Positions 1 to 64,000 of a stretch of 64,000 nucleotides of DNA are shown one piece after another. A program made the position numbers and the translations under genes. Numbering within the stretch: position 1 is the first letter of the stretch; each line of letters begins with the position of its first letter. Source of the stretch: Yuukianura sp. NJ FZ-2021 (Eukaryota); NCBI GenBank assembly GCA_046563655.1, contig CM102286.1, positions 6,076,001 to 6,140,000 on the forward strand. Direction: 5' to 3'. The notes below the pieces were generated by a model. The model saw nothing but the letters and a program-made list of their open reading frames with translations, had not been told where the DNA came from and searched no databases.

Positions 1-841
1 ACCGCCCAATATCCACGTTCCGTTCAAACTATTCTAAAGGAATGTATTTTCCATTTTAATCCTACATCGATTGTTTTCAAAGCATAATCCAACGTTACTT
101 TGGTACAACTCAGGGGTCATTATTTTGACTGACCTTTTTATTATTTCAAAGCTCCAGTTTCTAAGGTGTTGTAAAAGCTCAACAAAAAGTGAGTATTGGT
201 TTGACATTTTCATTAGGTTATCATGTGTCGATAATTATCGGAAGACGTGATTCGATACCGGGATTCCCTACAAATGTGCGCCTTCGAAATACGACCGATA
301 AAAGCTTAAGAATAACAGTACGTACGTTTGATATTCCTGTTATTAGCTTCGGGAATTTCCCGGGAATTCGGGAAATTCCCGATTCCCGGGAATTGGCAAA
401 GTATATCGGGAATGAGACCCTTACTATTGGCGCCAGCAACTTATTAAAATTTCATCCAAATCCCTAGTTGATATGCTGCACGGAAATGTTCGTTTGACTC
501 GTAGAAATTGAAGAAAATGTAACAGAAACAAAAGTTGTATTTGGTCTCCGTGCCCTTTTTTGCTTCTGCAACAAGAGTTTTATTTGGTCCCCGCTGGAGT
601 GCAGACATTTGTCACAAAAGTTGTATTTGGTCTCCAATGGACTTAAAAAATTGCAACTTTTGTTATATTTGGTACTCAAGAGGTTATTACCAACAACTCA
701 CGAACTTTACAACTCTCAAATTTATCATTTTTAGCAGTCCTTGCTCTACTTGTAGCTCGAGAACACGATTGCATGCTCAGAACCATACTCAGTTTGAGTA
801 CATAAAAAACATTGAACAGAAATTTCCAAATTTTCTACAGG

Positions 842-3328
842 ATGGATTTCAAGATTTTATGTCTTTTAGTTCACGTCGCACAAGGTTTGTTTGCAGCCGA
901 GGCGAATGTGGTTCTAGATTTAAACTTCTACATCAGTAAGTACAGGGATTGCAGAGTTGTTTTGTGGTATTACTCAAGCAACGAATGGGACATGCACAAA
1001 AGCATTCAACCAATCAGCGATCCCGTTTACATCAAAACAGGATACCATCGCAATTCAGCACTGAAGTTACGTGACATTTCAAGAATGAAACTTCCGTTTT
1101 GCAGCGTATTTTTCTTTATGACTGTATACATTAGACCTCAAAATTTTGAAGATATGCTGTGGTGGTTGGAGGACGCAAACGGAGGTGTCTCAAATGAAAT
1201 GGTGGCGTTTATTGCCTTTACGATGTACAAACAACAATCGTTTCAAAATTGTTCTTTCAAAAGTGAACAATACGAAACGTTTAAAGATGGTAGGCAGTAT
1301 CTCGCTAAACTGGCTGAGTCTTCTGTGTTGATGATTGATGATTGGTCTGAAGTGCTACGTGAAACATTTGGTGCTAACACTAGCATCACGCTCAGGGCAA
1401 AGGTCAACGCATTTTTACTCGGAAAGGCACCGCCCAAAACTCGCCTTTTCAAAATTCCACTCGTTTGCCGCCTAATTTCAGCAGAAAAATGCTTTACACG
1501 ACAAAAATTGAAAATGCACCTTGTGGTTTATGAAGACCGATTTACACCAGAACTTCTTGCTTACATGTCTACGGGCGCTGGTTCATGCAACTCCGCTGAC
1601 GAAAATTTGTTTAACATCACAGATTCCATTGCGAATAAATTCTACGGTCCACAGTCCAACGTTCCTATGACAACCAAAGACCAGTTTGGGAAGAGACGCC
1701 ACGCAAAATTTGGCACCATTTGGGCGTTTTTCGCTTATATGGAAATATTATCAGTCTCAACTAGTTGCATCCAATATCATCCGAAGCCACACATTAAAGT
1801 TAGTGAAGAATCTTTTTTCAAAAAACATTTAGTCAAACACTTTGTTCGTAACAGTCATTTCATGTACAAAAACATTCAAATGTTTATGCCTTCTCAATAT
1901 GCGGCTTTTCGGTATGAGGTTGCATATATGCATAACACAACCGCAGCAGTTATTATCCTCGACACGACAGAAATGGTATTTTCCACTTGCGACGGCATGT
2001 CAAGTTCACTTGGATTTGCAATTTACCTCACACCAATGGACAGCATGAGCTGGATGTTCCTAGTCGCCATGACAACCGTCATCGTCCCATTTGCTTTCAC
2101 AGGAATAGCCATGTTCCGGAAATTACGCGGTAAAATAATAGTGAAACTATTTTTGAATTCCTTCGTTACATCGCTCTCCGCCATTCTTGAAATTTCTGCC
2201 GGCCTCACGGACAAATTTGTAGAAACCTTGAACCTCGTGCCCTACTATCGCTTGGTATTTGGTTCATTTGTGCTGGTATTGGTAGTAATTGTGAATGGAT
2301 ACAAAGGATTTTTCACTGCCGGTATTTTGGCCCCACCAAAAGCCACCCACCGGTGGGACCGCGTCGATCAGCTCGAAGGATTTCTTATAATTGATCCGAG
2401 TGGATACCTTGGTTTCCTCCAGTGCCGTAAAATGATTTCTACTCTTGACTGTTTACCGATAGAATGCAAATGCACAGCCATGGGTTACGACCTCGACGAA
2501 TATTTGAACGTAACGTTCAACAAGAGTCGAGCAATAATGACAGAACATTGCAAATTATGCGAAAAATACGAAGAAGATTTTGCTTTTGTGCGAAAACATG
2601 ATACCATGATATCTGCTCTAAGCTGTGAAGATGGAACTTATCCGACATGGTTAGAAAAGATGTGGTGGTTTTCTTTGCCTTTAGCAGAAATCGCTTCAGA
2701 TTCGTCGTTACAAAAATCAAAATTTGTTGTTAATAACAAAGGGCAATTTTTCTCTGATAGTATCAGTGGATTGAACTCAAGTGGAATTGCTAAAATTTTG
2801 GAACAGTGTGATCGCACCATTTTGATCGACTATGTCGAAGCCGTGAATTACTTTGTAGCCGAATTACTTTTCAAAAAATTGGAAGCAGGGAATAGCGAAG
2901 AAGGCCTACAGGAATTTCCGATTTCAAAACAAAAAGTTATAGAAACTTGGGTTCCAATTATTTTTAAGATATTCCCTAAACATTTAGAATTTCCGCAGGA
3001 CAAAATAATACAGAGGATGCACCAACTCGTTGAATATGGAATTTTTGAAATCTGGCGGAGAAATGATCAGGAGGAAAGAGCAAAGAATTTAGAAAAATAC
3101 AAACAGGCTATAGCGAAGTATCGAAAGTTGCCGCACAAATTGACTTTGAATTTAAACCTGGCGACGGCAATGATTTTATGGGCAATATGTGTGCTACCTT
3201 CAGGAATTATTTTCCTGATAGAAACTTGGGAAAAGATTGTTAGTCAGGTTATAACTGAAGTTAAAAAAATTAACATTAGAAGAGGGTCAATCAAACACGG
3301 AATGACACTTTCCGCACTTTTGATGTAG
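842..3328 (+). CDS. Intronless divergent ionotropic receptor (IR/iGluR-like) chemoreceptor, 828 aa
   Basis: First ATG at 842 opens a signal-peptide-like stretch (MDFKILCLLVHVAQGLFAA). Channel-like segments follow: M1 (TPMDSMSWMFLVAM), pore-like SLSAILEIS, M3 (RLVFGSFVLVLVVIVNGYKGFFTAGILAPP, equivalent to SYTANL), late S2 (RMHQLVEYGIFEIW) and M4 (LATAMILWAICVLPSGIIFLIE). Single-exon structure is typical of divergent IRs. Confidence 0.8.
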   Translation: MDFKILCLLVHVAQGLFAAEANVVLDLNFYISKYRDCRVVLWYYSSNEWDMHKSIQPISDPVYIKTGYHRNSALKLRDISRMKLPFCSVFFFMTVYIRPQNFEDMLWWLEDANGGVSNEMVAFIAFTMYKQQSFQNCSFKSEQYETFKDGRQYLAKLAESSVLMIDDWSEVLRETFGANTSITLRAKVNAFLLGKAPPKTRLFKIPLVCRLISAEKCFTRQKLKMHLVVYEDRFTPELLAYMSTGAGSCNSADENLFNITDSIANKFYGPQSNVPMTTKDQFGKRRHAKFGTIWAFFAYMEILSVSTSCIQYHPKPHIKVSEESFFKKHLVKHFVRNSHFMYKNIQMFMPSQYAAFRYEVAYMHNTTAAVIILDTTEMVFSTCDGMSSSLGFAIYLTPMDSMSWMFLVAMTTVIVPFAFTGIAMFRKLRGKIIVKLFLNSFVTSLSAILEISAGLTDKFVETLNLVPYYRLVFGSFVLVLVVIVNGYKGFFTAGILAPPKATHRWDRVDQLEGFLIIDPSGYLGFLQCRKMISTLDCLPIECKCTAMGYDLDEYLNVTFNKSRAIMTEHCKLCEKYEEDFAFVRKHDTMISALSCEDGTYPTWLEKMWWFSLPLAEIASDSSLQKSKFVVNNKGQFFSDSISGLNSSGIAKILEQCDRTILIDYVEAVNYFVAELLFKKLEAGNSEEGLQEFPISKQKVIETWVPIIFKIFPKHLEFPQDKIIQRMHQLVEYGIFEIWRRNDQEERAKNLEKYKQAIAKYRKLPHKLTLNLNLATAMILWAICVLPSGIIFLIETWEKIVSQVITEVKKINIRRGSIKHGMTLSALLM

Positions 3329-3827
3329 AAACAAAGCAACATTTTAGCACTATGACTAAAATTTTCTGCACAGTGGCAATTAAAACTACACTGTTTTTTT
3401 CGGAAAAGTATATTTGTATTAGTGAACTTTAAACTTAGCGCGAGAGAATCTTCTTTTGCCACTAGATTTAGTTGTAATTTATTCTACTTAATTATTAAAA
3501 CGAATTTGTGTCAATCTTTTTGTAATAAAATTTGTTTTTAGTTGCGTGCATCGCGATACTTTGAGTTCAACATTTATCCAAAAATCTAATATGATATGCT
3601 TTTTTTGAAAAACAACAACTTTTTAAATATTGCTTCCGTTATTACAATTTTTTAAGGAATCGAAAATTGTATAATTAATATCAACACCTCACGAACTCCT
3701 CTGCAATTCATCATTTTTGGTTGTCCGTGCTTTACCTGAAATTCAAAAACGCGTTTGCCAGCTAAACTCCTCAGTCAAGTTGGGTACAATAAAAACATTA
3801 AACGGAGATTTACGAATATTCTACAGA

Positions 3828-4100
3828 ATGGATTTCAAATTTCTCTGCATCTTAGCTCACATGACACTAGGTTGCTTAGCAACTGAGTCAATGGAGGTTC
3901 AAAATTTAAACTTCTACATAAGTAAGTACATAGACTGCAGAGTTATACTGTTGTTGAACTCAACCAACCAATGGGAAACTAGCATCCAACCAATCAGCGA
4001 TTCCGTTTACATCAACACAGGAAACTACAGACACCCAGCACCAAAGTGGCGGGACCTTTCAAAAATGAAACTTCCGTTTTGCACCGTAGTTTTCTTATAA
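3828..4100 (+). pseudogene. Truncated tandem paralog of the IR gene, N-terminal 90 aa only
   Basis: MDFKFLCILAH...NLNFYISKYIDCRV...SIQPISDSVYINTG...SKMKLPFC aligns with the first ~90 residues of the 842 protein. About 50 nt upstream are also similar. Homology ends at the TAA at 4098-4100. Confidence 0.8.
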
Positions 4101-7100
4101 GTAATTTCTTATTAATAAGTTATTCAACAATGTTGAAACAACATTGTTGTACTTTTCCCTCGAAAACTTGATTGTACTAGCTGGAACAGCGTACCTTCGT
4201 GAAGTCTTAACCGAAACTAAAATCCGACGAAACTAATAACCTAAATTAAAGTTCTGGCCACATAATTTTAAAAAAGTTAATATTTGGTACTATTAAGTAA
4301 ATTTTATGAACGGTAAAATGAAATTCAAGAAAATTTATAAGGTGAACAAGAGTTCAGCAGCAACGAAATGAAATTACAAATGCAATTTATAAAAGTGTTA
4401 GATTTAGAGTAATCAGACAAAATTTCTCTGTTTGGATTAAATTTTATTATTTCGACCATAACTTGCATCCGGAGGAAATATCCAATTATTTTAAAAAAAT
4501 GAGAATTTCTCCATACCTAAATAATTTTACTAATGACGGATTGACCAATTTTGAAAAAAAAATCGTCCTTTCTAAGTATGTTTATAAAAAAAAAAAGCTT
4601 TAAAGAAGCTTCTTCCTTAAGCATTAAACAAGTTGAAAATTTACAGAGCTGTAGACGATTAAAAAAAAAGTCAGATTGCACGGAGTACCTTGATTAATAT
4701 TGAAGTGGAAGTATGTACAATTCTCTAAAAAAGATTTTTTTTTCTTGAAAACCTCAGATCGTTGAATGAAATGAATGCGCCGCAGCTGCACTTGGAATTG
4801 GTGCAGTACAGTTCACAAGTGATGCGTTTGCGACAAGTCCGAATTATATGTCGGGTGGATAGTAGTTGAATGTTACTTGTGTCACAAGACCATCGGATTT
4901 TTAGAACAATTTTTCAGTTCTGTGTCTTGACAATCAGCGGGACCTTTCTGGAGCTTCTGAAGCCAAGTTTGACCTCCCCTTTTTTCTTTTTCTCTTTCCC
5001 TGACATGAATTCTAATTTATTTTCTCCAGCGTTCACTCTTTTACGACGATGGAGCTGCCATGGAATGAATACCACTTCCGCTTTCTTTTTTGCCAAAATT
5101 CCACTACGTTCTTTGAACAATAAAATTGCATTGCTTCACCGCTTTAAAGTTAGGAAGGAAGTTGTTAAAACAGTTCAAAAACTGTAATGCAAATATTATA
5201 TTGAATGCTACAATTCCATCAATCAACACCAGTCGCCAACTCACACGCAAAATTATCAGTGTAAAATCTCCATTTGAAATGGAGACGTGTGGATTTTGAA
5301 GGCAATTTTTTCTGCATTATATTTTTCACTCGCTGTTTATATTTTGGTTTGTGTGTTTCTTAATCATTTCCTTGTTGTGTCGAATGCGTAAATGAAAAAT
5401 CTCACCCAAATTTTTGTCACACGGGTTGCCACTCTGGAGTGTTAACTCAACTGTATCTTCTTGCGATTAGATAAAGTAGGTGTTCAGTTTGGTACAAAAG
5501 CGCTAAGAATATTTGCGTGGCGGTTCTTGTAGGGGAATTCACCAAACCGGAACCTTGGCAAGGAGCTGACACAAAAGAAAGCGCGGCAATCGGATTCTGG
5601 GTTTGATCTGCAAAGATCTTTATCTCTAGTGCACCATATTTCACCATACTCGAACATCCTGCGTGTGAACGTTTCAAAAGCTTGTAGCAGACACTTTTCC
5701 TATGTAGTTATCACAATTCTTTCAATACATCGACACAAGGACCAACCACTTTGAACTCGATTCAAGCAACTTTTCATTACAAAAACCAAAAACACTCACC
5801 ACTTCAACCTCCACCTTGCGGGATTTCAAATACTTAAAAAACATTTTGTTGTCATGCTTGGGCAGGTTGTGTTTAAGAATTACTTCAAATAATCGATATT
5901 CATTTGGCGACTTTATCCAGAGAAAAAATTCATCAGTTTCATTCAAAACCCAAAATGATTCAGTCAACAGTAAAAAAAATTTCCAGCGTTCAGTATTTTT
6001 TTTTCCTTTTGATGGAAAAGTTGCAAACTGTCATATTTTTTGGTTTAGTGTGGGAAATGGCAACATTTTTAAAACCGAAGTTGGTGGTTCGGTGGGAGCA
6101 ACTTATCCATAAAGTTTTCTGATATATTGGTGTCTCTATAAAAAGTGCTTTTAATAACCCATCATTCCCATCCTTCTTCGAGTTCTCTAAAAGTTATCTA
6201 TTTTTAACTTTGTCTTCTTTTCTCCGCTGCTGTTACCGACTTCTTAGTTCCCATCTCGATCTTTTTACAACAAATTTTTATCAGAGTTGATTGCAAAGTT
6301 TTTGGCTCTGGTCGCTTTCCTTAGAGAAAGTCCGGAGTTTTGTTCCGCCTCTTCCCGTTGTCGACTCCTATATCATGTGTAATGGCAGAAGAGGCTCTTA
6401 AGTAGCTCCTAACCTAATGTAATGCAGGCTAATGTGTTGAGTGGTGAAATGGGAACCGGAAAGGCATAAGATACCCTTATTCCATTTTCTAGACTTGGAC
6501 TTAACCGAACCAAACCTAAGACGCTGCTACAACTTCCCAAGAAGAATGAACGTAAGACCTAAAAGCAACCGAGAAAGCCGATATAGGCCTTCGCTCTTCC
6601 CATTTCATCTTTCTCTTTAAAAAAACGGGTTTTTTACTTCATTTGGTGAGGTCACTGCACTGGACAAGGATTAAATTACTATTATAACATGACCGTAACT
6701 ACTCAAAAGCAATATTTCGGAGTGTGAATTTTGTTACGTTCGTATTATGCTATTGTTGAGAAGCAGCAGTGCATTTCCAAATTCCTACTACGGTTGTGCC
6801 ATGAATGCAGAAAACTTTTCCAGTATAAAACAGCATGGTAGGGGAAGATTGAACCAGAAAATGGAGCAAATTGAACATGGTTTTGAACAAAAGGAATTAC
6901 AGAGTAGAAGATGCTTCCGGAATTTTCTACAACATTAGCTGAGTCATAGCGTGGTACAGCTAGTCAGAAAAAGTAAAAGCGGAGGGTGAAAGGCCTTTTG
7001 TTCCTGCTCTGCTCAGCGCATAATTCTCAATTCTCACCGTACAACCGAAAGTTACGATGAGCACTTTTAATATAAAAACAAAAGAGGTGTTGATTTATAT

Positions 7101-7368
7101 GCTGAAACGAGGGACTTGTGCTGGCGTTGGTTATGATTAATGTCAAAATTTTCATTTTCTGAGTTGAAGACTGCTAGGGTTCTCATCATGTTTGCAATTA
7201 AAGAAAAAAATCTGCGACATTTCTATGAATATGTTTCCAGTTGCATTTACTTCTTTGAAAGTTACAGCAAAATATTAATAAGAAATAGTTGGCTAATGGT
7301 TGATCGGAAGTATTCCGAAGAAGGCGTTAATTTCTTATGGGATAGGGATAAGCCGATTGTGAGTAATT

Positions 7369-7883
7369 AGACTAATTCGGATTTGGGATTTGGACTGGGC
7401 TTGTGGACTCTGCTACAAGCTACAAGCTACAATCCACGAGTCCAGACAAAACAGTTTCGGTTTTTCTAGATGGTGGACTGTGGACGGTAGAAATAATTTT
7501 GAATTTTTTTAACAAGTATTACATATAATATGACATATTTGAATAATATAACGGAGATTATTTAATTCATCATATCGTTCAAAAATGTTATTGGAACAAT
7601 AGCGGTTGAATTAATTCCTATTGTAAACAAAATTACCATTTTTTTACCAAAAGTTATCGAATTACTATTGTTAGTAATTATTTATTGTTGCAAACCAAAA
7701 TTGACCACAGCATTCCTCAGCTTTTTTGAAAATCAAAAGCGGGAATGAGATTTCCACCGTCCAGTCCCTGAAAGAGACGTGTTTCAAAAAAATGAGGAAA
7801 AGACTCTCTCAGGGACTGTAGGGACGGTAGCTACCGTCCACCGTACAGTCCACCGTCCCAGTCTCTGAAATCCGAATTAGTCC
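7369..7883. mobile_element. MITE with 15-bp TIRs, possibly PIF/Harbinger-like
   Basis: GACTAATTCGGATTT (7370-7384) is inverted at 7868-7882. ATT flanks both sides (7366-7368, 7884-7886). Subterminal GGACTG/GTGGACGGTAG repeats occur in both orientations. Confidence 0.65.
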
Positions 7884-8891
7884 ATTACTAGAACACTAAA
7901 TACTTTACTTGGGACAAATTTTTTGTACAGTGTCCATTTGGAATGCATTAATTTGTATGTGCATTAATGCGTTTAGTGAATTACATTATGCAATCAACTC
8001 AGTCATTTTGCAAACGTTCACAACTATGGACAATACTTTAGAAAAGAATAGAAGCCTCAGAACAAACCTACATAACATGTCAGTGTTGATCAATCTCGAA
8101 GCAGTTAAAAGCGTTGAAATATTATAAGAAATGAGAGTTACAATGTAATACGCTATTATGGCACTTCCTTTACAAAAATTTGGTGTATTATTGTGATGAA
8201 AAGAAGTCAGCGACATCCAAGTTCACGTAAAATTACATATTAGCGTCCCAACTTTTTTGTAAAAATAAGCCCTTTTGATTGCAATATTATTATGTGCACA
8301 ATTTTGACCGGCAAATTTTGGGTTATAGTGGTTACACAATTCCAAATTCCAAGTTACACGAATATGCCTAAAATTATCATTGAACTCCACCTTCAAAATT
8401 TCAATTTCCAATTTAAAGTTAATTTACGATTTCCTTTCGTAAAAGTCAATTTTACTGAAAGCTGAAAATATAATTTTGAAAAATATATGAAAATACTAAC
8501 GTAAGAAGATGCGCATGTTATTCATCATGATGTTCGAGCAGTTTCAAATAACTATTTGGTTGCCATAATTTTGTTCTATTTTTTCAAAATAATTCTATGC
8601 TTCCTCCGGATGCAATTTAAAGTCAAAAATACTAAAATTTGCTTAAAACAGACAAATCCTTTCGGATACATCTAACCTAACACTTTTGGAGACATTAGAA
8701 ATTGGAAACATCGTCAACATGTAATTTCTGATAATGTCATTTTCCCGAAACATCTTCACAAAAACACGTTATTCAAGTAAATAACACAAATTTGACTTAG
8801 GCTATCATCTTGTCTGAATTTTAGTTTCTTTTAAAAAGTTGGGCAACTACGCTGTCCAAGGCACATTTCAACTTTAAACAAGAGGTACAAA

Positions 8892-10369
8892 ATGCTGTCC
8901 AAAGCAACGTGGGATTATGCTTTGAAGACGATAAACCTAGGATTCAAATGGAAAATATATTCCTTCAGGATAGTGCTGACGAAAAGTGGTTACAAAGTGA
9001 TCACTGCCGAAAACTTGTTTGTTATTAAGTTGTTCCTGGCGCTGACTCTAATTTTCAATGTACTAGCGATTGAATTGCACGCATATGCAGCATTATTCTA
9101 TAAAGACGATGCACAAATATCCGTTATGGCCGTTGCGCTTTCTTTTCTTTCCGCCTTATGGTGTGGATTTCAAATATGGTACTGCCTATATATGAAAGAA
9201 GTATCCTCAGCAATTTCGTCCATGTTGCGATTTCATGATCAACTCCGTAAGTAAAACATTAACCATTACGTCAAATACAAGAGTTCGAAGAGTGTGGGTA
9301 TCATCAAATTGTGATTTCTTTTTTGCTTCGCTTCAAAATATCATAAAAAATTGTCAAATTGCTTTTGACATTTCTTGTTTACTATATTACAATTTTGTAA
9401 TTTACAGACAAGCTCTATGGCGTGCCTCTGCATTCGCCTAAAGGAGATGAATTCGAGGCATTGTTCAAATTCATGTATTTGGCGTATCATTTTTCACAAA
9501 TGTTTGGTACTCCTGCAATGGTGGTATTCTTTACGTTCACTGATAACAAAGTTACCAATGCCACCTACTTTTTCATTGCTCATATTTTAAAATCTTCTAC
9601 TGGAGCTGAGAATATTAACAACTATGTCTTGACATCAGCGGTTTCCTTGCTGGCATTTGCTGTATGCTTATGCACAGTCTATGCAGCATCCATACTCTAC
9701 CTTTATGCCAACCTGTTACTCATGTACGTTAATTCGTCACGTCACTGGATAAAACACTTAAGGTATGGAAGCATTTTCTAGATAAATATCGTAATAATGT
9801 TTGAAAAACGTTTCTTTTTGAAATGATTATAAGCTATGTTTCATAAGAAAAGTGAGAATATAAAAAAGCTTGGAATACTTTGTGTTTGCAGTGAATGCGT
9901 TAACATCGCAGACTCACCACGGCGACCGGTTAATGAAACTGTATTCACAGCCCATCAAGTCTTGAACGCCTTCGTGAACGACATCTTTGCAAATATTACA
10001 GAATTTGCTGTCTACTTTTCCGAGGGTGCTCTAATCTTAGGCATCTACTCGGTCATAAAATTGGGGGGTAAACAATACATTGCGCTTCAACAATTGACAG
10101 CCCTTGGCCTTTTGCTTTGTTCCGTTGGACTTAAAGCAATAATAAATTTGGCAGTACTCTGTTCTACCAATTCCATTGAATGTTGCAGAGCTGGTCAATT
10201 TCAAATTCACAACCAAATGGGCTACACTCGAAGATTCTGGAAGTCAAAAAGGCGACTTGTTATCCGCGTTGGAGAACAATTCGTTTTAGACACTAACGAG
10301 TTTGTTCTAACAGTATTTGGTGTAGTTATTACTGACAATGTTACTACACTGCTTTTTGCATTTCGATAA
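8892..10369 (+). CDS. Gustatory-receptor-like 7TM chemoreceptor, 3 exons, 395 aa
   Basis: Exons 8892-9246, 9408-9762 and 9892-10369 have GT-AG boundaries and consistent phases (1188 nt). Multiple hydrophobic helices; C-terminus RRFWKSKRRLVIRVGEQFVL...VITDNVTTLLF fits the IL3-TM7 pattern of the arthropod chemoreceptor superfamily. Confidence 0.7.
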
Positions 10370-10494
10370 GTCAAACTGAGTGATTGGCGCTTTTTCATAA
10401 GAAAATTCCGTTCCTCTGTCCACTTTCAAAATATTAAATGCTGCGTAATATAAAATATGTAATAATAATAAACTTCTTGCAAAGACGATGTAAA

Positions 10495-11474
10495 TAAGTA
10501 TCGTCAGATCAGTTATAGAAAGTTCCCGCGCAGGATATTGTTGACTAGACCTCTGATATGGTTAGAGGTCACTTGAGGTCAAAGAACATTTGGAATTTTA
10601 GTCCTCGCGTCGTCAAACATCCATCCCCGGAAACCATTTCCGCATCGGTCCATTCGTTTTCGAATTGTAGAAAAAAACGAGGACCGTGAGCCTTGACCCT
10701 GTTAGAGGTCACTCGAGGTGATCAAAATCGGATCCCCGCAAACCGCTTCCGAGTCTGTCCATCCGTTTCCGTATTGTAAAGAAAGCATAACCTTGACCTT
10801 TGGCACTATTGTGCAGACAGGCAGACGGACAGGCGGACAGACAGCCAGACTCGGGAGAAAACATAAAGTAGGTCATGCTTCCCCGACTAGGACGAGGGAC
10901 GCCATTTTCAACTTCTATCGTCTGTATCTCTGGAAACGTAGATCAAAGCTCAAGGTCATCTTTAAAAAAGTTGTTCAGCACAATGGGATACACAACTTTT
11001 GTAGAGGCAATTTTTTCGATTTCCGTCAATAGAGTACTTGACCTTGACCTTTGGCCCGGACCTGGACAACTTCCGGTCAAGCTGGACAATGATTATACAC
11101 CCCTGGTACATGTGAACCGCAACCTCGAAGACAGATTGAAAATCGATCCAGTGGTTCTGGAGTTATAGACGCGAATTGCATGAGGCTCGCCATAATGCAA
11201 CTTCTAAGGCCTATATCTCCAGAGCCCTGGGTCAGAGGTCAAGGTCACCTATACAAAAGTTGTTCGACTCGATGAGACGGATAACTTTTATAAGGGTGAC
11301 TTTCCCGATTTCCGTCAAAAATGTATTTGACCTTGACCTTTGACCCAAACCTGGACAACTTCCGGTCAAGCTGGACACCGGTTAATCATCCCTGGACCAT
11401 GCGTAGTTGATCTGTGAAGACAGATTGAAAATCGGTCCAGCGGTTCCAGAGATATTGTAGCTAGTATACAGCCG

Positions 11475-11509
<35 letters not shown>

Positions 11510-11550
11510 GGACGGACATTACGATCCCTATAAGTATCTGATGATACTTA
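10495..11550 (-). mobile_element. DINE-1/HINE-like non-autonomous element (Helentron-associated type)
   Basis: 15-bp inverted ends: TAAGTATCGTCAGAT (10495-10509) vs ATCTGATGATACTTA (11536-11550), 14/15 match. The right end overlaps the palindrome TAAGTATC-TGAT-GATACTTA and is adjacent to a (GTCY)n microsatellite (~11474-11518). Internal degenerate tandem units have a ~289-bp period (CTGGACAACTTCCGGTCAAGCTGGACA at 11062 and 11351), plus GTTAGAGGTCACT at 10561 and 10701. Confidence 0.65.
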
Positions 11551-12966
11551 ATAATTTGGCAGCTGGATTAGTTTGACAGATTTATACAGTATTGTATAAT
11601 ATTTGCGTTTGTACTGTTTATGTTTTAATTAATTCCAATTTAATAATTAATTACAAAAGATTAATGTGTTTAAAATGTATGCTTTCCTACACAGCAATAT
11701 ATCGCACGAATAACTAACTGTTCCTCCAAGGTAAGCAAATGTAGCTTGACTTAGCATTTACTAAAATCTTGCATACCTTATTGCAGTGCTTAAGTAAATA
11801 ACATAGCTTACACTACTCTGCTTACCCCTTTTGTGTTTACCTAATTTCTTCTTACCTTCGTATTCATATCTAATAGTATCGTGCTTTGTAATTTACAAAA
11901 TTGAAGGCCTGCAATAGCTTAACCTTAAAATTTTGCTGAAGTAAGACATTATTTTCAAGCTGTTCTACTCATAGTTTTCGTACGCTTTGAAAAACACATA
12001 ACATGGCATCTCGTGGTGAGTAATAGTTAATGGAATGACACCTTGTAAACTTAAATTCAAAACTATTCTTGAATCCACAATCCTGTCACGATAACGTGTC
12101 ATGTCTTGGCATAAAATGTACGAGAACTTTATCATTCGAGTTGTCCAGAATCTGAAATGTAGTCGTAAGAAGAAGATGGAAGTCTTTGGGTCGTTTTACC
12201 TTTCCATTTGAAGCTTCTAATTTTATCTGAGATTTTACTTAAGAGGTGCATTTGAAAACCTTTTCGAAAGTGCTGGTCCAAGGCAAACATCGAGCTTAAG
12301 GAGAAAGTCTGCGGAATTCTAAAGAAAGAGCTAAAATAAGTCTTGCAGTAATAATAGGCTGATGATCTTGTTCATTCAGAAAAAAATAGAGTTTTCCCAT
12401 GACGGTTCAGATTTTACACTTGAGTTAGACACACGAAATCGTTGATCGCAGCAGTCCTGCCACGTGTATTTCTACCTGTAGAGAACACGATATTTATATT
12501 GTATATTAATCCATTCCCTAATTTTTTTAATTTTAAGAATGCGAATCACTGAATATGTGTTCATTTTCAACACCTATTCAGTGCTTTGCGCTTTTTTCCA
12601 ATTGCAACACAATAAATTATGGAATAGATTAATATACAATATAATTTATTTGCTTGTCTCAAATTGCATTTTATAAATGCATCTTTAAAGCACTACGAGA
12701 TATACTTGAGGCTAAAATTTCATGCCAATCCACATAGTTGTTATTGGAAAACAGTCCTCTGGCAATTGGCATTAGCAGTAATGGGTATATACATTTTAAC
12801 ACGTAACTAAGTAGTGAATTCTGCTTACCTCTTGCAAGAAGCAGGATTTTTTGTTAATTTTTTTTATTTAACATTTTTTTGCTTATTATTGAATAAAATA
12901 TTATTATTTTTCTTTCAATATTAAAGTGTCTCAGAATCAACCAAAGATTATGAATTAACCAACTTA

Positions 12967-14748
12967 TTAAAACTTAGCAGAAATCTGAAACATGTTTAGA
13001 AGTGTAAGTTGTTGAATGACGATTGTTGTCACCAGTGCGCCTATGATTGTCATTCCTGTTTTTTGAATATTATAAACTAGACAATTATTGTTATAAATAT
13101 GTAGCATAAAGCTAGAACTGTTCTTTCACCAAAGGTTAGTTACCTGAATGTTGGGATTGGGCTGCATCAACGCTGCCAAAGAAAGCATCGTTCTCTTGCC
13201 GTTTATATTTAGAAAGTTCCCCAATAAAGTCTTCAGATCTGGATTTATGTAAGTCGAACAGTGTTGTTTCACATCTCATTCTGATCTTTCCTTCTCTGAA
13301 GAATTGCTGGTGCAGATGAAGCTGGAATTCTCCAAATGTGATTTCATAATCATCAGGCAAAATTTGTCGGTGTGTTTTAATCACAATGGAGGGGTCGTTT
13401 GTCAGCAACTAAAAAGAAATGTAAACATGGATTTGATGGAAATAAAGTCGTCGAAAATTCCCATCGATCTAAAATATAAATGAAAAAAAATTAAGCCTTA
13501 AAAAATTTGAAATTTAAACTCACTGGAACACCATTAATATAAAAAGTTATATTGGCGGCAGGTTTGGAAGGAGATGAAGTGCAGTTAGCAGCCATCCGTT
13601 TGTTTAACGTCAGAAAGTGATTCACTCTCCCAAAAGAAGTGATGAAACGAGGTTTAGCTATTGGAGGCACTAAAATTTTCAACAAAGAATTTAATGGCAT
13701 CCGGTAGAAACTTTGGGAGAATAAATTAGTTGAGGTTATTAAAATAAAATAAGTGTAAAAATTTAAAAAAAATGTAATAGGAAATCAATGAATATAATTT
13801 CCGGGGAAATTCGTATCAATTATACCCGCAACTATGAGTTGTGCTGTCTTCGTTACTATATTGTGTGTGGGTTCTTCCGGTGTAACTTCACAGCTCAAAT
13901 TTCCTGACATGTAGGCCGGAACTTTTTTCAGCATCAACGTATGCATATCCGAATGTCGTACCTTATCAGAATTCAAACAAAGTTGAATACGTGTAAAAAT
14001 TTAATAAACACCGTTTTTCAGCGTTTCATCCGACCTCATGACATGCACATCCGTTAATTCCGTGGAGCTTAATCCCATAAACCACGCTACGAATTGGACT
14101 TTTCAGAAATATGCCGAAAATAATTCCTGTGAGTTTGTTGTTTTTTGCCAGAATCATTCATTAGCCGTCGCTAATGGGTTTGCTCTTATTTCATAATGCT
14201 ACCAACCCACTGTATGATGTTAAATGCCAATGCCTAATCCCGTTAATGGTTGGAATCATTGTCATCACAAAATGGATGGGTGCTTACGTTATGTGTTAAT
14301 ACAGAAAACTTTTGCAGAATAATCCAACATGAATTATATTAGCCATCTCTTACGTCGATGATTAAGCCCATAAAGGGAACAGCCTTCTTCTCTTGTTCCC
14401 TGGCAATATACCGAAATATTTCACGTTGACCTTTGTACCTAAAAAATTAAAAAACGTTTATTGTCATACATGTTCTAAACTCCTATTATTGAGTATACTA
14501 CATTAAATTCATTAAATCCATTTCTTTTTCGGTGTAAAGTGAGCTCCCGGAATGTTTTTCATTTTGGAAGTATTACAATTCTATTTTGCTCGGTTTAAAC
14601 AAGACATACCATTGCACAGAGTAGATTGTTGTGTTCTTTGCTGCTGGAAACAAACAGACCATTTTCAAATCATCCCCTTCTTTTATTGGGCTTCCAAACA
14701 AAAGTTTTATGTCCGACGGATTTAGGCCGCTTGGCTCAGAAATTGTTA
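12967..14748 (-). CDS. beat: Beaten path (Beat) family two-Ig cell-surface protein; first (signal peptide) exon not resolved
   Basis: Phase-consistent exons 14748-14610, 14438-14354, 13961-13826, 13669-13524, 13408-13144 and 13055-12967. Family motifs: IYSVQWYKGQREIFRY, SGNLSCEVTPEEPT, NCTSSPSKPAANITFYING, MRCETTL. Hydrophobic C-terminal tail (GPI- or TM-like). The specific paralog cannot be assigned. Confidence 0.8.
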
Positions 14749-14971
14749 CTAAAATTAATCATAAAAACATTGTACAGTAAGTATTAATTCATAGAACTGA
14801 TTATAATTGCTTATATCGAGTAACTAGAAGTAAGTTTTCCATATGAATCGCAGCGCGGCATTTTTTAACATTGGACAACATTAAGAAACACATCTGAAAA
14901 ACTTTACCGAGAAATATTGGTGTGAAAAATTGGGTTTTTTAATTTATATGTGTAACAGGAGCTGTTAGAGA

Positions 14972-14984
14972 AGGTCAATGACCT
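14972..14984. promoter_or_regulatory. Perfect IR1 nuclear-receptor site (EcRE-type) AGGTCA-A-TGACCT
   Basis: Exact palindromic AGGTCA n TGACCT about 220 bp 5' of the first resolved Beat exon. Function not shown. Confidence 0.4.
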
Positions 14985-17229
14985 AAATCTGTTCGTGACA
15001 TAAAAATACGTAACCACTAACCAGAAGGCACACTATGAGGATCTTTCGAATAGTTTTTGAATAAAAAAATGAAGAAATCAAGGTGATAAATAACATAATC
15101 ATGCTCAAATTGTCTCACAAGTCGCTGAATTTCAGGGGACATAAAACCCGTCAAAAAGGCCTTAACTTCTTTTGTATTTTTCAATCTTCCGGTATACTCT
15201 TTTGTTATTTATAATAAATTTTTTTGATCGTGCGTACTTCAAATCCTGCGTGGTAAGTTTAGGCCATCGACACTTGTCCGGCGGCGATTTTTGCTTATTG
15301 TGACACACGGGATTTTCCTTTGAAGCAATATTAAGCGCTTTCTCCTCATGCAGTTTAGAGCTATCCTTTTTCGTGTTCTCCCGCTTTAGTTTAAATCCAC
15401 CATTTCATGTTTTTATCTCTCGAATGAAAGTTGAGGAGCATTTTCCATATATTTACTCATAAAGTTGTATAAGTGTATGCCGTTCTTCCGGAAAGAAACC
15501 AAGCATCAAGCATCTTACAACCAAACAAGCACATACCCGCATACCTTTTTTTTAATTTTATGGCATATTAATTATGAGATGTTGTGAGGCGCCCTACGCT
15601 TGTACAAATTAGTCAAAAAAAAATATTCTTTAGCTTCAATTAATTTTGACAAGTTATTATTTAAATTGTTGCAGGCTTCTAAGGCACATCTTGCACTTGA
15701 TTTCTTCGCTTTTCTTCTTCTGTAATTGAAAACCACTATAATATTCACATTCTTTCAAAAAGAAAACTTCACTTACAATGTGCAAGTCGTGTGACATCAC
15801 AAACCGCAAAAAACGTTCCAGTGAAAAGTAATTATTTAGCTAACAATGGGTTTTATGCAATTTGAAAAATTATTTTAAATTCAAAACCTTCTTACCAGCG
15901 AATAAGTAGAATTCAAAACACCAAAGTATCCCGGTCAGAATTCCTATCCCGCCCATTTGGTGAAACTGTCAATATTTTGTGTGTGTGTTTATTTCTTAAC
16001 TTGCAGGTTATTTGAGCGAGCAATAAAATTTTTACTGCGTAGTCCACTATGTACATTAATCGCGTCGTTTGTTGGCATCAAGTGTGCGATGAGATATAAT
16101 CGTAGTTTCAAGTGTTGGGTAAAATTGATGGTGGTCTGTTTACGATGGAAAAGAAGGTAGCGTACTTTCTCCAAAGCAATTATTTTCTAGAAATTAGGCT
16201 ATCACTAAACTGTGGTAGGATTCCGAACTGTTTTTAGTGAAAAAGGCTAAAGTGAAGCTCAATGAAACGATGTCGCAGAGTTGTGTTTACGTGAAGGTGT
16301 ATAACACTTTTTTTAAGCTATCTTTTTGCCTGCGACATTACCAACACGCAACTACTGCTTCTGCAACTTTTGTTTTAGTTTTGGGAAACATTCAAAACTT
16401 TCTTCCTGTGAGAAAACAGGAATTTCGCATCTCTTCTGGGAGAAAGTTGTGAATGCACATGCGTTTCTTCCTCTCCCTGTTACTTCCGCTTCACTTTAAT
16501 TTCTTTAAAATCCCCACAGTAGTTTTGCCTTTCGCTGCAGAAAATGTTGTACAAATGTAAAATGATGAGTGATAAAGAATAACTAAAAACGTTTTGTTGA
16601 AAATGGTTTAAACTCATTTAACTAGTAATTTTATTGAATCACAATATGCTTTAAAATCACGTGCATTTGTGATTATTTTAGCCTTTGCTTTGACGTTGAA
16701 TTTGAGTTTGAAGCAGCAAATGTGTTATTTGCAGAATTCTCATCTCAAAAAACAGATTCACAGGTTGGCAGCTCTGGTTAAAATTAAAACAATTTTCCAT
16801 TTTCTGCAAAACAAAAATGTGTGTTCTACGATGATGTAATTTGATTGGAAGGAGAAAAGAGGCAGCAAAAAGACGGGGTTTGATCCGAACAGGCTTTTTA
16901 GTGTAAAGGGGTTGGTCGACGGGATTGAAGATGCCATTAGTGTCCATCTTTCAATTAAAGTTCAGCATGAAAGTTCTGCGTTCTCTCCACAGGAGACTGC
17001 CAACAACTTGTACTTCAAGTACTAACTCCTTTAACCGAATTATTAACTTCAATCTTTTGAAGTTGATTCTCTCTGCTTCACATGGCAGAGTATGTTTCTA
17101 ATAGTATTTTTGTTGGTCCGCGCATGACAACGAACAATAATGTCTGCGACAACATCTTGACTTACGGCGTTTGTTTTTCTAAAAACATACCGGAATGATG
17201 TTTCAATGAGTTATCTCATTTTTAATATT

Positions 17230-17594
17230 TGAAGCGGACAGGGACTGACGAGGGACGGATTCGGAACTCCGGAGGAAACCGAGTAGTTAGGCATAGGTAA
17301 AGTAGGAGGACTATGTTCTCTGAGTGTAGGTTACAGAAAGATCTTTATTCACATTTTCTGTAGCGGGAGTCTCTTCCCAACCTTCAACAAGTGAACATCT
17401 CAATAAAAGTTATTCCATTAGTTCACTTTGTTGTTTCCGACCATTTCATTTCTCAGTTGATGTTGGCACATTAGGAGAACCAAGTATTGTTGACCTCAGG
17501 TCAAATCTTCTCTCCAGGAAGATTCGACCTGAACTGGTGATTTCCCTGTAGAGGAAATCCCAGTTTCGGTCTCAGGGACTGCGGGGTTGTTGCA
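17230..17594 (+). repeat. 5' LTR
   Basis: TGAAGCGG...GTTGCA; AATAAA at 17402-17407; direct repeat of 22732-23096. Confidence 0.95.
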
Positions 17595-17595
17595 G

Positions 17596-17610
17596 TGGCG
17601 GCCGAAGGGA
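17596..17610 (+). other. Primer-binding site, tRNA-Lys-like
   Basis: TGGCGGCCGAAGGGA starts 1 nt after the LTR. It resembles the tRNA-Lys(UUU) PBS TGGCGCCCGAACAGGGAC with one mismatch and a 2-nt gap. Confidence 0.6.
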
Positions 17611-18477
17611 TTATTCCAGTGATGTCAAGATGATCAACTGAAATGAAAGGTCAACAGGTCAAGTGAGACTTTCCTGTAGAGAAAGGCTCTATTGAAGAAA
17701 ACTGAAGAAGACTACGAGATAAATTGATGAGAATTTCCCTGTAGAGGAAATTCTGACCTACCAGCTGATTGATTTTCCTGTAGAGAAAAGCAATCCAGCA
17801 TTGGAATAAAACATAAACCTACTTGTATTTTCCAGGAGAGAAAAGACAGGTCAGGTCAAAGGTCACATAAAGGCACGGGTGCTGCCAAAAATTTTTCAAA
17901 AATCGTTTTCACGCACGGGTGCTGCCCGATTTTTTCTAAAATCCAAACACTTTGAAATTTTCCTGAAGAGAAAAGTTCAAAGGTCAAGAACACCAAACCA
18001 AAGGACAGAAAGCAATTCGTCGCTCATTTTGAAAAATCCTGAAGAGATTTTTCGAAAAACCGAACCGATTTTCCTGTAGAGAAAATCGTTCACTGTCCAA
18101 TTGATGCAAAATTAAGAGGAGGAAGAGATTCGCATAACAACCCTGACATAAAATTAAGGCACGGGTGCTGCCAAAAATTCCAAAAATCAGACATTACGCA
18201 CGGGTGCTGCCCAATTTTTTTCAAAAAAAAAAGCGAAAATCACGCACGGGTGCTGCCCGATTTTCCAAAAATTACCAAATACTTTGATTTCCCTGAAGAG
18301 GAAATCGAAAACCCAAGGAGAGGAACAAGTTGTAACTTGGAGTTGAAGCTCCTGAAGAGAGCATCGACACCAAGACCATCTCAGAACCCCTTAAAACAAA
18401 CAGAATCCTAAAAATCGACTCAGTTAACTGGACTAATTGAAATTCCTGAAGAGAATTTCGTTTTCCAGCATTAACTA

Positions 18478-20121
18478 ATGAGCAGAAGGGAGGTGAGAGA
18501 TTTAGAACAAAACTCTCGTGCATTCCTACGTGGATTCAACATGGACAAACAAAACATAAATCCAATTCCTGAAGAACCAATTGATGTTGATGATCTTGAA
18601 GGTGACATGCATATTCAGAATCCAGTAGATGATGATGATGATTATTCAAATGGAGGTTCAGATGCAAGTTCCGTTGTTCAACGAACTGTAGCAAACCAAG
18701 TTCCTATCGTCTCATCTGCTGCTTCAACTCTCACAACCCAAGCTCCAACAGCAACAACAGGCATGCGCACTAGGGGTTCTGGTACATCCAGTTCACGTGC
18801 TGTACCGAGTGGAGCAGATTACGTTCACATTCCAGAATCGAGTCAAGTTAATGAACAAAATGTCGCAAAATGGATCAATGAGGGATTAGCTGCTATGGTT
18901 TCAGAAATTGTTAATCCTATACATACGGCTCTAACGCGATTGGATAGACGTATGCACAGAATGGAGATTGGCAATGCAAATCCTACTGGCAGCCAATTCT
19001 ACCAACCACAATTCAGCCAAACACAGCAAATTAATCAACCTCAACAAGATTTTCTAAACGCTCTTCAAGGAATTCGACTGACAACCGTGAGTTCTGCAAT
19101 TCCAATTCCGAAATTCAACCATAAGAAAACAACAGCTTCAGACTTCTTGAAGGATGTTGAAAGATACTACAGAGCTCAACAATACAATGAGAATGACTAC
19201 TTGTATTTGGTGAAAACCATTTTGCCAAATGATGCTAAGGAATGGTGGGACCATGTACGTCACAGAATTGATGACTGGGATGAGTTCAAGCAAGAATTTA
19301 TAGAAAAATACGACGGAGCTACCAACATCATGGAACGAATGAGGCTTTTGCAAACAAGACTTCAGCGTGTCCATGAACCAACAGAGTCTTTCGTTTTTGA
19401 AATGATGAAGATGTCAAAGGTCGTTTATCCAAATGAACCTACAGAAATGGCTGTTGAAAGAACAAGAAATGCCCTATTTCCGCAGTTGCGACTGGGTTTA
19501 GGAGCTCAAGAAATTAAAACACCGGAGGCTCTAGTCAAAGCTTGTCACGTGGTTCACCGTAGCCTTGAAGCTAACGCTAGAGTTTACAAAGAAAAAATTC
19601 GCCTACCGCCATTAAGTAAACATGAAATGGAAGAATCTAAGAAAAACCATGGTCCCAAACAGAAATCTGAAGAAAAGTCGACGGAGGAGACAGAAACTGA
19701 ATCCTATCGCGACTCAGCGTTTTCTCATGGACAACGGGGATTCAATCAAACATACAATTCAAACTCTAGACGTCCATTCCGCGGCGGCAGAGGAAATTTC
19801 CCTGATAGAGGAAATTTCATTTATCGTGATGGAAGATGGAACGGAACCCCAAGAGGTGACAAACAAAATGACAAACCTCAAGAAGCTCAACCAAGTCAAA
19901 ATCCATCTGACAAAAACAAGCTGGCTAATGTTCAATGCATGAAATGCAAAGGATTTGGTCATCTTACAAAAGTGTGTCCGAATAAAACCGGATTGGCACT
20001 ACCCACTCATGATGAGGAATGGGAAACTGAGTACGACGAGGAGTACTACGAAGAAGAACAACTGGATGATGACTACACCAATCAAAATCCAGATTTAAAC
20101 TCCCAAGGGAGACACCAATAA
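18478..20121 (+). CDS. gag: Gag: retrotransposon capsid plus CCHC zinc knuckle, 547 aa
   Basis: Capsid-like PKFN...DFLKDVERYY...DAKEWW...WDEFKQEFIEKY...LQTRLQRVHEPTESF; RGG-rich segment; CMKCKGFGHLTKVC knuckle; acidic tail. Confidence 0.9.
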   Translation: MSRREVRDLEQNSRAFLRGFNMDKQNINPIPEEPIDVDDLEGDMHIQNPVDDDDDYSNGGSDASSVVQRTVANQVPIVSSAASTLTTQAPTATTGMRTRGSGTSSSRAVPSGADYVHIPESSQVNEQNVAKWINEGLAAMVSEIVNPIHTALTRLDRRMHRMEIGNANPTGSQFYQPQFSQTQQINQPQQDFLNALQGIRLTTVSSAIPIPKFNHKKTTASDFLKDVERYYRAQQYNENDYLYLVKTILPNDAKEWWDHVRHRIDDWDEFKQEFIEKYDGATNIMERMRLLQTRLQRVHEPTESFVFEMMKMSKVVYPNEPTEMAVERTRNALFPQLRLGLGAQEIKTPEALVKACHVVHRSLEANARVYKEKIRLPPLSKHEMEESKKNHGPKQKSEEKSTEETETESYRDSAFSHGQRGFNQTYNSNSRRPFRGGRGNFPDRGNFIYRDGRWNGTPRGDKQNDKPQEAQPSQNPSDKNKLANVQCMKCKGFGHLTKVCPNKTGLALPTHDEEWETEYDEEYYEEEQLDDDYTNQNPDLNSQGRHQ

Positions 20122-20142
20122 CCACCTCGATGTGTGTTCTCC
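20094..20142 (+). promoter_or_regulatory. Putative -1 ribosomal frameshift signal (gag-pol)
   Basis: T TTA AAC heptamer (20094-20100) is in the correct gag phase, followed by a 6-nt spacer and a stem GGGAGACAC (20107-20115)/GTGTTCTCCC (20133-20142). The -1 frame is open into the protease remnant. Confidence 0.7.
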
Positions 20143-21710
20143 CGATTCTCAACAAAATCTCAAGAGGTGTACCTACAATTCAAGATACTTCAAATCAATT
20201 CAAATTTTCTGCATTCTTGGACTCAGTGTCTAAGTTTTGCATGATGACAGAACAATTGACAAAACATACCCACTCAAAAATCAAAATTCAATTCAAAATT
20301 CATATTTTTCTCAAATGTGACGCATGAGACATTTGCTTGGGCACTGCGCAAGTTCAAGCTATAGATGGAAAGGATCGGCCAATCTTATTCATCTGCAAAA
20401 TCCTAAAGAAAACGGAACGGAGTGCACACATTTTCATTCTCTCACGAGCTCCAGTTGACAGTCATGACACTGAAGGAACGGACGACCCAGAAGAGATCGT
20501 CTGTACCCCTATGTGTTTCTGTTACGAGACACCGACTTCAAACCAAATCAAAATTGACCAAGAAAATGAAATTCAAGCTTCACGTCTCAAGAAATTGATT
20601 CGTGATGACCCTTCAAATTCCAAGTGTACACACTTCTTAATTGAAGTTGGAATAGTGAAGCGTCAAGTCGAGATTCCGCTCAAGAGAATCAAAAAGTACT
20701 CTCTCGCAGATACTACCGAGGTTCACTCAACAGTAGCTGAAACTCAAATTCAAAAAATGGAAATTCCGGGTTTCCAAAAATGTACATCCAGTGCAGAGGA
20801 ACCTAATCAAGTTCAGTCGGCAGGGATCGTACCAGAGTCAAACCAAACCAAAATGTCAAAACAGAAGTTCGTTTTCCTGAAAATCAAGATTCCAGTTATC
20901 CTAACGTCACTCCAAAATGAAATTCAGAAGATTTTTCATGATGCACCGGAGTCAGGTCATCTTGGAGTCAAGAAGACAAAGGAGGAAATCAAACATCGAT
21001 GTTTCTGGAACAGAATGAATAAGGACACTGCTGACTACGTCAAGTCATGCAAAATTTGTCAAACGACAAAGCCGGACAATACCCTACCATCTGGGTTATT
21101 CCAACCAACAAAATTCACGTTAGCCCTTTTGAACTTAGGCAACGATTTGCCACTTCCGTTTGACAGAAATTTGGAAGCTAAAGGAAACACCAATTTTGAT
21201 GAAGAAAGCGCGAAATTGACATATTTACCCGAGAAACTACAAGAATTAATCAAATGGGTACGCGAGAACATGGAGGAGGAACATGAAGAAACTAAGAAAA
21301 TGTACGATAGTTCTCATCGAGATGTTATATACGACAGTGGTGATGTTGCCTTAATTCGAAATCACCCAATTCCCAAGAAGGACGATGAGATGATGCAAAA
21401 ATTTTCAAAACGACGGCTATGCCCTTTCAAAATTACGTCAAGAACCGCAGATGCAAGCTACGAATTAGCAGATCCAGTCACAAACAAGAATATCGGGAGA
21501 CGTCACGTTTTGGAGCTAAAACCATTTTTTGTTCGAAAAGAAACTGTGTCAGAAATCAAGAACAATGACATTCGAAAAAGTCAACCAAATACCAGGAAGT
21601 TACGCGAGAAGAAACCAACCAGTGACATTCCGACAAGTACAGCAGTTACAAGCAAATTACGCGAAAGAAAACAAGTAAATTATAGGTCATTGGCAGGCCT
21701 ACGTCATTAG
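20130..21710 (+). pseudogene. pol: Internally deleted pol: protease stub, RNase H fragments, integrase zinc finger and C-terminus; no RT, no DDE core
   Basis: One frame with a single TGA at 20325-20327. Motifs: FLDSVS (degenerate DSG), CDA*DICLG...QAIDGKDRPI (RNase H DAS motif), LSRAP, FHDAPESGHLG...CKICQ (HHCC), LCPFKI (GPY/F-like), RHVLELKPF. Confidence 0.85.
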
Positions 21711-22731
21711 TTAAGTCAAAATAATAATTAATTATTAGTTAGGAAAATATTCAAATTATTATAATATAAATCACAATGTTGATAGATTTATAATTTTGCT
21801 GAAATAATTAATAGTACTGAAATAGTCTAGTCCAGTACCTTTAGTACATTTAGTCGTTAAATTTAATGTTTAGTAAAATAGAATCGTACGTGGGCGTTAA
21901 GCAGTTTCCGCTAAGTCAGAGTTTTAGTCACAACCTCACTTTAGAGCGCTAACTCACAATCATTTATCTAACTATCTCACTTGCTTTCTAGATTCAGCAC
22001 AGTACAGTCTAAAGATTCACTCTAATTTCCCTGTAGAGGAAATTGGTAATTGAAATTCTCCAGAAGAGAGAATTTCTACTTCTAAAAATGTTTTACTGAT
22101 TTTCCTGAAGAGAAAATCGGTGTTGACTTCTCCGTAGAAGAAGTGGACAATGTCACAAACGTTGAACTGAAGAAGAAATCAAGATTATTGCCGACTTCTG
22201 ACGAAAGTGTCAACAACACTCAATTTACTGACAAACCAATGGAAGTGACAAGCAGTTGAAACGTAACTTTACTTCAAAACAAATTGGCACAACGATATGC
22301 TGAAGAAGACATTGCTGACATAACTGATGAGTTGCAGATCAACATCTAACAACATCAGAGACAAGTTTTGACAGTTCCTACATCCTACAACAATTCAACA
22401 ATCTAACTTCAAAGATTTACTCATTTGTTTCTCGAATGGACACAACAGGCAAGAATGCCCGAAAGTCAACCAACAACCGGACAGAAAAGCAATATTTTGG
22501 AAAGAAAACAATCCCGGAACCTCTATTTTGAACAATGTCCAGTCAACAGAATTCATTTGACTCAAAGAACTAACATGAAAAAACGGGAGAACCTTAAGAC
22601 AAAACGTGGGAATTCTGGACGTGTCGAGTGGAAACGAGACGATAAGAAGACGAAGATTTTATCCGCTGGTCGAGGTCGGAGGACCGAGCATGGAGATGGC
22701 GCTGATGGAGGCGCGTTTCGCGGGCGCAATA

Positions 22732-23096
22732 TGAAGCGGACAGGGACTGACGAGGGACGGATTCGGAACTCCGGAGGAAACCGAGTAGTTAGGCATAGGT
22801 AAAGTAGGAGGACTATGTTCTCTGAGTGTAGGTTACAGAAAGATCTTTATTCACATTTTCTGTAGCGGGAGTCTCTTCCCAACCTTCAACAAGTGAACAT
22901 CTCAATAAAAGTTATTCCATTAGTTCACTTTGTTGTTTCCGACCATTTCATTTCTCAGTTGATGTTGGCACATTAGGAGAACCAAGTATTGTTGACCTCA
23001 GGTCAAATCTTCTCTCCAGGAAGATTCGACCTGAACTGGTGATTTCCCTGTAGAGGAAATCCCAGTTTCGGTCTCAGGGACTGCGGGGTTGTTGCA
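22732..23096 (+). repeat. 3' LTR
   Basis: 365-bp direct repeat of 17230-17594, followed by TSD TATT. Confidence 0.95.
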
Positions 23097-25157
23097 TATT
23101 TCACACTAGTATTGTCTCACATGTGACGAACAGAAATTGGAACTCGATAAATGCGAGGTTAGAAAATTGTGGAACTTGTAAAAGCGTTTGAAAGCTGCAA
23201 CCAAAATCAGAGTAACTTGAAAAAAGTAATAAGTATAAAATCTCCTACGTAAAATTCCTACGTTACAGTCTCGCACGGTACGTTTTCAGAATTCATAAGG
23301 GAGTATGAGTCGATCTGTTCCGCATTTGTTTTCCAAGCATGATTGAGCCTGACTCTGTAATGTAACCATTCTGGGTAATATCCGTCCTAATAAGTTCCAA
23401 TAAACGACAAAACGATGTCCCTGACCTGCTTCAGAACTTACGACGAGACGAAATTGGACGGAAACCAAAATCCTTTCGTCCTCTGCAGCTTTTTGATCTT
23501 TCTCGTGCACAAACTATGTTTTGCAAATTCATGGTGTTATTTTGCTCTCACTGTCCTAAAAATGTTTAAAAACTAAAGCAAGCATCAACATTATTATAAA
23601 ATCCAACTGAAAAATTGGATATTATGAAACATTTCATACGCTCACTTCAATGTAATGTGTTTATATACGCACGAATGTATTTTACAATAGAGCTTGAAAA
23701 TGACCAAGTGCAATGTATTGCACCATGTTCGAATTTTTGGAAAAGTAAAAGAAAGACAAGCCACGAATAGGATAGGAGAACCTAATGGAGAAAGTTGGGC
23801 TTAACTGGAGTTACTTATAAGAAAATAGGATTTTTTGAACAATTTTCAGTTTTATCCCTTGACAATCCAAAAACTCTTCCAGGAACTATTCGAGTCCAAC
23901 TCTCTTCCCTTCCTTTTTCTTTCCTGACGTGAATTCTAATTTATTTTCTTCAGCTCAGTCAGTCCTTCCGTTTCCATTACTGCACAAAGCATTGGACTGA
24001 ATATCGCTTCCGCTTTTTCCTTGTTCAAAATTCTGTGTCCTCACAGTTACACTTTCTCAATCAAACTACACCAAAAATATCCAAATTTTTGGAACAAACA
24101 CTGAAAACAGAAAAAGAAAAGTTAAACGACTTATAGACACGAGTTACTCATTTAGTCATACACCAATTGTGATGCTTTCTGATGCTAAATGAAATCGAAT
24201 GAGAAAAAAATATAAATAAACACACTTCAAATGGTGATTGGTACAAAGTTGGCAGCTTCAGTAACTAAAGTTGGCAAACCGGAATTTTGGCAAAGACTTT
24301 TAAAGCAACGGAGTGTTGTGATTGGCTTTTGATATTGATGAGCTAAAGGCCGTTTACTGTGCAGCACATTTCAACACCTTCTTTTGAAAGAACTTTTCTT
24401 TGCTAAAATGGACGCTTCAAATTGGTGATTGATTATTAACATAATATGGAGTAATTTGCGGTATATACTGAAATTCTCACGTAGATTTTCATGTGATCAC
24501 ATTTAATGTATGATGAATCGGGATCTGGCAAACTATCGAACCAATTTTGAGCTTTCCAACCAACTTTCGTTTTTTTTTTCAACTCCATTTTGCTCCCACT
24601 ACTTAAATCCTAGTGCATACGCACCTTCAGAAAATTAGTTGTGGTAAGAGTCTTATCACAACTAATTTCGACTTCCTAATTACCGTAAGACTATATTTCA
24701 GATACGCTATATTATTGTTATTTACGCGTTAGGGCTCGTTTTTATTTCATGTATCCTATAGCATTTACTGACGTCTGGAATTTGGTGGAAGATTTTGAAG
24801 AGTAAATCAGATACTATGCGACTTTCGTAACAACTAAAAGTCTCAAACACACAAAATCATGAGTTTTGTTCATTGCACTATTTTTCTTTTGTTCAGACTA
24901 ACATAAGGGAAATATTTGGTAATTAATTCTTAGCCCTCTTCGTCCCTGTAACCCTCCCACTCCTCAGATGAGTCAAAGGACAAGTCCCTTTAATGCGTAC
25001 ACTTTGCGCCTACCCCACCCTAACTTCTAATCTTCTAGAAGGATACATTTCTATTGTGAACTTTGGAATTGGATCCAGTTTCCAGTCCCATTTTACATGA
25101 GAATCACTTTGATCAGATGAACATAGATTTTACAAAGGATCAAGTTCAGTGTTAGCA

Positions 25158-27219
25158 ATGGAGGAACGAACACCTCGCTCGCGTTACGTCTGGAATTGGG
25201 ACCCAACTGTCCGGGTGTATCATACAGCAGAATTCGCGTATTCATCGAAAGCCTTGTTCGACATAAGTGACATAAGGGGTGACGGATGGATCAAGTAAGT
25301 TCGAGCGTTGCCCACGGAGGTTGAGTGTTGGGGGTTGCCTCTGTCATGAATTAATTCGACTTTTTTGTATTGAGTTCAAGTTATTTATGATATCACAGAT
25401 AGTATTTTATATATATTAAATCATGCACAAACCAAAAACGGATGAAAAAATAAGGGCCAATCCAAAAAAGTCCAATCCACTAAGGGCTGTTTTCAATAAG
25501 AGCCAAAGAAATTAAGGGGGGCCAATTTAGGGTAAAGTTATTTAAACTTCGAAATTTAATTTATAGCCGAAATTTCAAAAAAAAAAATGCAATTTTTTTG
25601 CCTTGGATTTCGCTCAAAATTGGTTTTCAGACTAATTCAAGTATGTTAAACGCTAATATCAAATAATTAATTATGTTTTATGTATTAATTTTTTTTATGT
25701 TTGATTAGCCACTTGGCATGCGGTCAGAATGAAAATGGATTCTAACTAACCGTTGTTTTTGCATAACACAAATATACAGTCGAATTAACTACAAAATTAC
25801 TAAAAAGTTTCTTAAGTTCAACTTTATTTTTGACTAGTTGTCATATTAAGTTGCGAGTGGAAACTAAGAAAGACTTACGTGCGTATAACGAGGACCTAGA
25901 CTATGAGTTTGTATTTGAGGAAGGCAATGTTCGAATGGTCGGGATTTCACCGGATAAACGTGGAGCAGCGTTTTTTGACGCACTTGAGGTTAGTGTGAAT
26001 ATTTAAGAGCAGAAAAAATTCCGATGTTATAAATTCTAAATTAAACAAAAATTGAAAGTTAAGTTTTAATTTCAAAAGGTTGGCGTCACTTACAAGGTCT
26101 CGGGAACGATCCTTGTTAGGCCAAGGAACTTCAATTATGTGACGCAATCCACGCAGGATTTTGATTTGTTCTTCTTCGGATTACATGATTGTACCAGGAT
26201 CGCTTTGCAAGACACTACTTCGCCTCTTTCGGCATCACCCATCCTTGCTGGAATTCCGAAAAGTAAACACAACGTTGATACTTTCCGTGTAGCTTCCTTA
26301 AAGAGCCAAACAATTTTAACATTAATTTTTCTATTTATTTTTTTTTAAATAATTTTTCTCAAAAATCTTAATAAAAATTTGTGGTTTTCTGGAATTTTGC
26401 ATCAGTTTTGGAGGAATTAAGCCATTGTTATCCTGAAGACGGGATCTTGGAAGACTTAGAAGGGGTGAAAGTGGTGGATGGAAAAGTGCAGCGATACATC
26501 AAATGCAACATTTGCACCAAATGCGTATGTCGTGTTCCTATACAATCAGACTCTAGCTGAATCTGTTAGTTGTTTATTTGCATAAAATACTTAACAACTC
26601 GAATAATATTTAGTTCCGAATAGATGAAAAACCATTTTGCCTTTGCATGAATTGGAGATGCAAGAACAGGCGCATGGAACCCGAAGTTTACATGTACATT
26701 AAGGTATAATTCTAACAATAGTATAAGGCTTAGTTGCAGAATTTCAAATTATATATGTATAACTTCTACATGACATTGGCCTGTCTTTGCGTTTTACAGG
26801 GTTTGACATTGGAAGATGGCAATTCTAAACAATTGCCAGAGTTGCTTGCTTTTAACGAAGCCTGTGAAGCCATACTCGGCAAAGAGCCAAAGGACTTCCT
26901 CCATGATGGCGAAGCGAATGATCTACTCAAACGAATGTTCAATTCCATGCTTATCAACGTCAGAATTATTGTAGAAAAGGTACTAACTTTACTTTTTCTT
27001 ATTTAAAAAAAAATTATAAGTTTGTAATTTAAATAATAATTGAAAATGTATTCAAAGCCTACGCCTGAAAATCCGATTCCGAGAAAGGTTGCTAAATATG
27101 TGGAGGTAGTACAACGAAAGACATCTACTCCAAACGATTCGCCAGAAAATGATGATGGAAATGGTGTCAATGAACCAATGGTGGTGGATTCATCTTCTGG
27201 ACTGAACTGTTCCAAATAA
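25158..27219 (+). CDS. RPA70 (RPA1)-like OB-fold ssDNA-binding protein, 7 exons, ~340 aa (5' end may extend further)
   Basis: Exons 25158-25294, 25838-25988, 26079-26262, 26406-26524, 26614-26703, 26800-26979 and 27058-27219 are all GT-AG, phase-consistent and stop-free (1023 nt). IKLRVETKKDLRAYN...EEGNVRMVG...FFDALEVGVTYKVS...QDFDLFF resembles RPA70 DBD-A. YIKCNICTKC...CLCMNWRC...LEDG...LLAFNEACEAILG resembles the zinc-containing DBD-C. Confidence 0.7.
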
Positions 27220-27611
27220 TATCTCCGTACTTAATTACATGTTTTTTTAATGATTTTGTTGAAATCCCATTTCAAAATTTTATTTTATACTGTGTGTATG
27301 TGATTTTTTTACTTAAATTAGAAAAAAAAATCTTTTAGTTATCGAATCTAAATATATAAATTGTTTTAAAATTAAACACAATACATTCTATGGCTGTTTC
27401 AAATTAAAACAAATTGAAAATCGGTGTTGTTGCGGCTAGAATGTAGTTGTAGTTGTGTGACTAGATTTTCCTAATTTGGCATTAGTATACATACCGTATC
27501 ATTAAAAAGTGAAAGGAGTATGTGAAAGCTTCCATCGTACCTGCCCTTCCTGGTGTCCAATTCTCATTTTTACCTTCTTTATCAAATCTTAGCTTTAGCG
27601 TAGTTATAATA

Positions 27612-28204
27612 CAGTGCGGCTAATTCCCCCTAGTAAATGCTTTCTCCAATTTCAAACAAAAAAGGCGGGAAACAGCGAGTTTTGCGCGGGCTTTCAATTT
27701 TCTTTTGTTCAAATCAAACGAAACAAATTCTAGTTCAATTAGAGTTAGACAGTAAATTAAAGTTATTCAATAATTAACTGACAGTAACCTTCTACACATT
27801 AATCAGTTAACGCAGATAACAGCCATACCACAACTGACAAGCCAATTCAAAGTCGTTAATTTTCAATTTCTGTGTTTCCTGCTTCCTAATACAAAATTTA
27901 GTCTAAACAATTCAATTAGTACCTGGTTTTGCTTAGTCGGCGGTGAGTGAAACGTTGTGTGAAGGGTCTCGATCAATTGATTCAACGACACCACTTTCAT
28001 TATTTGGTTAATACCAAAAAAACAACTTAATTGAAATCTTAGTTAAGTCAGATGAGCGAACAGAGTGAGAGAATAAAGCAAAGACAAAAACAGTTTTGTT
28101 TTTCTCTTTGTTTTGAGTTCTTCTTGCCGCGCAATTTCGGCGCGCAAAGAAAGTTTCCTCCCCACCCACGGGAAAGCATTTACTGGGGGTAATTAGCCGC
28201 ACTG
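27612..28204. mobile_element. Tc1/mariner-type MITE (593 bp)
   Basis: ~33-bp TIRs CAGTGCGGCTAATT(C/A)CCCC(T/C)AGTAAATGCTTTC, flanked by TA on both sides (27610-27611, 28205-28206). Confidence 0.85.
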
Positions 28205-31200
28205 TATAACGACAAAAAAGGCTATGATTTATTCGATGGAACTAGGGACTTGTAAGTTATGATTAATGTCAAGCCTTCATTTCCTAAGTTGCAAGCCTCG
28301 AGACGACTCTCACCTTCACGGAGCCTTAGCACCTACGTAACATTTTTCTAAAACAGAAAATACACAGGATCTTTCCGCTCATTTCAACACTCACTGAGCA
28401 CTACTCTGGAAAGTACTTTTCGGATTACAGAAAGAAAGTGTGGGGCAGATTGTACACAAAGTTTTGAAATAGGAAGAAAACTGTTGTTCAAGATGCAGCG
28501 CTAGACGCAGCATCTTTGTCCCAAGTGGATTGAACAAGCCTTCTGAATGCTTTGTACAACTTTACTATGTGCATGTGTGCTGGAAGCTAAGGAAGATATG
28601 TTGAAGGCAATTTTCAACCATACTATGAGAAATTGGATCTGCGAAGAGGCAGGATGATGAGTGGTGCTGAATTAGTAATTATAAATTATCGTCAGCAGAA
28701 TGTTTGAAAAAAAAAGGCTTGTCGGCAGTCAAAAATAGCGCCAAAGGCCAAAAACTGACTTTCATTTATGAATGAACATAAATTGGATTTTGGGTTTTCG
28801 ACAGAACTTTTTTTCATTTTTTAGAGACGTGGCGTAGAGATTTTTTTTTCTTTACTGAGATTCTATAAAGTGGGTAGATAATTTACCAGCAGAATAAATA
28901 GGGATTTGGAACAAATTGCCAAACAGCCTTTCACTTTCTGTGCTTACTCTGTTGTGTCCATTTGGTTTTTCTATTGTGCTTTCATTGAGTTATTGCCATT
29001 GGAGAAAGTACGAGGAGTTGAAAAGAAGATGTTAGCAGAGTGAAACTTACTGAAGTCTTGCTTTAAACATACAACATACTGCCTTAATGTAACTCCACAA
29101 TAGATCCACTTTTTACAATAGGAAATCTATTATACTTGATTTTCCGGAAATATTTTCCAATTTGTCTCAGTATTCGATTTATTATTGTCGAACTTTGGTT
29201 CAGTTCAAACTTACAAAATTAAAAAAAAAATGGAAAATAAATTAAAATTAGGATCACATTCTGCTATAAAAAATATTCCAAGCCAAACATGTTTTTTGGG
29301 ATATTGGAGCTTGCTTTAAAAAATATTTGTCTAATGAGTTCGAATGTTTCTTGTTTTGACAACTTTGTTTTCTTTCCTCAGTATTTCCTCTTCTTTTTTT
29401 CTATCCTTAATATTAGGCTACCTCTAGCAGGGTTTTCGTTTTGAAACATTTTTGGATTATCCAATTTCAAAATGCTCTACGAGTCCCTGGAAACACAGTC
29501 TCCTTCCGGCATAGTTTCTCCTGTCCCCTTCCTTTCTTTATGTGTCCTAAACGCATTACTCCCTTTCTCTTTACTGGAAATAAGGGCGGGGTAGGGAAAA
29601 TTGGATGCTGGTAAAACGACGTATGGCACATTAGAGAATTCAGCTGGCGGCATCTGACTACTCCGACAGTAGACAAAGGCAGGTATAGAGTGAGACATTT
29701 TCTTGTTTCAAAATATTCACCTTCCTATAAGCAAAACGTCAAGCATTTTGAAAACATAGTTTATGTTTGTCGAAGACATAGTTTGTCAAAGTAAACTAAC
29801 CTAGATACTGCGAGCTGGAATCCGAGAGGCCACCATGATAATGAACACAGAGTTTTTATTTAAAAGTGTCTACAAAATGTTAAGTGTCGCTAATTGAACA
29901 GCTTGTGTAAAGTTTAAGTTTTGCGTATAATATTATTTTTTGTGAAAGAAGTTTTATTTGATTTTACCTTACAAGTGTCACTTACCGATGGTAGTACAGG
30001 CTTTGAAAAATTATACATTAAAAACATAACTTGAAAAGTATTCTTGAATCCATATTTCATGTCTTGGCATAAAGATGAAAGGAAAAGTGATTTCATCTGC
30101 TTCGTAGTTAAGATTCTGCAGAGTAGCCGAAAAAGAAAAAAAAGGGAAAGTGTCTGAGTCCTTTAGTTTTCCACTTGAAGCTTTTAATTTCATCTGAGAT
30201 TTCACTTAAAGTAAAGGAGCATTTGAGAAAGCTCTTAAAAGTGTCGGTCGAAAGCAAACACCGAGCAAAAAATAAAGTCGGCGGGAGAAAAATGGCAGAA
30301 GGTGGTCCATTACACTACTACGCCTATTATAATTACACTAAAACACTAGTATTAAAGCAGAATCGACCAATGTTAAAAAAAAATACTCACATTTTTGGAT
30401 ATTAAATATGATTCTTTTAGCTTTGCATATTTCAGGGAAAAAAATTTGTATATTTATTTGTTCCTTTCAAGACAAAAGTATGAACTGCTTCATGTGTTGT
30501 TTAATGTGTTCATTCTAACAAAGTCTTAGAACTTGTTTGATGGGAAGCACTGTGTGGGACTTGGCCGAACGACAATCGTTTTAGGAGTAATGCGTGGATC
30601 CGGTTGGCAAAATGGTTCAGGACAACATGAAGGACGAATCTGGCAAATTGAAGTGAGTTTTACCAAAATTTAAAAAAACAAACAAAGTTGGAAATGTATT
30701 GCAAACTAACGATTCCACAGTAAGCATCGGGGACACAACGTATGCAGCAAGGGTCACCTGGAATTTTGCATACGTGAATTCCAAACATGAAAGTTACTAC
30801 GAGTTACTTTTAACTTACACCACATCGGACACGCCGGCGGCATTCCCCAACCTCCACACGTTCCGAAAATCTGGTCAATAATAGTAAATAGATTAGTCAA
30901 TTGTTCATTAGTCAATTGACTTATTGTGGACTTCTCTATTAGTAAGTAATTAAAAGCGTGTTAATTTTGTATAAGCGGACTTACCTTTTCGCAGTCCATG
31001 TAGCCACAACGTGGCCTTGCTAAGTTTCCAACATACTTCTCGCACATGGTGAAATCTATTGAATACAAAGAATTTAGAATTTGGAAGGCTTACTACCACT
31101 TGAGATTCCCTCCCAAAATCAATTTTTTTTGGGAAGCGGGCCTCCTCGCCCCGGACTGATTGCAGATGCAGGTACTAACAAAAATTTGTCGCAACAAACA

Positions 31201-32098
31201 TAAGCACTGTTCCTTAAGTAACGGCTCTCAGTTTTGAATTTATTCCTAATGCATCTAAAAACAATTCTGAAAGCGTTTTTGTGTAGGGACGATGAGACTT
31301 TTTCCTGGATAAGGTGAGATTATGACAAATGCAATAACTTAGGATCGGCGTGCTAGACATTAAAGAATTTTTTAGATTCATTAGATTTTTTAGATTAGAA
31401 AGACAACAGTGTGAATTTGGTTTCTCCGAAAAACTATTTTTTTTAACGTCGCGTATTGCGTTCCACATTGTTGTTGCATGAATATTATACAAAAAAGATG
31501 CAAAAGACCTCGACGGTGCAGTTGCATAAGATTTGGTTACCTTTAGTGCTTTATTTTACGATATTATTTTAGTGGAAGCATGAAAATTGTTCTTTTCAAC
31601 TGCATAGCTGTTATAATTCCTTACAGTGAAATTATTTACACTTGGAAAAGACTTTCGCTGGAAAAGAATCTTCCAGTCATACATAAACAGGAGATCATAT
31701 TTAGTAAAAAAGATAAATTGCAGGAAACGCAGCGGGAAAGTTATTCAAAAATAATTATCTAACCACAATTAACAATACTTTAATACCGCAGCAGATCATT
31801 TTTGTAATCTGTTCCATATACAACTTCTAAAAATTTGTGTAAACACTGAAAAGACAGTCTAAAATTTGAAGTCAATAAGTATTTTTGAGTTCATTATAAA
31901 CAGTAATTAATTTATAATTAAATTACTAGTCAAATCAAATTTCGTACAGCAAGTTTGCAGTGTGTTTAGGAGTTAAAAAGCAACTGAAGCTCACTTTAGA
32001 TGAATTCAAATTTTGAGCTCAAATGATTTTTTCGACTGTGGACTTCCGCTTTAATATTCAAAGGGTTTAAATATTTTCCAAACTAATTCCAAAGGAAA

Positions 32099-32894
32099 AT
32101 GTTGTCAACGCCCAAAACTCGAAAGAAGGCTCAACGAATTGCAATATCCGAAATTGTAAGCTGGTTTAGTTTCAATTTCTTTTGTTAATTATTTATTAAA
32201 CATATCGTTTGGTTTTTAGGTAATTCCTATCATACTTCTCACTGCTCTTGGAAGTACCGTGATCGTCTTATGCCTTAAAATTGCAAATTCCGATTCCATG
32301 CTAAATGAGAATGAAGAACGCACTGAAGGTTAACCGTTACTCCCTATAAATTGTACAGCCTGTATTGGTCGAAAACGTTTAAAATTAATATATCCTTGTA
32401 AATTTTAGTAAAGTGGGTTAACAACTTGACCTTAGTGATGACCTACAGCAGTCTGGATTTGTTGTCGGCGTATCTCATATACGCTGGAATCAAGGAGGTT
32501 GTAACCTCTTAGTTTTCATGAGAAGTTTTTAAACTAACAGAACTGCATGGAAGACTGCTATAATTTCTTAGTTATGTATTTAATTTTGGTAAATTTTCAG
32601 GAGAGCTACTGGAAATGCCTGTTTTGGGTAATTATCCAAATCTTCGCCCTCTGCCTTCTTGGAACAGGCGTCGTCATGCGCAGTAGCAGTGGCGTCATGG
32701 ATGGATTTCAACTTTTCGAGTTGATTGTACTCTGTTTGGCCATTTTCCTTTACAAAATCCATCGCGTCATCTTTGTTGCCGGTTTACTGAAGGAACTCAA
32801 GCAATTGCAAAACTCGACGAAAAAAGTGATTGGTCCAACCAGACCAAAAGCAAGCAATGTGGAGGAACCGTCATGTCTCACCTCAACGCTTTAA
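32099..32894 (+). CDS. Small four-TM membrane protein (DUF4728/LAPTM-like architecture), 4 exons, 182 aa
   Basis: Exons 32099-32155, 32220-32328, 32409-32497 and 32601-32894 are GT-AG and phase-consistent. Four hydrophobic segments, including LIYAGIKEESYWKCLFWVIIQ. Family assignment is tentative. Confidence 0.6.
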
Positions 32895-35800
32895 TTTACA
32901 CAACATTTGTCAAGTAGTTTTGCAGACAAAGAGACTTTTGAAGTAGTGATTTCCATTTCTAGAATTTAATAAACCTCAAAGCCAGTTTCTAAGATTGTCG
33001 AATTCCAATCTTGCCTAAATTCCCAGTGGACAGTATTATCAATAGTGGACATTATTTAAGTTATAAACTTTCAGGGAATTTAGAGTTTCCAAAACAAATT
33101 CCAAACGCAATTCTAGTCATTCTTAGGTTTATTTGTGACGCGTCGATTAGTTATGCTGAATACGGTGATCTTTTGGAATTTTGAATTGCGTTGAATCGTT
33201 TCAAGTGTAGATCATAAGTAGTTGGAGTTAACATCAGCAAAACATCAGTTTTGGACACGCTTCCACTCCAGGACATGGTGGCAAAGGCTGAGAGCGTAAT
33301 CAAATATCAAAAGTAATTATTTTCCATACTTTTGTTTACAGAAGGTTTGAATTTTTTAAACTTTTGGAGTTTCACTTACACATCCCGGAGGACAAGCATT
33401 ACAACCTAGAACGAGCAATTAATAAAAATAGTAATTAGTTCATTATTTAAACTCTAATGGTTAATTTTAAACTTTTAGTACCGGAAATATTTATGGGAAT
33501 GTACTTACTAGGATTTGGGCATGTGTTTTTCGGTCGCACAATCACTGCTGGCGGTGGGGATGGTGGGATTGGGACCTGCAAGAAGTGAATTTAGTAACAT
33601 CGATTCAAGTTATTCAATACGATTTGAATGTGCTATATTTTAATCAGTTGTTTAAATTCTCGGTCTTACCAAGTAGCTTGTGTCAGCGTTTGTGCGTGGC
33701 GTTGGAGAACAACAAGGAGCCGGGCAGCACTTGAAGATGGGGCAAGGAGTCATCTATACAAAAATTAACTTTGCTGATCAACGTGCCTGACTTTTCCTAA
33801 GCTCAATCAAAAGTGACACTTACGCAAGTAGGATCCGGTGGACAGCGCATGTACAAGCGAGGTCTTGGGCAAGGACGACAAGGGCCCTCTTCGCAGGGCT
33901 TAGGAAGGCATGTTGGAATGCATGGGTTGCAACAGCAGCTTGAGCACGGAACCTAGTGAATAAAACATAGACTACCTACATGAAAAACTGTAACATGGAA
34001 CTTGGAGTCTTTAGGTGGAATTGCTGACTTACCGGATAACAACAAGATGGAACTGGTTTCGGTGGCAGGCAGCTTGGGAAATTTCGGTTTTCGGATCTGT
34101 AGCCACCTCCACCACCGCCGGCCGGAAACTAAAAATAAATCAACCAATGAAAATTTCTTCTTTCGAGAGTTGGCATAACCTGTGACAACCAAGTGCATCT
34201 TTGTGAACTTACCCCATTGCAGCCACCACAAACTTTTTGACCGCAAAACATTTCTGGTTTTCTGCCTGGATTTGGTTGGATTTGGAAATTTAAAAAATTT
34301 GGAATTTGAAGAAAGGACGTAAAATTTTGAATGTGGAGTTGTTTCTGGTGGGTGACTTCGAAGCTTTGGTTTCTAACAAAAATCAAACCGGTCCTGATTT
34401 GTAATTTTGGCTTGTTGATTTGTAACAAAAGGGACAACTTTATCCTGTCGCCATGGCAACAACGCAGGATCAACGAAAATCAAAGAATTTTATTTTTGTT
34501 TTCAAAACTGCATTTAAAAAAAAACGAGTTTTGTAAACTGCTCTCCATGGATATAAGATCAAAAGTGCGGTCAAATGTTCACGCGCCAGTGCATGAAAAA
34601 CTAGCTCGGGCTACAGAAACAAAAAAGTACGCTATGAAACTTAAGAACGCTTCCCTCGAGAGCACTTTTTATTTTAAGTGAAATTTAATCTCCCTCAAAA
34701 TCTTTTTAATTTCACAAATTTTAACATTTGAGACAAAATTTTGAGTGGGCTAGTTTTTAAAGAGTTATTCGTGTTTTATCTTTGGCTTCCTTCTTTTGTA
34801 TGAGTGCACGAAGTTACAAGAGACAAAACAAAAAAAAGTTGCAGCAAAGGACAATGAACATCTATCTGTAAATCTTGTATCTCAAAAGCGAAGCTATAAA
34901 TTTTTAATGTTATTCGCATAGAAGCGTTTGTGTGGATAATAATTTGGAAATAAAAAGAACAATGCGTGCGATGTTTGTCACCTCATAAAATTTTAAGGCT
35001 TTTAAATGTATTTGTCTTCCGTTCTTATGAAATACAGCAGAGAGCTCTTCAAATTCCTACAATTAAATAATCCGAGAGCTCAAGCAATTGAAATTCTATA
35101 CAGTATAAAAAACAACGAGGCTTACTTACGTTAGTTAACTCTACTATAGTTACAACTTAACATGTTACGATTTAATTATTTCAAATTCATTATTTAAGCA
35201 TCAGCGCAAAACAAAATATCACGAGATGTAGCATTTTTTTTAGTTTTTCAAACAACCTTACTTTAACTAAATTTTGTGACTTAGATTTTATAAACGGTAC
35301 GGCTTCAACATTGAATCTTCGGTGAGTAAAGGTTTTCCTTGCGCTTGACTTACAAGGCAAATTCCATTGGAAGATATGGCACTATTTTGAATTTCAATTT
35401 CTTAAAATTGTTAACTTTTTCAAAATTTTGAAACAAACAGGTGTAGTTCTAAAATGCTAATGTTTTGTTATAATATTTAAGGTCGGCTTTTATAATATGA
35501 TATGATTGGTTTATATTAATTTTTAGTTCGTGGTTATGTTTAACCTACTTTGCTAGAAAAGGGTTAACTATTGGCAGCTTTCTTAAGTTTTTATGAAAAG
35601 AGTAATATTTTTGAAGAGATCGCGTGTGCCTTGGACAAGCCGATTTTTGCGGAGTTAGTGTGAGAATTCGTTAAAAATGAAGGATGCAAGTTGGAAGATT
35701 TGGTTTCGAAACGAGGCGGCAGGCGAATGACGCTTGTTTTAAAAAGTTAAATAATTCAGAACCATCCATTTTCTTGTGAATTGTTGTCGACTTGTGACTC

Positions 35801-36040
35801 AGTCTCGTGGTTGTAAGTGGGCTCTCTCCCGTCCCAACAGTACTTAAATCCATATGACTTGGTTGAAGTAGAGAGATAATTGCGGAGTGGTGAGGTCGTC
35901 CTTTGTTTTGCCCTGTTTCCGTAGTCATCGTGAAATGAACTGGAACTTCCATTGTTCTGAAGTTGAGGAAGCATGGCAGAAGGGGGGTTGACATTGTTGA
36001 AAATTGTCGCCACACACCGCCCCCGGGGTTCCCGCTGTCG

Positions 36041-39000
36041 TCAAGCGTTTGATTCTTTTAAAGTCTGGGCCATTTTCATTGCTGCATCACTGGATTGCCA
36101 GTCGAGGAATTCGTTGTTGTCTACTAAGTGACTCTGGCCGGCGGGAGGACGTCCAAACCTCGGAAGTTTCTGAAATCCGTTCTGCTGTGGGAGATGTTTG
36201 GGTCGATTGTACGAAGATGTACAGTCATCTGGAAAAAAGTAAAATGTTAAATTTTATATCAGCTCATAAAATCGGGTTCTAAAACTAAGGACATGCAGTA
36301 TCATACTCTAATTGACGAGTGTCCCTTGGTCACAACGCGAAAACCCATGCTAATGCAAACTATAGGTAGAAAAAACTCTGTGCTTGGAAGAGAGGAACGA
36401 TTCTGGGGTGTACCTTTTACATTACTTCTCCAAGCACAGACTTTCCACAAATTCCATCTCAACTCAAATTCAGGGGGGGGGGGGTCTGGGGGGGTCCACC
36501 TCAACAATGTGTTTTTGATTCAACTAGACGGAACCCGTGATGTTTACACATCACGAAATTTACTTGAAGCACTAGGTCATTGTTGGGTCAAACGGAAGAG
36601 CTAGGAGATTTTTGACAAAATATTAAAAATCATCTTGCCCCATGTCAAACATCGACTAGCTCTTTCGTTTGGCCCAACGATGAACTAATGCTTCAAGTAA
36701 ATTTCGTGATGTGTAAACATCACGGGTTCCGTCTAGTTTCCAACAATTCAAAACTTTCGGATGCACTTTGTCTCACTGCATAAACAGAAAGCAAGAGAAA
36801 GTTGAGAACGGAAATGCCACCTAGCGCAATAAATTTGAAAATTTTGAAACAGCGTAGCTTTTGCTTTTTTGCTCGGGGAAATTGCTTGTTTAAATTTCGC
36901 GCTCAGTCAGTGATTTTGTTCAAAATGCTTCACAACTTTTTCCTTGAAAACGAAAACTGCTGAGAAACACAAAAACGTTGTACATCAAAGTAATTTTTTA
37001 GGTTGAAAGGTGTATAATTTGTGGATAATTGGCATAAATTTGAACGACTTCATTCACTGGCCATTAAACTGCTAAACCGGTTCGCATCCTCAATTTTTCT
37101 TCGAAGTCAATTATTTCTCCCATACACTGTGAACCATTATCACCCGGATGATAGTCTCTAGTGAGTAAAAAGTAATTGGGATTAACGCACCGAAGCAAAA
37201 ATTAACGCCATTTACACAGTAAAAGTGTACACTAAAGTACAATTTCTTGTCAAAACAATACAATGGAAAAACAACAACATCTTTTAAAAAATCTAAGCCT
37301 AAAACACTTTGAAAAAAAGAACTAACCAGTTCTTGAAGGCAGTAAAGGTGCGAGATGGCGCCTCTCCAAAGATTTACAAGAGTTATCGAATTTCTTCTTA
37401 TTTCCTTTGTTGTACAGTCTTTTACTTCCAGATTTACCGGAATTGAAGCTATCACTTGAGTACGCAGGGGAGCTTGAGCGCGAATTTTTAATCACTCCCC
37501 GAGCCGACGCCGAGCTACCACTGTTGTTTAAAATGTAATTGTTGGAAGTGGTTTGTGGAATTACATCATCGGCTTCTGCATATAAATTGCAGGAATTGGA
37601 GTCTGAGGCGAGACTTGGCAAGGAAGACTGAATTTCTCGATCAATCAGAGGAAAGACACTCGGATTTTGTTGTTGTTGCTGCTGGGAGAGCAGGAAGTTG
37701 GCTTCTTCGAGGTCACCGGGTTGGTAAACAGCTTCTGCAAAACCATTTGAGGCGGAAGCGGACTTGTTCGGATTGAAAATTTCGCCAATGTGGTACAGAT
37801 TCTCAGTCGTATGGGAATTTAGTTGGTGACCATGATGGAACTGTGGGTGTTGTTGATTGCCAGAGTAATGATGTAGAAGGGAAGAAGGAANNNNNNNNNN
37901 NNNNNNNNNNNNNNNNNNNNNNNNNNNNNNNNNNNNNNNNNNNNNNNNNNNNNNNNNNNNNNNNNNNNNNNNNNNNNNNNNNNNNNNNNNAAGGAATTTG
38001 ATCAGACTGCAGACCATTGTGAGATCTGTTTTGACCTGGACTTGGATAGCATCCCATTCTGGAACTCATCGGGATCTGTCGAGAGCAAGCAAAAAGGAAA
38101 GATGAAATTTTTGATTTCTTTTTTTTTTTTTTTTTATACAAATTCTTGAATTTTTGAATTTGTAAATTCCTGGAGAAAAGCAAATTGAAAGTAAATTTTT
38201 GTTTTCATCAGTACAAATTGTGCCGTTCTTTGCAACAGAACGCAGGTTTTTACTTAGAAATGCATTTAGAAAAAAGAAATGAAAAGTACATTCTTCTAGC
38301 GAGCATTTGTACTTGTTTCTAGATGAACAAGGAAATTCGAATTTTCCAGGAAGAGTTGAAAATTTGCGCGTGAACTGAAAAATTTAATTTCATTTGCTTC
38401 TCTCTTTTTTGATCAAAAATTTATACCATGTTCATAGCCGATGAAGGTGACGGAGACGGTGGCTGATGACTGGATTTGAATTTTCTAAAATTATTTGACC
38501 CCATGGACAGCTTCGAGCGGCCTAAAAAATTTCCAAAGCAATGATTATTACCTTGTCCAATTATTTTTTGAAATTTCGAAAATTGTTCTTTACAGGATAA
38601 ATTCTTACCGGAACTAAATTGATCCGAATCTCGATAGTTATCCGCTCCATTCTTGTTCAAGGGCCCTCCGTTTATGGGCAGTGGGTCCTAAAATGAGCAA
38701 TAAATTTTCATGACGACTCTTCACCTTATTCAAGCCTTGGAAGACGAGCCTTTGTCTTTTAAAAATCAAAGGGACCCCCACAAGGCTGTCTGACTTTGAG
38801 CTCGTAAAATTCTATTTAAGTTTATCTAAAAATTTCCTTTTATGGCGCATCCCATGTTTTTTGAAACCAAAATAAAAGTGTAGTTTTTTCTTAATTTTGA
38901 ATTACATAATTAGGTCTCCGCTGGATAAGCGTCGTGGTGGCATAAGGTGTTAAGTCTGGCTGTTGAAGGTGGAGCAACTGCGCCTGTCCTTTTCCATTGT

Positions 39001-42000
39001 TGCAGCTATTATTGTAGAACGTCGTAAGACTATGTGGGTCTACTTCGGCGTAGTCTGTAGCTTCTGTAGCCATTTCTCCACTGCCCAAGTGATTCGTCAG
39101 TAGCTTTGTCTTGGAACGATTAGAATCCTTGTCTGTCGTGTCAGTTGGACCCCAACGTTGGTCAATCCAGAGCGACTGCTTTCCGCTAACAAACTGCGTG
39201 TTACTATGTGGTGCCACGACGACACCTGAAAATTCACATGAAGAAATTTTTTTAAATACATTCAAAATTTTGGCGTGCTTCAGATTCAAGCAGGTTCTTT
39301 ATTTCTGCCTCAAAGAGCCGCAGCAGATCAAATCTCAATTTGAAAATTAGTTCCAACACGTCCGTTTTTTGAATTTGGGCTTTGAAGCGAGGAAGAGTCA
39401 GGAGCAGTGGAACGGAATGATTTACTTAAGGTGTGAGAATTTTCTGGAAGATGCGGGTGAATCCTATCAGTTCGGTGCCTAAATGTAATAATACGCTTAA
39501 GGTCTCACTTGAAATATGGTCTTTCTTCCCGTGGGACTTTCTGCGGCTGTAGAGGATGATGATGAGAAGAAGGAGGAAGATGAACAGGAGGAAGCCCATC
39601 AGGATGATGAACCAAACTTCCTTAAGAATCTCTGATGAGTTCCCATCTTCAGAAGAATTAACACTCTTCGAATTAACTTCAGACGAGGCGGCTGGAGATG
39701 CAGGGACCATGAGAAGGGAAAGCGGCGGTGAGTAGGGCCCTTCCCCCACTGCGGTGAAAGCACTCACGCGAATCGTGTACGACCTGCCGATGGTCAAGTT
39801 GTTCACGACGATGGCGGTAGTGTTTGAACCCACGTCAGTTTCCGAGTGAATCCGCGTGTCGTTGCGGCGCACTTCCACCTAAGGATAAAAAAATGTGTAA
39901 AATATGCTGAAACAAGCATACAAAGATACAGATGCTGTGACAAAAAGTCATCGCCAAAAGAAAAAACAGAAGATTAACATTACGACAATTTTTTCCCCAA
40001 CGTAACTCGTGTTTTTTTTCTAGATTGGTTTGCTTTGTGTAAGTTGAATTAGTCGATGCGTTTTTGGTGCTGTTTTACGTTTTCAAAATCCAATTGAATT
40101 AATCGATGATTTCAATTCAATTCCGAGATGAAGCTCGGAACGCAATAAATCGATACATTACTTGAATGATACTTTTGTTTTCCAAAAATATAAATTTGAA
40201 ACACAGATCGATGCAGATTAATCTTCTGTTTTTTAAGGTTTTGTGTCTTTACTGCCTTTTGATCGAGCAGAAACCAGAAAAGGAACTCAGGCATTTTGTA
40301 ATGGCACATTGAAGCCAATTTTCCTGCTCCTTTGGATCTCATTTTAATTCTGGTCTGCCTCTCAATTTCCATTCACTTCTCCGCTTTCTTTCAAATTAGT
40401 TGCACCCACGAGCGCATCTCAACCTCAAACAGTCTTCTGATAAAAACGCTCCATTCTTAACAAAAACAGCGGGAAAGGAGAGTTTTTATCAGGCCATTTG
40501 TAGTCTAATGGGAATCTTATTGAAAACGGCAGAAATCCTACGTAACAGTAATTTTTTAGTTAAGGTATTCACTAAACACGTTATATGCTAAGAGTCTTCT
40601 TTTTTTTCAATTTTACTATTCCATATAGGTTCAGAAAAATTTAATCCAGCAAATAGCTCACCAAAAATAGTATATAAAATTCCAGTGGCAGGCTGTTTAC
40701 AAGCCGTTGAACTCTTGCGTTCTAGCAGACTATCATTTCTTACTGCTAAAAAATACTAACCATAAAACCTGTCAAATTATAACCCAAAATGTGCTATTTT
40801 ACTCTAATCTAATGTTATAAAGTTGAAAAACAGTAAGCAACATTACTCTTTGTAATGTTGGTTACGTTAGGGAGTGATGGGTGGGAAAGGAGGTCAGAGG
40901 AGTCAGCATAATTAGGAGGAATGACCCTTGAAGGGCTAATAATTTGTCTTGGAGAAAGTCCATAACTTTTCACTTACTCTGTAGCCTGTCAAAACTCCAT
41001 TAACGTGGTTAGGTGGCGGGGGAGTCCAGGTTATGGTGGCTGCAGTGGAGTTGACGATGGTGGTCACCAGGAGCCCTTGTGGTGGGGCAGATGGCCCTGG
41101 AAAAATAAATAATTAGAACCCTTAATTCCTGTTCTTGAATTAAATCTAATGGAGCATAATCGTCTTTCCCCTCCGCATCCACTTTCTCTACCCTTAAGAT
41201 CAATTTTCTTGCGCGGACGGTTTTTAAAATTCGGGGTTATAAAAATTCAAAAGTAAATAATAAAATCAAAATTTGGTCTAAGTACGTTACAGCGGAATTT
41301 AAAATTTTGTCTTTCCCCGAGTTCTTCAAATGTTAAAATTTCATGAGGCACGAGTAAACTGCTCAAAGTTGCTCATTTTTTTGTTACAATAATTCAAGTC
41401 TAAAATGAAACGTTTGAGGCCGTTAGGCAATTGATTTTCACTTGAGATTTGAAAATGAAAGTTATAATGATAAAGTTAGCGCATGGAGATTTGAAAACTT
41501 TCATTTTAGTTCACTGAACTAAAACTATACGGAGATGCGCGCATAAGTACACTTTTGAAAAGGCGCGGTTTAGAATTTGGTGGTAGCAGCCACTAATTCT
41601 TTGAAATATTAAAGAGATGCTTTCATAAATGCGGAAGGGGGACCAGCCATTCGACGGTTTCCTTTTACATTTTCCCTAACTTTGCTGCACTTTCCCTTTA
41701 ATTCGAGGAAAGTTCTTGCCGTTGAATTAATACTCGGAGCAGTCCCGCGGGAAAACAATGTTTTCATTTCAGAAAGTTGTGTGCTCAGAAGATGAAGAAG
41801 AGGGGAGACGCTTTCTTTGGAAAAAATAGTTACTTCCTCCACTAATGAGCGACCTCTTAAGACAAGGGGCATGAGCGAAGAGTTCTACGCAGAACCGTGT
41901 CTCAAGATAAAAACTTTTTTTTAAAAAAAATTGAATTTTGGTTGTAAAATATAAAAACAATGGGAAGAAGACCACTTCAGAAATCAGAAAAATAAAGTTT

Positions 42001-45000
42001 TACAACTCACTGTCTTCAGAAGTGAGGACTGTTCGGGAGTTGGACGGTTGACCCTCGATGCTTTTGTAAAATGGAGCCAGGAAGACTTGGTAGCGGCTGA
42101 ACTTCTTGAGATTGGAAATGGTATGAGAATAGGCATCAGTCTTTTGGGCAACGACGGTTACTATGTTGAAGGTTGACGAAGGACCAGGATCCAAGATCTC
42201 TCGATAACGGACGTAGTAACCATCAATGAATTTTATTGACGACTTTGAGACCTAAGAGAAGAAGAAAAACGATTTGAAAAAAAGTCACGAGAGGCTTCTA
42301 ATGTTAAGTGGAGGCACTCGAAAATTAATTTATATGCGACCCTTGACCTCCAGAATTGAAAGCTAACGGATCCCAGACGACGATTTGTCACTTGAGGAGA
42401 CACTTGAGCTCATTATACACCTAAACCAACCTAATGAATCACTTGGCTAATTGTGGGGATAGAACCTTGAAGTGTTTTTCAAGTGTGTACGACAGGATTT
42501 TTTAAAACACCTACAATTTTTTTCGCTAAACGTTTCAACATGACCTGTCTCATCCGAAGGCATAATTTTTTTTTAAATCGAAAAATTGCATTTCTTGGAA
42601 GTCTAATTTTTGTGATTTCAATAAAATTAAGTGATATAGGCTAAATGCTAAATTATTTAAAGTTTTCGTGTTTTGTTAACTTAAATATGTAGGAAACTTG
42701 AAACCCTGGGGTAAGAAACTTGTTTTGTAGAAAGCAAAAGGGACCCTTTGTTACGTGTAATTAATCAAAATAAAGTGGAAGATCAAAGAGACATCATTGT
42801 TTAGACGGAGGGTGGAAAGATGAAGATATCTCTACACCAGGGACAGGAGACTAAACAAACCCATTCTTTATTTTCTGAAGCAGAGATCCACCGTGACAAC
42901 ATTATGTCTCCCTTAACAAATGGTCATGGAGGAGTCAAGGGTCTCAAGGCTACCGTCACGACAACAACAGTGGCCATGACACAAAACATGTTATTTGGAT
43001 CCTTAGTCTCACCAGAGTCGCCACACAAAATACAATTCACTTTTCCTTTCCTAACGGACCCTAACTGTAATTTTTATCAGGAGTTCTCGCTGGAAAAATT
43101 TCAGGGAAACGACATTTTCATTTTTTAGAGTTTTTTTTTTGAGGAAATTGATTTAGAAAATCCTGCTACATACCTTCCAAGTGTTTCTGATTGAAGTTGA
43201 TGAGGCAGCGTCTGAACTAATTAATTGAAGATCAGTCATTGCCAGTTGACTTCGTACTTCCTCTTCATCCACTTCATCAATGTCTGTCTTTCTGTACGCT
43301 GGTCTCGTCCTCATAATTTCAGACACGGGAGCTGCAGGAGAAAGTCCTTCTGGATTTTCAGCACGCACGACGAAAACGTATCTGCTATCAGGCTGAAGTC
43401 CTTCTACCGTGTACATGATTTCTCCCGAACGCGTTCCTCCGCCGTACAATCTTCGCCCGAGGACCCTCCATCCAGCGCCACTTTCATCAGGACTAAACGC
43501 TTCCAGCGTAAAACCAAGAAGCGGTGAGTTTCTGGCTGGAGCTTGCTTTTGAGCCCATGTCCAGGACAAGGTCAGGGAGGTCGCAGTGGAGTCGTTGAGG
43601 ACAGGACGAGACGGTGGAAGTGGCAAAAACGAAGGATTTGAGCGATGGAAGGCAATGTTTGGGTTTGTAGGAGATTCAACGAGGAGCGTCGCTGACGCCG
43701 ACGTGGATCCAGCCGATGAAGAGGCCACACACGTCCACAGTCCAGAGTCTGTCGCTCGTAAATCTGTCCAAAACAAAATAGAAACGAAGAGAGGACGGAT
43801 AAATATTGCGTTTCAATGAATACCATTTTCTGTAGAATTGTTTCTCTAACTTTCTGTTTTTTTTTTTGTGGAAACTTGAAAGCATGAAAGGCATAACCAA
43901 TTTTTCATCCAGCGATAGAAAGATCTGGACACGTCAGTTTCCAAAAAGCGGAAACGAGATATCTTCCAATTTCAAAAAAAAAAAGTTTTTGAAAAAAAGC
44001 TTGTTATAGCCAACCTTAAATCAACTTCAGCCTTCATCCTTTCAAAATTTTCCGGTTCTTGTTATTCTCTCTCATAAACTTCCAGAAGTTATTATTTTAC
44101 TAAAATCTACAAACTAACTGGACTAATTGAAACATTTAACTTTTTGAGCTCCCCCTAATTTTTCAAAATTTATTTTTGTTTAAACTTTCTTAAAGTCGAA
44201 TTTTTCATTCTAACAATTGAATGAGTCAGGAATTTTCCTGCTACTAGCATGTTCAACGTCTGAACTGTGATCATAAAAAAGCATTTCCTCAATTTCATTT
44301 CATCAAGATAGTTTAAGTGGATGAGGACATGATTTATTTAGATTTATCTCAAATGTCAACAAAGTTAACCCTAACCTACCAAAGTTAGTTTACAAAGTAA
44401 ACTTAACAAATCCTAAAAACAACATTATCATGCATCCGCCTTCAGATTCATGTAAACTAAAAACTTTAAAGGATGAACCGACTTATAAATATCTTGTTCA
44501 ACTTGCACTTTCTAAAAGAAGAAGTGACGTTCAGAAACGATGTCAAGATTTACTACTGTCATGTGTCGACACTGCGGCGCCAAGAAGAGGCAAAAGTTTC
44601 TATGATCTTTTAACTCAAAAGGAAAAGCCTTTTGGATTTGCAACTTTTAAAGGTCTCTAACATTTTTATATTTTCTTCCTAATTTTATTATGCAGTGAGA
44701 GTTATTACCAGGATCATAAAGTTGGGCTCTGCTCTATTTATTTGTGTCCTCAAAATATTTGGTTTCTTCTTTTTTCGAAAACTTGTTTGCCATTTTAGTT
44801 CCAACTCTCAAAGCATCTCAAAAGTATAGTAAAGAGGAAGGAAGTTCATAAAACTTTTCCTCTCTGCAGAAATTTCCATACTCTGAAAACCTGTTCCATT
44901 CACAAAACTTTCTCTTCTGGGCCCAGTAAAGGATTGCTTTAGCAGTAATTCATAGAAGCCTAACTTAACATAACCTAACCAACCTATATAGTTTAACTTA

Positions 45001-48000
45001 GCCTAACTAAAGAGAGGACAGTAAAAGATTTAGGAGAGAACGGGGACAAACGTGTTTTCCTGGAACATTATCATGGGAATAATCCAAACGATAGAGATTC
45101 TGTGAAAAACTTTTTCCTGGAGAAAGTTTGAAAAGTTCTGGAGAATTTGATACATAAAAATCGAGTTGTTTAATCAGCGTCAGCTTCTCTTTCATTCTCT
45201 GCGGTTAACCAAAGTCAACCTATTACCAGTGGAACTTAACCAAGGTCGTTACCTTATATTAGCCGGAAATGGGTGTAGTCTGACTTAGATATATGATCAT
45301 TTAACCTAACAATGAGAATTACCACCACCAGAGAGACTCTCTAAGAGAACAATTTCTCAAGATCTGTTCAGATCATGATCTTGGAATGGATTTCTGAGAG
45401 CAGACAAAAGACTCAAATGTGAAAATGTGATGATCTTTGGTCCTAGGAGCCCTTGGTATAGTAAAGACTCAAGAGAAAGCTGAAAGCTTTGAAACTAAGC
45501 CCTTCTGGCTTTGCGGAAACAAAGTATCATTTCTCTGCCCATAGAAATCAGGACTCCCATTAGTTCCAGGAGTCCTTGTGTCTAAAAGCCTTTCTCTGAC
45601 TTTCACTTTAGGTTTCCCTGACTTTTGTGCGTTGAGTTAAGTTAGGTTGTCCTACAGATTTGTCTTACCATTGATTTGAAGGGTTCCGTTTGGAGAGAAG
45701 GAAAAGCGACTCTCAGCTTCCTTGCCCATCAAGTCCCTTCCGTCCTTGAGCCATTTGATAGTAGGGAGTGGACGACCAAGGGCCTCGCAAGGGAAAGCGG
45801 CCATGCTCTTCAGCGGAAGTGTCTGATTTCTCGGCCCAACATTAATAATGGGCGGAGGAAGTCCATCTTGTGTAGAGAGGTCGAGGCGAGCAGTGGCTTC
45901 GGCTGACCCGGCTCCACTAACTGCACAGCATATATAAGTACCCACGTCTTCCTTCTTTATGCTGGAAATTGTAAGGGCTCCCTCGGGAGTTAGGGTCCAG
46001 TGTTCGGGGAGGTTGCCAGGGCCACTGCTGGGGCTCGGTCCCTGTCCAGGAAGAAAAAGTTCCTGACTCTTGTGCTTTCTCCAGTAGATTAGTGGTTGGG
46101 GAGATCCAGTTGCGAGGCATTCAAACTTCGCGGGCTCGTTGAGTCCTAAACGTTGATCTCTTGGCCGAGTAATAAATTTTGGGCGAGCTAAAAGTTTCAA
46201 AAAAAGAGAGACTTGATAAATAGGGTGAGCATTTAGTAATTACCAACACCAAAGCGGCCATTTAAAACCTCCCAAATCCCAAAGAGGCAGTTTAACTTTT
46301 TCTAGCAGAAAGGGAGGAAATTTAAAAATAGAAAAAAATACAAAGAATCAGCTATGCTAGACCGAAGTCATGCAACAACTTCCGAATTTTTTGGGGGTTT
46401 CAACCTCCGGAAGAAAGAACTTTCACTTTTCAGCTTAGCCTGCGTAATCGCAGTGCGTAATTTCCATATCTTCAAGAAAGAAAAGTCAGACTTCAAAGGA
46501 ATATGTAATGGGCACTGGGAAGTTCAATCACCAACGTTCAAATGTGATGTAATGGCGCCAGTTCATGAATTTTAATAGAAGGCTTTCAAGAAATTGACAA
46601 GTTCCGTGATCCATTCAACGGAAGTTTATGCCAATGTTAACATCACCACTTCAACTCCCGCTGCTAAACGTTTCCGGTTAACCTGAATTCGGGTTAATAC
46701 CCGCCACGGCGCCAATTTGTTGCGGAAATCTAAAAGTAGTTTTAGCAACGGAGAAAAGTAGTAATTTGTACAAAAAAATCGGTCGAAAGCTGATGACCGA
46801 TCGCTGAAGTATGGGAAAATCAAACACGCGAGTGATATTAGATAAAGAATGCAATTTTTTCTTGTACAAAACGGAATTCCGTAATAGAAAAATTTCGGGT
46901 TTTTACACGCATCTCTTGGAAACAAAATTTGTGAAAGTTCTTGTAAAACTGCGATGTTTCGCTTTTGGATTTTTCGGGGATTTCTCACACGTTCCCTTGC
47001 GCTTCGGATTTCATTTAAGGGGTTGCCGAACTTCACGACTCTGGTTGAAGTGGGTTTAAGGGCCCACTCGTGTTTTTAGTAGAAATTAATTAGTAATTCC
47101 AGAGACTTACAGTGAACAGTAAGAGTGGCACTTGCCCGTACACTTCCCAGTTCATTTGAACTCTGGCAAAAGTACATTCCCTCATCTTCAGGTCGAGCGT
47201 CTCTAATTTTGAGGCCAGCCACAACACGTTCCGCACGATCCTTGGGCATCTGAGCATCTTGACGGTACCAGTCAATAGATGGAGTTGGAATGCCATCGAC
47301 ATCACAGTTGAAAATGGCAGAGTCACCAATGATCACAGTCACATCTCGGGGTTCCTCTTTGAAATAGGGTTTTTCTACAAATTTAGAAAAAAGAATTAAT
47401 TTTGAAAATAATTTCGTAACTTTCAAAAAGCCGGAAGTTAAAGCATGAAACAAGGAGGGAAAGAGGGAAGTGAGTCACTTCACTTTAAAATCCTTAATTG
47501 CAGCACCCTACTTTTCAATGAAATAATAATACAAAAAAATATTGTACTTTTCCCTGTCATGCTCTTGCTTTTGCAGTTCAAGTTCAAATATTCCCTCCCG
47601 TTTGAAGTCCTTTTCAGCGTTTATTTCGGGTTTTCAAAAGTCAGCGCCCATCAGAGCAGGACGAAACCCCCTTTTTAGTCGTACGGGCCATTCAATAATG
47701 CTACGCAACAAAAACTTTTTTGGGGTTGGCGTTTTATGAATAGTGAAAATAAAAGGCTGCTCGTCGGAATGACCCAGCTGAATTCTTCCGCTCCACGGCT
47801 AATGTTTAATGGTGAAAATGTGTTTCATGGAAAAGTCTTTTCAAAATAGAAACTATTCTTTGATGCAAGAGTTAGTAGCCTTGTTCAATTCAAAATTCTG
47901 TCTAGAATCCTATCTCCCAAGGACTCACTTTCCATACAACAATGAGACACAATCAAAAAGCCGAGGTCAAATTCCGACTGTGTCACTCGGGTTAACAAGA

Positions 48001-51000
48001 CGTTTTTGTAATGGAAACGGGGCAACTGTGGTCCTATACTCTTACATCCAGTTTTAAGAAAAAGATGCTGCTTGTAATGCAAGTCACTCTTTTACAGAAA
48101 AAGGGCGGCAACTGCTCGTTAGTGTCTACTTACGAAACGTTTTTTTTTTAAGGGAATTGAAGCATTTTTGGCCCTGCCCAACATTTTTGATTAAAAGTAA
48201 TACGGTATCCAGTACGCGTAAACGACTCAGACCTATCAAGAACTCCTTAACGACTATTTTTATAAAAGTTGGAGAAATGAATAAGGCGAGTTTTTTGAAT
48301 ATTTAAAACTCGATTTTTCACTTACGATCCACCGAGAGTGTAACTTCAGGAGATGTTCGTGTGCCAGCAATATTTATAGCTACACATTGATATCTTCCTG
48401 CATCTGCCGCCTTCACTTCTTTGATAATTAGATTTCCGCCATCAACAATTTGAAAACGACTGCTGTAAGAAAATTAAAATTGGAAAGATTAGTGCCCGGG
48501 CGGGTAACAAGTGTAAGGTGGTCATTTTGAAATTTAATGTCTCCATAACACGCGCATGAGCAAACTAAGCTTTTAAAAAGTTGGCGCCGATAGGGTTAGG
48601 TTAGTCACTGTATATTGTAGTTACGTGCTAAGGCGCGTGTCCAGAGTTTGTCCATTTCGGTGCCAAATCACTTGCGGCTCTGGTGTACCCCTTGGGGGCT
48701 GACAAAGAAGCTTCGCAGTTTCTCCAACGAGAGCCTTCGTGTGCTGCGGCAACAAGCGAAACTCGTCCCGAATAACTGGAATTGAAAACAATGGAGAAAT
48801 TCAAAGATAAAGATCAATTTTTTAAATTAATTAAAATTGAAATTGAATCGTCTGCGCAGCAGTACATGCTCATTATGGAGGGCAAAACATGTTTCACTTT
48901 TTTCCATATCAAATCAACAAATCTCCAATTCCATTATCCCTCCATGTTATATTGTTCTCCATTCCGTTCAATGCTCTCAGCTCAACATCCAGAACATGTA
49001 AAAACGATGCTGCAACAATATGTTGCAGTTGCGTAGTTAACGTATCAGCATATCAGACTTTTAGTCTGTATCTGAACATTGGAAGTGTGTTAGGGAGGTC
49101 TCTTTTGTAAACTTCAACTCTGCTTTAACAATGGAGATTTGATTCAGACCAGAACGACGGGGTCCCCTGGACTTCATTCCTAATGTAAATTAATTTTGAT
49201 ACAGTTTAAAAAATATAATCTAAGCATAAAAAGTATAATCTAACGCATTTCAAGTTTAGTATAAGTGGTAGTGGTGCGGCCCTTAACAAAAGTTGCACAC
49301 ACACCTGATATCATGTTACAAGGACCAAATTATACCAATTATTTCTAAGGGGTCCCCTCGAGCCCAATTCTTTTCTTCCTGGCAGGATTTTTTTTAGATG
49401 GAATCGGATCGGACAGTTTCGAGTGTGCAGAGGGGCCCTTCAAACCCAATTCATCTAAACTCTTTTTGGCTTCAGAGCCAAATGCAATGGGCGAACGTAT
49501 CATTCTTCATTCCAATGAAATTAAACTTAACACACACGAGAGTCCCTTGTCAGAGCTGTGCTAGCAGCTAAAAGCAGTAAATTGAACGGAGATCCAAACT
49601 GAACCCTTCACTCAAGCCGCCATGTCAAACTTGCTAACGTAGGAAGAATGCAGAAAGCGCTGAATACGAAGAAACTTCTCTTTTTTTTCAATTTTTGGAA
49701 GAATTTTTTTTTTTTAATTATGGAGTTTTCTATAATCCTGGAAGAAACTCAGATTTTGGGTAGCATATAAAGTTACTGGTAAAGAAAATTTTTTGGAAAA
49801 AAATAATTTGAACAGGAAGTACTTGTTTTCAGTTCTACGTAAACTTTTTCAAAAGATTTGGATTGACAAAAGCCCTTTAACCTTCAACTTTTTAAACTTT
49901 TTCACCGCTTGAAACTTTACCTCCATCCGCTTTTGTAGAGGCTAGAAATTATTTTTGTTCTGAACAAGGTTCAACCATTGAAAAGTTTTCTTAGACAGAG
50001 GCCGTTCCTTATGTATTTATTGCCATTTACTTTAGTTACGGGTTTACAACGTAAGAAAATCCACTTCCGGTTTCATTCACTTCTCAAACCATATGCTTCC
50101 GTCCCGTAAGCTTCTTTCCACAATTAATGCTTCTGAAGCGCGGTTTTCAAAAATTCGAAACTTCAGAAACCGATTATTTGTGCTAAAGCCATGTTCGACG
50201 ATTGTGCGGTTGCGGAGAAGTTGTGGGCGTGACAAAATAACTTTGGAAAAACATGAAAATGGAGAGAAATAAACAAGCTCCCTGCATTTGAAAACAGTCA
50301 AAACATTGTTAATAGTCTTTTATAAACTAGTTATGTTGTGGATTCAGAATTTTAATGCAAACCAAATGGACGAATGGAATACAGAAACTTGATTTGGAGC
50401 ATTCCAGCAACCCGAAGCATTTGCTAATGGACTTGCATTGCAGTCAACGACTTTCCGCGGTTACAATTTATTTGTTTAGAAACAAGAGTAGGAGTCTAAA
50501 TGCGTCTTCTTGTTAGAAAGGATCACAGAATGTTTTTTAAAAACGGATGCGGGATGCGGGAAACAAGCACTAAAAATTCTCCGTTCTCAGCACTTTCTAA
50601 ATCCCGTGTCAAAGTTCAAGTTTTCCTAGAAATTCATCTTCTCTTAAGTCATCGATAGGCTCACAGCCTCTCACGGATCCACTTTCACACCAAAATAGCA
50701 TCGTTAACCAAGATAAGCCCAAATTTCAAACCAAACTTAGCAAAATAAGATGAAATTTAGCTAATCTACCAAATAAACTTCGGTTAATCTTAGCTAAAGC
50801 GGCAATTTCTGAACAGAAAAGTTTGATCTTAAAGTTTTGTACTAACCGGAGGTCCCTTGGGTTCGGATGTTTTTTGTTTCTAAAAGTTGCTCTACAAAAA
50901 CTTTTTCCGAAATGTTAAAAAAATTGAACAGGATTAACGCAATTTAAAACGCCTTTTGTTTAATGTTTACTAAAAGCAGTTTATACTGAAAGCTAGTGTT

Positions 51001-54000
51001 TTTATGTTTTGTTTTACTTTGTTAAATGTCTTACTCGTGACACTTTTGGTTTTCTGCTCCAGTGACACTTTTTAAGCTCAGTTGACACTTTGAGCTTAAA
51101 ACGTCAGAGAATGGATTAACTCAAATTTAACTTTTTATATTTTACGCATACATACTTATATTAAACCGGCATTACACAAAAGTCATGTGTAAAGTGACAT
51201 TGACCAGGGCTTGGCCCACTAAAAATGACAGTTTCCATAAAATTTGAATTGGAAAATAGAACATTTGTTGAGCTGGAAGAGACAGGTCCAAAGAGGGGTC
51301 AAGAGATGTTGTCAGACCACTCCACGACTAGTGGACTCTGACAAAATGTTGACAGCAAGTCTGACTTTCCTTTGAAACTGGATCATATTTCATTTCGAAT
51401 GTTGAAATGATTCTGTCAGTGGAGTGGAGAATGAATATTACTCTGACTATTCGTCCATATGGCGTTGAGCAATGTGAGCACTATTTCTCACAAAAAACGC
51501 ACTTTTTTGCTTCATGTTCAACAAAATTCCATATATTTTGCGTTCTGAAAGGAATTGAGAACGGTGTGATTTATAGCCACTCGGCGTAGCGTTAAGAGAA
51601 AGTCTCCTTTCCTTTTGTGCTTCTGTACTCTGAATGTGTCTGTGTCTGTGCAAGATCTGCAAAAAGTTTTTGTCTACTTTAGAATTCGCATTTCGTTTTC
51701 CGCTTCAGACAAAAGTGACATTGGAAACCTTAACGAATATTTTACCATATCAAACAGATCTGAACCTCCTTCCCGTCTTCTGCAAGCAGTTCTATTGAAA
51801 TTGGCTTCTCTGAATTCTGCATAGTATCAGTTGCTAAAATGGAAAACTTTTTTTTTGCAGATGGCAACACCTTGCCCTGAATTTACAAAAACAATAGCTC
51901 TTCTCGAATTCGCTAAAATAAAAAAACACGCACAAAAAATTTGTATTCGTTCCATCTCTCCCTCATCGTTTATTCCGTCTTACATTTCACTCTTACTCAA
52001 ATTTGTTAAACTTTTACCATACTTGACAATAACAAAGATGTCTCAAAGTGCCAAATTTCCCAAATTATTTACACTAAATCTTCCATGTGGAAATCCGCTG
52101 TATAAATATTTATTGCCAAATTCCTTAAAAATTAATATTAGCACAATAACTTAAACGAAATTAAAGGCAAGGTTATGTTTGTTTACAGTTTTGTTTTGTG
52201 TGAACTTTTATTCGTGATGTTTGAAAATGTGCGGATTTCGCCAAATATGTGTTAAAATTTTGCAATAATTTTATTATACCAGCGCGAAACGTGCCAATTT
52301 CATGCATGCTTATCAGGAGATTTAAAAATTTTACACCCCGCGGTTAGGTGTGCTAATTTGGCGCCGAACGAGGTGTAAAATGATATTAATAATTTGAAGA
52401 GCCAAGACAAGGGCCAATTTATGCCCTTCGACAACACCAATTTTAAATTTTCCCGTGATTTTTTTTTCGAATGGAAATTCTACAACTGATGCCCACAGTA
52501 ATAACTTGAAACTGCTGACAGCCCAAGAGGGAAAAAGCCGTTTCGAGTGGCAATAAAATTTATGGACGACTGCACGTGTCGCTTTTAATTTAAAAGAAAA
52601 AAGTGAACGGAACTAAAAGCGGGAACACAAGCTAAAAGCTATTTGAAATTTGGCTTTCAATTTCCCGCTCCCCTGAAATCTAAACTTATGGAAATCAATT
52701 CCAAAAATTCAAAAATGAAAACGAGGTCTTTAGCATGATGCGGTAGTTAACACTTCAGATTTTAAATTATGACGAAAGCGCGCCGGTGTACTGAAAGGAG
52801 ACAAAGTCGTTTTCAATTGCAACCAAATCCAAAATTACCGCTACTGTCAATTTTTTTTTGGAAACTTTTCAAATTATGAAATTATGAATCTCTTCCTGAT
52901 GGATCGGTTTACCAAATCTTCTTTAATAGTTTCACGCCTGTGAGTTGGTGCCCTATAGAGTTTCATGACTCCGACTCTTTGGCAAAGAGCCGAGTCAGAG
53001 TCGGAGTCGAACTGACTCCCGACTCTCATTTTTGCAAGGAGTCAGAGCCCGTGCCGACGATCCGACTCGACTCTTTATCAAAGAGTCGAGTCAGAGTCAG
53101 AGCCGAGTCGGGAGTCGCGACTCCGGGAGTCATCCTTTTAAAATGGAATTTTGTATCAACTCATTAAAGATTACGTCAGTTTATTACATCAATACGCTAA
53201 GTACATTAATTTTCATTAATCTTTATCATGCAACTATTATAATAGTTTAATGTACATACGTAAATGTATTCAAATGACACGCGGAATCAACTAACTGAAC
53301 CGCATTTGTTTCAGAATCCATTGTTCTTACCAGTTATCATTCAGCAAAGTGCTGTTGCAGGAAGGCAGAGTGTAGAGTTCTTTTGTTTGAATATTGTTAT
53401 TTTAAGAATTCAATAACTTCATGTCCAATCTCGCGCTTAATTGCACATGTGCGACTCCCGGCTCCATGAAACATTAAAGAGTCAGAGTCAGAGTCGGAGT
53501 CGGACTGACTCCCGGCTCTCATTTTTGCAGGGAGTCAGAGCCCGTGCCGACGATCCGACTCGACTCTTCATCAAAGAGTCGAGTCGGAGTCGAGTCGGGA
53601 GTCACGACTCCGGAGTCGTCAGGGAGTCGAGAGCCGTGAAACTCTAGTGCCCTATGTCAAATCCAGGCATATCGCTTACGCTCAATCAAAGAAAAGGCGT
53701 GCAGTATCTATCGAAGCGTATCATTCAAACGGCGTCGCGTGGAGTTTTGGAAATGTCTGATTTTGATACTCTCCAAAGAGAAATGGCCTTAATAATTCCT
53801 TCTGCGCAATGCAAATGTCAATTGCAGACGGGTTTGGAAAATTTACAACAAAAGTGCGTTCGAGTGATACTTAAAAGAAAAAAAATACCCAAATTCAGTA
53901 ACATTGTTTGCAATTTCAAAACGTTTTTAAGGACTCAATGAACAACAAAAATTGGACAGATGGTGGTAAGGAAGAAGTGCTTTTCTGTTCGTGTTTCAAG

Positions 54001-57000
54001 TCCATCGTCTAATTACTTTTTCGTGTTCTAGAGTTAAGCTTTATTCGATCAACACTGGCGCGAATTTGAGAAATAATAACTACCCTAACGTAATTACCTT
54101 TCAAATCCATCAACTCATCATCATTGATTAAGGGGTTCCTGGTAGCCCTTAGCTCTATGTCTGTAGTTAGGTTTAAGTTAGGCTAAGGGTACCAACATTT
54201 AGACCACGGGAGCCCTTAAACCATTACCCACCTGAACAAGGTTTCATCATCGCTCATGAACTAATTCATTTCGGTTATGTGGGGTACACTGTGTGTTTCA
54301 CAAACACAGCAGGACATGCCAAAATCATTTTTCAGAAAAATTTTTTTTCAAAACACGTTTTTTTTTGGGATGTCAACAACAGAAGCTTCTGGGTCACACG
54401 GGAATAGACAACCAACGTAAATATTTTTTGGCAAGGTAAGGATTGTTCCTACTGTAGCAATATGGAAAACACTATAGAAGCATTCAGGAAGCTCGACGTG
54501 TGGCAGATCCACAGTAAACAATGAGATTACGTTTGCTTCCAGGTGAAAAGAATCTCTCGTCGTATGTTTCTTTTCAATTTTCTTGGAAGGCAGGGCGACA
54601 GGAAGCGACAGAGTAGAAAGGTTTTTCACGTAGACTGTCGCCTACACCGCAGTGGTGGGATTTGTGAATAAGAAATGAAGGTTGATGGACGGGAGACACT
54701 TTACGTGACATTCGTCTTGTCATTTAAGTCCATTTGGACCGCCATCTTGCTACGCGTGACACAATTGCGAAATAATTCACAGCAACCTATGTGTCTATTG
54801 TCTACTTATTCGAGGAAATTGGGGAGGGACAGGTGACAGGTCAATGCCCTCGAGAATTGTTTGTCTTTTGGCGTCATTCAAACTGAACTTTCTTACCTCA
54901 CCAAACCATGTTCCTCAAGTTTGAATTGTTAAAATCGCTAATGTATAAACTTGGATGTCTTTGTGGAGATGTCATCAGGAAATTTAAAAAGTTTTCACTT
55001 GTTGTAGGCCTAGAGACATTGGAAAGATTGATGGATGTGATTAATACACAGTTTGGCCCAAAAGTTTTGTCAAGTTTTGCAAGTTTTCAAACAAGGTCCA
55101 CAAAAATTTGACAGGCTGAATTAAAGTGGTTCCCAGTGGCACTGTGTGACTGTCCTCAAGGACACTAATGCTATGACATCTTTTCGCACTTAAAGCGAGA
55201 AAATTTCAAAATGTTCAACAAAACCAACAAGTTTTTCTGTCCAAATTGTTCTTTACTTTGCATGTTTGTTGAAGTTGACTCAATTTGTGCATCAAGATAC
55301 CTACGTTGTAGACAGTTTCTTTTACCACCTTATTCTGGACTTGCGTAATCTTGACAAGAAAATTGCTCACTTTTGCCAAATTAAATATAAGCGGGATAAG
55401 TTAAAATCGGAGTAGTAATTGTGACGTACGTTTATGATAAATTTTCTCTTTTGGTTACAATACTGGCAACTTCTTTTATAACGTTTATGATTCATGGTAA
55501 TAAAGTTTACAACTTTCAATTTTACAGAAAACCTAAAACCCACGCTAGAACTCAAATGTTTGTTTTTAGATTCCTTTACCTGCCTTAACATTTTTAACTT
55601 GTATTTGCTTTGTTCCAGAAATAAAAATTTCTGCTTGCGTTCATGTCTCTTATCAATTTTTTCTTAAGAAGTTAAGAGGGGCACTTACGCTTTACAGCAA
55701 TGTGTGATTGACATGAACCAAAAGTGCACACAACACACACATTGTACTAACCCACTCAACACACGCACAACCTTAAGCCTTAGCACATAGGTGTGCAACC
55801 TTAACCTTTGGATGACCATAATTTGAAAATCATAAACTAAAAAAAGCAAAAAATGGCTTGATTATAGTCTGGAACATGAGCACCAGCCGTTCAAATAGAT
55901 TTTTCCCAGGAACAAACTTTTTTTGTTCAATTATTTAGAAAAAAAAATCTCTCTCTTAAATTAAGCGTTCCCTCGCCACAACTTTCTTAAAGTTGTGTAG
56001 GATACAAGGGAGTAAGGTATGATTTAGAAGCGAAATTCGAATTTCAAGTTAAGACCTTATGAAGTTTGAGTAAATGAGACTGAAATGAAAAGGAAAATAA
56101 TTTTAGGAAAGCTGAAGCCTTTATGAAGTGAAGTGGAGGCTTTAATTAAGCGTCAGAGCCACACGCCCTAGTTGAGGTTTGAGGCTTCTTCTTCCTTGAA
56201 GATGACAACAGATGCTTCTGAGATGAGGTTTTAAGTCTATAAATCCCAAATGAAAACCAAAATGAAAATGAAAAACCTAACCTAACCTTAAAAGCGAAGT
56301 GTATCCTGTGACTCAAGATCTAGATGATGAAACATCAAGAATCTTACGGTTACATTTCATTTCCTTTGTTCACCAAACATGTTCATCAGGATCTTCAATA
56401 TGTTACTTCCCGCGTATTAAAACCAAAATTTTCAGCCAAACTTTCTTTACTCCAAAGCCTAACCTCAGCATTTCATAAAGAAAACGAAAATTGTAATATT
56501 CCAAGATTAATTTCGAAAAGACAGCTACCTAGACAGCAACCGTAAATTACCAAGTATGCTTAACCTATACAATAGAAAATGGAAATTTTCTTGATGTTGA
56601 GATGTTAGAGTAACTCATGTCGCCGTATCCATGTTATTTGAAAGTTAGCATAAAGAAAAATGCGCGCCTAGTTTTAAACCATACAAAAATCGATGACAAC
56701 ATAAGCTCCCTACCACTTTCCACGTCCTTTCATTCCTTCCATAAAAAGTAATCATGGAGACATAATAATATGTTTTGGCATCCAGCAAAATTTCTTTGCT
56801 TTAAGCTTTTCTTGCCAAGTAGCTCTTGAACATGGAGCTCTTAAAGTTTTCTCAGAATCTGCAAAGTCAACATGGCAATAAGCAGGACTCTTAAGACCCA
56901 AAACATGCGGGTAGTATGCCACGCTCAGCCAAAAATTTGAACAAGGAGAGAAAAAAGTTGAAAACTAGGGAAAAGCGCCAAGAATGAACTTTTCCTTGCG

Positions 57001-60000
57001 AGTTCTTATTAGTTAGTTGTAATGGGAGAAAGAAAGTTAGCTGGAGAGGAAAAGGAACCAAGCATCGCACGGTTCTCTTTTACTTTCTCTTTTTTGGAAA
57101 TTACCTCCCAAAACTTTTGTTATTAAAACGGGCTATAATTATTTCCAAATTAAAATTCTGACAAAAAGGATGTGTTTTCCTCTCTTTTATTTATAAACAA
57201 AAATTCAAAGAGAGAGAGAGAGAGAGAAATAGCAAGCGTCTTGAAAAAAAAAAACAATTTCAAAAAAACGAGAAAAAATATTACGAAAACTGTTGTCGAC
57301 CGAAAAAAAAAGTTTAGGTACAGCCTACCAAAAAATTCTTAATTTTTAAACCACCTCTGTAGGTTTTTTATTGCTTGTTTCCTAAAAGTTTTTCTTTTAA
57401 CTTTCGCTAACCTTTTTACGAATTCGTATAGAACTTCAGTTGATTTTTTGTTGGTCTACCTTCGAAACATTGTTGAAGGTTTGGACAGTGATTAGATTAA
57501 GGTTCAGTTGGAGTCATTTCAAATTCCACCTTTTTGACGCAATGTTGAATGTTGCTGGGTGGGAAATTTCAAAATGAAAATTACCTCCTCCACGATTACG
57601 TTTTTTTTTTTTGGAAAGTCGTTCCAAGTTACATAACATTAACCTAAACATTCTTTCCTTGTTTCTACTCCTCTGACATGGAGAAAAGGCCAAGGTAAGG
57701 AAATTTCTTTTGTCAATTGTGAGACTGACTCTGGGAGATGCTAAATAACAACAATCTTGTTCGCCATGCTGTTCACGTCTTTCCTCCATACCCATTCACT
57801 TTTGTTCGGAACATTAAAGAAACCCATTTCCAATATGGAGGCTTTGACTTTTCGTAAAAGTGCGCCAGCGCATAAAAGAAAATCCCAACCAAAGCTCTAT
57901 TTTCTGACTAGTATTTATGATGCTTTCCCGTTTGCCGGATATTATGAACATTAAAAAGCACATGAGATCCAAACAACTCCGCGGTTTTTGAAACTGGAAC
58001 TCCGCAGTTCCAAAAATACAAAGTTAGAAGTGAAACATAAACAAGCCCCAGATTTCTCAAATCTGAAAGATATAAAAACCAAACCAAAAAAGAAAATCGC
58101 GCTTTTGTTGTACAGAAATAAATTATGACTTTGTTAGTGAGAAAAAAAACAAATTAGGTTTTCGTTGATGCAGGTTTTACTGGAGAGTGTCCAGGTTTAG
58201 GAGAAGTGTAAATTAGCTTGGTGTGAGTTATTGCAAATGAGTTTGAGAGAGAAAGTTGGAAAGCCGTATCCATTCTAATCACACCTAATAAACTGTTTCC
58301 TTTCCAATTGAACTAAAATCCAGAGGAAAAGGTTAAGGTTAATGTGATAAAGGAGTCAAACTGTGTTTCCCCAATTTTGAAAAGTCGCGCTAAAGCTACG
58401 ACTGGAGCCAGCACTAGCAGCAACTCATTAGCAGTCTTGGGTGATTTATGGGAAAACAATTTCCAACACATCCACAGCCGTCTTTGGAACCGATGAAACC
58501 TAAACAGTTTTGACAATGCCTTCTGCTTCTGCCTCTCTCCAGCCGGAACCTAATTGCTTCTACCCTAACTTATAGTACCACATTAGCTATAGACTATGAA
58601 TTACTGTAGACTGAGACTATAGACTTAACTTTCTCCTAGCTGAATAATGGTGGATTGTAGTCCTTTAGCCTTGTGCTCTCTGATGAAGATCTGAAGAACA
58701 ATAGGGTAGACACAATTTAATTAGGCTCCAAATCCATTGATTCAGTCTCCGCTCCTAATGATGGGAGAGAAAGCACAAGTTCAAACTTTCCCTCTCCCTC
58801 CCGAAACTCGGAAATTACAAACACAATCCTTCATTTCCAAACTTACAAACTCTGTAAATTTCCACAACGAGTGAAATCATGAATCTTTTTCAAACTTTCA
58901 CTACAATGATCCTATCTGCACCAAAATTGGTTATGATTCAATTAAATATTTAATGACTAATTCTGGTAAAGTTTGCTGTTGGAACATTTGGAACTGGATT
59001 GTGGTTTTGGTTCTAGTACCACCCTGAGTGTGTTAGACTCTCAGAAAATACTAACCCAATTACCTACTTCATCAAGCGAAGGTAGCTTGAAGCCTAATTT
59101 TTCATTTAATTTGAACACAAAACGCATCCATTTTGGAAGAGAAAACACTGTCAAGGGAAATCTGCTAATCTAAAAATCTTTTTTCCTCGAGGTTTGTGAT
59201 CTGATTAAGAAACTTGGAGTTTTAGAGAACTAATTTGAAAACAATTTTAAACGAACTACGAAAATTCAATTACGGTATCCAACGAGTCTCAATGTTTTTT
59301 TTCAAATACGAAACGGTATAGTTCAAGCTCATTTCTATTGAGAATGCTTAAGAACTAAAATTAAGTTCATTTAAATAGTTCTTAGATTAATACAAATTAG
59401 TTTATGAACTTTCTTGACTTTGGCTTATTGTAACCTAAATTAAATGTTAAAATTTTGATTTAAATTAGAAATAATTAAATATCTCAATCAAAGTTTTCCT
59501 GGAATACGTATTTTAGAATATGTAAGCTCCGTAAAAACTTTGTTACTTCACCAGTCGCGTCTATCACTTTCACTCTTTGGAGGTTAGATAAGACCGCGAA
59601 GGTTCAAACACTTAAGAATTCCATTTTCACCTCTCATAACTGCCTATAATCTATTGCAAGACGTCCATCAAATCCTATTGATAACAACAGCTCTTCACTC
59701 TTGGTTTTGATTCAAAATGCGCTGGGCTACGGTAACAATCGGTTCCGTGATTGACATGTACTTGACCTCTGAGCCAGGTGAGTTTCGTGCCAAACTGTGG
59801 ACAATGGAGATCTTCAAGCACTCGAAGAAAGTCCTTTCGATACCAATTGTTTACATTTGGAGCCTAGCCCTGAAGTTGTTAAAATTTTCAAAGAATTCAA
59901 AATTCCTCAGAAATTTTTCCAAGTTCAAAACAATCTTGGCTTCGTGGGAAGGCTCAGCGCATCCCCACGGTTCAAAAACGACTTTTTCCTTAGAATGTAG

Positions 60001-61771
60001 AAAATTTTTGAAAGTTGTATGTTAGTAAAAGTAGCTATAAATAAGCGGGAAAGGTCAAAATAGCGCCTCTGGATCATTTACGAGAAGCATAAAACTGTTC
60101 GTCTCGACTCCCGGAACCTTTTTAAATGTTCTTCCCTGCAGTATTCTCCAGAGAATAAGAAAAACGTCAGGTTCTATCATATACATTTCATTTCCTCCTG
60201 CCAGCGGCTAGTCATTCCCCAAAAAAGCACAAGCTGGAAGATGGTCTGACGCTTCTGAATTTAAGCGTGTCATGCTTTCCAGAAGTCGAGGTTCAAGTCA
60301 GTACCGCTAGCGATTCTACCAGGATGCACGCAGTACCTTAGCCTAAAAGCCTAACTTTCAAAAACCCAAAGTTTCAAAAACCAAGTTAAAAAGGCTTCTT
60401 TTGAACTTTGGAAATCCAATGTGAAGGGTATCACACCTCCTCTGACACGTTGATTTAAATCACACGTCGTCATTCTCCTTTACACATCATCATGACTTAT
60501 TACTTCTAGTGCGCATGCGTTCCAGCGTAAGGTTCAATGTTAGGTTAACCTAATGTAAATCCAAGGATGAAATGCAATTCAATTCATCCTCCAGCAAAGA
60601 ACAGACCATAAAAAGGATCAAGAACAACATCACACACTTCAAAGTGGAGTTACATTTCTCACCTCAAAGTTTTCTTTCCCTGGCGGCAATTTTGAACCAT
60701 AACAATCATAGTAATCACACCCTCAGAAAAATATGAGCACATTCTACTTTACAAAAAGAGAGAAAAGGAAATGTAAGTGCTCCATGTGGTTTTAACCCTA
60801 AGTAATTTAGTCATAGGGTTTATTAAATATAACTAAAGGCCTCTGGGCCCTTGAGCTTTTGATGTTAAGGGACCCTGGGACTTGGACTGGACGTTATGCT
60901 CTGGTAGGTTGGAAGTGAGCCTAAACATGTCCATAAATGTTTAAGGCTGGGAGTGCAGAGCTTAAAACGTAACTGAGGAATGCCCCAAAGCCTCGGAAAT
61001 TCTATTTACTTTCTTTCCAACTGAAAAGATTCCGTAGGAAATGGTCGACAGAGTAAACGATCCAAGAACACATTACGTTACGGCGCGCTCTTTCAAAACT
61101 GCAGAAGGAAAGGTAAGGTTAGGCAGCGGACATTGTTATTAACCCTTTGTGCCGAACCATTGTTCCATTCCAACAAATTTTGTCTATAGGATTTTGGAAA
61201 TGAGCCGTGGGACGCAACTCGTGCCCAATGGACACAAATTTTCGGTCGAAATTGCCGCCAAATCCATCATGAATAGCACAAAAACTACGCAGGGTTTTGT
61301 ATTTTCTTTTTAAAAGCAGATTCTACCGCTTTTCTGTGCAAAAATTCGACCATTGTTTAAAATTAATCGACTCCATTTAGTAGATTAGGTCCAAATTACT
61401 CTACTTTAGATTAAGGTTAAGTTAGACTTTAATGTTCGACTTACCTCCAACTTGAAGTGTTGCATTTCGACTTCGTACAGTTCCAACGCTATTACGGGCA
61501 ATACACCAGTAAGTTCCAGAATCCGATTCTTTGGTTCCATCCGGTCCAAAATCTTTTCTTCGTCCATCAGAGACGCTCAGAAAAAACAAATCTCCGAAAG
61601 GCAGAAAAATTCTTCGGCCTTCATTGGATGGACCAAGCAATTCTCCATTCTTGTACCATTCAATTACTGGATCCGGTTTTCCTTCAGCTTTACAATTGAG
61701 TGTCGTCGGTTCGTTTCGTGTCACCAAAACATCTTTAGGATGCTCCGTAATTTTGGGAGAACGGTGTTGAG
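36041..61771 (-). CDS. robo1: Roundabout receptor, Robo1-like (5 Ig, 3 FN3, TM, CC0/CC1); signal-peptide exon not found
   Basis: Exons 61771-61445, 48775-48625, 48462-48326, 47374-47111, 46187-45669, 43763-43174, 42251-42011, 41096-40978, 39878-39509, 39225-38906, 38687-38427, 38075-37327 (contains the N gap) and 36228-36041. Motifs: SPKITEHP...NEPTTLNCKAEGKP, PFYKSIEGQPSNS...PSAPP, TM WFIILMGFLLFIFLLLLIIILY, LWID...TDKDS...KLL, CC0 DYAEVD...LTTFYN, CC1 TPYATTTLI. Confidence 0.92.
36524..36736. mobile_element. Small foldback MITE in the last Robo intron
   Basis: ~80-bp inverted arms beginning CTAGACGGAACCCGTGATGTTTACACATCACGAAATTTACTTGAAGCA, around a ~50-bp spacer. TSD is either TA or CTAG. 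Confidence 0.8.
37891..37990. other. Assembly gap (100 N) inside a Robo cytoplasmic exon
   Basis: Run of exactly 100 N. Confidence 0.99.
52956..53646. mobile_element. hAT-superfamily MITE (691 bp) in the large Robo intron
   Basis: TIRs TAGAGTTTCA.../...TGAAACTCTA; perfect 8-bp TSD GTGCCCTA (52948-52955, 53647-53654); dense GAGTC/GACTC subterminal motifs; internal ~130-bp direct duplication (~52990-53130 vs ~53480-53615). Confidence 0.9.
57209..57227. repeat. (AG)n microsatellite
   Basis: About 9 AG units. Confidence 0.8.
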
Positions 61772-64000
61772 CTGTAATAAAAGAGAAAGAAATTTTAAAG
61801 TTTTTGGAAATTTTACAATCCATTTTATTCTAATTCTGGTTCACAATTCAACAACCACGCCCTAACCTGACATTTGAAATATTTGGGAATGTACAAATTG
61901 ATACAGTACAACTCCAAAAGTGGCAGTGCCAAGAGGATTCATTATTTTTTGATTGACAGAACATAGCATATGGAAGTGGACGGTCACACCTTAGCATAAA
62001 AGGAAACAATTCAAATAATCCTTCACCACTTCAAAACTTCAGTTCATTAATTTTTGGAATTTCGAAAAGAGCAGTTGTTTGAAATGTCGAAAATTCATAA
62101 TTGGAAGTCCTCTATTTAAAACAGAACAGAAATTACTGAACACGTAGAAAATTTAGAAGTTTCCTGCTTCTGAAATGAACGAACTTACTGTCTATAATTT
62201 TCCTAGTATAACAACAAAATGTGCATCTAAATTGAACTCAATTGAAGCACGTCTCTAAACGGATGTATTCTGGAACATCATAGACAACAAAAACAAAGGG
62301 ACTTGCGTTAAGCATGCGCAGGCTACAACGTAAAGGAATATAATGAAATGAATAATTCCATACAAAATGAGTCATGCGTAAACTTCAAACCGGAATTACT
62401 GTAATCATTAACACTTTGTCATGGATGCTGTTGGGATGCTTCAGAAGATATTACCTCTCTTTGTATGCTGTTCATCTTAAGTGGCGTAATTGGGGGAAAC
62501 AATAATTTTGCAATTTATCTCAAGTTTCAACCCTCCGGAGATCAAGTCAAGTTTTTAAGCGGTGATTTTTAAAACAACTTCGCAGAACTTTGCCTCAGAG
62601 GCAACGTTCTGCAAGAATGCGCCTGGTAGCTGGAACGAATTACTGGTTGTGTGAAAATGCATTTGGTTTGGTTTGAATTTTCAAGTTTTTTAAAACTTGA
62701 ACAGAATTTTGAAATTTATGTGGTGTTTAGTTTCTCTAGCCATAAGTTGACTTGAACGCCGACACTTAGAGGTATACCGGAAATTAAAAGTTGCCAAGCG
62801 TTGACGATTTATTTTGGTTTAAACTGCAAAACTGCGGAAATGTTTGAAAACTTTCCTTTCCGGATTTTCTTGCCTAAACTCCGCCTCTTTTGACAGGTAC
62901 TTTATTAGTAAATAATGGAAATTTAGTGCCAAAACAATTGTCATCCTATAAATTTAGGCGGCAATCAGGCATTTCAAAGTTCCAGTCAGAGTTCAAATTT
63001 CGGGCGCGCATGCTCTGCAGTAGCATGTTTGCATGTGGAATAATTTATAAGAGTATCACCTCCAGTTCATTGACTTCTAAATCTGAAATGCAACTGTGAG
63101 TAATTTGGCTTCAATATTTAAAAACTAAAGTGCATCACCTTGCACTTTTTAATTTGTTATCTTAATATGCTCGCTCAAAAAACATTTCGAAACCTAGTAA
63201 ATCACGCTTAATGGACTGAGTAGAGCTAGTATAATTTCGAAATCATTAAGAAAAAAATTTTTTAGACACTTCAATTTTAAACAAATTTTTCGGTAGGCGG
63301 TGTTTGTCTGCCAAGATTTTTGTTATTACAGGAATCCCCGCCGCCGCTTCCAGAAAACTTTTATTTATACTTCACCGCTGAAGGTGTTAAGAAAGTGGCC
63401 TGAGCTTGACAACTAACAATTTGGGAAGGTGAAGGAGACTTTCTCTGCATTCAAATGAGGTTCCTGCTTTAAAATTCTCCTTGATATTCAATTGACGAGG
63501 GTTTGTAGAGATGCAGAGATGGGCAAAATCGCAGGAACCCATACACTAACCTTGGGAAAGGAATGCTTCTTGAAGCACAAGTCCATGTCGGAGAGAAATT
63601 CTGGACATCCTTGGCCGGACAATATTCAACCACAGAGCTATGAACCGTCAAACTAACATACTAACATATATGTATAAGTTTCCGTCCATAAGTGCCCAGT
63701 TAGGGTCGGAGATCCTCTGAAGAATATCCCTTCAAATCAAACGTCTCATCAGAAATACAGGGTCCCGCCCATTTTTAACGCCTTTCCGCTCCATCTTCTC
63801 ATGCTTAACTAAAGGTTCCGTTCCCAAGGTTTAAAAAATTTGAAGGAAAATAAGCCAAAGTCATAAAAAGATGAAAATGGACTGAGAGGGGCCCTTAAGT
63901 ACTCAGCCTCAGAATGATTCCTTGCCTAAGATGGTTTTGGTGCAGTTATGAGCTAGGGTCTTCCATGATTACTTGGACTGCACTTACCCCATCAGATACC

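Follow-up and report, generated by a model that had tools for sequence, protein, structure and literature searches.

Why should a single retrotransposon carry the same seven-letter loop many times over, on stems that differ in sequence, and what would read it? The hairpins lie within 17231-23096 (plus strand) of the window, i.e. the whole stretch of 64,000 nucleotides that was analysed, and this interval is one LTR retrotransposon of the Ty3/gypsy type. Its two LTRs (17231-17594 and 22733-23096) are 364 bp long and 100% identical, so this copy of the element is young. The 5′ LTR has TG...CA ends and an AATAAA at 17402-17407, and TATT flanks the element on either side, as expected of a target-site duplication. 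The primer-binding site is probably located at 17596-17612, one base past the LTR end, judging from this position and its TGG start. An intact gag frame of 547 codons (18478-20121, plus strand), which probably starts at 18478 judging from the N-terminus of P0002, encodes an RG-rich stretch as well as a single CCHC zinc knuckle. It gave weak Pfam matches below the cut-offs (Arc_capsid_dom and Retrotrans_gag, 24.3 and 23.6 bits), and the zinc knuckle is invariant in all four aligned relatives. The pol gene is a remnant of 460 codons (20328-21710, plus strand) with an RNase H piece, an integrase zinc finger (Integrase_H2C2, 1.1e-18 in Pfam) and a C-terminal SH3-like part; it has neither a protease nor a reverse transcriptase nor the integrase core. 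It aligns only to residues 457-492, 565-785 and 927-1121 of the 1129-residue P0004, the nearest full-length relative, in which RVT_1, RNase H, H2C2, rve and SH3_Tf2-1 follow each other in gypsy order. A previous reading of this DNA, made from the sequence only, had named a gypsy-kind LTR retrotransposon as the host of the hairpins; the identical LTRs confirm the LTR retrotransposon, and the domain order of P0004 agrees with the gypsy kind.

We searched both strands of the whole window for the loop C-N-G-[AGT]-A-G-A flanked by at least four pairs, with G-T pairs allowed. On the plus strand 16 strict hairpins were found, every one of them inside the element, where they arise from 26 motif occurrences; 1000 dinucleotide shuffles gave a mean of 0.105 hairpins and a maximum of 2. 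In the other 58 kb of the window none of the 39 plus-strand motif occurrences forms a hairpin, and on the minus strand outside the element one out of 38 does, a weak chance match at 51776. All 19 copies counted by the sequence-only reading were recovered in their places.

In the following, each hairpin is labelled by the first letter of its loop, and bit scores are those of a covariance model of the hairpins. There are 15 distinct plus-strand copies: one in U5, ten in the leader and four behind pol. The first, h17546, presumably in U5 (17526-17571), carries CTGTAGA on a core of 7 pairs (17539-17559) that extends to about 18 pairs with bulges (34.6 bits; local fold -25.5 kcal/mol), and the 3′ LTR repeats it at 23041-23061 (loop start 23048). 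In addition, each LTR holds one mirrored copy on the minus strand with a stem of 16 pairs, presumably in U5 as well. In the 5′ LTR (17495-17533, loop 17511-17517) its loop is CTGGAGA (TCTCCAG on the plus strand) and it scores 28.6 bits (E 1.4e-4), its two wobble pairs being G-T on the minus strand and A-C on the plus strand; the counterpart in the 3′ LTR lies at 22997-23035 (loop 23013-23019).

The leader is 880 nt long and is filled by ten plus-strand hairpins, which lie within 17665-18460, between the primer-binding site and the gag ATG. An uninterrupted stem is found in h17739 (17730-17754, CTGTAGA, 9 pairs, 38.0 bits), h18039 (18027-18057, CTGAAGA, 12 pairs including one G-T, arms AAATC/GATTT, 33.8 bits), h18293 (18283-18309, CTGAAGA, 10 pairs including one G-T, 42.2 bits) and h18446 (18438-18460, CTGAAGA, 8 pairs, 35.0 bits), the last of which ends 18 nt before the gag ATG. 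Five inner pairs are separated by an A.G mismatch from three outer pairs in h17674 (17665-17689, CTGTAGA, 38.0 bits), from four in h17778 (17768-17794, CTGTAGA, 36.6 bits), from six in h17833 (17821-17851, CAGGAGA, 31.7 bits) and from seven in h17963 (17950-17982, CTGAAGA, 38.8 bits). The stem of h18074 (18062-18091, CTGTAGA, 37.1 bits) has 7-8 pairs, a bulge and 3-4 further pairs, and that of h18352 (18342-18368, CTGAAGA, 34.3 bits) has 4 pairs (GCTC/GAGC), an A.A mismatch and 5 pairs, with a fold of -17.6 kcal/mol when a third helix is included. Behind pol we found h22031 (22022-22046, CTGTAGA, 9 pairs, 39.9 bits), h22061 (22052-22076, CAGAAGA, 9 pairs, 26.8 bits), h22105 (22094-22122, CTGAAGA, 11 pairs including two G-T, 41.7 bits) and h22132 (22121-22149, CCGTAGA, 6 pairs, a mismatch and 4 pairs, 16.1 bits, E 0.29).

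When the 15 copies were aligned, all loops had seven letters, loop positions 1, 3, 5, 6 and 7 were invariant, as was an adenine at -6, counted back from the loop, and the closing C-G pair was kept in 14 copies, h22132 alone having T-A. CTGAAGA and CTGTAGA make up six loops each, and the inner stems have eight different sequences. Since the copies are paralogues within one element, the shuffle controls overstate their independence; read in that light, 81% of the 195 cells were paired, as compared to 59% in shuffles (none of 500 reached 81%) and 38-56% when the partners were slid, with changes on both sides in 12 of the 13 stem pairs. Pairs 1-4 were required for the choice of copies, whereas the outer pairs -7 to -10 played no role in it. 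This outer helix was nevertheless paired in 85% of cells (50% in shuffles, 0 of 500 reaching it; 30-62% slid) and has three to five pair types per position. Moreover, the four copies with a common inner stem and the A.G mismatch bear unrelated outer helices. The hairpins exist, are non-random and covary under a loop that is kept; the claim of a fixed loop on compensating stems holds, and it extends to the unselected outer helix.

T-G pairs in the stems had been taken as a sign of RNA. Such pairs are indeed present, six in five stems against no A-C pair when stems are extended contiguously, but under a looser helix rule the ratio becomes 6 to 2, and much of the asymmetry may go back to a single T.G pair at position 8 that was inherited. 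Folding energies favoured neither strand (7 versus 8 copies, Wilcoxon p 0.63). Because the ratio depends on the rule and the energies show no strand bias, the wobble pairs point to RNA only weakly. When a 944-nt leader was folded, the minimum-energy structure contained all ten leader hairpins, and so did the centroid structure; its folding z-score was modest at -1.94 (20 shuffles), and lower on the minus strand at -3.32. We lean weakly towards RNA over single-stranded cDNA as the acting form.

The anatomy is best fitted by a multivalent RNA-protein site, for which either Gag or a host protein could be the partner. More specifically, we put at roughly 40% the probability that the array is a platform on the RNA that is read by the element's own zinc-knuckle Gag, for packaging or assembly. 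The hairpins would be cis-acting stem-loops on the full-length plus-strand RNA of the element, on which we place them from the AATAAA at 17402. Each would present the heptaloop C-N-G-D-A-G-A on a C-G closing pair, while the remaining stem would need only to pair, and a loop-reading protein could dock on the array at many points. We infer three things: the hairpins work at the RNA level, their loop is recognised by a protein, and this protein is Gag, which would presumably use its only CCHC zinc knuckle together with the RG-rich tail. Sites of moderate strength, being numerous, would add up to a high avidity, by which the RNA would be captured into particles. The last site lies right next to the gag start codon, and for this reason a bound protein could also turn the RNA away from translation and towards packaging. 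With gag kept but protease, reverse transcriptase and the integrase core lost, the element would depend on a helper's enzymes, and the array might let it compete for particles that contain them. The position of the leader hairpins, from the primer-binding site to gag, fits that of retroviral packaging regions. On the other hand, a packaging region would not normally have copies behind pol, of which there are four here, and a reader of plus-strand RNA leaves the opposite-strand copy in each LTR unexplained.

No Rfam family matched 17000-23600 on either strand at E up to 1, and our literature search found no description of this hairpin motif, in line with the earlier statement that it was not recognised as a described element. 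Several known systems resemble it in part. Bacterial sponge RNAs of the CsrB/RsmZ type carry many hairpins with a purine-rich GGA loop on varied stems and bind many copies of one protein; the likeness is one of design only, as domain of life, motif and protein are all different. In the excerpted part of PMC8096270, the Gag of MMTV selects its RNA through a purine loop and the primer-binding site. Like MMTV-type packaging regions as excerpted there, the element has stem-loops with exposed purines between primer-binding site and gag and encodes a Gag with a zinc knuckle. Unlike retroviral packaging regions, which are single composite structures, it has a short motif repeated about 15 times, also behind pol. 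An established precedent comes from viruses: many degenerate stem-loops with a common loop motif bind the viral coat protein in MS2, picornaviruses and HBV, as far as the excerpts of PMC6281560 and PMC5699041 go, and these share with the array the common loop motif, the varied stems and a mode of action thought to rest on avidity, binding by Gag being putative here. According to the same excerpts the virus signals are dispersed through coding sequence, whereas the array is clustered in untranslated regions (PMC6281560, PMC5699041). Compared to virus packaging signals, its loop is unusually strictly kept.

The main rival, possible although we doubt it, has a host RNA-binding protein as the reader, such as a factor for nuclear export, localisation, stability or translation, for example a SAM protein of the Smaug/Vts1 type with a shifted specificity. 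The array would then recruit many copies of this protein to the unspliced transcript. All the structural evidence for Gag applies equally here, and the copies near the 3′ end (22022-22149) are more in keeping with export or stability elements than with packaging signals. The Smaug/Vts1 element, in the excerpt of PMC4053848, exposes the loop CNGGN0-3 on a stem whose sequence is free, and no contacts are made to the 3′ half of this loop. Its C1, preferred U2, G3 and non-specific stem recur in our hairpins, as do a loop length within its range of 4-8 letters and multiple copies per RNA, and five copies of a second leader repeat start with CGGG in a possible loop. By contrast, position 4, an invariant G in the Smaug consensus as excerpted, is A or T in 13-14 of the 15 copies, and A-G-A, which forms the 3′ half of the loop, never varies. 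We therefore rejected identity with the Smaug/Vts1 element itself, the CNGG consensus excerpted from PMC4053848 being present in a single plus-strand loop out of 15 (CAGGAGA in h17833), a minority as had been claimed. Plus-strand motif hairpins are also absent from the other 58 kb of the window with its host genes, where a signal in common use by the host might have been looked for, although this is a small sample.

Contacts between RNAs appear improbable. Identical palindromic arms of leader and post-pol copies would open and pair with each other, joining the 5′ and 3′ ends of one RNA or two genomes, and the U5 loop TCTCCAG could kiss the array loops. Such bridging between 5′ and 3′ ends is known for Ty3 and Ty1. 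The arms do provide twins: h17739 is identical to h22031 in 21 of 21 letters and h18074 matches h22105 in 23 of 25, with no similarity in the flanks. In addition, the LTR hairpin has a plus-strand loop that could pair with the array loops at six of seven positions. The central position of this loop is nonetheless mismatched in all array loops except that of h17833, which mismatches at position 2 instead, and most leader hairpins are without a twin behind pol. Nor would pairing between arms account for a conserved loop on variable arms.

Even less probable is a function as double-stranded DNA, with the array offering clustered sites to a DNA-binding protein of the host, in the manner of the gypsy insulator or of an enhancer located downstream. 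In the related gypsy, as excerpted in PMC2374998, 12 Su(Hw) sites occupy the same place, within 340 bp of the 5′ untranslated region, and the two arrays are alike in that a short motif recurs about a dozen times in a leader of the Ty3/gypsy type. AGGTCA repeats are enriched in our leader, and an inverted copy in each LTR would be tolerable for duplex sites. The Su(Hw) sites, as far as that excerpt goes, are plain duplex motifs between AT-rich spacers (PMC2374998). DNA sites have no need of inverted arms, whereas all copies here are inverted repeats with covarying arms, and outer helices that are unrelated to one another still pair; the conserved core lacks symmetry and the arms do not make up fixed half-sites.

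The hairpins could have no function at all and be a by-product: a single palindromic unit would have been duplicated locally time after time, or reverse transcription would have involved snap-back copying, in a family too young to have decayed. We regard this as very improbable. The identical LTRs do mark a young copy, a single ancestor-like unit can be recognised from which the arms descend (67% mean column identity), and duplication preserves orientation without selection. Against this, eight inner stems as well as unrelated outer helices all pair, and among the ten motif occurrences in the element that form no hairpin we found no decayed copy that had lost one arm. Variation within the family also bears on this point. 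The family is multicopy, as contigs from four runs and two coded organisms cover the element at 80-100% likeness. Among the 40 variant sites listed of about 860, 23 fall in internal non-coding parts; five of these are in loops, all at position 2 or 4, and the remaining 18 are in the other 1658 positions, so that the 212 positions of stems and the 70 of fixed loop letters have no listed variant. With 40 of about 860 variants listed, the depletion in stems (about 3.3 expected, 0 seen) is weak. The loop variants among those listed are at positions 2 and 4 of h17833, A>T at position 4 of h17963 and h18446, and T>C at position 2 of h18074. In the second coded organism the copies keep the leader without large gaps, with 45 differences and two gaps in a contig of 650 nt.

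CUGUAGA (6 of the 15 loops) equals the animal tRNA-Tyr anticodon loop; U33, which corresponds to loop position 2, is as far as is known universal in tRNAs; and the primer-binding site presumably is unlike the end of tRNA-Tyr or tRNA-Phe. That the hairpins mimic tRNA anticodon stem-loops and thereby engage a reader of anticodon arms, be it a synthetase, a modification enzyme or the ribosome, is hardly credible: all 15 loops have seven letters and G6, 12 have T as the second letter, five inner helices have exactly five pairs and CUGAAGA (6 of 15) equals the yeast tRNA-Phe anticodon loop letter for letter (PMC3923128, PMC2817452), but position 2 is A or C in three copies and varies within the family, the stems are unlike tRNA anticodon stems and neither Rfam nor ARAGORN gave a tRNA match.

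How animal Ty3/gypsy elements choose the RNA to be packaged is largely unknown, and Arc and PNMA, domesticated relatives of Gag, are studied as RNA carriers. If Gag is the reader of the array, its hairpin would be a compact tag that directs RNAs into such capsids; if a host protein is, it would be a new hairpin code, near to but distinct from the Smaug element. In either case about 15 natural variants in one RNA, with a strict loop and free stems, make a ready mutational series for finding the reader protein. The Gag reading has one extension, which is unlikely. C-N-G-D-A-G-A together with the adenine at -6 might be a private code of the single-knuckle Gag of this lineage, which a gag-only derivative without pol would have multiplied, at the two ends of its RNA, into about 15 copies so as to win particles from its autonomous helper, and the mirrored copy in U5 would put the signal on minus-strand strong-stop DNA. 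If true, this would be the first packaging code of a metazoan LTR retrotransposon that is defined and can be counted, and it would show an arms race fought through signal copy number.

A last observation concerns coding sequence. All 15 strict copies are non-coding, and one further copy had been claimed inside gag. A hairpin is present there (19789-19822, plus strand) and is matched by the covariance model (25.9 bits, E 7e-4), but its loop, CTGATAGA, has eight letters and departs from the seven-letter pattern; its membership in the motif family is uncertain. It encodes GNFPDRGNF, and both this look-alike and a second one at 20475 (21.0 bits) can be explained by their codons.

The whole 64-kb window was scanned for hairpins in which four or more pairs, G-T included, close a C-N-G-[A/G/T]-A-G-A loop. 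On the + strand 16 hairpins were found, every one within 17539-23061. The - strand gave two mirrored hairpins with 16-pair stems, one per LTR (17495-17533 and 22997-23035), and an extra, weak match at 51776 with four pairs, two of them wobble. Inside the element the loop motif occurs 26 times on the + strand, 16 of them in hairpins, whereas outside it this holds for 0 of 39 (+) and 1 of 38 (-). In 1000 shuffles of the element that preserved its dinucleotides, hairpins averaged 0.105 and never exceeded 2, compared to 16 in the real sequence. The array exists, departs from chance and is under structural constraint. All the copies listed in the sequence-only reading were found in place, but the one within gag has a loop of eight letters (CTGATAGA) instead of the seven it had been given and hence lies outside the strict pattern. 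Three other origins were rejected: small-RNA precursors, because the stems (4-13 pairs) are too short; a coding repeat, because the loops start in all three frames with stops between them; and free mobile palindromes, because the 58 kb beyond the element contain none.

The 15 distinct + strand copies could be aligned without gaps. Loop positions 1, 3, 5, 6 and 7 are fixed in all of them (CTGTAGA in six, CTGAAGA in six, and CAGGAGA, CAGAAGA and CCGTAGA in one each), and a C-G pair closes the loop in 14 of the 15. The inner stem exists in eight versions (TTTCC/GGAAA, TTTTC/GAAAA, CTTTC/GAAAG, AAATC/GATTT, GCTC/GAGC, AATTC/GAATT, TTCTC/GAGAA and CTTCT/AGAAG). At -6 from the loop an adenine is invariant, standing opposite T in 11 copies and opposite G in four. 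In local folds most copies form an outer, second helix past a one-by-one mismatch or bulge, and in the four A.G-mismatch copies these outer helices are unrelated yet paired (GAG/CTC, ATTG/CAAT, ACTTGT/ACAGGT and CTTTGAA/TTCAAAG).

Over all 13 pairs of this alignment 81% of the cells are paired, against a mean of 59% in 500 shuffles, none of which reached 81%, and 38-56% with slid partners; two-sided changes occur at 12 of the 13 pairs. Because pairs 1-4 had been a selection criterion for the copies, the fair test of covariation is given by pairs -7 to -10, where 85% of the cells are paired (shuffled mean 50%, 0 of 500 shuffles reaching 85%, slid partners 30-62%); these figures come from paralogues within one element, which are not independent, and from a shuffle control that ignores their relatedness. 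Thirteen of the 15 loops hold a stop triplet, TAG where position 4 is T and TGA where it is A, and many copies have a further TGA at -8 to -6; these triplets are probably a by-product of the motif. A nine-letter string of the loops, CCCTGTAGA, is shared with the microRNA miR-10 as printed in papers, a match that we take to be chance.

A covariance model trained on the 15 copies was run over the whole window with filters off. Scores of 31.7-42.2 bits were reached by thirteen of the training copies and by the duplicate in the 3' LTR, while the hairpins with loops starting at 22061 and 22132 were lower (26.8 and 16.1 bits). Among non-training sequences, the mirrored LTR hairpins (- strand, 28.6 bits) and the gag-internal site (25.9 bits) were recovered at E < 0.01. 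The GGGAATTTCCC palindrome at 347-384 also scored at E < 0.01, on both strands (24.0 and 23.3 bits), but was not counted as a member since it is without the loop motif and unrelated; overlapping palindromes of this type form a cluster at 347-400, outside the element. Nor did we count a match at 20475-20507, which codes D-D-P-E-E-I-V in the pol remnant.

Read as codons, the hairpin motif is also a commonplace P-E-E string. A degenerate 21-letter version of it gave at least 100 single matches in metagenome contigs. Most of those inspected lie in one recurring stretch reading D-F-P-E-E-E-I, presumably from the tRNA-modification GTPase MnmE; the flanks differ in a minority. All were discarded as chance coding, the arms being mostly not even complementary.

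The LTRs of the element (17231-17594 and 22733-23096) do not differ at any of their 364 bp, start with TG and end with CA, and TATT flanks the element on both sides. A primer-binding site starting with TGG (17596-17612) lies one base past the 5' LTR. An open gag frame runs from the ATG at 18478 to 20121; its Pfam-type matches (Arc-capsid and Retrotrans_gag) are weak, both under curated cut-offs, and it has a single CCHC knuckle that is invariant in all four aligned relatives. The 460-codon frame behind gag contains an integrase zinc-binding domain only (1.1e-18). The nearest full-length Pol relative, P0004, has RVT_1, RNase H, H2C2, rve and SH3_Tf2-1 domains, and the frame aligns only to its residues 457-492, 565-785 and 927-1121; this copy has thus lost the protease, the reverse transcriptase, the integrase core and most of RNase H. 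Judged from its sequence, it is a young derivative of a Ty3/gypsy-type element, non-autonomous and still carrying gag. An AATAAA at 17402-17407 in the 5' LTR would place the LTR hairpins (17495-17571) in U5, so that they would be carried once per genomic RNA, at its 5' end. Directly before the 3' LTR (22680-22732) the sequence is G-rich and mixed, with no clean polypurine tract; the purine-rich runs closest to one in kind are the halves of the hairpins made up of loop and 3' arm.

The element is present in five sequencing runs from two organisms (A and B) and two studies, and contigs of four runs, aligned to it at 80% likeness or more, show a multicopy and variable family. In organism B an empty-site contig passes directly from 17224 to 23096, and two runs of organism A have contigs in which 17194 is followed by 28 other letters and then 23098; these contigs show the insertion to be polymorphic. 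Another contig of organism B, 650 nt long and covering 17566-18214, has 45 differences but only two gaps, so the layout of the leader is kept there. For the variant analysis we used a selected list of 40 of about 860 variant rows, in which 23 sites fall in internal non-coding parts. Five of these (17834, 17836, 17966, 18075 and 18449) are in hairpin loops, all at the free position 2 or 4, and each preserves C-N-G-D-A-G-A. None of those listed is in the 212 stem or 70 fixed-loop positions, where about 3.3 were expected, and 18 are in the other 1658; as far as a selected list goes, this avoidance of stems and fixed loop letters is suggestive. Protein searches returned only three Gag relatives and ten longer Pol relatives, and the protein atlas generic retrotransposon Gag clusters. 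The Gag alignment gave no confirmed locus in metagenome, viral or prokaryote genome contigs, and the nearest full-length Pol none in viral contigs.

All ten leader hairpins appear in both the minimum-energy and the centroid fold of the 944-nt leader. Local folding energy favours the + strand in seven copies and the - strand in eight (Wilcoxon p 0.63), and the whole-leader z-scores are -1.94 (+) and -3.32 (-), from 20 shuffles each. G-T pairs outnumber A-C pairs by 6 to 0 with contiguous extension, or by 6 to 2 under a looser rule; one T.G pair at position 8 is common to six copies and may be a single inherited event. The evidence that the hairpins act as + strand RNA is thin. In the mirrored LTR copy the wobble pairs fall on the - strand, and a plus-strand-only RNA reading leaves this copy unexplained; its place of action could be minus-strand strong-stop DNA or an antisense transcript.

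The supposition that the motif is not a described element held up: Rfam (E up to 1) and ARAGORN gave no match, and no description of such a hairpin array in retrotransposons was found in the literature, mostly non-subscription journals. Searching by the loop letters gave only miR-10 papers, primers and adapters.

On the most economical reading the array forms a multivalent single-stranded platform, with a putative protein recognising its loop. For this reader we tentatively favour the element's own Gag (probability roughly 0.4), because of the position of the array, the purines exposed in its loops and the retention of gag. The sites occupy the classic packaging region as far as the gag start. 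Retroviral nucleocapsid zinc knuckles bind purines, and the array loop exposes such purines. That gag was kept in an otherwise crippled copy would fit the same candidate. In design, the closest systems are viral packaging signals, many degenerate stem-loops that share a loop motif and bind coat protein (PMC6281560, PMC5699041). The closest retroviral case is the purine loop beside the primer-binding site of MMTV (PMC8096270).

A host RNA-binding protein is the main rival as putative reader but appears rather unlikely. The Smaug/Vts1 element has a CNGGN0-3 loop on a non-specific stem, the protein contacting the 5' part of the loop and the 5' stem, and the array motif shares with it C1, U2, G3 and the free stem (PMC4053848). 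However, 13 of the 15 array loops have A or T at position 4 and their 3' half is invariant, so the motif is not a member of this class; Smaug thus fits a minority of copies only, as had been proposed.

Twin hairpins are found at opposite ends of the element: 17732-17752 equals 22024-22044 (21 of 21 letters) and 18064-18088 resembles 22095-22119 (23 of 25), with unrelated flanks. They could come from conversion, shared selection or 5'-3' pairing, and RNA-RNA bridging between them as the role of the array seems improbable. Duplex DNA sites are slightly more doubtful again. The gypsy insulator offers a precedent, with 12 Su(Hw) sites in the corresponding region of a related element type, but these are plain duplex motifs, unlike the array hairpins (PMC2374998). 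The array has an asymmetric, conserved core and arms that need only pair, a design that speaks against duplex sites. Non-functional duplication, to be weighed against the covarying arms, is a shade less credible still. The poorest candidate is mimicry of an anticodon arm: CUGAAGA equals the anticodon loop of yeast tRNA-Phe in every letter (PMC3923128; PMC2817452). CUGUAGA is presumably that of animal tRNA-Tyr. The variability of the second loop letter in the array speaks against true mimicry.

Several other repeats occur in the element. The leader repeat GCACGGGTGCTGCC is present five times on the + strand (17873-17886, 17913-17926, 18159-18172, 18198-18211 and 18244-18257), in two duplicated blocks of 75-110 nt, and not on the - strand. 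Two of its copies can fold GGCA/TGCC around a seven-letter loop starting with CGGG, in agreement with the Smaug consensus; the remaining three form just three pairs or else an alternative CGGG/CCCG stem. AGGTCA, which we take to resemble nuclear-receptor half-sites, occurs seven times on the + strand within some 500 nt spanning U5 and leader (17498, 17648, 17656, 17848, 17853, 17860 and 17981), in part directly repeated at spacings of 1-2, and the 58 kb beyond the element contain it 17 times; in the hairpins with loops at 17833 and 17963 the outer arms are overlapped by some copies. An unpaired decamer, CTGAAGAAGA, consisting of the loop motif plus AGA, is found three times with similar flanks, at 17702 in the leader and at 22167 and 22300 behind pol. 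The sequence around the element has the appearance of animal genomic DNA, with an 840-codon open frame (806-3328) and, on the - strand at 39426-47474 and 61422-61829, exon-like frames with what by eye resemble immunoglobulin and fibronectin-III repeats; it also contains a run of 100 N (37891-37990).

Follow-up and report, generated by a model that had tools for sequence, protein, structure and literature searches.

A recently moved Ty3/gypsy-type LTR retrotransposon of Yuukianura sp. with intact gag and a pol frame lacking its catalytic regions

The 64,000 nucleotides analysed here (the window) harbour, at positions 17230-23096, a Ty3/gypsy-type LTR retrotransposon without reverse transcriptase (RT) or integrase DDE core. 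As things stand, it is an ordinary non-autonomous derivative, and it appears to be a gag-encoding parasite that lives on a relative's enzymes. We regard it as a deletion derivative that is probably mobilised in trans. Kept for action in cis are both LTRs, a candidate tRNA primer site, and a leader and 3' untranslated region with conserved-loop hairpins (Table 1). In addition, the element retains its own Gag, while RT is gone entirely, along with most of the protease, the core of RNase H and the DDE core of the integrase. The pol remnants run in the order protease (PR), RNase H, integrase, as in the full order of the relatives, with RT itself absent.

Table 1. Features of the element and its borders in window coordinates
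Feature	Position	Strand	Evidence
Target-site duplication, left copy TATT	17226-17229	+	Repeated at 23097-23100, both copies abutting the LTR ends
5' LTR, 365 bp, TG...CA	17230-17594	+	365/365 identical to 22732-23096, ungapped comparison
U5 and 5' leader; 10 hairpins, 13-nt motif in 5 copies	17539-18460	+	
Candidate primer-binding site, begins TGG one base past the LTR	17596-17612	+	Position and TGG start
Intact gag with capsid-like domain and a single CCHC knuckle, ending in TAA	18479-20121	+	ORF, domain profiles, relatives
-1 slippery heptamer T_TTA_AAC in gag frame	20094-20100	+	Sequence reading
Protease stub; active-site place D-S-V (20220-20228)	20160-20300	+	Local alignments to P0006, P0009, P0011, P0022 and L001 pol
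RNase H start, about 45-50 residues, holding the TGA (20325-20327) where DAS has its Ser	20301-20435	+	Alignments; RT_RNaseH
ALSRAP motif, linker, integrase HHCC zinc finger	20436-21101	+	Integrase_H2C2 E 1e-18; H, H, C and C do not vary in the alignment
C-terminal part of the integrase, SH3-like, with the conserved VNYR.LAG tail and a TAG stop	21102-21710	+	Alignments; SH3_Tf2-1 weak, E 0.021
3' untranslated region with 2 hairpins (22022-22046, 22094-22122)	21711-22731	+	
3' LTR	22732-23096	+	LTR comparison
Target-site duplication, right copy TATT	23097-23100	+	LTR-flank comparison

The insertion is recent and polymorphic, and the family is multi-copy. A separate comparison of the LTR pair gave 100% identity over 300 nt. 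We compared four public sequencing runs (X1-X4, with X2 and X3 from the source sample and X4 from organism B), of which the best-supported contigs are listed. The empty site was found in X4, where a contig of depth 865 joins 17224 to 23096 and six letters fit either side. An empty allele is also present in the source sample: X2 and X3 contigs join 17194 to 23098 at depths of 31 and 25, versus about 200 for the flanks. Together with the identical LTRs and the target-site duplication, these contigs bear out the preliminary description, which had called the element just transposed. Element-like contigs were observed in X4 as well, at depth 20-60 versus 865 for the flanks. In X1, 121 contigs were 99% or more alike to the element, 75 were 95-99%, 66 were 90-95% and 24 were under 90% alike, and the element bins carry 3-8 times the summed flank depth, a figure that is not a copy number. 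Short contigs with at least 99% likeness occur along the entire element, which suggests that there are several nearly identical copies.

Could the deletions be an artefact of several copies having been collapsed or joined into a chimera during assembly? Among the differences listed, all contigs from the four runs depart from the window at five places (17560, 18449, 18730, 18912 and 21464), so the window copy is not simply mirrored in the short-read contigs. However, the LTRs are perfect and the duplication exact, the flanks differ from run contigs by 0-1 letters, and the only N run of the window lies at 37891-37990. Three false joins, all in frame and at domain edges, would also be unlikely, and we consider an assembly artefact hardly credible.

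The gag ORF comprises 547 codons and aligned over its full length to four relatives; together with the 365/365 LTR match, this agrees with the earlier reading of gag and both LTRs as intact. Domain profiles stayed just below their cut-offs (Arc_capsid_dom 24.3 bits, cut-off 27; Retrotrans_gag 23.6, cut-off 24.1), whereas the homologues reach E 2e-137, one of them carries a precomputed PF03732 annotation, and the CCHC knuckle is visible in the gag alignment. The protein search returned four proteins at E <= 0.001 among 7997 scored candidates, the best being 52% identical by BLASTP (57% in a separate alignment). Alignment against metagenome contigs yielded two loci with 36% and 33% identity, and none of 13 pattern matches in genome contigs or of three in viral contigs was confirmed as a gag relative. 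No copy of the same family was found in the protein, metagenome, genome-contig and viral-contig collections.

As for the frameshift signal, which had been described as intact, the heptamer T_TTA_AAC does stand in the gag frame, but the downstream stem is no better than in shuffled sequence (z -0.92; 39 of 200 shuffles fold equally well). L001 has the same heptamer where its gag ends (2294), and in L002 it lies beyond the gag match (1538). The centroid and the minimum-energy fold each gave a different stem 3' of the slippery site, and the two could jointly form a pseudoknot.

From the heptamer onwards, the pol remnants share one frame (mini-pol, 20094-21707) of 538 codons with a single stop, the TGA at 20325-20327; this is as first described, down to the stop taking the place of Ser in the DAS motif. 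The other two frames contain 24 and 29 stops, and none of 2000 shuffles of the stretch had one stop or fewer (mean 34.2, minimum 19). We aligned the frame to P0005, P0006, P0009 and P0011 and to the L001 pol. Residues 23-69 correspond to the protease N-terminus including the active-site place and residues 65-114 to the RNase H start, with the stop where P0005, P0006, P0009 and P0011 all have the Ser. Residues 116-336 comprise the ALSRAP motif, linker and HHCC finger, and residues 337-537 the integrase C-terminus. The HHCC residues and many conserved integrase C-terminal residues are intact. The RNase H start is 58% identical to residues 532-581 of the L001 pol, and the RT_RNaseH match is confined to profile positions 5-49 of 105.

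Compared with the L001 pol, the frame lacks three stretches: about 430-460 residues that span the remainder of the protease and the whole of RT, 71 residues within RNase H, and 150 residues of the DDE core, where GLF abuts QPTKFTLALLNLG at 21101|21102 (junction 3). These alignment gaps confirm the claimed loss of RT, the middle of RNase H and the DDE core, and, as anticipated, RVT_1 and rve matched in 0/6 frames over the whole element. An autonomous element would carry its own RT and DDE core; here, Integrase_H2C2 and the partial RT_RNaseH were the sole pol matches. The protease stub, predicted as such, does align to the relatives at its N-terminus, but its motif reads D-S-V instead of D-S/T-G. 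By eye, the stub also appears about 20-25 residues short before junction 1.

How could such an element move? In our proposal, its RNA would be translated into Gag, and the few ribosomes that slip at T_TTA_AAC would add a 77-residue tail ending at the TGA. Protease, RT/RNase H and integrase would be supplied in trans by an autonomous relative in the same genome. The particles of this relative would then copy and integrate the element RNA, which would account for the identical LTRs and the 4-bp duplication. What was found is what trans-mobilisation should leave behind: identical LTRs and a target-site duplication that enclose a pol devoid of RT and DDE core, and contigs of the empty site.

An RT-bearing helper was not directly seen in the runs; among the contigs listed there are one loose end and one joint near junction 3, which runs from 21097 to 21122 with its middle letters unread. 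One X2 contig among those listed fits the element up to 20300 and continues with 187 unlike letters past junction 1. When its first 30 letters after 20300 were translated by hand in the pol frame, they agreed at three places with the protease strand that comes next in the relatives. Splicing was rejected as the origin of deletion 1, as the letters after 20300 in this longer contig do not begin with GT. We disregarded the X3 loose ends, which terminate in GATC and probably reflect library joins. A 36-base string across junction 1 had 0 matches among metagenome contigs. With an intact gag, no RT or DDE core in any frame, multiple copies in the runs and, among the contigs listed, one that reads past junction 1, the proposed gag-only parasite that borrows its enzymes gains support.

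Internal deletions that arise in reverse transcription are common in retroviruses, and the copy might therefore have been dead on arrival, made from the RNA of an autonomous parent by template jumps in the very cycle that inserted it, with no gag-only lineage at all. In keeping with this, no second copy with the same junctions appeared among the contigs listed; on the other hand, a single cycle would have to produce three or four deletions as well as both inactivating point changes, at the stop and at the protease Gly, and the short contigs of at least 99% likeness across the element suggest several near-identical copies. We judge a one-off origin unlikely, and infer that the loss of the enzymes preceded the move rather than occurring in the same cycle.

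Constraint on what is left of the pol frame appears to be relaxed. In this copy, it is closed 77 codons past the shift. To our knowledge, the D-S/T-G motif is universal in retropepsins, and D-S-V stands in its place, with the Gly gone. We also counted conserved positions in a leave-one-out comparison that began at the RNase H start. Of 42 highly conserved positions, 31 are still present in the retained parts. None of the other sequences among the 20 compared has so low a share, though two intact-looking relatives come close at 76%, which makes the count suggestive only and not decisive, as the element family may simply be an outlier; the L001 pol keeps 41/44.

The preliminary description had argued for selection on the mini-pol frame from the 1-in-27 chance of three frame-preserving deletions. 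For independent and neutral deletions this figure (p 0.037) holds, but it is post hoc, stems from a scan of many elements and does not sustain the argument. If selection had kept the frame, a Gag-mini-Pol fusion made by frameshifting would aid the element's own RNA into helper particles or the intasome, or serve as a decoy, and the TGA would be a private, recent hit of this copy. The large deletions are indeed in frame in 3/3 cases, and one stop in 538 codons compares with 24 and 29 in the other frames, but this copy moved recently despite that stop, so the full mini-pol protein was either not needed for or not made by it. What is left consists of non-catalytic modules, and the HHCC residues are intact; against this stand a decayed protease motif and the lowest retention of conserved positions among 20 sequences. 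Moreover, -1 frameshifting usually affects only a few per cent of ribosomes, and a second copy was not seen among the contigs listed.

Saito et al. 2008 is reportedly the primary paper on the mouse IAP I-delta-1, which offers a precedent for such a fusion. In the parts of PMC6466679 that concern it, I-delta-1 is likewise a non-autonomous LTR element with an internal deletion preserving the reading frame; it depends on gag and pol products supplied in trans, is very active, and its deletion makes a gag-pol fusion that acts in cis in the subtype behind most new IAP insertions. Unlike the element described here, it carries one 1.9-kb deletion that fuses gag to pol with the frame open (same parts of PMC6466679), whereas our element has a whole gag, three separate deletions within pol and, instead of an open frame across in-frame junctions, a frame closed by the TGA. 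We find it doubtful that mini-pol was kept by selection, and just as doubtful that it forms a catalytically empty scaffold biasing packaging or integration towards the parasite RNA, as an invertebrate counterpart of the I-delta-1 fusion. With the stop after 77 codons, the lost protease Gly and the 31/42 retention, the claim of selection stays unsupported, and in our view the fact that all three deletions kept the frame is due to chance or is a historical remnant rather than the mark of a selected protein.

The untranslated regions contain 12 covarying hairpins with a fixed loop, ten in U5 and the 5' leader and two in the 3' untranslated region. Their loop has 7 nt (CTG[A/T]AGA) and their stems 4-12 bp; 95.2% of cells are paired, changes occur on both sides in five of seven pairs, and this covariation was reached by 0 of 500 shuffles. 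We take the hairpins to be putative packaging or Gag-binding sites. Such investment in cis RNA structure, with 12 distinct hairpins, raises the question whether the pol pieces, too, were kept as nucleic acid, for packaging, export or internal plus-strand priming, their common frame being incidental. No clear polypurine tract was seen beside the 3' LTR, and purine runs lie inside mini-pol at 20978-20988 and 21272-21281. Yet none of the hairpins falls within the pol remnant, no conserved structure or motif was shown in 20094-21710, and Rfam returned 0 matches at E <= 1 over 17000-23300, which leaves a cis role of the pol pieces quite improbable. A search for tRNA genes that would name the primer found 0 within the 64-kb window.

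LARD/TRIM elements and ETn/MusD are LTR elements moved in trans that have no coding capacity at all. Our element resembles them in being moved in trans, as we propose, and differs in encoding Gag from an intact 547-codon ORF. According to passages of PMC9744471, non-autonomous LTR families without RT and integrase get cross-mobilised by autonomous partners, and the plant families RLG_WHAM and RLG_Sabrina (with RLG_Wilma/BAGY2), non-autonomous RLC_Angela, and BARE2 are full LTR elements without RT/integrase that spread on partner proteins. As portrayed there, these families are old and their coding sequence is degenerate or missing, and BARE2 lost gag rather than pol (PMC9744471); the present element, in contrast, is from an animal, young, with gag intact and pol remnants that are easily aligned.

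Among the relatives, P0006 and the L001 pol carry PR, RVT_1, RT_RNaseH, Integrase_H2C2 and rve in that order. Both are full-length and share the C-terminal tail motif with our element, but unlike it they encode a complete PR-RT-RNase H-integrase. The metagenome contig L001 resembles the element in gag (36% identity), in the pol remnants (37% identity overall) and in T_TTA_AAC at the gag end. It differs in lacking the hairpin motif and in carrying a further ORF with a 3'-5' exonuclease domain, its third, of which the 3' region of our element gave no significant tblastn match (best E 0.93).

The polymorphic insertion shows that a retrotransposon family is active now in an animal genome. For this family, the hairpin array is a more concrete lead than mini-pol, being a candidate packaging signal. 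If the frame-keeping deletions were shared and constrained, the element would be the second independent defective retroelement, after IAP I-delta-1, whose shortened polyprotein aids its own spread. And if mini-pol were a selected scaffold, then, together with the 12-hairpin array, the parasite would be adapted in its RNA as well as in its protein to outdo the helper.

Mini-pol, the shortened pol frame of the Ty3/gypsy-type element (20094–21707), comprises 538 codons with TGA at 20325–20327 as the sole stop, and the remaining two frames carry 24 and 29 stops. None of 2,000 shuffles had one or fewer stops in frame (mean 34.2 stops). A search with mini-pol among 1.84 billion representative proteins gave 5,940 matches at E <= 0.001, the top ones with 36–42% identity. 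The protein relative P0006 (1,167 aa) and the 1,219-aa pol of L001, a related metagenome locus, comprise protease, RVT_1, RT_RNaseH, Integrase_H2C2 and rve in order. Compared to L001 pol, mini-pol lacks the remaining protease and the entire RT (roughly 430–460 residues), and further gaps take 71 residues from the RNase H core and 150 from the DDE core. All these stretches are present in all five aligned relatives (P0005, P0006, P0009, P0011 and L001 pol), and a Pfam scan of the whole element detected neither RVT_1 nor rve in any of the six frames, as had been expected. The preliminary description was right on all main points. The TGA lies at the Ser place of the DAS motif in the four relatives aligned (P0005, P0006, P0009 and P0011), and the protease motif reads D-S-V instead of the D-S/T-G of the relatives. 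By eye, the protease stub is in addition ~20–25 residues short between this motif and the first deletion join, at 20300, compared to P0006, P0009, P0011 and L001.

Features of the element, of the remaining window and of locus L001
Feature	Position	Strand	Basis
LTR retrotransposon	window 17230–23096	+	LTR pair and flanking duplication
5' LTR	17230–17594	+	TG start, CA end
3' LTR	22732–23096	+	TG start, CA end
TATT target-site duplication	17226–17229 and 23097–23100	+	directly outside both LTR ends
Primer-binding site candidate	17596–17612	+	TGG start, one base past 5' LTR
Hairpins, 7-nt loop CTG[A/T]AGA, varied stems	17539–18460 and 22022–22122	+	pattern search
gag ORF	ATG 18479, stop 20119–20121	+	ORF, capsid-type Pfam matches, CCHC knuckle
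Slippery heptamer T_TTA_AAC	20094–20100	+	X_XXY_YYZ register of gag frame
Protease N-terminus incl. active-site place	mini-pol residues 23–69	+	alignment to relatives
RNase H start	mini-pol residues 65–114	+	alignment to relatives
ALSRAP motif, linker, HHCC finger	mini-pol residues 116–336	+	Integrase_H2C2, E 1e-18
Integrase C-terminus with conserved tail	mini-pol residues 337–537	+	alignment to relatives
501-codon ORF, 3' of full-length pol	L001 6061–7566		DNA_pol_A_exo1 (3'-5' exonuclease), E 4e-26
Open frame, 840 codons	window 806–3328	+	no Pfam match
Inverted repeat, 96-nt arms 92% complementary, 25 nt spacer	window 36522–36738		sequence
Exons of immunoglobulin/fibronectin-III cell-adhesion-type gene	window 39400–47500	-	Pfam domains

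The LTRs are identical at 365 of 365 positions in an ungapped comparison (100% over 300 nt in the repeat report). Words of the element were present in five sequencing runs from two studies, and the contigs of four of them (X1–X4) were compared with window 16000–24500. In X4, obtained from organism B, one contig (depth 865) joins 17224 to 23096, with 6 letters fitting either side, and corresponds to the site without the insertion in a close relative (flanks ~98.5% alike). A joining contig in X2 and X3, which stem from the same sample as the best-matching run, connects 17194 to 23098 at depths of 31 and 25 versus ~200 in the flanks; with 28 diverged letters between both sides, it is a second haplotype without the element. 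Identical LTRs, the TATT duplication and these empty sites support the proposal that the element had just transposed. In X4, the flanks (16000–17229 and 23097–24500) reach a depth of ~865 and element-like contigs only 20–60, far under the single-copy level, possibly as a minor sample component or by carry-over between libraries.

Summed contig depth over the element was several-fold above the flanks (X1: 190–480 versus 60), which is not a copy number. Since the likeness of the X1 element contigs, short as in the other runs, spans 99+% (121 contigs), 95–99% (75), 90–95% (66) and under 90% (24), near-identical and older copies both exist. Among the matches listed, one X2 contig fits to 20300 and continues with 187 letters unlike the window, the first 30 of which, hand-translated in the pol frame, agree at three places with the protease strand that comes next in the relatives. 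We read it as a putative longer copy retaining the stretch of deletion 1. A joint from 21097 to 21122 in X2, also among the matches listed, with single-copy-like depth and an unread middle, may likewise represent a longer copy at deletion 3. At 17560, 18449, 18730, 18912 and 21464 the window's letter differs from every contig of all four runs, reflecting either variants private to this copy or assembly consensus errors.

Gag is full length compared to four database relatives (top relative E 2e-137, 57% identity in the alignment), with a CCHC knuckle and weak capsid-type Pfam matches slightly below cut-offs; D/H-L-N forms the C-terminal end of the gag relatives. Pol is read in the -1 frame with respect to gag. 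Since the same heptamer occurs in L001 (2294, gag end) and in the second metagenome locus, L002 (1538, shortly past the gag match), the putative frameshift site is a clade feature. The signal had been described as looking intact; a stem is predicted 3' of the heptamer, and it did not outperform shuffled sequence (z -0.92; equally good folds in 39 of 200 shuffles). No polypurine run of at least 10 adjoining the 3' LTR was found in 22690–22731. The 90 bases just before this LTR are unusually high in G+C for the element. In the 5' leader, the 13-nt motif CACGGGTGCTGCC occurs five times (17874, 17914, 18160, 18199 and 18245), each copy followed by an A/T-rich run.

The 501-codon ORF of L001 ends in a CCHC-like knuckle; since no LTRs were seen on this contig, it is either the element's own or a neighbouring gene. 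In the window, the start region of the 840-codon frame is repeated ~3 kb downstream (713–1116 and 3699–4096, 73–83% identity), and frame and repeats may constitute two genes in tandem or a further mobile element. The minus-strand exons at 39–47 kb match the Pfam domains I-set (immunoglobulin, E 1e-20) and fibronectin type III (E 3e-10), which identifies the host as an animal.

All three deletions in mini-pol keep the frame (1/27), which is otherwise clean and retains the non-catalytic modules, and excerpts of work on IAP elements provide a precedent that such frame-keeping can matter (PMC6466679). That selection kept the reading frame, as previously considered, is nevertheless improbable: the frame is closed by a stop in a copy that moved, its protease motif has decayed, a young family is expected to show a clean frame regardless, and a 4% coincidence drawn from a very large scan carries little weight. 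When each sequence was scored in turn for the positions of the retained region that are at least 85% conserved among the others (leave-one-out), mini-pol kept 31 of 42, the lowest value among 20 sequences (760 of 853 for the 19 others pooled; 41 of 44 for L001 pol). Since two relatives keep no more than 76%, this comparison is suggestive rather than decisive.

The element keeps its cis parts and Gag, none of the enzymes, and inserted recently, and because of this combination mobilization in trans by an autonomous relative would be the simplest account. The whole gag, the missing RVT_1 and rve matches and the recent insertion thus support the proposed gag-only parasite. The frameshift product of the window copy would be Gag plus 77 residues at most. 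Since two inactivating point changes, the TGA stop and the loss of Gly from the protease motif, come on top of three to four deletions, pol was probably lost over several steps without constraint rather than in a single faulty copying event. Most likely, the element belongs to an already known kind, the non-autonomous LTR retrotransposons moved in trans. As far as the consulted excerpts go, these include mouse IAP I-delta-1 (PMC6466679) and plant families which lack RT and INT and are moved by a partner (PMC9744471); the window element likewise lacks RT and the DDE core.

CTG[A/T]AGA loops with flanking 4–12 bp stems matched 13 times on the plus strand of the element, corresponding to 12 distinct hairpins, as one lies in the LTR and is counted twice (23041–23061 in the 3' LTR). 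Elsewhere in the 64 kb the pattern was absent from both strands. A looser pattern gave 30 matches versus 13.2 expected. In an alignment of the 12 copies, 95.2% of cells are paired and both sides have changed in 5 of 7 pairs (compensatory), counts somewhat inflated by relatedness, the copies being paralogues inside one element. None of 500 shuffles reached this level, and slid controls dropped to 28–63%. The hairpins have no match in Rfam, and the motif is absent from L001 and L002. We consider them candidate Gag-binding or packaging sites, and many such sites would benefit a parasite element.
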